Below are positions 1 through 35,349 of a DNA stretch of 35,349 nt, piece after piece. The notes beneath the pieces are model-generated. The model made no database searches. It was not told where the DNA came from and saw nothing but the letters and a program-made list of their open reading frames with translations. The stretch's first letter is position 1. Every line of letters starts with the position of its first letter. A program made the translations under genes and the position numbers. The stretch lies in sequence record DRR378314_419. One strand, written 5' to 3'.

Positions 1-459
1 TACCAATATCAGGGCGATCAGGATGGCCGGAAAGCTCAGTTGCAAATCGGCGATCCGCATGATCATTGTATCCACTTTGCCGCCGAAATAAGCCGCCAAC
101 AGGCCAAGTGCCCCACCGATGAACAGGGCAATCAGCGTGGAAAGGGCGCCAACGGCCAAACTGGTGCGCAGGCCATAAATAATTCCTGATAGTAAATCCC
201 GGCCCTGATCATCCGTTCCCAGCAGATAGGTCATGGATCCGGTTTCTCCCGGGGCCAGGCGGCCATCCATAAAATCAATCTGCGTAAGATCATAGGGGTT
301 TTGCGGCGTGATCCACGGGGCAAAGATGGCGGCCAGAACCAAAAGTGAAAAGACAATCAGCCCTGCGACGGCGAGTTTCTTTTCCGCAAAATCAGAGACG
401 AACCGCCGAAACGGCGTAACTGCCTTTGGTCTGGTGAGGGTTTCAGTGGTTGAGGTCAT
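1..459 (-). CDS. Peptide/nickel-family ABC transporter permease (DppC/OppC-like), runs off the left edge
   Basis: Not in the ORF track. Manual translation from the ATG at 459 (ATGA overlap with the upstream permease stop) gives MTSTTETLTRPKAVTPFRRFVSDF...APWITPQNPY...YLLGTDDQGRDLLSGIIYGLRTSL...DLQLSFPAILIAL. LGTDxxGRD is the DppC hallmark. Confidence 0.93.
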   Translation of the reverse strand, partial: MTSTTETLTRPKAVTPFRRFVSDFAEKKLAVAGLIVFSLLVLAAIFAPWITPQNPYDLTQIDFMDGRLAPGETGSMTYLLGTDDQGRDLLSGIIYGLRTSLAVGALSTLIALFIGGALGLLAAYFGGKVDTMIMRIADLQLSFPAILIALILV

Positions 460-1436
460 GAGTTGGACCCTCCCAGGCGGACGCGGGGGTCCAGCACAGA
501 ATACAGTATATCAACAATGAAATTGATAAGGATAAACATGGTCACGGTGAGCAGCAGATAAGCCACCACAACCGGCCGATCCAGATGGGAAATGCTGTCG
601 ATCAGCAGTTTACCGATCCCGGGCCAGGCAAAAACGGTTTCCGTGACAACGGCAAATGCGATCACGTTGCCAAGCTCCAGCCCGAGCACTGTAATAACCG
701 GGATCAGAATATTTTTCAGGACATGCACGCCAATAATTCGGGCATTGGACAGGCCCTTGGCTCGCGCAAACTTGATATAATCCTGCAGCAGCACTTCCTT
801 GGTGCCCGACCGCGCTAGCCGGATCACCAGTGACATCTTGAACAGGGCCAGGTTAAACGCAGGCAAAAACAGATGCGACAGCCCGTCCCAGGTCAGAAGA
901 CTGATCGGAACACCTAATACGTCAACCGTATCGCCCCGGCCCGATGCCGGCAGCCAGCCCAGACTTACAGAAAACAACATGATCAGGATTAATCCCACCC
1001 AGAAGGTTGGTAAACTGAAACCAAGGATAGAGCCCGTCATAATGGTCTTGCCGATGAAGCTGTCATCTTTCAGACCGGCAATCATGCCAAGAGGAACCCC
1101 GATCAGGATCGCCAGACCCACAGCCAGAACCGCAAGCTCCAGCGTTGCCGGAAGGCGGGCGAAAATAATCTCAAGGGCAGGGACGTTATGAACAAATGAA
1201 TTTCCAAGGTCCCCTTGCAGGGCGTTGGACATGAAAGCGCCATACTGAACCCACAAGGGTTTATCTAACCCGAGGCGCTTTATGGTTGCTTCCTGTTCGG
1301 CAATATCGGCTTCGGGGTTGATCAGAATATCAACCGGGTTACCGATCGCGTAAACACCCGCAAAGACGATTATCGACATGACAAACAGCACAACGATACT
1401 CTGCGACAGGCGTCGAATGGTAAAAGCGAGCACCAA
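456..1436 (-). CDS. Peptide/nickel-family ABC transporter permease (DppB/OppB-like)
   Basis: GLDKPLWVQY, GDLGNS, RLPATLEL, EAA-loop region DYIKFARAKGL, ETVFAWPGIG, C-terminal DPRV. Confidence 0.95.
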   Translation of the reverse strand: MVLAFTIRRLSQSIVVLFVMSIIVFAGVYAIGNPVDILINPEADIAEQEATIKRLGLDKPLWVQYGAFMSNALQGDLGNSFVHNVPALEIIFARLPATLELAVLAVGLAILIGVPLGMIAGLKDDSFIGKTIMTGSILGFSLPTFWVGLILIMLFSVSLGWLPASGRGDTVDVLGVPISLLTWDGLSHLFLPAFNLALFKMSLVIRLARSGTKEVLLQDYIKFARAKGLSNARIIGVHVLKNILIPVITVLGLELGNVIAFAVVTETVFAWPGIGKLLIDSISHLDRPVVVAYLLLTVTMFILINFIVDILYSVLDPRVRLGGSNS

Positions 1437-1452
1437 ACTCTCCTAGCTTCAG

Positions 1453-1486
1453 AAAACCGGGCCAGAGTTTCCTCTGGTCCGGTTTT
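1453..1486 (-). terminator. Intercistronic stem-loop after the SBP gene (partial terminator or mRNA stabiliser)
   Basis: Minus strand AAAACCGGACCAGAG-GAAA-CTCTGGCCCGGTTTT: one mismatch, GAAA tetraloop, short U tract. Confidence 0.7.
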
Positions 1487-1499
1487 TTACTCGGTTACT

Positions 1500-3164
1500 T
1501 TATTTTGCGCTATGGACACCTGTTGCCAGGGTGTACTGGTCTGCCCGCGCGGCATAGGTCAGGCCTTTACGATGAGCCCAGCTTGTTACCTCAAAATGCA
1601 GCGGCAGGATGGAATAATCTTCCATGGCAATCCGGCTGCCTTCCTGCAGGATAGCTTCCCGTTTGGCATCTTCCACAGTCTTCAGCGCCGTCAGGATTTT
1701 CTCATCCAGGGCTGGGTTGCTGTAGCGACCCCGGTTGGTTCCGCCCAGTCCGGTTTCCTTGCTGCGCGTTCCGACAAGTGCCCGAAGTGGATTGGACATT
1801 TCACCGGTACCGGCACCCCAACCCGCAAGATATATGGAAAATTCATACTTATTACGGGTTTTGAAGAAAACGCTCTTAGTCATTGCATTAACGGATGTTT
1901 TTACGCCAATTCGCGTGAACATCTGGGCAATGACCTGCGCGACCTTTGCATCATTGATGTAGCGATCGTTCGGTGTGCCAAGAACCAGCTCGAACCCATC
2001 TGGATACCCGGCTTCGGCCAGTAGTTTTTTGGACTCTTCCGGATCATACTCTTCGGCTTCCATTCCCGGGTTGGTTCCAAAGAACCCCTGCGGCAGCAAT
2101 TCGCCCGCAGAAACAGCAACGCCGCCCATGATTTTCTGAACAATGGCATCCCGGTTGATGGCTTTGGACAGGGCTTTACGAACCCGGATATCAAGGAACG
2201 GGTTCTTTTCGCAATCAGTTTCGGCGCAAGGGCCTTCCCCTTCATATTTGGCGTCCGCTTTACCGGTTCCCGTCACGCCATATGTGGTTGGGCCATATTG
2301 ATCCATATGCAGGTAGATCACCCGGTTGGACAGGCCTTGGGCAACACCAAATTCAGGATCGTTTTGCAGTTTTTGCAAATCCTGTGTTGGTGGGGCGGCG
2401 ATGAAATCCACATCACCGGCCAGCAGGGCTGCCATACGGGCGGCCGCATTGGTGATCGGTTTCATGGTGACAACATCCCATTCAACCGCATCGCCCCAGT
2501 AATTTTCATTTTTTTCCATGACCAGGCGGTCCCCTTTGACAAATTCCTTCAATTTATAAGGACCTGTGCCAATGGCTGCCTTGCCACTGTTGAAATCAAC
2601 GGTGCTGGGGAAGTTGGTCAGACCACAATCTTCCTTGTCATAGGTGATATCGCCGGTCACACCGGCTGCGGTTGCACTTAAGATACCCCAGTTGGCAACA
2701 TATGTCGGGATCAGTGGGGAGGGACCATCGGTTTCAATGATCAGGGTGTGCGGATCGGGTATTTTGAAATCGGAAATCGCCTTGGTGAAGCTCTCGAAAT
2801 TAGACGGGCTATTGGGAACGTTTGGAACCCGGCAGGCAGAAAAGACAACATCTCTGGCGGTGAAATCAGAACCATCATGGAACTTCACGCCTTTGCGCAG
2901 CTTGAACTCCCAGGTGGTCTCGCTGGTGGGTTTCCAGGATTCTGCCAATAACGGGAAAAGCTGCTGCTTTTCATTCTGCCCGGTCAGCGATTCAAACATA
3001 TGCCGGCGAAGGGCATTATTGGGTCCCAGGTTATGATAGTGGGGATCGATGGAGCTGGGCTCAGAATCCATTCCCATCGTAAGGTTGGCGGACTGCGCCG
3101 CGACCGGTAATGTCATTGCGATCGCGAGAGCGGATGCAGCTAGGCCAAAGTTTCTCAGTTTCAT
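1500..3164 (-). CDS. ABC transporter substrate-binding protein, family 5 (DppA/OppA-like)
   Basis: Sec signal peptide, SIDPH, PLLAESW, WEFKLRKGVKFHDG, IGTGPYK; GGAG RBS upstream. Confidence 0.95.
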   Translation of the reverse strand: MKLRNFGLAASALAIAMTLPVAAQSANLTMGMDSEPSSIDPHYHNLGPNNALRRHMFESLTGQNEKQQLFPLLAESWKPTSETTWEFKLRKGVKFHDGSDFTARDVVFSACRVPNVPNSPSNFESFTKAISDFKIPDPHTLIIETDGPSPLIPTYVANWGILSATAAGVTGDITYDKEDCGLTNFPSTVDFNSGKAAIGTGPYKLKEFVKGDRLVMEKNENYWGDAVEWDVVTMKPITNAAARMAALLAGDVDFIAAPPTQDLQKLQNDPEFGVAQGLSNRVIYLHMDQYGPTTYGVTGTGKADAKYEGEGPCAETDCEKNPFLDIRVRKALSKAINRDAIVQKIMGGVAVSAGELLPQGFFGTNPGMEAEEYDPEESKKLLAEAGYPDGFELVLGTPNDRYINDAKVAQVIAQMFTRIGVKTSVNAMTKSVFFKTRNKYEFSIYLAGWGAGTGEMSNPLRALVGTRSKETGLGGTNRGRYSNPALDEKILTALKTVEDAKREAILQEGSRIAMEDYSILPLHFEVTSWAHRKGLTYAARADQYTLATGVHSAK

Positions 3165-3346
3165 TATATTGACTCCCTGTCGTTAGAGAAAACTTTGCTT
3201 CTCCCTGTTGAAAGAAGGCTTCACGCTAGTCAGATAATCTTTTGCAAAATTGATCTGAAGAGACTGTAGACACCATATACTTATATGTATAGTCTTTTTT
3301 AAAACCTATTCATTCATGCATACAGTTGGGGCGGGAAAACAAAAAA

Positions 3347-4279
3347 ATGAAAGAAATGTCCAACGGCCTGAATTTCCGGCAACTGGAAATATTCAATTCG
3401 GTGGTCGAGGAGGGATCAACTACAAAATCGGCGGTTCGCTTAGGGATGTCTCAACCTGCGGTGAGCCGAAACATGACGCAACTGGAAAAAGATCTGGGGC
3501 TGGACCTTTTTAATCGGGAAGGCGGCCGACTGGTCCCGACAGAGGCGGCGCTACGCCTCCACGCGGCGACCAAAAAAGCCTTTACGGGAATTGAAGCTGT
3601 CGTCCTGTCCGCACGCAATAACGAAAGTCTTAAAACCGGCCATATTCAGATCGCAGCGGTTCCCAGCCTGAGCCTGAGTCTCTTGCCACATGCCATCAAG
3701 CGGTTTTTGGATGATTATCCGGATGTGAAGGTGACGATTGAAACCAGAACCAGCCGAAGCGCCATGGAAATGGTCGCCGATCAACGGGTGGATACGGCGC
3801 TTGTCTCCATGCCCATCACCCATCCCGGATTAAAAACGGAATCCCTGGGCACGCCAAAAGCGGTGTGTGTAGTGCCTGATGGCCATCCGCTGGCTGCAAA
3901 GAATGTGATCACGATCGAGGATATCAAGGACGAAAACCTTATTCCCATGTCGCGCGCCCATCATTCCCGTCACCGGCTGGAGGAACTGTTCTCTGCGGCC
4001 GGTTATATCCCCAACGTGCGGCTGGAAACTTCAACCATTGAAATGGCCTGTGTCCTGGTAGAAGAAGGGCTTGGGATTACGGTTGTCAATGAAATCACCG
4101 CAGAACGTCATCGCCGTCTTGGCGTGCAGATCCGGCCGTTCAAATATGACATGAAATATGACTATGCGTTCGCCTATCCGGCGAGCCAGCCGATCTCCGA
4201 ATTGACCCGGATTTTTGCCACCCATTTGAAAAATCATGTGGCAACCTTGATGGATCGTTCTGCCCCTCTCTCCGTTTAA
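3347..4279 (+). CDS. LysR-family transcriptional regulator
   Basis: HTH segment LGMSQPAVSRNMTQLEKDLGLDLFNR followed by a substrate-binding domain. ATG 3347 (or 3356) preferred over the TTG at 3326. Divergent from the ABC operon. Confidence 0.93.
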   Translation: MKEMSNGLNFRQLEIFNSVVEEGSTTKSAVRLGMSQPAVSRNMTQLEKDLGLDLFNREGGRLVPTEAALRLHAATKKAFTGIEAVVLSARNNESLKTGHIQIAAVPSLSLSLLPHAIKRFLDDYPDVKVTIETRTSRSAMEMVADQRVDTALVSMPITHPGLKTESLGTPKAVCVVPDGHPLAAKNVITIEDIKDENLIPMSRAHHSRHRLEELFSAAGYIPNVRLETSTIEMACVLVEEGLGITVVNEITAERHRRLGVQIRPFKYDMKYDYAFAYPASQPISELTRIFATHLKNHVATLMDRSAPLSV

Positions 4280-4296
4280 GCGTATTGGATTATGAT

Positions 4297-5265
4297 ATGA
4301 AACAAGAAGACAATCCTGATTTTAGTGTTGACCTTGTGGCGCCGGATATCAGCGCCTATCAGCAGGGAAACACCGGAATTGACCATGTCACCACACTGGA
4401 TTCCGGTGTTGACGGTCCGCATGTGATGATCAGCGCCGTTGTGCACGGAAACGAACTTTGCGGTGCGATCGCTGTTGATCATCTGTTCAAGCAAAAGGTT
4501 AAACCGCTTCGGGGTAAACTGACACTGGCGTTTATGAATGTGGCCGCCTTTCACAGTTTCAATCCCGATGATCCGACCACATCCCGGTTCGTGGATGAAG
4601 ATTTCAACCGCGTCTGGACACCCGAAATTTTGGACGGACCGCGCGACAGTGTGGAACTGAAACGCGCCCGTGAAGTTCGGCCGATCATCGAGACGGTGGA
4701 TTACCTGTTTGATATTCACTCCATGCTGATCTCTGCCGATCCGCTGATGATGGCCGGGCCCGTTGCGAAGGGGCGCGATTATGCCCGGAAAATTGGCCTG
4801 CCCAAATATGTGATTACGGATTCCGGTCACGCCAATGGCACGCGCATGCGGGACTATGTGGATTTCATCAATCCCGGATCCGACAAAAATGCCTTGCTCA
4901 TTGAATGTGGGACCCACTGGGCCAAGGAAACGGCGGATCTGGCCATCAAGTCTGTCTATCGGCTCCTTGATGTGTTCGGTATGATCCCCAAAGATCTGGC
5001 CGCGAAATTCGGCCCCGCTGCTGAAGATCTGCCCGAACAGGTATTTGTCGAGGTCAGCGGTCCCTATACAGTCGAAACCAACGAGTTTGAATATGCCGAA
5101 AATTACGAGGGGATGGAGGTTATTCACTCCAAAGGCACGGTCATTGGCTATGATGGTGACAAGCCGGTGACAACCCCTTATGACAAGGCGGTGATGGTCA
5201 TGCCCTCGCTGAACATTAAAAAAGGGCATAGCGCGGTTCGCTGGGGCAGAATTATTGACGGTTAG
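4297..5265 (+). CDS. Succinylglutamate desuccinylase/aspartoacylase (M14-like Zn deacylase) family protein
   Basis: HGNE zinc motif, DFNR, DIHS, catalytic IECG. Confidence 0.88.
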   Translation: MKQEDNPDFSVDLVAPDISAYQQGNTGIDHVTTLDSGVDGPHVMISAVVHGNELCGAIAVDHLFKQKVKPLRGKLTLAFMNVAAFHSFNPDDPTTSRFVDEDFNRVWTPEILDGPRDSVELKRAREVRPIIETVDYLFDIHSMLISADPLMMAGPVAKGRDYARKIGLPKYVITDSGHANGTRMRDYVDFINPGSDKNALLIECGTHWAKETADLAIKSVYRLLDVFGMIPKDLAAKFGPAAEDLPEQVFVEVSGPYTVETNEFEYAENYEGMEVIHSKGTVIGYDGDKPVTTPYDKAVMVMPSLNIKKGHSAVRWGRIIDG

Positions 5266-5298
5266 TCTCAGCGCCTTTTAAGATCGCTAAAGAGAGAG

Positions 5299-5331
5299 AA
5301 AGCCGGGCCGTCAGATAAGCCCGGCTTTTTT
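5299..5331 (+). terminator. Rho-independent terminator
   Basis: AAAGCCGGGC-loop-GCCCGGCTTTTTT. Confidence 0.8.
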
Positions 5332-5413
5332 ATCTGCGCTTTTATTTGCAGCCTGGCATCTCTCTCGTCTAGACTGGCGGTAATCAATAAAAATGAAAAA
5401 GAGGGGGAACATC

Positions 5414-6445
5414 ATGCCTGCATCCAAACCAGAGCTGCTCAAAGGCTCACCAGCATCACCTTATACCCGGAAAATGACGGCACTTCTGCGCTATCGGCAT
5501 ATCCCCTATCAATTGCTGCTGACCGAAGCGGATGAGCTGGAAAATCTTCCAGTCCCAAAAGTCGGGCTGCTGCCGACCTTTTATTTTGAAAAAGAGGACG
5601 GCACGCGCGAAGCAGCCGTTGACAGCACCCCGCTTATTCGCCGGTTTGAAAAAAGCTATGTCGGGCGATCCGTGCTGCCGACCGATCCGGTCGTCGCCTT
5701 TTTTGATTTTCTGCTGGAAGATTTTGCCGATGAATGGCTGACCAAAGCCATGTTCCATTATCGCTGGCATTATCAGGCGGATATTGACAGGGCAGGCGGC
5801 ACATTGCCGCGCTATCGCAGCCTGAATCCGGCCAGTGATGAAACCTTATCAAAATTGCAGGAAGAGTTTTCCAATCGCCAAATCTCCCGCCTGTATGTGG
5901 TCGGCTCGAACCCGGTTACCGCATCGGTGATCGAAGACAGCTACAGGCGCTACTTAACCGCTTTCAACGCACATCTTGAAGGGCAGATGTTCCTGTTCGG
6001 ATCACGCCCGTCTGCGGCGGATTTTGCGGCATACGGGCAATTGACCCAACTGGCCAAATTTGATCCAACCCCGGCGGCACTGACCGAACAGGTCGCCCCG
6101 CGCGTTTATGCCTGGGTCGATGTGATGGAGGATCTATCCGGTGCCCCGGCAAAAGATGATGGCTGGGTCACCGCAGATCGGATCCCGGAGAGCCTTCTGG
6201 AGATTTTGCGCGAAGTGGGCCGGGGATATGTGCCGGTGATGCTGGCCAATGCCAAAGCCCTGATGAACGGGGATGCAGAGGTCCAAACCGAGGTTGAGGG
6301 GAGGCCCTGGACGCAAAGCCCGTTTCCCTATCAGGGCAAATGCCTGCAATGGATCCGCGAACGATATTCAGATCTGGAGAAAAAAGATCAGAATTATGTC
6401 ACTGAAATCCTGGCTCAGACCGGCTGTCTGCCCTTGGTTTCCTGA
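5414..6445 (+). CDS. Long glutathione S-transferase-like protein
   Basis: N-terminal SPYTRKM and DSTP (GST N-domain), FLFGSRPSAADF (GST C-domain). GAGGGGG RBS before ATG 5414. Confidence 0.8.
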   Translation: MPASKPELLKGSPASPYTRKMTALLRYRHIPYQLLLTEADELENLPVPKVGLLPTFYFEKEDGTREAAVDSTPLIRRFEKSYVGRSVLPTDPVVAFFDFLLEDFADEWLTKAMFHYRWHYQADIDRAGGTLPRYRSLNPASDETLSKLQEEFSNRQISRLYVVGSNPVTASVIEDSYRRYLTAFNAHLEGQMFLFGSRPSAADFAAYGQLTQLAKFDPTPAALTEQVAPRVYAWVDVMEDLSGAPAKDDGWVTADRIPESLLEILREVGRGYVPVMLANAKALMNGDAEVQTEVEGRPWTQSPFPYQGKCLQWIRERYSDLEKKDQNYVTEILAQTGCLPLVS

Positions 6446-6514
6446 AGGGCAGGCTTTTTAAACTGAGCCGCCTACATATTCCCTGTGTCTTGACATCACA
6501 ATGGGATAAGCTGC

Positions 6515-6540
6515 AAGCCGGGCGCTAACCGCCCGGTTTT
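6515..6540 (+). terminator. Terminator-like hairpin between the GST-like gene and mtnA
   Basis: CCGGGCG-CTAAC-CGCCCGG followed by TTTT. Confidence 0.6.
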
Positions 6541-6560
6541 CAGGATAAGGTGCGCCGAAC

Positions 6561-7631
6561 GTGACGAACATGGACTTTCTGCCAAGGGATTTACCGCGGG
6601 CCATCCGCTGGGAGGAGGGCAAGCTGTATTTGCTCGATCAAACCCGCTTGCCCCATGACGCGGTGATGGAATGGCAACAAACGCCCGAACAGGTTTGCTC
6701 GGCGATCAAAGCGCTGAAAGTTCGCGGGGCGCCGGCTATCGGAATTGCGGCCGCTTATGGCCTTTGTGTCGGGCTCGGCCCCTTGCAGCACTCCGACAGC
6801 AATACCTATCTGGAGCAGGCCCAGAAGATCGCAACCTATCTGGATGGTGCCCGGCCGACAGCTGTTAATCTGGGTTGGGCCATGCGGCGGATGAGCGCAA
6901 AGGCCCTGTCCCTCAAAGATCAACCCGCCCCGCAAATTCACTCTGCCCTTATTGAAGAGGCGGAGGCGATCCACCGTGAAGATATTCAATTGTGCCTTGG
7001 GATGGGGCGAACTGGGGTCGATCTGATCAAGCCAGATATTGGTGTGCTCACTCATTGCAACGCGGGATCTCTGGCCACGTCAGAGCTGGGAACGGCAACT
7101 GCCCCTCTTTATATGGCGCATCAACAAGGCGTGGCGTTTCGCGTTTATGCAGATGAAACCCGCCCTCTGTTGCAGGGCGCCCGGCTGACCGCGTGGGAGC
7201 TCAAAACCGCAGGGCTGGATGTCACGCTGATTACCGATAACATGGCTGCCCATCTGATGAAGGAAGGCTTGATTGATCTGGTGATTACCGGCACCGATCG
7301 GGTCGCAGCCAACGGTGATGTCGCAAATAAAATTGGCACTTTGGGTGTTGCCATTCTGGCCCGGCATTTCGGCATTCCGTTCTATGTGGCCTGTCCCTCA
7401 TCAACTATTGATCTGGCTTGCCCGACCGGGGATCATATCCCAATTGAAGAACGCGGCGGCGAAGAGGTAACGACCCTTGGCGGGGTGCAAACGGCGCCCA
7501 TCGGCGTGAAGACGCGCAATCCCGCATTTGATGTAACACCTCATGATCTGGTGTCCGGGTTGATTACGGAAAAAGCTTTGATTACAGGCGATTATAAAGC
7601 GCAGCTCACAAATTTATTTGGTCGGGAATAG
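6561..7631 (+). CDS. mtnA: S-methyl-5-thioribose-1-phosphate isomerase
   Basis: LDQTRLP, VRGAPAIG, RPTAVNL, THCNAG, DETRPLLQGARLT, GTDR, ANKIGT, NPAFDVTP. Confidence 0.95.
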   Translation: MTNMDFLPRDLPRAIRWEEGKLYLLDQTRLPHDAVMEWQQTPEQVCSAIKALKVRGAPAIGIAAAYGLCVGLGPLQHSDSNTYLEQAQKIATYLDGARPTAVNLGWAMRRMSAKALSLKDQPAPQIHSALIEEAEAIHREDIQLCLGMGRTGVDLIKPDIGVLTHCNAGSLATSELGTATAPLYMAHQQGVAFRVYADETRPLLQGARLTAWELKTAGLDVTLITDNMAAHLMKEGLIDLVITGTDRVAANGDVANKIGTLGVAILARHFGIPFYVACPSSTIDLACPTGDHIPIEERGGEEVTTLGGVQTAPIGVKTRNPAFDVTPHDLVSGLITEKALITGDYKAQLTNLFGRE

Positions 7632-7635
7632 ATCG

Positions 7636-8292
7636 ATGTCACTGAAAGAAGATCTGCTGAAAACAGCAAAAGCCATGACAGCCGCCGGTCTCAATGAAGG
7701 GTCCGCTGGAAATGTGAGCGTTCGGTATAAGGATGGATATCTGATTACCCCAACGGGTATGGTGTATGAGGCTTGCACCCCTGATGATATGGTCTTCATG
7801 TCCCTTAAAACAGATGCCAGTCAGGGGATGCGAAAACCATCCAGTGAATGGCGTTTTCATAAAGATCTGTACCAGCTGCGCACTGAATTTGGCGCTGTTG
7901 TTCATGTGCATTCCCCTTTTGCGACCACGCTGGCCTGCCTTGGCAAAGACATTCCGCCCTTTCACTATATGATCGCCGTGGCGGGCGGTCGGGATATTCG
8001 CTGCACCCCGTATTACACGTTCGGCACCCAGGCGCTGAGCGATGCAGTGCGCGAAGCCATGACGGATCGAAAAGCCTGCCTTCTGGGCAATCATGGCATG
8101 ATTGCTGCCGGTGAAAGCCTGTCCAAAGCGTTGGCCATGGCTGTGGAAATTGAAAAACTGTGCGAGGTTTATTGGCGCACCCTGCAGGTCGGCGGTGCGC
8201 AGATCCTCAGCGACAGCCTGATGGATGAAGTGTTGGACAAGTTCAAAACCTATGGGCAGTTCGGCGATCCGGAGGATCCGCAAACCCACTAA
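7636..8292 (+). CDS. Class II aldolase (FucA/Ald2-like; probable methylthio-/5-deoxyribulose-1-phosphate aldolase)
   Basis: GNVSVR, ITPTG, PSSEWRFH, HVHS, GNHG zinc motifs; starts 4 nt after mtnA. Confidence 0.88.
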   Translation: MSLKEDLLKTAKAMTAAGLNEGSAGNVSVRYKDGYLITPTGMVYEACTPDDMVFMSLKTDASQGMRKPSSEWRFHKDLYQLRTEFGAVVHVHSPFATTLACLGKDIPPFHYMIAVAGGRDIRCTPYYTFGTQALSDAVREAMTDRKACLLGNHGMIAAGESLSKALAMAVEIEKLCEVYWRTLQVGGAQILSDSLMDEVLDKFKTYGQFGDPEDPQTH

Positions 8293-8406
8293 CCCACTAA
8301 GACCGGGGCCCGTGCCAAAATTTGAAACTTCGGTGTGGATCGAAGCATTTTGCATCTGTTCCGTGGTATCTGTCACTGCAATGTTAAAAAAAGAAAAGAT
8401 CAGGTT

Positions 8407-9318
8407 ATGACGAAAACCACATCTCCTCTCTGGGTTGAGCTTTGCTGCCTAGCGCTGTTGGCGCTACTCTGGGGCTCTTCCTATTTGTTTTTGAAAGTCG
8501 CTGTGACGGAAATTCCGCCGGTGACCCTGATCGCTTTTCGGGTAACAGGTGCGGCGCTTTTTCTGCTGCTGGTGATCGGCGTGCGGCGTGAAAGCCTGCC
8601 GCGTGATAGAAATAGCTGGAAGATGCTGCTGGTTCAGGCTTTTTTAAACAGCTTTGGCGCCTGGGTTCTGCTCGCCTGGGGACAGCAATATGTGGATAGT
8701 GCCTTGACCAGTGTTTTAAACTCCACATCGCCTATTTTTGTCTTTCTGTTCACCTTTTTCATTACCCGCCATGAAAGCACCAGTGGCCTTAAATTAAGCG
8801 GCGCGTTTCTGGGGTTGGCCGGGGTCGTGATGATTGTCGGCATGGATGCGCTGAACGGATTGGGCCAGCAGGTTGCCGGACAACTGGCCGCCATTGGCAG
8901 CGCCGCCCTTTACGGATGTGCAGCCATTTACGGAAAACGCTTTGGCTATTTGCCGGCCAGTGTGACCGCTACGGGCACCATGATCTGGTCGGCGGCCATT
9001 CTGATCCCGGCCAGTTTGATCATCGATCAACCCTGGACTTTAACGCCCAGCCTGAAGGCACTTGGCGCGGCAACGGCGCTCTCCATCCTCTGTACGGGAT
9101 GCGCCTTGCTTCTGTATTTCCGGCTGGTGAAAACCCTGGGATCACTGGGGGCAGCCAGTCAGGCTTATTTGCGCGCCGGATTTGGGGTAATGCTCGGCGT
9201 TGTCTTTCTGGGGGAGACGATTACTCCCATGATGGGGCTGGGAATTCTGGCGGCTGTCCTTGGAGTTGCGGCCATTAACTTTCCCACCGGCAAATTCAGG
9301 TTCCGAAAATCGACCTAG
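8407..9318 (+). CDS. EamA/DMT family transporter
   Basis: About 10 hydrophobic segments, LLWGSSY, two EamA repeats, FLGE near the C-terminus; ATG 8407 preferred. Confidence 0.9.
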   Translation: MTKTTSPLWVELCCLALLALLWGSSYLFLKVAVTEIPPVTLIAFRVTGAALFLLLVIGVRRESLPRDRNSWKMLLVQAFLNSFGAWVLLAWGQQYVDSALTSVLNSTSPIFVFLFTFFITRHESTSGLKLSGAFLGLAGVVMIVGMDALNGLGQQVAGQLAAIGSAALYGCAAIYGKRFGYLPASVTATGTMIWSAAILIPASLIIDQPWTLTPSLKALGAATALSILCTGCALLLYFRLVKTLGSLGAASQAYLRAGFGVMLGVVFLGETITPMMGLGILAAVLGVAAINFPTGKFRFRKST

Positions 9319-9349
9319 CCGCCCCTTCGGCGACCTGGCTGGTCCGTGT

Positions 9350-11266
9350 CTATGAGGCAAAGTTATAGGCGGAAAGATCGGCCTGTCGCGTCATGGACCA
9401 GTAATCCACCAACCGCCAGGGGGAGACGGAGACAACCCGCCCTTTGCTGTTTCGATACCAGCTATCCACCCCCGGATGGGTCCATACCATGGCGTCATGT
9501 TCGGCGTCCACGTCGCGGTTATACGCATCATGGGCGCTCCTCTGCACTTCCATCTCCGTGTAATCCTGCTCAATCATATGCATCAGGCAGCGGGTGATAT
9601 AGCGGGCCTGACATTCGATATGGAAAATCAGGCTACCCCCATGGGCAAGGTTGGTATTGGGGCCATAGAACATGAAGAAATTGGGAAAATCCGGGGCGGT
9701 CATGCCAAGATAGGCGCGCGGATCTTCGCCCCATAACTCATGAATGGATTGGCCATTCCGCCCCCGGATATCCAGGGACCCGAGCAGATTAATGGCATCA
9801 AAACCGGTGCCAAAAATAATCACATCGGCGGCATGAAAATCGCCGTTGCTGTCGGTAACACCGGTGGCTGAGATCTGCTCAACCCCGGCGGTTGTCAACT
9901 CTACATTGGGCCGCTGCAGCATGTCGCACCAGTGATTATCGATTAGCATCCGTTTGGCAAAAGGGGGATAGTCCGGCACCATTTTATCAAGCAAATCCTC
10001 CCGCCCGTTCAGGGCATCGCGCAAATTCTGGATATATATTTCCCGGTGGCGGGCATTTTGGGCATTTAGCGAATGGGCCTGATCAGGCCAATTTGGATCT
10101 TTATGCAGGCTATCCCAAACCCCATCGCCATAGCTCCAGAACAGGCGAAAGCGATACCAGCTTTGATAGGCGGGCAGATGTTTGAGAAGCCATTTTTTGC
10201 CGTCGCTGACGTTGCGATGATAATCGGGCAGGATGCGGATCCAGTGAGGGGTTCGCTGCAGGATGCTCAGCTGGCCAGCTTCCTTGGCTATTTCCGGACA
10301 GAACTGCATGGCAGAGGCACCAGTGCCCACCACCACAACCTTCTTATCCCTCAATTTTATATCCGCTTGCCAGCGGGCTGAATGAAACGCCGGTCCTTCA
10401 AACTCTTCCAATCCCTTGAAATCGGGAATCTGGGGCTGGTTCAACTGGCCAACCGCGCTGATAAAAAACCGCGACTGCAATGTTTCGGTTGTCCCATCCG
10501 GGCCGGTGATGTCAAACGACCAGCATTTCTGGTTTTCCTCGTAGCGGGCCTGATCAAGGCGGCAGCCGAGCTGGATATGATCCAACAGGTCATATTTTTC
10601 GGCAACGCGCCGGATATAGGCATAAATTTCATCGCGTTTGGAATAATAGCCTGACCAGTCAGCGTTAGGCTCAAAGGAAAAAGAGTAGAAATGATTGGGT
10701 GTATCCACACCGCAGGCCGGGTAGGTATTTTCATACCAGGTGCCCCCCAGGCTGTCATTCTTCTCATAAATGGTGAAGGGGATACCGGCCTTTTTCAGAT
10801 GGATCGCCGCTCCAACCCCGGATAGACCAGCCCCGGCAATAACCACATGATGATCGCTGAGCTGTCGGGTCGGATCGGGGGCCGTCCAACGGGCGGATTT
10901 CTCCAGGGCGTTTTCAAATCCCATATCTTCAATAAACATCGGTACATATTCCGCGCCAACCGGCTCCCCCACATACAGTGACAGCATGTGCTGCAGGGTG
11001 TCCGCATCGGGCAGGTTCTTAGCAGTTTGTTTTCCGTCCCGAAGGTTTGTTATCAACGCGAAGGCCCGGTCGCGAATTTCCTGCTGAAAACCCTCTGGCA
11101 TATGGCGCACCCCGTCCAGACTGCGCGATGGTTTATAAGGTCCGTCCAGAAGGGACAGATCGCCGCTCAACTGACAGACAGTCATTAAAAGCGTTGGAAT
11201 ATTGGCGTCCTGAAGGGCCTCTTTCAGGGCGCTATCGGTGATATCTTCGATCTTCTGCTGTGTCAT
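9350..11266 (-). CDS. Type I Baeyer-Villiger monooxygenase, 4-hydroxyacetophenone monooxygenase (HapE)-like
   Basis: GAGLSG, GGTWYENTYP, BVMO fingerprint FEGPAFHSARW, GTGASAMQ, and a ~135 aa N-terminal extension (ANIPTLLM) typical of the HAPMO clade; 638 aa. Confidence 0.9.
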   Translation of the reverse strand: MTQQKIEDITDSALKEALQDANIPTLLMTVCQLSGDLSLLDGPYKPSRSLDGVRHMPEGFQQEIRDRAFALITNLRDGKQTAKNLPDADTLQHMLSLYVGEPVGAEYVPMFIEDMGFENALEKSARWTAPDPTRQLSDHHVVIAGAGLSGVGAAIHLKKAGIPFTIYEKNDSLGGTWYENTYPACGVDTPNHFYSFSFEPNADWSGYYSKRDEIYAYIRRVAEKYDLLDHIQLGCRLDQARYEENQKCWSFDITGPDGTTETLQSRFFISAVGQLNQPQIPDFKGLEEFEGPAFHSARWQADIKLRDKKVVVVGTGASAMQFCPEIAKEAGQLSILQRTPHWIRILPDYHRNVSDGKKWLLKHLPAYQSWYRFRLFWSYGDGVWDSLHKDPNWPDQAHSLNAQNARHREIYIQNLRDALNGREDLLDKMVPDYPPFAKRMLIDNHWCDMLQRPNVELTTAGVEQISATGVTDSNGDFHAADVIIFGTGFDAINLLGSLDIRGRNGQSIHELWGEDPRAYLGMTAPDFPNFFMFYGPNTNLAHGGSLIFHIECQARYITRCLMHMIEQDYTEMEVQRSAHDAYNRDVDAEHDAMVWTHPGVDSWYRNSKGRVVSVSPWRLVDYWSMTRQADLSAYNFAS

Positions 11267-11339
11267 TACTGACCTTCTTTATTTTCTGGGATGAGCGTTA
11301 ACCCATGGTATCCGCCTAGTTTAGGCAATTGTTGTTGAA

Positions 11340-11359
11340 AATGAAATCCACATTTCATT
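11340..11359. promoter_or_regulatory. Candidate operator between the divergent BVMO and SDR genes
   Basis: Perfect inverted repeat AATGAAAT-CCAC-ATTTCATT. Confidence 0.55.
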
Positions 11360-11440
11360 GATATATCGCAGGTTGCTGGCTAGTCTCTAGTATAAGGCGT
11401 TTTCAAACACCTCAAAAAAGACCAAAAACAGGGGGATAAG

Positions 11441-12205
11441 ATGGGCGAATTTTCAGGCAAAACCGTATTGGTGACCGGCGCGGCATCGGGGATTGGCAAG
11501 GCAACAGTCAAACAGTTTATCGCTGCCGGGGCGACTGTGTTGGGAACCGATATTAATGCGGCAGCAGGCGCGCAGGTATCGACTGAACTGAACGGGACCG
11601 ATCAGTTTCAGTTCAAAGCCCATGATGTTGCCGATGAAGATGCCTGGATCGCGGTGATGCAGGAGTTGAAGGCTGTTTTTGGTCCATTGGATATTCTGGT
11701 CAATTGCGCCGGGATTTCATTTTCTGATCCGCTGGAGGATATGTCGCTGGCGCGATGGCGCGCCCAACAGGCTGTCAATGTGGACGGAACCTTCCTTGGG
11801 ATCAAATATGCGATCCATGAAATGAAGGGGAGGGGTGGGGCCATTGTCAATATTGCCTCCATTGCCTCTGACGTGGGGATCTTTGCCGCTGTTGGCTATT
11901 GCGCAACCAAGGGCGCCGTCAAATCCCTGACCAAGGCTGCCGCCCTTTATTGCGCTCAGTATAAATATAATATTCGCGTCAATGCCATTCAGCCCGGCTA
12001 TATCGAAACCCCCATGGTCAGAGATACGCTGGATCGGCATAGCCATAAAGACGTTCTGGAGCAAAAGCTCAAAAGCCTGCACCCCCTCGGCCATCTGGGA
12101 GAGCCCGATGACATTGCAGCCGGAATTCTGTTTGCCGCCTCCGAGAAGGCAAAATTCATGACCGGAACCTCAATTCCCATTGACGGCGGGTATCTCGCAC
12201 AATAA
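11441..12205 (+). CDS. Classical SDR dehydrogenase (cyclopentanol/hydroxysteroid dehydrogenase-like, likely NAD-dependent)
   Basis: TGAASGIG, Asp in TDIN, NCAG, YCATK, PGYIETP. Confidence 0.92.
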   Translation: MGEFSGKTVLVTGAASGIGKATVKQFIAAGATVLGTDINAAAGAQVSTELNGTDQFQFKAHDVADEDAWIAVMQELKAVFGPLDILVNCAGISFSDPLEDMSLARWRAQQAVNVDGTFLGIKYAIHEMKGRGGAIVNIASIASDVGIFAAVGYCATKGAVKSLTKAAALYCAQYKYNIRVNAIQPGYIETPMVRDTLDRHSHKDVLEQKLKSLHPLGHLGEPDDIAAGILFAASEKAKFMTGTSIPIDGGYLAQ

Positions 12206-12243
12206 AGGTTGAATAAAAACAATCTCGCCGGAGATCATTTGTC

Positions 12244-13440
12244 ATGTCAATTAGTGACCGAACCGCGGTTTGGTGTCTTGCTTTGGGACAAACCCTGATT
12301 TGGGCAGGAACCTATTATCTCTTTCCGGCAATGATCGTTCGCTGGGAAAGCGAATTTGGCTGGAGCCGGTCGGAACTGACCGTCGGCTTGACCATCGCAA
12401 TTTTAGCCTCTGCCGTGTTCTCGCCCGTGGCGGGACGTTTGATCGACAAAGATTTAGGTCCTTATGTCCTGTTTTTCAGTGCCTTTATCGGCGGCCTGCT
12501 GGTCGGTACCTTGTATCTGGTGGAAACGCTTCCGGTTTTTTATGCCATCTGGTTGTGCCTGGGCGTGTGCATGGCCTTTGCGCTTTATGAACCCTGCTTT
12601 GCCTATGTGATCCGCATGAAAGGCACAGATGCCAAGCGCCACATCACGCTGATTACCCTTGTGGCCGGCTTTGCCAGTACCATTTCCTTTCCAGTGGTGC
12701 ATCATCTGTCTGATCTTTATGGGTGGCGGGATGCGTTATTTGCCTTTGTGGTGATTGTTTCTTTCATTGGTGCACCGCTGATGTGGATTGGCGCGCGCAA
12801 CCTCAGCCATCATGACAGCGCGTTCGAAGCCATCGAGCAGGCCAAGCTGATTGTCGGACGGGCCCGCTACGGGTTCCTGAAATGGCCAAAATTCTGGCTT
12901 ATTGCAATTGCCCTGTCCTTGTTGGCGATGACCCATGCGACCCTGATCAATCACTTGCTATTGTTGTTAAAAGATCGCCAGATCGATGCGGGAACGGCGG
13001 TTCTGGCCGCTTCCTTCATGGGACCAATGCAGGTTTTTGGCCGGGTTGTTGCCACGCTGGTTGGCCGCTTTTTCTCAAATTCGGTTATCACAGCCGTTTG
13101 TTTTGTGTTTTCAATTTCTGCCGTTGGGGCGCTGATGCTGGCAAGCCAACTACCGATTTTCCTGGCCGTGTTTATCTGTCTGCAGGGCAGCGGCATTGGT
13201 GTTAGCAGTATCATGAAGCCGGTCCTCTCGCGGGAAATCCTCGGCGGTGACAATTTTGGATTGAAATCCGGGGCCCTGTCGGTTCCGTTTTTTATTGGTA
13301 ACGCCTCTGCTGCGCTAATTGGTTCTTTATTATGGAGCGTGGGTGGCTATGATCTGGTGCTGGAAGCCCTGCTGGGTGTCCTGATTGTTGGTTTCCTGGC
13401 CTTGATCGCGGCGGTTCGCCTGGCAAGGACTGGTGGCTAG
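12244..13440 (+). CDS. MFS transporter
   Basis: About 12 hydrophobic segments, motif-A-like GRLIDKDLG, ITLVAGFASTI. Confidence 0.9.
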   Translation: MSISDRTAVWCLALGQTLIWAGTYYLFPAMIVRWESEFGWSRSELTVGLTIAILASAVFSPVAGRLIDKDLGPYVLFFSAFIGGLLVGTLYLVETLPVFYAIWLCLGVCMAFALYEPCFAYVIRMKGTDAKRHITLITLVAGFASTISFPVVHHLSDLYGWRDALFAFVVIVSFIGAPLMWIGARNLSHHDSAFEAIEQAKLIVGRARYGFLKWPKFWLIAIALSLLAMTHATLINHLLLLLKDRQIDAGTAVLAASFMGPMQVFGRVVATLVGRFFSNSVITAVCFVFSISAVGALMLASQLPIFLAVFICLQGSGIGVSSIMKPVLSREILGGDNFGLKSGALSVPFFIGNASAALIGSLLWSVGGYDLVLEALLGVLIVGFLALIAAVRLARTGG

Positions 13441-13533
13441 GTAAGGTAAAGGTTTGTAATGCAGCTCACTTGCTATCGGGCAAGGGGTGGGGTTATGATT
13501 TTTACCGATCATTCCAAGTAAAGATCCAATTCA

Positions 13534-14781
13534 ATGACAACAGAAAAATCCCCCCTGATGACGCCCGTGCTGATTGCCGGCTGTATTATCCTGATGACCG
13601 GTTTTGCCATCCGTGCCAGCTTTGGTGTTTTCCAGATCCCCATTGCCCAGGAGTTTGGCTGGCTGCGCGCTGAATTTTCCCTCGCCATTGCCATTCAGAA
13701 TTTGGCCTGGGGTGTCGGGCAGCCCATTTTCGCGGCAATCGCGGAAAAGGTTGGGGACCGCAAAGCCATTATCATGGGCGCCCTTATTTATGCGTTGGGC
13801 CTTGTCCTCAGCTCCTTTGCCACCACACCGATTGAGCATCAACTGCTTGAAATCCTGGTTGGCTTTGGCATTGCCGGAATGGGCTTTGGAGTGATCCTGG
13901 CGGTTGTCGGGCGCGCCGCTTCTGATAAAAATCGGTCCCTGGCGCTTGGGATTGCAACAGCTGCGGGCTCCGCCGGGCAAATCATTGGGCCGCCCTCTGC
14001 CGATTTTCTGATGCAATATATGAACTGGTCCTCTGTGTTCCTGATTTTTGCGGCCACCATTCTGATTGTGCTGATGGTGTTGCCGATGATGAAGACCGAC
14101 GCGCCTGTCGCCTCCCAGCAAGCGCTTGAGGAAACCATGAGCCAGGTGCTTCTGAAAGCCTTTTATGATCCGACGTACATCATGATCTTTCTGGGCTTTT
14201 TCTCCTGCGGTTTTCAGCTTGGGTTCGTTACCGCGCATTTCCCGGCCTTTATTGCCGAAGCCTGCGCTGCCATCCCGCCGAACAGTGTGCTTCGAAGCCT
14301 GGGGGTCAGTACGACAACGGCACTTGGCGCGCTTTCGATTGCGCTGATCGGGGTCACTAATATCGCCGGGTCCATCGCGGCCGGGGCATTGGGGGCGAAA
14401 TACAGCAAGAAATATCTGCTGGCGCTGATTTACACGGGGCGAACAATCGCCTGTGTTCTGTTTATTTCCTATCCGATGACCCCAACCTCTGTGGTGCTCT
14501 TCTCATTGGTGATGGGCTCCTTGTGGCTGGCAACCGTGCCGCCAACTGCCGGTCTTGTCGGTCAAATCTATGGCATGAAATATATGGGAACCCTGTATGG
14601 GATTGTGTTTTTCTCCCATCAGCTTGGCTCCTTCCTCGGGGTGTGGTTGGGCGGTACCCTTTATGATCAGTTTGGCACCTATGATATTGTCTGGTGGGTC
14701 GGGATCGGTGTTGGCGCCTTTTCGGCCATCGTTCACCTGCCGGTCAAGGAAATGCCCTATCAAAGCCGTCAACCGGCGTGA
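13534..14781 (+). CDS. MFS transporter (OFA-like)
   Basis: About 12 hydrophobic segments, AIAEKVGDRK, FSHQLGSFLG. Confidence 0.92.
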   Translation: MTTEKSPLMTPVLIAGCIILMTGFAIRASFGVFQIPIAQEFGWLRAEFSLAIAIQNLAWGVGQPIFAAIAEKVGDRKAIIMGALIYALGLVLSSFATTPIEHQLLEILVGFGIAGMGFGVILAVVGRAASDKNRSLALGIATAAGSAGQIIGPPSADFLMQYMNWSSVFLIFAATILIVLMVLPMMKTDAPVASQQALEETMSQVLLKAFYDPTYIMIFLGFFSCGFQLGFVTAHFPAFIAEACAAIPPNSVLRSLGVSTTTALGALSIALIGVTNIAGSIAAGALGAKYSKKYLLALIYTGRTIACVLFISYPMTPTSVVLFSLVMGSLWLATVPPTAGLVGQIYGMKYMGTLYGIVFFSHQLGSFLGVWLGGTLYDQFGTYDIVWWVGIGVGAFSAIVHLPVKEMPYQSRQPA

Positions 14782-14788
14782 CACTGTT

Positions 14789-14825
14789 AAACCCGCCGGG
14801 GGGAGCGACCCCTCGGCGGTTTTTT
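14789..14825 (+). terminator. Rho-independent terminator
   Basis: CCGCCGGGGGG-loop-CCCCTCGGCGG followed by TTTTTT. Confidence 0.8.
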
Positions 14826-14828
14826 ACC

Positions 14829-14856
14829 TTGACCCCGGGACCTGACCTCCTAATCT
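14829..14856 (+). promoter_or_regulatory. Candidate promoter of bdhA
   Basis: TTGACC-N16-TAATCT directly after the terminator. Confidence 0.4.
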
Positions 14857-14872
14857 GAGGGGGCATGATCAA

Positions 14873-14883
14873 TGCGGTGCAGC
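14873..14883 (+). promoter_or_regulatory. PhaR-like operator
   Basis: TGCGGTGCAGC matches the TGC-N3-GCA core of alphaproteobacterial PhaR sites and lies between the promoter and the RBS of bdhA. Confidence 0.5.
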
Positions 14884-14908
14884 CGCTATCGGATATGAGG
14901 ATGACAAG

Positions 14909-15694
14909 ATGAGTTTGAACGGCAAAGTTGCCCTGATTACAGGGTCCACCAGTGGAATTGGTCTGGGCATGGCGATGAATTTTGCCCGGCAGGGCGCCAG
15001 TGTGGTGATTAATGGCCTTGGGGATGGTGCAACCCTGGATGCAGCCAAGAAATCAGTCGCCACGGCCGGGAATGGCATGGTGATTTATCACGGCGCCAAT
15101 ATGCTGAATGCCGATGAAATCTCCGACATGGTGGCTGAGGCTGAGAAAAAGTTTGGTGCCGTTGATATTCTGGTCAATAACGCTGGTATTCAACATACCG
15201 CACCGGTCGACAGTTTCCCAAAAGATCGCTGGAACGATATTATTGCCATCAACCTGTCCAGTGCCTTTCATGCATCGCAAGCGGCGCTGCCCGGTATGCA
15301 GGCCCGTGACTATGGACGGATCATCAATATCGCGTCCGTTCATGGCCTGGTCGGCTCGGTTGAAAAATCCGCTTATGTTGCGGCGAAACACGGCATTATT
15401 GGCCTGACCAAGGTGACGGCCCTGGAAAATGCGACCCGCAATATCACCTGCAATGCGATCTGCCCGGGCTGGGTCCGCACGCCATTGGTCGAAGCCCAAA
15501 TCGATGCCCTGGCCGAAAAAGAAGGCCTGGATAAAGAAGAAGCGGCAAAAACCTTGCTGGCCGCTAAAGAGCCCAGCTTACGCTTCACCACGCCGGAACA
15601 ACTGGCCGAAGGTGCCGCGTTTCTTTGTAGTGATGCGGCGGCGAACATGACCGGGACGTCATTGGTGATGGATGGCGGCTGGACAGCTCAGTAA
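14909..15694 (+). CDS. bdhA: D-3-hydroxybutyrate dehydrogenase
   Basis: TGSTSGIG, NNAGIQH, IASVHG, KSAYVAAKHG, ICPGWVRTPLV, MDGGWTAQ. Confidence 0.93.
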   Translation: MSLNGKVALITGSTSGIGLGMAMNFARQGASVVINGLGDGATLDAAKKSVATAGNGMVIYHGANMLNADEISDMVAEAEKKFGAVDILVNNAGIQHTAPVDSFPKDRWNDIIAINLSSAFHASQAALPGMQARDYGRIINIASVHGLVGSVEKSAYVAAKHGIIGLTKVTALENATRNITCNAICPGWVRTPLVEAQIDALAEKEGLDKEEAAKTLLAAKEPSLRFTTPEQLAEGAAFLCSDAAANMTGTSLVMDGGWTAQ

Positions 15695-15814
15695 TCCGTT
15701 GAACCCCGGCCGCCAGAGCGCTTGACAGCCCTTGGTTTATTTGGACTAATGCGCATCGATAAAAAAGCACAGGCGCTCCCAAATCGCTGGCACCCTAAAC
15801 AGGAGGAACCCCCC

Positions 15815-16438
15815 ATGATCACCGTTCACCATCTCAATAATTCCCGTTCACAGCGGATCCTTTGGCTGCTTGAGGAGTTGGGGCAGGAGTATGAGGTCAA
15901 GCGCTATGAAAGGGACGCCACCACCAATCTCGCCCCGCCGGAGCTGGAAGCGGTGCATCCTTTGGGAAAATCCCCAGTGCTCGAAGATGATGGCTGTATG
16001 ATCCATGAAACCGGCGCTATCGTTGAATTTCTGGTGAATAAATATGATGATGGGACCTTGGCGCCGACGGATCGGTCTTCTGTCCTTTATACCCGGTATA
16101 GCGAATGGCTGCATTATGCAGAAGGCTCTGCCATGTTACCTATTCTTCTGAAATTATATGTCTCCCGGCTGGGCGATGCGGGGGCACCCCTGCATCCGCG
16201 CATCGGTGATGAATTTGGCCGGCATTTTTCCTATGTCAGCCAGTCGCTGAAAGATGATTATCTTCTGGGCGATCATCTGACGGCCGCTGACATCATCATG
16301 TCCTTCCCATTGGAAGCGGCAAATCGGGGCGGCGCACTGGCTGCGTTTCCAAATCTGCAGGCCTATGTCAAACGCTTCCAGGCACTGCCCGCCTATCAAC
16401 GGGCATTGGCGCGGGGCGGCGAATATGCGTTTGCCTGA
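15815..16438 (+). CDS. Glutathione S-transferase
   Basis: MITVHHLNNSRSQRILWLLEEL, HPLGKSP, ETGAI, TAADI; AGGAGG RBS before ATG 15815. Confidence 0.93.
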   Translation: MITVHHLNNSRSQRILWLLEELGQEYEVKRYERDATTNLAPPELEAVHPLGKSPVLEDDGCMIHETGAIVEFLVNKYDDGTLAPTDRSSVLYTRYSEWLHYAEGSAMLPILLKLYVSRLGDAGAPLHPRIGDEFGRHFSYVSQSLKDDYLLGDHLTAADIIMSFPLEAANRGGALAAFPNLQAYVKRFQALPAYQRALARGGEYAFA

Positions 16439-16461
16439 ACAACTTGGACCAAGGATGAAAA

Positions 16462-17181
16462 ATGACAATAAATATTCCAATCCATGATGTCGTCGGGCAT
16501 TCCTCTTCTGATGTACCCAAAACCTGGACCGCACCCAGCACTTATGTCGACAGCAACTCGGCAGTGATCGGCGATTTTACCAAAAAAGCGTTGGAAACTT
16601 TGCCTGCAACCGCCACTGATAAACAAAAAGCCATTCGGCTGTTTGACGCGGTTCGCGATGATATCCGCTATGATCCCTATCAGCTCAGCTTCAATGATCA
16701 GGATTATCAGGCAAGCAGGGTCGCCGGGCTTGAAGGAGCGTTCTGTGTGCCCAAGGCGATTTTGCTGACGGCCTGCTTGCGCCATGAAGGCATTCCTGCA
16801 GGCGTTGGATTTGCCGATGTTAAAAATCACCTCAATTCGGAAAAATTAGCAGATATAATGCAAACGGACATGTTTGTGTATCACGGCTATGTGGCGTTGC
16901 GTCTGGGCGATCAGTGTTTGAAGGTCACGCCAACCTTTAATCAGGAACTTTGCGATCGGTTTGGCGTTAAGGCAATTGAATTTGATGGGGAAAGCGACGC
17001 GCTGTTTCACGAATACGATGCCGATAAGCGTCAGCATATGGAATATGTAAAAGATCGCGGGATTTTCGAAGATCCGCCAATGGTTCAGGTGATCGAAGAT
17101 CTGGCCAGGATCTATCCTAAGATGAAGGATATTAAGGACCGCGAAGCCACGCCGGATGCGGATCCGGATTTCGCCGCCTGA
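16462..17181 (+). CDS. Transglutaminase-like cysteine protease family protein
   Basis: VRDDIRYDPY, FCVPKAILL (catalytic Cys), YHGY (His). Confidence 0.88.
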   Translation: MTINIPIHDVVGHSSSDVPKTWTAPSTYVDSNSAVIGDFTKKALETLPATATDKQKAIRLFDAVRDDIRYDPYQLSFNDQDYQASRVAGLEGAFCVPKAILLTACLRHEGIPAGVGFADVKNHLNSEKLADIMQTDMFVYHGYVALRLGDQCLKVTPTFNQELCDRFGVKAIEFDGESDALFHEYDADKRQHMEYVKDRGIFEDPPMVQVIEDLARIYPKMKDIKDREATPDADPDFAA

Positions 17182-17189
17182 CGGATACT

Positions 17190-17792
17190 ATGGATATGGG
17201 TGCTGGGGACCCCCTTCAAAATCTGCTGACGGACATTCGGGCCTGCACCCATTGCCGGGCGCATCTACCCGAAGGTTGCCGCCCGGTTTTGCAAGCCTCA
17301 AACAAGGCCAGACTGCTCATCGTTGGTCAGGCGCCGGGGCGAAAAGTTCATGCCTCTGGCATTACCTTTGATGATCCCAGTGGGGATCGTCTGCGGGGAT
17401 GGATGGGGATTGACCGGGACATATTTTATGATCCGGATTTGTTGAATATCATTCCCATGGGATTTTGTTATCCGGGCACCGGAAAATCCGGTGATTTACC
17501 GCCCCGGCCAGAATGTGCAGAGCTGTGGCGACCCTCTTTGATGGATCATATGGATCAGGTGGAACTGACGCTGGTGATCGGCAAATATGCCATCGACTGG
17601 CATATCGGCGCGGCACAGAAAAAGACATTGACCGATACCGTGCGAAACTGGACGGAATATATGCCAGATAGGCTGGTGCTGCCCCATCCATCGCCGCGCA
17701 ACAATCTTTGGCTCCGCCGCAATCCGTGGTTCGAAGCCGAAGTTATACCCGTCTTACAAAAACGCGTTCGGCAGATTTTAAACCGAACCTGA
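17190..17792 (+). CDS. Uracil-DNA glycosylase superfamily protein (family 4/5-like, Cys ligands)
   Basis: CTHC, motif A VGQAPG, FCYPG, PPRPEC, motif B LPHPSPRN. Confidence 0.88.
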   Translation: MDMGAGDPLQNLLTDIRACTHCRAHLPEGCRPVLQASNKARLLIVGQAPGRKVHASGITFDDPSGDRLRGWMGIDRDIFYDPDLLNIIPMGFCYPGTGKSGDLPPRPECAELWRPSLMDHMDQVELTLVIGKYAIDWHIGAAQKKTLTDTVRNWTEYMPDRLVLPHPSPRNNLWLRRNPWFEAEVIPVLQKRVRQILNRT

Positions 17793-17811
17793 AAGCTGAA
17801 GGAAGTCAATC

Positions 17812-18591
17812 ATGACAGATACTCAAAAAGTCCTGGTGGACGTAAAAGGCGCCATCACCACGATCACCATCAACCGGGCTCATTGCCGCAATGCAGTTGA
17901 TTTTGAAACGGGCGAATTGTTATTGGCTGCCTTTGACGCTTTCGATGCGGATGACAGCCAGTCCGTTGCCATTTTAACGGGGGCGGGTTCTTATTTCTGT
18001 GCGGGTTTTGATCTGAAATCCCTCTCCGGTCGGGAAGATCTGAGCTATGACCCTGAAGCGGAAGGGTTGATGGGGCCGAGTCGCCGTCTGCTCTCTAAAC
18101 CCGTGATTGCCGCGGTCGAGGGCTATGCGGTTGCCGGCGGGCTTGAACTGGCCCTTTGGTGTGATTTGCGGGTTGCCGCAGAAACGGCTGCTTTCGGTGT
18201 TTTCTGCCGCCGGTGGGGCGTACCGCTGATCGATGGCGGCTGTGTTCGCCTGCCGCGCCTGATTGGTCATAGCCGGGCGCTTGATATGATCCTGACCGGC
18301 CGAGAAGTCGGCGCGCGGGAGGCTTTGGACATGGGGCTGGCCAATCGGGTTGTCGCCGAAGGATCTGCGTTTGAAGAAGCCTTTAAACTGGCAGAACAAA
18401 TCGCCGAATTTCCGCAAACCTGCCTTCGCGTGGATCGTCAGACCTCCTATCAGCAATGGGGAATGGATGTCGCGGATGCGCTTCTGCTCGAAGCACGAAA
18501 TGGGGCAAAACCGTTATTTGCAGAAGCCCAAAACGGGGCAAGCCGGTTTGCCTCCGGTTTGGGCCGCAGTGGGGATTTTTCAAAAATCTAA
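17812..18591 (+). CDS. Crotonase/enoyl-CoA hydratase family protein
   Basis: RNAVD, FCAGFDL, KPVIAAVEGYAVAGGLELALWCD. Confidence 0.93.
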   Translation: MTDTQKVLVDVKGAITTITINRAHCRNAVDFETGELLLAAFDAFDADDSQSVAILTGAGSYFCAGFDLKSLSGREDLSYDPEAEGLMGPSRRLLSKPVIAAVEGYAVAGGLELALWCDLRVAAETAAFGVFCRRWGVPLIDGGCVRLPRLIGHSRALDMILTGREVGAREALDMGLANRVVAEGSAFEEAFKLAEQIAEFPQTCLRVDRQTSYQQWGMDVADALLLEARNGAKPLFAEAQNGASRFASGLGRSGDFSKI

Positions 18592-18595
18592 AGAG

Positions 18596-19030
18596 TTATT
18601 GCAGCTTTTCCAGAACGTGGCGCATCTCATCGGGAATGGGAACCGGCTTGTTGGTCGCCCGGTCCACATAGACATGGATGAAATATCCCTCCGCGCAGGC
18701 CTGTTCATCATCTCCCTTGAACAGGCCCAGCTCATAGCGAACCGATGAGTTGCCCATATGGGCGACCTTCAGGCCCGCATGGACCAGATCGGGAAAGACA
18801 ATGCTTTTGGCATACCGGCAACTGGTTTCCACGACCAGTCCGACAACCGGGCTGTTTTGAATATCCAAAATCCCTTCATGGACCAGGAACTGGTTCACGG
18901 TGGTGTCAAAATAGCTGTAATATTGCACATTATTGACATGACCGTAGGCATCGTTATCCATCCAGCGGGTCGGGATTGCCTGAAAATGACGGTAGTCACT
19001 GCGCAGGCTCATTTCCTTTTTACTACTCAT
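18596..19030 (-). CDS. Acyl-CoA thioesterase (4HBT/YbgC hot-dog fold)
   Basis: RWMDNDAYGHVNNVQYYSYFD. Confidence 0.92.
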   Translation of the reverse strand: MSSKKEMSLRSDYRHFQAIPTRWMDNDAYGHVNNVQYYSYFDTTVNQFLVHEGILDIQNSPVVGLVVETSCRYAKSIVFPDLVHAGLKVAHMGNSSVRYELGLFKGDDEQACAEGYFIHVYVDRATNKPVPIPDEMRHVLEKLQ

Positions 19031-19034
19031 CAGG

Positions 19035-20192
19035 TCAAAGGACTTTCTTATAAATCAGATAGGCATCCTCGCGGGTGACATCCCGGGGATTATTGATCAG
19101 AAGCCGGGTTTGCTCCATGGCGGCATCGGCCAGCTTGTCCAAATCATCTTCGCTCACCCCAACCTGCCTTAAGGTCGTCTCAAGCCCCAGATCCTTGCTG
19201 AAAGCGGCCAGCCGCTCGATAAATTCCTGACAGGTTGCTTGCGCGCCCTGATCCGGATCCATGTCCGGGAACACAATCGGTGCCAGCTCGGCATAGGCAT
19301 CGGCGCAGACGGGCGCGTTAAAGCGCATCACTTCGGCCAGCACAAGCGCATTGGATAATCCGTGTGGGACATGAAAAATCCCGCCAATCGGATAGGCGAG
19401 GGCATGAACAGCCGCCACCGGCGAGTTGGCAAAGGCCTGTCCCGCCAGACACGCGCCCAGCAGCATGTTGGAGCGGGCGTCTACATTGCCCCCATCCTTG
19501 ACCGCCGTTTCAATATTGCCGCCCAGCAGCCGCAAGGCTTCCTTGCCAAGGGTTGCCGACATCGGATTGTTATTGGCACCCTTGGAGGTGTAGGCTTCAA
19601 TGGCATGAACCATGGCATCGATCCCGGTGGCCGCAGTGACATGCGGCGGCAGGCCGAGGGTCAGGTTGGCATCCAGAATGGCCAGATCGGGCAGCAGCTT
19701 GGCGGATACAACACCTTTTTTCGTCTCGGCCCCAACCGTAATGATAGAGATCGGGGTCACTTCCGAGCCGGTTCCCGCTGTGGTTGGGATCTGGATCAGG
19801 GGCAGGCGGCTTCCCTTGATCATTTCAATCCCGTAAATATCATCCAGCTGTTCCTGCCCAAGGGCGAGCAGGGCAACCAGTTTCGCCACATCCATGGAGG
19901 ATCCGCCGCCAAATCCGATAATCACATCGGCGTTATGGTCAGTGGCGGCGTCTGTCGCGGCCAGGACCACGGCTTCTCTGGGATCGGCTTCCACATCGCT
20001 ATAAATCGCCAGCTCAACGCCTACCTCTTTCAGCGCGTCAAGCGCCTCTGCCGCCAGGCCCAGCTTGATAATCCCTGGATCGGTTACCAGCAACGCCCGC
20101 GTTCCGTATCCAAGGGTGAGGCTCCCCAGCTCTTGCATGGCGCCGGGTTTGCAGATCAGTTTTGGTGTTGTATTAAAGGTAAAGTCACGCAT
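19035..20192 (-). CDS. Iron-containing alcohol dehydrogenase
   Basis: GGGSSMD, IPTTAGTGSE, DAMVHAIE, HALAY, PHG. Confidence 0.95.
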   Translation of the reverse strand: MRDFTFNTTPKLICKPGAMQELGSLTLGYGTRALLVTDPGIIKLGLAAEALDALKEVGVELAIYSDVEADPREAVVLAATDAATDHNADVIIGFGGGSSMDVAKLVALLALGQEQLDDIYGIEMIKGSRLPLIQIPTTAGTGSEVTPISIITVGAETKKGVVSAKLLPDLAILDANLTLGLPPHVTAATGIDAMVHAIEAYTSKGANNNPMSATLGKEALRLLGGNIETAVKDGGNVDARSNMLLGACLAGQAFANSPVAAVHALAYPIGGIFHVPHGLSNALVLAEVMRFNAPVCADAYAELAPIVFPDMDPDQGAQATCQEFIERLAAFSKDLGLETTLRQVGVSEDDLDKLADAAMEQTRLLINNPRDVTREDAYLIYKKVL

Positions 20193-20535
20193 GATTTTCT
20201 TCTTGATTTGATTCTTCTCATAACCCTATAGATTTCATTTATCCGACAAAACCGCTTTTTTTGTGAAATTGCAAATTAGTTATTCTTTGAAAATCACACT
20301 TTTTTCCTGAATCTACAGATTTTTTTGAAATTCGTTTATCACTTAATACCTAGGTCATTTAGGGAGTCGCTTCTAAGGATAAGATAGCCTAAAGGAACTA
20401 TTTGTTTATTCCTGAATGCGTAATTATGAGAAAACGGCTCTTTAAATAGTAAATAATAATGTAGAAAAACATGATTTTACAAATTCTGATTATTTAATAT
20501 AAAGCTACAAATAAGACTTTTGATCTAAATATTCA

Positions 20536-20550
20536 TTAACGTTTGCTTAA
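20536..20550. promoter_or_regulatory. CtrA binding site
   Basis: TTAA-CGTTTGC-TTAA (TTAA-N7-TTAA), 87 nt upstream of a chemotaxis gene pair. The region is AT-rich, so a chance match is possible. Confidence 0.6.
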
Positions 20551-20637
20551 ATAAATCTATTAAATAGTGACGCTCCACTTTGTCATTGGGGAAAATACGC
20601 AGGTATTCACCTGTGAAAATAGGACAAGGAGCAGGGG

Positions 20638-21198
20638 ATGAAATATAAGGGACAGGAAGTTTTCTTTGATCGGAATGATCTGATCGTGAGTAAAACGGAT
20701 TTAAAGGGCATCCTGACATATGCCAATCATACATTTCTGGAAATCGCGGGGTATAGGGAAGATGAGGTTATCGGAAAACCGCATAACATGATCCGCCATG
20801 AAAATATGCCAAGAGGAGTGTTTGAGTTTTTTTGGCAGACGCTGCAGCAGGAACAGGAAATTTTTGCGTATGTGGTCAACCAGACGAAAAACGGGGATCA
20901 TTATTGGGTGATTGCCCATGTCACCCCGTCCTATCAGGAGGGGCAGCATGTGGGTTACCATTCAACCCGCCGGGTTCCGGATGCAACAGTTATCAAAACC
21001 ATTATTGAGCCGTTATATGAGACCATGAACGGCATTGAGCGCAGCACCGCTCATCGCAAGGAAGGGACGGCCAAGTCTTTGGCCCATCTGTCCAATTTAC
21101 TGGATCAGCAGCAAACAACCTATGGCGAATTTATCGCCCGGTTGATGCTTGGCAAAGAACTTCATAACCTGGGGATAACACATGAACATGCAGCCTGA
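20638..21198 (+). CDS. Stand-alone Aer-type (FAD) PAS domain protein
   Basis: [52 protein letters not shown]. Confidence 0.9.
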
Positions 21199-22309
21199 AC
21201 TGAATGGGGATGCCCTGCAGGATGAGGTGCCAGCTAGGCGCCTTCTGCAAATCCTCGATGTGGTAAGCGATCTGTGTGAAGGGGATTTTGAAAGCCGTAT
21301 CACTGAGCTGCCCTCAGAAGACGGACTGGAACGTCAGCTCTGTGTCAAGATCAACGAAATGATCGACAGGGCCGATGCTTATGTGCGGGAGTCTACGGCT
21401 TGTCTGAATTATATGTCGGAAAATAAATATTTCCGGCGAATTTCAAGTGACGGACTCCCCGGCGCCTATGCGGTTGCCAGCCGTCGGATCAACAGGGCCG
21501 CTGATGGCGTGTCCGCCAAGATTGCGGAATTTACGTCCTGCGTTGAAACTATTTCGGTTGCCGCCACTCAGTTAGAGAGCAGCTCTCAAACAATGGCTGA
21601 ACAGATCAGTGAGGCTTCGGATAATGCCACCACAGTCGCCGCAGCAGCGGAAGAGGCGGGCACAAACACCCAGACGGTTGCCTCCGCCACTGAACAGCTC
21701 AGCAATTCCATTCAGGAAATCAACACACAAGTTGCCAGCTCCATGCAGGTCTCTGCAACCGCAGTGACCCAGTCAGATGAGGTGAACCGGATGGTCAATC
21801 GACTGTCACAAGCCTCCGATCAGATCGGCGATGTGGTCAGCCTGATTAACAATATCGCCAGCCAGACTAAGCTTCTGGCCCTGAATGCAACGATTGAGGC
21901 CGCCCGCGCCGGAGAGGCGGGCAAAGGATTTGCCGTTGTCGCCAGCGAGGTCAAAAGCCTCTCCAGTCAAACGGAAAAAGCAACCGAAGATATCCGCAAA
22001 CAGGTCGATGAAATCCAAACTGTCGCGGGCACTGCCGTTGGGTCCATCGACGGGATTACCGGCTCCATTAATCAAATCAATGAAGTGACCACCAGCATTG
22101 CCGGCGCGATGGAGGAACAGGACGCCGCAACCAAGGAAATTTCTCATAATATTCATGAGGCCGCCACCGGTGTCGCTGAGGTCACCAGCAACGTGACAGC
22201 CGTCAGTAACAGCGTTCGCGATGTCAGTCACGGCTCTGACATGGTGCGGTCGGTTGCCGCGGATCTGAAATCTCAGTCTGATCACTTGAAATCAGTGCTC
22301 AACCGATAA
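21182..22309 (+). CDS. Soluble methyl-accepting chemotaxis protein (HAMP-like segments + signalling domain, no TM)
   Basis: Hairpin tip [45 protein letters not shown]-like segment; no hydrophobic span; own GGGGA RBS. Confidence 0.93.
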
Positions 22310-22335
22310 ACCCTCCACGCCATGTGGTGGATCCC

Positions 22336-22374
22336 GAAGGCTGTCAGTGTAAATCCCACTGACAGCCTTCTTTT
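22336..22374 (+). terminator. Rho-independent terminator
   Basis: Perfect 14-bp stem GAAGGCTGTCAGTG / CACTGACAGCCTTC followed by TTTT. Confidence 0.88.
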
Positions 22375-22381
22375 ACTGTGT

Positions 22382-22395
22382 CTGATCCAAATCAA
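22382..22395. promoter_or_regulatory. FNR/FnrL/FixK box
   Basis: CTGAT-CCAA-ATCAA, one mismatch to TTGAT-N4-ATCAA, ~60 nt upstream of the hemerythrin-like gene. Confidence 0.6.
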
Positions 22396-22454
22396 AGCTT
22401 TTTGATTTTTTTCTAATATCCTTTGGGCGTCAACGACGGCTAAGGAGGTTGGTC

Positions 22455-23021
22455 ATGTCAGAGATAATTCAAACCCTGAAAGACGCGCATTTGCGCATGG
22501 ATATTGCCCTTTCTGTATTGGCACAGGAAGTGGATCGGTTTGCCGATGGACATCGGCTTGATTATGCTTTGGTTGAAAGTGTGACGGAGTATTTGAAACG
22601 GGCAACAGCGCTTAATCACCACGACGTTGAAGATGAAATGTATCGGCGGCTGATAGAGAAAGAAGCTGGCCTTGCAGATCAAATTGCCAATACCCAGATC
22701 GATCATGAGAAACTGGCGTTTCTTGGCTACGCACTCAATGAGGCGGTCAAGGATGTGGAAAGTGATAATCAGGTGCCCAGATACTGGCTGGTATCGGTGG
22801 CCAAGGAATATCTGAACGCCCATCTTCGGCATATGCGAAATGAGGAAAAAACCCTGTTTCCAAACGCCCTTAAACTGCTCACACCGGAGGATTGGACAGC
22901 TCTTTCGAACCTTCTGGATGACAAAGCGGCCCTCGACTTTATCCAGTTGGAGGTGGAGGAACTTGAAGATCTGCATCGGGATATCCGCAATTGGCAGGAT
23001 GCCCCTTATGCGATGATGTGA
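22455..23021 (+). CDS. Hemerythrin-like (HHE cation-binding) protein
   Basis: H ... HHDVE ... DH ... HMRNEEKTLFP pattern; AGGAGG RBS. Confidence 0.85.
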   Translation: MSEIIQTLKDAHLRMDIALSVLAQEVDRFADGHRLDYALVESVTEYLKRATALNHHDVEDEMYRRLIEKEAGLADQIANTQIDHEKLAFLGYALNEAVKDVESDNQVPRYWLVSVAKEYLNAHLRHMRNEEKTLFPNALKLLTPEDWTALSNLLDDKAALDFIQLEVEELEDLHRDIRNWQDAPYAMM

Positions 23022-23031
23022 GCTAGTCCAG

Positions 23032-24714
23032 TTAAACAGACCGAGCTGGATCTGAGGGGCGCTGGCGGTTTTGCCATGCCTCATCAATCCAGACGGGAGC
23101 TTCTATTGGCGATAATAATCCTTTGCCAAGGATATGATCGGCTGCTTTTTCCGCCACCATAATGGTTGGTGCGTTCAGGTTCCCATTTGGAATAGTAGGA
23201 AAGATGGAGCTGTCAATCACCCGCAGGTTGCCGATCCCCCGAACCCGGCAATCTGGATCCAGAACGGCCATCTTGTCTGTTTCCGCTCCGATTTTACAGG
23301 TGCAGGAGGGATGATAGGCGCTTTCCACATTCGCTTTCACCCATTGGTCAATTTCCGCATCACTTGCAATGGACAGGCCGGGCTGAATTTCCTCGGCCCG
23401 GTAGGGGTCCATCGCGGGCTGGTTGAGGATCTCCCGGCTGAGGCGGATGACATTGCGCCAATCTTCAATATCCTGTTCGTGCGTTAAATAATTGAACTGG
23501 ATCAGCGGTTTCGCCGCTGGGTCTGCCGATGACAGGCTGACGCTGCCCCGGCTGGCGGGTTTGTTCGGACCCACATGCACCTGATATCCGTGACCGTCAA
23601 ATGCCGCCCGCCCATCATAGCGCATGGCGGCTGGCAGGAAATGGTATTGGATATCTGGCCATTGCAGGCCCTTCCGGGATCGAATGAAGCCGCAGGATTC
23701 AAAATGATTGGTCGCGCCCAGTCCGGATTTGAACAGCATCCAACGGGCGCCGATCAGCCCCTTGCTGAGCAGGCCAAGACGATTATTGAGGGTCAGGGGC
23801 TCTTTGCATTTATACTGAAAATAAACCTCCAGATGATCCTGCAGATTTTGACCCACGCCAGGCAGATCGGCAACCGGCTCAATCCCCAGCTTTGTAAGGG
23901 ATGCTGCGTCGCCAATGCCCGATCGCTGCAGAAGTGTCGGACTGCCCACCGATCCGGCGGACAGCAGCACTTCCTTTCGGGCGGAAATGATTTCGGTTTT
24001 CCCTTTTCGCTGAACCTGAATACCGGTTGCGCGGGCCTGTTCGGTCAGGATTTTTTCAACCATAATACCGGTCAGAATGGTCAGGTTTGCCCGGCTTTTC
24101 ACAGGATCCAGATAGGCCTTCGCGGTGGAGGCACGAACGCCGCCATCCACGGTCATATGCATGGGGCCAAACCCTTCCTGCTGGTAGCCGTTATAGTCAC
24201 CGGTCAGCGGGTATCCAGCTTCTCTGCCAGCCGAAATGAAGGCGTTGTAAAGCGGGTTTAACTGCCGGTTATTGCCATTACACACCGCGAGCGGGCCGTC
24301 GCCGCCGCGATAGGTATCTTCACCGCTCATCCAGCTTTCGGCTTTTTTGAAATAGGGCAGCACATCTGAATAGGCCCATCCATGGGCTCCGGCGGCCTGC
24401 CATTGATCAAAGTCACAGGCGTGCCCGCGCACATAAACCATTCCATTGATCGATGAGGAGCCGCCCAGAACCTTGCCCCGGGGGCAGTCCATGCGGCGAC
24501 CCTCCAGCCCGGGTTCTGGCAGGGTTTCAAACCCCCAGTTAAAACGATCCATATTCATCGGGATGGAAAGGGCGGTGGGCATTTTGATGAACAGGCTTTT
24601 ATCGCTACCGCCAAATTCAATCAGTCCGACGTTTATCGTTGGATCTTCGCTCAATCGATTGGCCAGAACGCAGCCTGCAGAACCGGCGCCAATAATCACA
24701 TAGTCGAATTCCAT
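23032..24714 (-). CDS. betA: Choline dehydrogenase (GMC oxidoreductase)
   Basis: [68 protein letters not shown]. Confidence 0.93.
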
Positions 24715-24939
24715 TTGCCCTCCATCAGCCTTCAGAGCTCCTGTGTAATTTATTCATTGCCCCCGCGCCAGCAGCTTTTCTTGTCGAACAAACATTCCCT
24801 CTTTAGATTGGGTCGGACAGATATTTTCAATACCCGAACATCTTCTCATAGGCGGCGCTGCGCCCTTCGCCTATTGATTTCAATCGGCTGACAGGTCATT
24901 GTTTAAATCTGATCATAACAAATTGAAAGATAACGTGAA

Positions 24940-26010
24940 ATGAAGGCGACAGTCATTGGCGGGGCAACAATTGATGTCATCGCCACGATCGACTCTGGCA
25001 ATATCGAAAGCATCACCATGCAAAATGCCGCTCACTCCTATCTGTTGATGGAGCAGGGCGCAAAGGTGGAAGCCAGTCATATTGATACCCAAATGGGCGG
25101 CGGCGCGACCAATGCCTCGGTCAGTTTTTCCCGGCTGGGCGCTTCTGTCCAAGCTGTCTTAATGCTTGGCAATGATCGGGATGGTGATCATGTGATGGAC
25201 CGGCTGACCTCTGAAAAGGTGAGCACGGAATTCGTTCTGCGCCATGCCTCAGAGCCGACCGGAAAATCGGTGATTATCTGCTCCCATGAGCGAAATGCCG
25301 GCGTGTTTGTCAATCGCGGCTCCAACAGTTGCCTTTCTGCTGCGGATATCACACCTCAAATGTTTGAAGGGGCGGACCTTGTTTATGTGTCCACCTTGAG
25401 CTCGGCCTCTGCCGATGCATTTCCGCATATTGTGCGTTTGGCCAAGGAGGCGGGGGCGTTCGTTGTTTGTAATCCGGGTATCCGGCAAATCCGTCTTCGG
25501 AAATCTCAGGTGATGGCAGCACTGAAATGGGTCGATCTGATCGCCATCAACCGCGAAGAAGCCCGTTCCCTGGCAGAGGGAACCGTGCCCATCGCCATTG
25601 GCGGCCTGCCAGAGGATCAAGACCTGCCAGACTTGATTTCAGGGGGCTTGGGAGATCGCGAAAACCCACTATTGATGAAAGATTTAGCTGCGGAGGTGAC
25701 AAATGCTGGCTGCGCCCATCTGGTGGTCACCAACGGCGCCGAAGGGGCGTATCTGGCCACCGCATCGGATGTGACCTTCTGTCCAATTATTCCCTCCCAT
25801 CTGGAAAGCACCATTGGGGCCGGGGATGCGTTTAATTCCACCTTGTCCTTTGCCCTGGTGACCGGCAAATCCATTGCCGATGCCATGACCCTGGCCGTTT
25901 GCAATGCCGCCTCCGTTGCCGGGCATGTGGACGCGCAAACCGGATTACAGGATTATCAGACTTTAACCACCCAGATGGCCAGTCTGGACATCTATCAGCA
26001 ACGCTGGTGA
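24940..26010 (+). CDS. PfkB/ribokinase family carbohydrate kinase
   Basis: GGGATN..SRLG, NREEA, VTNGAEG, anion-hole motif TIGAGDAF. Confidence 0.9.
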   Translation: MKATVIGGATIDVIATIDSGNIESITMQNAAHSYLLMEQGAKVEASHIDTQMGGGATNASVSFSRLGASVQAVLMLGNDRDGDHVMDRLTSEKVSTEFVLRHASEPTGKSVIICSHERNAGVFVNRGSNSCLSAADITPQMFEGADLVYVSTLSSASADAFPHIVRLAKEAGAFVVCNPGIRQIRLRKSQVMAALKWVDLIAINREEARSLAEGTVPIAIGGLPEDQDLPDLISGGLGDRENPLLMKDLAAEVTNAGCAHLVVTNGAEGAYLATASDVTFCPIIPSHLESTIGAGDAFNSTLSFALVTGKSIADAMTLAVCNAASVAGHVDAQTGLQDYQTLTTQMASLDIYQQRW

Positions 26011-26709
26011 TTAAAGCTTGCTGGTCATGCGAAAGCCTTCGGGATAATACATGCGAAGGGTGGTGATCGCCCGGTCATTGAGCCGGGTTGTCCGCTCAAT
26101 CAAAAAGACCGGTGCCCCCTTGGCAATCTCCAGATGGGCGGCCACCCGGTCGGTGGCGGCAGCGGCGGAAAAGCTGATATCCCCATCGGAATAGGGCACC
26201 TGTTTGACCAGCCATTCATTGGGACTGATATCTGTAAAATCCGCTTCTCGAATTCCGGGGGCGGCAGATGGATTGACCCAGCGTTCTTCATACATGAACG
26301 GCGCGTTATCCGACAGATGCAAGGTGTTCAGTTGCAGCAGCTGCTGATCGGACAGGGCAAAACGGGCCTGGACAGATATTGGCGGCTGCACCATATCATT
26401 GACCAGAACATGATGGCTGTAAACGCCGCCCCGGTCCGTGACTTCTTTTCGGATAATCGGAATTTCCAGGGTGGTGCGGGCAACCGGCATGGGGGTGATC
26501 CGCGTTCCGCGCTTGCGGCGGCGCTCCACCAGCCCTTCTTCGGCCAGTTGTTGCAGCGCCCGGTTTACCGTTGTGCGCGAACAGCCAAACTCAATCGCCA
26601 GGTCCGCTTCACCGGGGATGAAGGTACCGGCGCTCCATGTGCCATTATGGATCCGATTCAGAATGATCGCGCGGATGGATTGATGGGTGACTGCCTGCTT
26701 TAAGGCCAT
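26011..26709 (-). CDS. GntR/HutC-subfamily repressor with UTRA domain, histidine-utilisation-repressor-like
   Basis: wHTH GCSRTTVNRAL...RRRKRGT; UTRA segment EERWVNP...DFTDISPNEWL resembles HutC. Confidence 0.88.
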   Translation of the reverse strand: MALKQAVTHQSIRAIILNRIHNGTWSAGTFIPGEADLAIEFGCSRTTVNRALQQLAEEGLVERRRKRGTRITPMPVARTTLEIPIIRKEVTDRGGVYSHHVLVNDMVQPPISVQARFALSDQQLLQLNTLHLSDNAPFMYEERWVNPSAAPGIREADFTDISPNEWLVKQVPYSDGDISFSAAAATDRVAAHLEIAKGAPVFLIERTTRLNDRAITTLRMYYPEGFRMTSKL

Positions 26710-26724
26710 GAGTTAGAAATCCAG

Positions 26725-26752
26725 TTGACTTTTATGTATACACATATAAACA
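26725..26752 (+). promoter_or_regulatory. Candidate dctP promoter with an embedded HutC-type operator
   Basis: TTGACT followed directly by the imperfect palindrome TTTATGTATACACATATAAA (26731-26750). Its core TGTATACACA has one mismatch to TGTA-N2-TACA. Confidence 0.65.
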
Positions 26753-26897
26753 TAAATCATGCTCATAATAGTAGGCGTCGATTATAAGTAAACTGTTAAG
26801 ATCGACAAGGGCTGATGCTTTTTGGGGAAGCGCGCTCATCTTCGAAGGGTCATAGATAACCAACCCTCATCCGGGGGATCATGCGAGGAGATCAAAA

Positions 26898-27983
26898 ATG
26901 AAACGCAGGGATTTTATGAAAGTTGCAGGGGCAGGCGCCGTTGCATCCACGCTGGCAACACCAGCAATCGCTCAAGGTAAATTACAGTGGAAAATGGTCA
27001 CCGCCTGGCCGAAAAATCTGCCCGGGCCCGGTGTCGCCGCGCAGAAACTCGCCGATCGGATTACCGCATTGTCCGGTGGCCGTATCGAAGTCAAACTTTA
27101 TGCCGCAGGTGAGCTTGTGCCCGGCCGCGGTGTGTTTGATGCCGTCTCTCAGGGAACGGCCGAACTCTATCATGCAGTTCCGGCTTACTGGGGCTCCAAA
27201 TCCAAAGGGATCCTGATGTTTGGCTCGCAGCCATTTGGTCTTCGCGGGGATGAGCAGGTTGGCTGGCTCGCCCATGGCGGCGGACAGGATCTTTATGATG
27301 AAATTTATGGCCGCTTTGGCCTGAAACCGTTCCTCTGCGGAAACTCAGGTCCTCAGTGGCAGGGTTGGTTCAAGAAAGAAATCAACTCTGTTGACGATCT
27401 GAAAGGTCTTCGCTTTCGGACAACCGGTCTGGCCTCTGAAATGTGTGCCAAGCTGGGAATGGCTGTGCAGTCCATGGGCGGCCGTGACATGTTCCAGGCG
27501 CTGCAATCCGGTGCGTTGGATGCGGGTGAATTTATCGGCCCTTGGACCGATAGCGCCCTTGGCTTTTATCAGGTTGCCAAAAACTATTACTGGCCCGGCG
27601 TGGGCGAGCCGTCTTCTGCCGAAGAATGTGCCGTCAATCTGGAAGCGTTCAATGCGCTTCCTGCCGATCTGCAGCAGGCTGTGAAATATGCCTGTGACAG
27701 CCTGTATAACGAAGTCTGGACCGAATACACCACCAAACATGCGCTGGCGCTTGAAAAATTGGTCGCTGAAAAAGGCGTTCAGGTCAAGAAATTGCCTGAT
27801 GACGTGATCACCGCCATGGGTAACGCCGCCGGTGAAGTGATTGCCGATCTTCGCGAAGATGAAGATGAACTGGTGCGCAGAATCGTTGAAAGCTTCCTAA
27901 CCTACCGGACTTCCATTGCAGGCTACATGCCTTATGCGGATAACGGTCAGATGAACGCGAGAGCGATGGACTACAAGTACTAA
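26898..27983 (+). CDS. dctP: TRAP transporter substrate-binding protein (DctP, TakP-like, Tat signal)
   Basis: KRRDFMK Tat motif, TPAIAQ, WKMVTAWP, KEINSVDDLKGLRFR, DAGEFIGP. Confidence 0.93.
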   Translation: MKRRDFMKVAGAGAVASTLATPAIAQGKLQWKMVTAWPKNLPGPGVAAQKLADRITALSGGRIEVKLYAAGELVPGRGVFDAVSQGTAELYHAVPAYWGSKSKGILMFGSQPFGLRGDEQVGWLAHGGGQDLYDEIYGRFGLKPFLCGNSGPQWQGWFKKEINSVDDLKGLRFRTTGLASEMCAKLGMAVQSMGGRDMFQALQSGALDAGEFIGPWTDSALGFYQVAKNYYWPGVGEPSSAEECAVNLEAFNALPADLQQAVKYACDSLYNEVWTEYTTKHALALEKLVAEKGVQVKKLPDDVITAMGNAAGEVIADLREDEDELVRRIVESFLTYRTSIAGYMPYADNGQMNARAMDYKY

Positions 27984-27997
27984 TTGGTGTTTGATAG

Positions 27998-28027
27998 AAG
28001 CGGGCTCAGTCAGAGCCCGCTTTTTTT
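27998..28027 (+). terminator. Intercistronic hairpin/terminator after dctP
   Basis: AAGCGGGCTC-AGTCA-GAGCCCGCTTTTTTT. Confidence 0.8.
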
Positions 28028-28046
28028 ATGGCAGGGTTGAGTGTTT

Positions 28047-28550
28047 ATGGAGAAGTTTGCCGCTTTTCTGGACGGGATCAATACGGGCGTTGGCAGTGTT
28101 ATTCGCTGGGCTGCGCTGCTGATGGTTCTGCTACAATTTTCGATCGTCGTCCTTCGCTATGTTTTCGGGGTCAGTTTTATCTTCCTCAACGAAGGAGTAC
28201 TCTATCTGCATGGCTTTCTGTTCATGCTGGGGGCGGGCTATACCTATCTGGTGAATGGTCATGTGCGGGTTGATATTTTCTACGCGAAATTCTCCAAAAT
28301 TGGACAGTCACGCATTGATTTATTTGGCCATTTTGCCTTTCTGTTCCCGGCGATGATTATTTTGCTTTATTGGTCCTGGCCAACGGTCTCCACCTCTTGG
28401 GCGATCCTGGAGGGGCCGATTTCCGTTGGCGGCATTCCAGCTTCTTTCCTGTTGAAATCTCTGATCCCCGGCTTTTGCGGCCTTTTATTGATCCAGGGAA
28501 TTTCCCACATGATCCGTGATCTCCTGCGGATCAGAGGAGGGATCAGCTAA
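28047..28550 (+). CDS. dctQ: TRAP transporter small permease
   Basis: 4 TM segments, VVLRYVFG, GHVRVDIFY. Confidence 0.92.
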   Translation: MEKFAAFLDGINTGVGSVIRWAALLMVLLQFSIVVLRYVFGVSFIFLNEGVLYLHGFLFMLGAGYTYLVNGHVRVDIFYAKFSKIGQSRIDLFGHFAFLFPAMIILLYWSWPTVSTSWAILEGPISVGGIPASFLLKSLIPGFCGLLLIQGISHMIRDLLRIRGGIS

Positions 28551-30100
28551 TGGATCTTCCGCTTGATCTATTGATGTTCGGCGCCTTGATCGCCGGAATT
28601 TTGCTGGGCTATCCGGTTTCCTTTTCCATCGCCGGTGTGGCGACGTTATTTGCCGGTCTTGGATGGGCGCTTGGCCTGTTTGATATATCGTTGCTGGGCG
28701 CGCTTGGCCAGCGGGTTTTCGGCCTGCTGAGCAATGATGTGCTGATTGCCATTCCGCTCTTTGTTTTCATGGGCGTGATCCTTGAAAAATCTCGCATCGC
28801 TGAAGAGCTGTTGCAGACCATGGGGCGGCTTTTTGGCAATATTCGCGGCGGCCTTGGGGTGTCGGTTGTGCTGGTCGGGGCGCTGCTGGCGGCCTCCACC
28901 GGGATTGTCGGGGCGACGGTGGTTGCCATGGGCATGATTGCCCTGCCAACCATGCTGCGCAATGGCTATAACCCGAAACTGGCGTCGGGCATTGTCTGTA
29001 CATCCGGCACGCTGGGGCAGATCATTCCGCCTTCCACCTTGTTGATTATTCTATCGGACGTCATGTCCAACGCCTATCAGCAGGCCCAGTTCGCTGAAGG
29101 CAAATTTACCATTGAAACCATTTCTGTCGGGCAGATTTTTGCCGCTGCGCTAATGCCCGGACTGATGCTGGTCGGGATTTACATTCTCTATCTGCTTATT
29201 CGGGCCTGGTTGCTGCCAGCGGATGCACCCGCCATGCGTGAAGAGGTGGAAAAGCCGTCCCTGTCTGAAATTTCAAAGGCCATTCTGCCGCCGGTTATTC
29301 TGATTTTGGCGGTTCTGGGGGCCATCCTTGGCGGAGTGGCCACCCCGGGGGAGGCCGCATCAGTGGGCGCCATCGGCGCAGTTCTGATGGCCGGTATTCG
29401 TAAAGGCGCGTCCCCAACCTTTATTCTGCTGGGTGGGATTTCGCTGATCCTGCTGGCGGTTCTGTCGGGCCTGTTTCCGGTTCGCCTGCAACGCTCCGAC
29501 ATAGGGGTGTTTGAAATTTCCATGGCCGGAATTTACATCCTGCTGACTCTGATCGGGGCGGCGGCGATTGCCCTGTCTTTGCGCCAGATTTATAGCCGCG
29601 ATATCCTGAAACCTGCCTTGACCTCCACCATGGTGGTGACGGCGATGATTTTTGCGACCATTCTGACGGCCAGTGTTTTCAGTCTGGTGTTTGTCGGTCT
29701 GGGCGGTGAAGATCGCATTGCTGAGATTTTGAAATCCATGCCGGGCGGGCCAACCGGGGCGTTGGTCTTTTGTATGTTGATCATTTTCGTGCTGGGCTTT
29801 TTCCTCGATTTCGTGGAAATCACGGTTATTCTGTTGCCCTTGATCGCACCGGCGTTGATCCTGATGGGGCATGATCCCATGTGGCTGGCCATTTTGATTG
29901 CCATTAATCTGCAAACCTCTTTCCTGACGCCACCCTTTGGCTTTTCGCTCTTTTATCTGCGCGGTGCAGCGCCCAAGTCCATTACCACCGGGCAGATTTA
30001 TCTGGGGGTTATTCCCTTCATCGGCCTGCAGATCGTCGGGGTCCTGCTGATCTGGTTCTTCTCTGATATTGCGACCTGGTTGCCGGGACTGCTTTACTAG
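28550..30100 (+). CDS. dctM: TRAP transporter large permease
   Basis: AIPLFVFMG, GTLGQIIPPS, NLQTSFLTPPFG; TAATG overlap with dctQ. Confidence 0.95.
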   Translation: MDLPLDLLMFGALIAGILLGYPVSFSIAGVATLFAGLGWALGLFDISLLGALGQRVFGLLSNDVLIAIPLFVFMGVILEKSRIAEELLQTMGRLFGNIRGGLGVSVVLVGALLAASTGIVGATVVAMGMIALPTMLRNGYNPKLASGIVCTSGTLGQIIPPSTLLIILSDVMSNAYQQAQFAEGKFTIETISVGQIFAAALMPGLMLVGIYILYLLIRAWLLPADAPAMREEVEKPSLSEISKAILPPVILILAVLGAILGGVATPGEAASVGAIGAVLMAGIRKGASPTFILLGGISLILLAVLSGLFPVRLQRSDIGVFEISMAGIYILLTLIGAAAIALSLRQIYSRDILKPALTSTMVVTAMIFATILTASVFSLVFVGLGGEDRIAEILKSMPGGPTGALVFCMLIIFVLGFFLDFVEITVILLPLIAPALILMGHDPMWLAILIAINLQTSFLTPPFGFSLFYLRGAAPKSITTGQIYLGVIPFIGLQIVGVLLIWFFSDIATWLPGLLY

Positions 30101-30164
30101 ACTACTGAGCCGCGATACTCTGAGCTTTCAAAACAAGAAGAAGAAAAAAGATAAGGATAAAAAG

Positions 30165-31364
30165 ATGAGAGCATTGGCAGGCGTTCGTGTGCTGGACCTT
30201 TCGCGGGTTCTGGCAGGTCCCATCTGTGCCCAGACCCTTGGCGATTTAGGGGCAGAGGTTATCAAAATTGAAAATGTTGGCGGCGGCGATGATACCCGCA
30301 CCATGGGCACCCCGGTTCATTCAAATGACACCAGTTTTTTCAATGCCGTGAACCGTAACAAGAAAAGCATCGCCCTGGATCTCGGGTCAGAAGAAGGGCA
30401 GAAAATAGCCCGGGAACTGGCCGATCAGGCCGATGTCATTGTCGAGAATTTCAAGCTCGGCGGGGCCGCGAAATTCGGCCTTGATTATAAAACACTGGCC
30501 CAGAAAAATCCCAAGCTGGTCTATTGCTCTGTCTCCGGCTATGGCCGGCAAAGCGATTTTAATCACCGCCTTGGTTATGATCTGGTCATCCAGGGGCAGT
30601 CGGGCCTGATGTCCCTGAACGGGGAGCCGGGCACTGATCCCTTGCGCGCGCCGGTTGCCATTGTTGATCTGGTCACCGGTCATCACGCGGCGCAAGCCGT
30701 TCTTGCGGCGCTGTTCGCCCGGGAACGTACGGGCAAGGGGCAAGCCATTGATGTCTGTCTGTTCGATTGCGGTCTGGCGCTACTCTCCTATTACGCTAAT
30801 AACAGCCTGTGGCAGGGGGAAAATCCCGATCGATATGGCAATTCCAATCCGTTTGTTGCGCCTTATGGGGTGTTCAAGGCCTCAGATGGGTTTGTCATCA
30901 TGACCATTGCCAATAACGGCCAGTTCAAGCGCCTTTGCGAAGATGTACTCGGGCTGCCTGAACTGGTCAGTGATCCGCGCTTTGCGACCAATACGGAACG
31001 GGCCAATCGCCGTGAAGATCTGGTTCAGGCCATGCAGCCCAGTCTGGATCGTTTCACCCGGGCAGAGCTGTGCGCCAAGCTGGAGGAAAATAAACTCCCC
31101 GGCGGCGAGGTTCGCACGGTTATGGAAGCCTTGAAATCCGCCGAAGCCACCTCTCGCGGCATGCTTCATACGGTGCAGCATCCAGCGGCAGGGGACGTGC
31201 AATTGATCGGCAGTCCGCTGCGTTTGTCTGAATCCGGGGTGGAGCCTGTCAACCGGCCACCATCACTGGGGGAGAACTCGGTCGAGGTGCTCAAATCCCT
31301 GGGCAAATCGGATGCGGAAATCGAAACTCTGCTGAAAAGCGGTGTGGCTGAACAACTCGCCTGA
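30165..31364 (+). CDS. Family III (CaiB/BaiF) CoA-transferase
   Basis: LDLSRVLAGP, LGDLGAEVIKIE, NRNKKS, SGYG, GYD, putative catalytic Asp in AIVDLVTG; ATG 30165 preferred. Confidence 0.93.
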   Translation: MRALAGVRVLDLSRVLAGPICAQTLGDLGAEVIKIENVGGGDDTRTMGTPVHSNDTSFFNAVNRNKKSIALDLGSEEGQKIARELADQADVIVENFKLGGAAKFGLDYKTLAQKNPKLVYCSVSGYGRQSDFNHRLGYDLVIQGQSGLMSLNGEPGTDPLRAPVAIVDLVTGHHAAQAVLAALFARERTGKGQAIDVCLFDCGLALLSYYANNSLWQGENPDRYGNSNPFVAPYGVFKASDGFVIMTIANNGQFKRLCEDVLGLPELVSDPRFATNTERANRREDLVQAMQPSLDRFTRAELCAKLEENKLPGGEVRTVMEALKSAEATSRGMLHTVQHPAAGDVQLIGSPLRLSESGVEPVNRPPSLGENSVEVLKSLGKSDAEIETLLKSGVAEQLA

Positions 31365-31366
31365 CC

Positions 31367-32413
31367 TCAGATCAGGGGGTGACGCGCGCCTTGTACCGAG
31401 AGGACGAGGAAAATCCCAAGGGCGGTGATCAGCAGGCCACCGCCAAACGTCACTCCGATTGATGCGTATTTCAGTGCCGGGCTTTCCTGGCGGGCGGCGA
31501 TCTTTTGCGCCAGTTTGCGGGCATAAACCGCAAGGATGGCGAGCGTGCTGACCGTCATTGCCGTCCCCAGCGAAATGGCCAGAACCGAAAAAATCCCGGC
31601 CCAGCGAAGGTTCAGGCTTTCAGCGAAAATAAGCACCAGTAACGATCCGGTGCATGGGCGGATCCCGATGGAGGCGATGATCCCGATGGCTTCTTTTCGT
31701 CGGACTTTACCGCTCAGCAGGCTGGGGTCGGGGGCATGGACATGGCCGCAATCATCGCAGGCGACCGCGTCCCTATGGGAATGCGCATCTGCGCGATGGT
31801 GGTGGCCATGGTTGTGCCCATGTTCATGATTATGATCGTGAAGGTGATGATGAGAGCCTTGAGAATGCGGGCGGGCGATATAGTGTTGATCCTGTTTGGA
31901 CAGGCGGCGGAATTTTCGAAAACTGCTGACCGCGCGCTTCATCAACAGCGCCCCGATCAATGCGACCAGCCCATAGCTTGCCATTTCCAGAAGCGGCACC
32001 GCATCGGTTGCTGCCCGCCGTGTCAGCCCGATCAGATGGACCACAACAAGGATCAGGGTGAGGGCGGTAATCCCTTGTAAAAGGGCTGCCAGGAAGGCAA
32101 GGGAAATCCCCCGTTTCAGCTCGCTTTCATTGCTCAGCAGATAAGTGCTGATGACCGCCTTGCCATGGCCCGGTCCGGCCGCGTGAAAAATCCCATACAG
32201 AAAACTTAAACTGATCAGCGACCAGGTGGCGATCCAGCCGCCGCCCTCGATGGATTTCAGAACCGTTGCCAGTTCCCGGTGATAGGCGCTTTGCTGTTGC
32301 TGAACGCTGATCATCCATTGATCCAGCAGGGACAGATCGGCGGCCATTGCCAGGTTTGGCAGTAGCATCGTCAGCAGCGCGGCGCCCAGCAGGGTTTTGG
32401 CAGGCGGTGTCAT
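31367..32413 (-). CDS. NiCoT/RcnA-family His-rich metal transporter (ZevB-like)
   Basis: YGIFHAAGPGHGK, His-rich loop ending CDDCGHVH, GIRPCTG; ATG 32413 forms an ATGA overlap with the upstream gene. Confidence 0.9.
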   Translation of the reverse strand: MTPPAKTLLGAALLTMLLPNLAMAADLSLLDQWMISVQQQQSAYHRELATVLKSIEGGGWIATWSLISLSFLYGIFHAAGPGHGKAVISTYLLSNESELKRGISLAFLAALLQGITALTLILVVVHLIGLTRRAATDAVPLLEMASYGLVALIGALLMKRAVSSFRKFRRLSKQDQHYIARPHSQGSHHHLHDHNHEHGHNHGHHHRADAHSHRDAVACDDCGHVHAPDPSLLSGKVRRKEAIGIIASIGIRPCTGSLLVLIFAESLNLRWAGIFSVLAISLGTAMTVSTLAILAVYARKLAQKIAARQESPALKYASIGVTFGGGLLITALGIFLVLSVQGARHPLI

Positions 32414-33063
32414 TTGCATGACAGGGTGACCCATTCTGCGAAATAATCGCCCAGATCAAAATCCGGCTTTTCGGACCGATCGAGGGAGAAAGCCATCATA
32501 CTCATGTCTTCTGGTGGGTTGGGCGGGATCAGGGTCGCCGTGCAGCTTTCCTGTTGCGGCTCTGGCAGCAGGACGGAGGGCGCTTTGTTGTCATGCAGCA
32601 CTTCAATATAATAGCTGGGATCATAGACCGCATACCGAACGGGGGCGGCTTTCGGATCCAGCGGGGTTTTTAGGTTGATCCGATAGTGCAGCCAAAGCCG
32701 TCGATCCTTGATCCCGGTGGTGAATTTCGGGTCAATGACAATCGGTTGATCCTCACCATCTCGGGTAATTTTGGTGAAATAGGAATAGTCTTTCAGATTT
32801 GTCAGGTTCCCCGCCGCCAGGTCGCGAAGGGCTTCGGCCTTGGGCGCGCCGCTCGCATCCTTGGGGATTTCCTCCAGAATGAAGGCGGAATAAAAATCCC
32901 CGAACAGCCAGTGAATATCCAGCCCCGTCATGGCCCCCGTGTCATTGAAAACCGGCTCTGTTTTCAAATCGATCCATGCATGGGGATGGGCCTGCCCAGC
33001 AGTTGGGGCGAGCAGTAACAGGAACAACAGAACGGCGGCATAGCGCATGGAAGATCGCTTCAT
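32410..33063 (-). CDS. DUF1007 family periplasmic metal-binding protein (ZevA-like)
   Basis: Signal peptide ending AGQA followed by HPHAWID; YDPSYY motif. Confidence 0.88.
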   Translation of the reverse strand: MKRSSMRYAAVLLFLLLLAPTAGQAHPHAWIDLKTEPVFNDTGAMTGLDIHWLFGDFYSAFILEEIPKDASGAPKAEALRDLAAGNLTNLKDYSYFTKITRDGEDQPIVIDPKFTTGIKDRRLWLHYRINLKTPLDPKAAPVRYAVYDPSYYIEVLHDNKAPSVLLPEPQQESCTATLIPPNPPEDMSMMAFSLDRSEKPDFDLGDYFAEWVTLSCK

Positions 33064-33089
33064 CTGACTTTGGGTTAAAACTATGATAT

Positions 33090-33104
33090 TGTTATTCTAT
33101 AACA
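33090..33104. promoter_or_regulatory. Zur box
   Basis: Perfect TGTTAT-TCT-ATAACA dyad, 26 nt upstream of the DUF1007 start. Confidence 0.8.
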
Positions 33105-33233
33105 TCTTATCCTGCAAGCCATGTTTCAAGGGGGATTGTCTTAAAAATTTCACGGGCACCGGTCTGGAAATCGGATAGAACCCCACCCATCTAGCGTCAT
33201 AAGGGAAGCGATCCAAAATCATAAGGAAACCAG

Positions 33234-33764
33234 ATGCCAAAACAAGTGACATTGATGCGCCACGCCAAATCCAGTTGGGAAGATTACGCCAGCAACGATT
33301 TTGATCGCCCCTTGGCCCCACGGGGCAAAAAAGCGGCCCCGCGAATGGGAAAGTACCTGTTTGAAAACAATCTGTTACCGGACATTGTTCTCTGCTCCCC
33401 GGCGCAACGCACAAAAGAAACCCTGGCCCGGGTGCAAACCGCATTTGGCGGTGAGTTGAATGTCCGCTATGACAAGATGATCTATTCCGCCGGTATGGGC
33501 CATGGGCTGGTTGAACTTCTGCATCAATTGCCGGCGAGTTATAGCCACGTCTTGATTGTCGGTCATAACCCGGCCATGCAGGAACTGGCCCTGTCCCTCG
33601 TCAACTGGGCGCAAAGCCGCGAAGGCAACGCCCAGCATTTCATCCGCCGCAAATACTCAACCGGCGCCATCGCCAGCATGCGCTTTGACGGCGAAAACTG
33701 GACCAACATCAGCCTCGCCCGCGGCCACCTCACCCATTTCATGACCCCAAAACTCCTGGAGTGA
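33234..33764 (+). CDS. sixA: SixA-type phosphohistidine phosphatase
   Basis: LMRHAKSSW, DFDRPL, CSPAQRTKET, IVGHNP. Confidence 0.9.
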   Translation: MPKQVTLMRHAKSSWEDYASNDFDRPLAPRGKKAAPRMGKYLFENNLLPDIVLCSPAQRTKETLARVQTAFGGELNVRYDKMIYSAGMGHGLVELLHQLPASYSHVLIVGHNPAMQELALSLVNWAQSREGNAQHFIRRKYSTGAIASMRFDGENWTNISLARGHLTHFMTPKLLE

Positions 33765-33817
33765 GGGGATCGGAAACAGGTAATTGTTGAATAACTTATT
33801 TTGAAATAATGCCGATA

Positions 33818-34798
33818 TTATTGTCTTCGTAAGGGAATTTCCGATACAGAGACCATTTTATCTGCGTGAGAAAATCCAGCGTTTGATAGAGAATTAACCA
33901 ATGAATCGTATATTAGCCAGGGTGAGTTTGTTGGACCAATAATTATTTTTTCTAAAAAATTTTTTAGGTCCAGTTCAGTTAATCCTTTATGAATATCATC
34001 AACTAGTTTCAGCTTAAAAACTTTTTGTGGAATTTCATTAAAAGTTTCAATGCTGCTTTGTATATACTCTGAAGATTGCATGGTCGGAGAATGAATTAAA
34101 CGCCATTCATTTTCCTCACCAAACCCTGGATGTTTGGTTGCTAGCACCGCAAAATGTAGAATTTGTAGAACCATGTTATCTAGTGGTTGTTGCTGGGAAT
34201 TCATTAAAAGGTCAGCATTTTTTTCTATTCGATTCAGAAGCACGACAACATCATTTTTGAATTGATCAATACTGCAATAATGAACAGGTGTGCCATATAA
34301 TTGTAGCTCAGATGAATCATTTGTTACGCATTTCGAATTTAGAATAAGTGCAACATTTGTGTTTCCGCCATAAGCGCGCCACATAGAAAGTTTGCCATAA
34401 TCATAATCAGGGGTATTGGCTTCCAATTCGCTCAAGCTAAACATATAGCTGTTGGTTCTTCTATGCGTTTGTTGGTTTAAAAATACTTCCCATAATTTAT
34501 CCATACTGACTTTTGCTAAAGAGAGAACTCGTTCCAGTTGAGACCTGATTTCAGGAGTTTTTAAAGCATTTTCCACACATCTAGAGCCATATTCTATTTC
34601 TGAGTAATCGTTCATAGATAGAGCGTTTCGTAACCATATTTCTTTATTGGTGATGATTTGCAAGGCGGCATAGGCACTAGTGTAGTGTGCAAAGCGTATA
34701 GACGTTTGGGGGTGTCTAGCATCTCTTATTTTTTCAATCGCAAAAGGTGCGAGGGTTTCTTCTATTATATCAGAATCGGATTGTCTGTGTTGGTTCAT
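33818..34798 (-). CDS. DUF2971-domain protein, low GC
   Basis: HYTS, MNDYSE, LSMWRAYG, KHPGFGEENEWR, IIIGP; AT-rich codon usage unlike both flanks. Confidence 0.8.
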   Translation of the reverse strand: MNQHRQSDSDIIEETLAPFAIEKIRDARHPQTSIRFAHYTSAYAALQIITNKEIWLRNALSMNDYSEIEYGSRCVENALKTPEIRSQLERVLSLAKVSMDKLWEVFLNQQTHRRTNSYMFSLSELEANTPDYDYGKLSMWRAYGGNTNVALILNSKCVTNDSSELQLYGTPVHYCSIDQFKNDVVVLLNRIEKNADLLMNSQQQPLDNMVLQILHFAVLATKHPGFGEENEWRLIHSPTMQSSEYIQSSIETFNEIPQKVFKLKLVDDIHKGLTELDLKNFLEKIIIGPTNSPWLIYDSLVNSLSNAGFSHADKMVSVSEIPLRRQ

Positions 34799-34895
34799 GA
34801 TTGCATTTTAATATGACTGAGAATTATATAAACAAGAAAATCTTATTAGGATAAAAAGGATGTCAGTTTCAAAGTTGAATTTGAGTACCCAAACT

Positions 34896-34927
34896 AAAAA
34901 AGCCCTCAAGTTTCCTTGAGGGCTTTT
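34896..34927 (-). terminator. Rho-independent terminator of the aminotransferase (possibly bidirectional)
   Basis: Minus strand AAAAGCCCTCAAG-GAAA-CTTGAGGGCTTTTTT. Confidence 0.85.
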
Positions 34928-34946
34928 CTGTTCGGAGACCGTCGGG

Positions 34947-35349
34947 TTAGCCGAGGACTTCTTTGACGGCGTCGGCGGTGGCGTCGACGACGATTTTGGC
35001 TTCCGCTTCGGTGATGCAAAGGGGCGGTGCGAAGCCGAGGATGTCACCTTGCGGCATGGCGCGGGCGATGACATTGCGTTTCATCAGGGCCCCGGCGACT
35101 TTGGCGCCGATGGTCTGGCTGGGGTCAAAGAATTTGCGGGCTGCCGGATCTTCGGCCAGCTCTAGCGCGATGAGCAGGCCTTCGCCGCGAATTTCAGCGA
35201 CGTTCTTATGATCGCCAAGCGCGTCCTGCATCATGGCTTTCATGGCCGCCCCGGTGATCCCGGCATTATCCACCAGACCCAGGCTATCGACCAGTTCCAG
35301 ATTGGCAATCCCGGCCGCTGCGCCAATCGGATGGGCGGAATAGGTCCAG
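34947..35349 (-). CDS. Class III PLP aminotransferase, C-terminal part (starts beyond the right edge)
   Basis: The frame is open to the edge: WTYSAHPIGAAAGIANL...EIRGEGL...ARAMPQGDILGFAPPL. Confidence 0.9.
   Translation of the reverse strand, partial: WTYSAHPIGAAAGIANLELVDSLGLVDNAGITGAAMKAMMQDALGDHKNVAEIRGEGLLIALELAEDPAARKFFDPSQTIGAKVAGALMKRNVIARAMPQGDILGFAPPLCITEAEAKIVVDATADAVKEVLG

Follow-up and report, generated by a model that had tools for sequence, protein, structure and literature searches.

A repressor gene, hutC', and the divergently oriented TRAP transporter genes dctPQM appear to form a stand-alone branch of the hut regulon in the window, the whole 35,349-nt stretch of DNA that we analyzed. 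In the explanation that we prefer, to which we would give about an even chance, HutC' and its operator control a urocanate-importing pump, and the CoA-transferase gene downstream of the pump is unrelated. HutC' would bind a single palindromic operator flanked by the promoters of hutC' and dctP, which point in opposite directions, and when bound would shut off both hutC' itself and the TakP-like transporter; urocanate, as expected from the HutC family, would release it from the DNA. The transporter would then import urocanate, or an imidazole acid very closely related to it, for degradation by the products of canonical hutC2-hutIHU and hutF/hutG genes at other places in the genome. The transferase would be a gene with its own history, not required for hut function. 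A terminator between dctM and the transferase, present in a relative, would have been lost in this lineage, so that the transferase may be read through. The features of the locus are listed in Table 1.

Table 1 Features of the hutC'-dctPQM locus and the adjoining transferase gene, in window positions
Feature	Position	Strand	Basis or remark
hutC', HutC-family GntR/UTRA repressor, 232 aa	26011..26709	-	PF00392 + PF07702, TIGR02018
TTGACT, -35-like hexamer of the dctP promoter	26725..26730	+	Read directly from the sequence
HutC operator palindrome TATGTATACACATA, TATGT-N4-ACATA	26733..26746	.	Motif match, predicted
dctP, TakP-like TRAP solute-binding protein, Tat/Sec-type leader, predicted urocanate receptor	26898..27983	+	PF03480
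dctQ, TRAP small membrane subunit, start codon uncertain	28041..28550	+	PF04290
dctM, TRAP large membrane subunit, 516 aa	28550..30100	+	PF06808, TIGR00786
A-rich 64-nt spacer between dctM and the transferase	30101..30164	+	No terminator called
Family III (CaiB/BaiF) CoA-transferase	30165..31364	+	PF02515, full length

A preliminary description of this DNA had recognized a HutC-like UTRA repressor, and the profile searches agree: Pfam places the GntR domain at residues 10-71 and the UTRA domain at residues 93-223, and the protein scores 257.2 bits against the NCBIfam HutC model TIGR02018 (cut-off 220). Against the enterobacterial HutC model NF011575 it remains far below the cut-off (94.7 bits, cut-off 424). 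The same description had proposed a phylogeny against true HutC. In a maximum-likelihood tree of 27 sequences, midpoint-rooted without an outgroup and with some long branches, the window HutC' clade (100/100) nests inside a clade (96/94) otherwise composed of hut-operon HutC proteins, and does not cluster with the canonical HutC2 of its own order. The regulator encoded on a Tritonibacter plasmid likewise clusters with hut-operon HutCs. Among 40 columns conserved in hut-linked HutCs, 35 are identical across all six transporter-only regulators; the window protein departs from the hut-linked consensus at four, including two within the effector domain. Judged by sequence, HutC' is a genuine HutC-clade protein and a second, paralogous HutC copy dedicated to the transporter.

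The predicted operator was found where the preliminary description had put it, directly behind the TTGACT hexamer and between the divergent genes, 24 nt upstream of where hutC' starts. Owing to this position between the two promoters, a single site can repress both divergent units. The palindrome has the form TGTA-N2-(C/T)ACA and differs by a single letter of its right half-site from TGTA-N2-TACA, the palindrome of the Pseudomonas Phut promoter according to an excerpt of PMC12977541. It is the sole exact TATGT-N4-ACATA across the 35 kb; allowing up to one mismatch, the window has two operator-like sites against 0.25 expected, a number reached by 6 of 100 shuffles. The TTGACT hexamer is invariant in all nine aligned loci from the order of G347, a close relative, and TTGAC recurs at the G397 and Tritonibacter plasmid loci. 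In a nine-locus alignment of the operator, the half-sites are invariant and the center is variable. Every transporter-only locus examined has TATGT-N4-ACATA, as do the stretches between hutF and the divergent hutI in hut clusters, the canonical hut locus of G347 and, in G706, a hutF<>hutG locus. Among 13 loci in which dctPQM is joined to hut genes, the hut promoter region contains the exact motif in eight and a one-mismatch version in three more. Since genome-wide counts do not exceed those of the reversed control (5 vs 3, 6 vs 6, 4 vs 4 and 3 vs 5), the motif carries information only when its location is considered too. The predicted window operator is the same motif as that in the canonical hut promoters of relatives.

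The transporter, described beforehand as dctPQM, proved to be just that, with all three TRAP components in one operon (PF03480, PF04290 and PF06808); DctM scores above the cut-off of TIGR00786 (272.3 vs 268.45 bits), and dctQ is kept together with dctP and dctM at all related loci. The nearest PDB entries to DctP belong to the TakP group: 5cm6 (8.3e-63), 2hzk, which we take to be TakP (4.5e-62), 4yzz/4yic (~7e-60) and 7ug8 (1e-57). Proteins of this group with solved structures are described as binders of pyruvate, 2-oxo acids or picolinate. DctP shares family, length and the dctP-dctQ-dctM architecture with the group (2hzk/2hzl, 5cm6, 4pet, 4yic and 7ug8; E 1e-57 to 8e-63). It differs in that no solved structure is orthologous to it (best E 8e-63) and in being tied to hut genes by genome context.

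This context emerged from a search for DctP orthologues (E<=1e-120) in 301 genomes of the family of G001. Orthologues, 69-88% identical to the window DctP, were found in 22 genomes, and 18 loci were fetched. In 13 of these, dctPQM lies directly downstream of hutU (gap 30-560 nt) in the architecture hutC-hutF<>hutI-(H)-G-U-dctPQM, an arrangement also found in G584. The other five (L109, L113, L115, L118 and L122) encode the pump without hut genes nearby, have neither a HutC gene nor an operator (up to one mismatch) near it, and share nothing except the pump genes. hutU was present in eight of nine tested genomes with an unlinked pump; a hutU search of G066, the genome of one hut-unlinked locus, gave no match.

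The absence of hut enzymes noted in the preliminary description holds for the window, where HutC' is not encoded beside hut catabolic genes and a tblastn search with HutF/I/H/G/U from a related locus found no hut enzyme gene. It does not hold beyond the window: G347, with identical synteny and proteins 85-95% identical, has a canonical hutC2<>hutI-H-U locus, including a second HutC, ~288 kb from the TRAP locus. Locating the hut genes and further operator copies, as that description had suggested, led to this distant locus and to the same operator in the hut promoters of relatives. In G521, G704, G722, G730, G733, G397 and the Tritonibacter plasmid, the four genes hutC'<>dctPQM stand as a unit, and no transferase adjoins it in these stretches; in G712, hutC' and pump genes are present and the contig ends within dctM. 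The module stops at dctM in most relatives. Taken together, genome context and operator support the assignment of the TRAP system to the hut regulon. As for other neighbors, pfkB adjoins hutC' in the window, G347 and G725, and the Tritonibacter plasmid module adjoins Zn-ADH, MR/MLE and FAH genes.

In Pseudomonas, according to the excerpt of PMC12977541, the hut genes are controlled by the HutC repressor with urocanate as its effector, and the regulon includes uptake genes, encoding the urocanate permease HutTu and the histidine permease HutTh. The window resembles this system, as far as that excerpt describes it, in its GntR/UTRA repressor and in a TGTA-N2-TACA-type palindrome overlapping the promoter. 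It differs in that uptake is by a tripartite TRAP transporter instead of a single-component permease, and in that the pump comes with a HutC paralogue of its own and lies away from the catabolic genes. Unlike for Pseudomonas, for the window we infer the effector and the substrate, as we do the co-transcription of dctM and the transferase. Across Proteobacteria, the HutC regulon comprises core hutH, U, I, G and F genes and lineage-specific transporters (Leyn et al. 2016, PMC5343134); the HutC-regulated transporters named in passages of that study are ABC systems, permeases and TonB receptors, with no TRAP system, and its supplements may list one.

The cargo of the pump is indicated by two hut-dctPQM genomes, G109 and G039, which have hutC-hutF<>hutI-G-U-dctPQM clusters without hutH. 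A whole-genome search for the hutH family found no match in either; the G109 assembly has 4.75 of 4.8 Mb on one contig, and that of G039 is fragmented, so that hutH may be missing there because the assembly is incomplete. Without hutH, the cluster pump can feed HutU only urocanate or a precursor converted to urocanate without histidase. These genomes thus point to urocanate, and dctPQM probably imports it. Urocanate is not a 2-oxo acid, whereas TakP-group proteins with solved structures are described as 2-oxo-acid binders, and imidazole-pyruvate or histidine may therefore still be the ligand. We consider it unlikely that, under the same regulation, the pump carries L-histidine, imidazole-pyruvate or imidazole-lactate instead of urocanate. 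Imidazole-pyruvate and imidazole-lactate are 2-oxo and 2-hydroxy acids, respectively, that are converted to histidine, and such a cargo would suit the nearest solved relatives of DctP. It would also suit locus L109, where the pump is preceded by a histidase-like lyase (500.6 bits, narrowly missing the hutH model's cut-off, 539) and followed by an S58 aminopeptidase, an arrangement that fits the use of histidine or histidine peptides. However, histidine or its precursors could not enter the pathway in G109 and G039, and no aminotransferase or dehydrogenase is conserved beside the pump, as the five unlinked loci illustrate. Very improbable, in our view, is a HutC paralogue that has drifted to another effector, with a pump for a 2-oxo or sugar acid that is not an imidazole compound and that suits the neighboring genes, such as the PfkB kinase of the window or the dehydrogenase, enolase-superfamily and FAH genes of the Tritonibacter plasmid. 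Such drift could account for those neighbors, for the four changed columns and for the mere 42% identity between HutC' and the canonical HutC2 of the genome. Yet the neighbors vary between genomes, in convergent or divergent orientation, the operator is unchanged, the Tritonibacter regulator falls among the hut-operon HutCs, and the close similarity of DctP to its hut-operon copies argues for the same ligand.

The transferase matches PF02515 over profile positions 1-365 of 366 (412 bits). It falls below the cut-off of all seven NCBIfam equivalog models tried, the best being NF052585 (366.6 bits vs 750); the named family III models compared were succinate-glutarate, mesaconate, formyl-CoA, oxalate and carnitine transferases. 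Among solved structures, it comes closest to 10uh, 4ed9 and SUGCT (9br6). The enzyme thus has the PF02515 fold of CaiB, FldA and SUGCT; unlike CaiB/CaiA, FldA and SUGCT, it remains under every equivalog cut-off and has no dehydrogenase partner. The preliminary description had placed it 64 nt past dctM with no terminator between, and this is confirmed: the dctM stop codon (30098-30100) and the in-frame ATG at 30165 define the gap, in which neither a terminator-like nor a promoter-like site was predicted and the minimum free energy is -2.5 kcal/mol. Read-through from dctM into the transferase is accordingly possible on this sequence.

A separate, non-orthologous family III CoA-transferase paired with an acyl-CoA dehydrogenase occurs within hut operons in 6 of the 301 genomes (loci L123 and L176-L180), in all six between hutH/hutG and hutU. 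The pair resembles the CaiB/CaiA pairing known from carnitine metabolism, and suggests that a CoA-dependent route for imidazole acids probably exists, though not demonstrably in the window. The pair supports such a route, proposed in the preliminary description, in general and not for this DNA. Coote and Hassall reportedly found in 1973 that Pseudomonas testosteroni degrades imidazolylpropionate and imidazolyl-L-lactate, with imidazole acids feeding the histidine pathway; that route is said to proceed without CoA thioesters.

These genes bear on the proposal that dctPQM and the transferase form one HutC-controlled operon, importing an imidazole carboxylate (imidazole propionate, imidazole lactate or urocanate) and activating it as a CoA thioester in an undescribed route into histidine catabolism, which we regard as quite improbable. 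The hut-embedded pair makes CoA chemistry on an imidazole acid plausible, the window and hut-embedded transferases have the same closest solved structures (10uh, YfdE, 4ed9 and SUGCT), and the co-directional, terminator-free 64-nt arrangement, repeated in G347, agrees with a genuine fusion into one operon. Against it, the two transferases are just 38% identical, no acyl-CoA dehydrogenase adjoins the window enzyme, and the best homologue of the hut-embedded dehydrogenase in four relatives reached 39%. The membership of the transferase in the system, also claimed in the preliminary description, found little backing in the 39 genomes of the order of G347: the pump occurs in nine and the transferase in six, together in only three, leaving six of nine pump genomes without the transferase and three of six transferase genomes without the pump. 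What stands of the proposed uptake and CoA activation is the HutC-regulon pump, not a role for the transferase in the window.

The transferase is, moreover, largely unlinked from the pump in relatives, a circumstance that the preliminary description had held to count against its proposal. In G706, one of the three genomes that have both, a terminator-like hairpin followed by U5 lies in the dctM-transferase spacer, hutC' is absent and dctP is split across two frames, yet the transferase is retained. A 4.2-kb insert separates the pump from the transferase in G725, another of the three, and in G710, G734 and G728 the orthologues are located elsewhere, in unrelated contexts. The link between transferase and pump is weak, and the transferase, maybe co-transcribed, is probably a chance neighbor that does not belong to the hut system. 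The orthologues of G728 and G734 (68-70% identical) lie downstream of a LysR gene (Pfam on G728); the one in G728 is found beside tctCBA, an SDR and a ThDP enzyme, and the G734 ORFs match these in size and order.

Five genes occupy positions 26011-31364 of the window, with betA and a PfkB kinase gene on one side and nicO and a DUF1007 gene on the other. No hut gene was found among the flanking genes. Consensus scanning and folding of the spacer between dctM and the CoA-transferase gene revealed neither a terminator nor a promoter, and an Rfam search over 25900-31500 yielded no credible RNA family (two matches, both far under the gathering thresholds). The preliminary description, which had listed a regulator, a promoter, a palindrome, dctPQM, a 64-nt gap and no terminator, was therefore accurate in every particular.

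Features of the repressor, transporter and CoA-transferase locus in the window
Feature	Position	Strand	Product length	Remarks
hutC' regulator, GntR/UTRA	26011-26709	-	232 aa	NCBIfam HutC equivalog, 257.2 bits (cut-off 220)
TTGACT	26725-26730			within the 188-nt hutC'-dctP intergenic region
palindrome TATGTATACACATA	26733-26746			three bases on from TTGACT
dctP	26898-27983	+	361 aa	divergent from hutC'
dctQ	28041-28550	+	169 aa	divergent from hutC'
dctM	28550-30100	+	516 aa	divergent from hutC'
family III CoA-transferase	30165-31364	+	399 aa	in-frame ATG at 30165, 64 nt past the dctM stop

We placed the regulator in a maximum-likelihood tree of 27 proteins, midpoint-rooted, with no outgroup and some long branches. 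In it, the window protein clusters with its counterparts from three compared genomes (denoted by G numbers), G725, G521 and G347, the last being a close relative with the same locus (support 100/100). This group lies inside a clade (96/94) whose remaining members are HutCs encoded in hut operons, while HutC2, the canonical HutC of the hut operon, forms a separate clade in G347, G725 and G706. The transporter-only regulators of Tritonibacter and G397 nest independently among the hut-operon HutCs, and this tree therefore gives the transporter-only arrangement at least two separate origins. Taking the 40 alignment columns in which at least 19 of 20 hut-linked HutCs agree, all six transporter-only regulators keep the residue at 35. 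By its sequence, the window regulator is a true HutC, present as a second copy.

Related genomes also clarified the apparent lack of histidine-degrading enzymes. Over pfkB-hutC'-dctPQM-transferase-nicO-DUF1007, G347 and the window share 78% DNA identity, and G347 carries hutC2<>hutI-hutH-hutU on the same contig, about 288 kb from the pump locus; the pump and the hut operon are likewise apart in G521 and G397. Since these relatives keep a hut operon elsewhere, the reported absence of hut enzymes holds for the window but, by inference, not for the organism.

The nearest solved relatives of the window DctP belong to the TakP group, at E values of only ~1e-60, so these structures are not those of orthologues. 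A megablast search against plasmids gave just two matches, both to dctM, one of which provided our first lead: a Tritonibacter replicon encoding a DctP 79% identical to that of the window, with a UTRA regulator divergent from it. On this Tritonibacter mobilis plasmid (locus L081, 2266-7091), the hutC'-dctPQM module abuts genes for a Zn-dependent dehydrogenase, an enolase-superfamily (MR/MLE) protein and a FAH-family protein, a set of sugar-acid type, not evidently connected with histidine.

Searching 301 genomes of the family of G001 (Rhodobacteraceae) returned a DctP match at E<=1e-120 in 22, of which 21 were 71-86% identical. We fetched 18 loci; a 52% paralogue, two loci with very short contigs and one truncated by a contig end were set aside. 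Thirteen of the 18 fetched loci place dctPQM 30-560 nt downstream of hutU, in a cluster ordered hutC-hutF<>hutI-(hutH)-hutG-hutU-dctPQM, hereafter a hut-TRAP locus, and G584, from a class-wide sample, has its pump arranged in the same way. Over the stretch fetched, five loci (L109, L113, L115, L118 and L122) show neither a hut gene nor a HutC gene, and have only the pump genes common to all of them; hutU is found elsewhere in four of these five genomes, the remaining one, G066, giving no hutU match. At L109 (G008, 5584-12432), whose DctP is the closest to that of the window within the G001 family (86-88% identical), a histidase-like lyase scoring just under the hutH cut-off precedes DctP and an S58 (DmpA-type) aminopeptidase is encoded downstream of dctPQM, a context that may reflect the use of histidine-containing peptides. 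The dctP orthologue of G712 (L190/L197) has one in-frame TGA.

The hut and transporter loci share a candidate operator. Between hutF and hutI, eight of the 13 hut-TRAP loci have an exact TATGT-N4-ACATA and three others a copy with one mismatch; two have none at that stringency. The motif is also present between hutC2 and hutI at the canonical hut locus of G347, and at hutF<>hutG and hutC2<>hutI in G706 and G725. The transporter-only loci repeat a single layout, in which TTGAC(T/A) is followed after 3-4 nt by conserved half-sites around a variable centre (G347, G725, G706, G521, G730, G704, G733, G722, G397 and the Tritonibacter plasmid). In a nine-sequence alignment, TTGACTTTTATGT and ACATA are invariant, and the leader further downstream varies freely. 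The majority of the copies read TATGTA-N2-TACATA and thus contain the TGTA-N2-TACA palindrome reported as footprinted for Pseudomonas HutC (PMC12977541). A genome-wide scan of four relatives with the bare pattern showed no enrichment over a reversed control; de novo reconstruction of the regulon from the pattern alone was therefore dropped, leaving the hut and TRAP sites as the only ones that could be interpreted. What speaks for the operator is its placement and conservation, not how often the pattern occurs. A perfect palindrome, TATGTAATTACATA, recurs in three genomes (L157 in G347, L155 in G521 and L169 in G725), adjoining in G347 two small ORFs (188 and 135 aa) with no NCBIfam match; this may represent a further HutC site or a coincidence.

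We read the locus as a portable hut-regulon cassette comprising repressor, operator and pump, the regulatory half of this reading being well supported, and its most likely job, as predicted from gene content, is urocanate uptake. Three of the 13 hut-TRAP clusters (L112, L116 and L119) are without hutH. Searching whole genomes with the hutH family gave no match in G109 (L112) or G039 (L116), and one match elsewhere in G225. Loss of hutH through incompleteness is unlikely in G109, because one contig holds 4.75 of its 4.8 Mb; the G039 assembly is fragmented. L112 and L116, both hutC-hutF<>hutI-hutG-hutU-dctPQM, look like urocanate-only utilisation clusters. A cluster with HutU, HutI, HutF, HutG, HutC and the pump, and no histidase, is sensible only if urocanate, or a compound made into urocanate without histidase, is imported. 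We consider urocanate the probable cargo. Kinship with the TakP group speaks for a 2-oxo acid, and the pump might instead carry histidine or its 2-oxo or 2-hydroxy analogues, imidazole-pyruvate and imidazole-lactate; these two acids misfit the histidase-less clusters, and we regard this alternative as rather unlikely. That the pump carries something unrelated appears quite improbable.

In Pseudomonas, single-component permeases are known to take up urocanate. Within open full-text papers, we found no TRAP transporter tied to urocanate or hut genes, and a 2018 review of TRAP transporters mentions neither urocanate, histidine nor imidazole. In main-text passages of a HutC regulon survey, the transporters given are of types other than TRAP (PMC5343134). 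Our reading predicts TRAP-type, high-affinity uptake tied to hut genes. If true, it would provide a substrate for a widespread TakP-group transporter of marine alphaproteobacteria that has lacked one so far, and would mean that a member of a regulon is able to move about as a self-contained cassette of repressor, operator and pump.

The CoA-transferase fared differently from the pump. It had been proposed that the two form, under HutC control, one CoA-dependent pathway for imidazole carboxylates, a proposal that the relatives do not bear out. The closest named proteins to the window transferase come from Sneathiella species (88% and 72% identity), and close orthologues (>=62% identity) are rare, amounting to ten clusters in a large protein collection before identity drops to 53%. 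A first genome scan gave only paralogues (<=46% identity) among the matches listed; orthologues were recovered by searching DNA at class level and proteins at order level. Among 39 genomes of the order of G347, six carry the transferase and nine the pump, both being present only in G347, G725 and G706, so linkage in relatives gives the proposed pathway no support. None of the order's six other genomes with the pump has a transferase orthologue at E<=1e-130. Downstream of dctM, a convergent gene of ~395 aa is found in G521, G704, G722, G730 and G733, and the G712 contig ends inside dctM.

The genomes holding both genes differ in how these are joined. G347 has the arrangement of the window, with an unstructured spacer of 65 nt. 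In G706, a terminator-like hairpin (-16 to -18 kcal/mol) and then U5 directly follow dctM; at this locus (L151/L160), no hutC' lies between pfkB and the operator, both operator and promoter being retained, and dctP is split over two frames, so that the pump may be decaying or the assembly may contain an error. In G725 (L150), 4.2 kb (5133-9320) separate dctM from the transferase gene and hold three ORFs of 433, 271 and 191 aa, the first two with no Pfam match and the third with no NCBIfam match. L150 also has ~600 extra bases between hutC' and the promoter relative to the window (1166-1932). The far side of the transferase gene is flanked by nicO-DUF1007 in all four cases (the window, G347, G725 and G706), which is most simply read as the hutC'-dctPQM cassette lying beside a pre-existing transferase gene. 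Read-through from dctM into the transferase gene is possible in the lineage of the window.

Elsewhere in the order, the transferase keeps other company. In G728 (L154, 431-8761) and G734 (L153), an orthologue 68-70% identical lies after a LysR gene; in G728, tctCBA, an SDR gene and a gene for a ThDP enzyme of subfamily NF006052 run divergently from it. The families of this LysR-tctCBA-SDR-ThDP cluster were assigned in G728, and the G734 cluster was recognized by ORFs of matching sizes and order. This putative acid-degradation cluster may hint at the real substrate of the transferase. In G710, the gene is found among unrelated neighbours. The window transferase reached no cut-off of the NCBIfam equivalogs, and its nearest structures are 10uh (an entry named formyl-CoA transferase), 4ed9 and SUGCT. 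The enzyme probably plays no functional part in the hut system, and we assign a low probability to a CoA-dependent pathway at the window locus.

A probable CoA branch was nevertheless found inside hut operons of other genomes. At the hut-TRAP locus L123 (5363-7698), genes for a family III CoA-transferase and an acyl-CoA dehydrogenase lie between hutG and hutU. Searching this transferase in the same 301 genomes gave six orthologues (63-100% identical), all of them in hutI-hutH-(hutG)-transferase-dehydrogenase-hutU (L123 and L176-L180, the latter from G063, G120, G156, G180 and G259). For the dehydrogenase, the best matches are acryloyl-CoA reductase and butyryl-CoA dehydrogenases, with scores below cut-off. 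The obvious reading, which we infer by analogy, is that the pair would act like CaiB and CaiA, oxidising imidazole propionate to urocanate by way of CoA thioesters. The window transferase is 38% identical to the hut-embedded one, and four relatives hold no orthologue of the hut-embedded dehydrogenase, only paralogues at <=39% identity; the CoA idea is therefore backed in general, not for the window locus.

For the window itself, one could still envisage that loss of the dctM terminator fused the transferase to a HutC-controlled pump for urocanate or imidazole acids. The transferase would attach CoA to an imported imidazole acid, e.g., imidazole propionate, the resulting thioester would be oxidised to urocanoyl-CoA by any of the numerous housekeeping acyl-CoA dehydrogenases, and the transferase would then free urocanate from the urocanoyl-CoA. 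The window would thereby be a one-gene version of the transferase and dehydrogenase branch in the hut operons of the six other genomes. We judge this scheme improbable.

Open full-text papers contained no description of CoA-dependent degradation of imidazole acids or imidazole propionate, and no mention of "urocanoyl-CoA"; Coote and Hassall (1973) reportedly dealt with imidazolylpropionate degradation. Imidazole propionate is of medical interest, and the transferase and dehydrogenase pair of the hut operons, as candidate genes for its aerobic oxidation to urocanate, may matter more than the pump.
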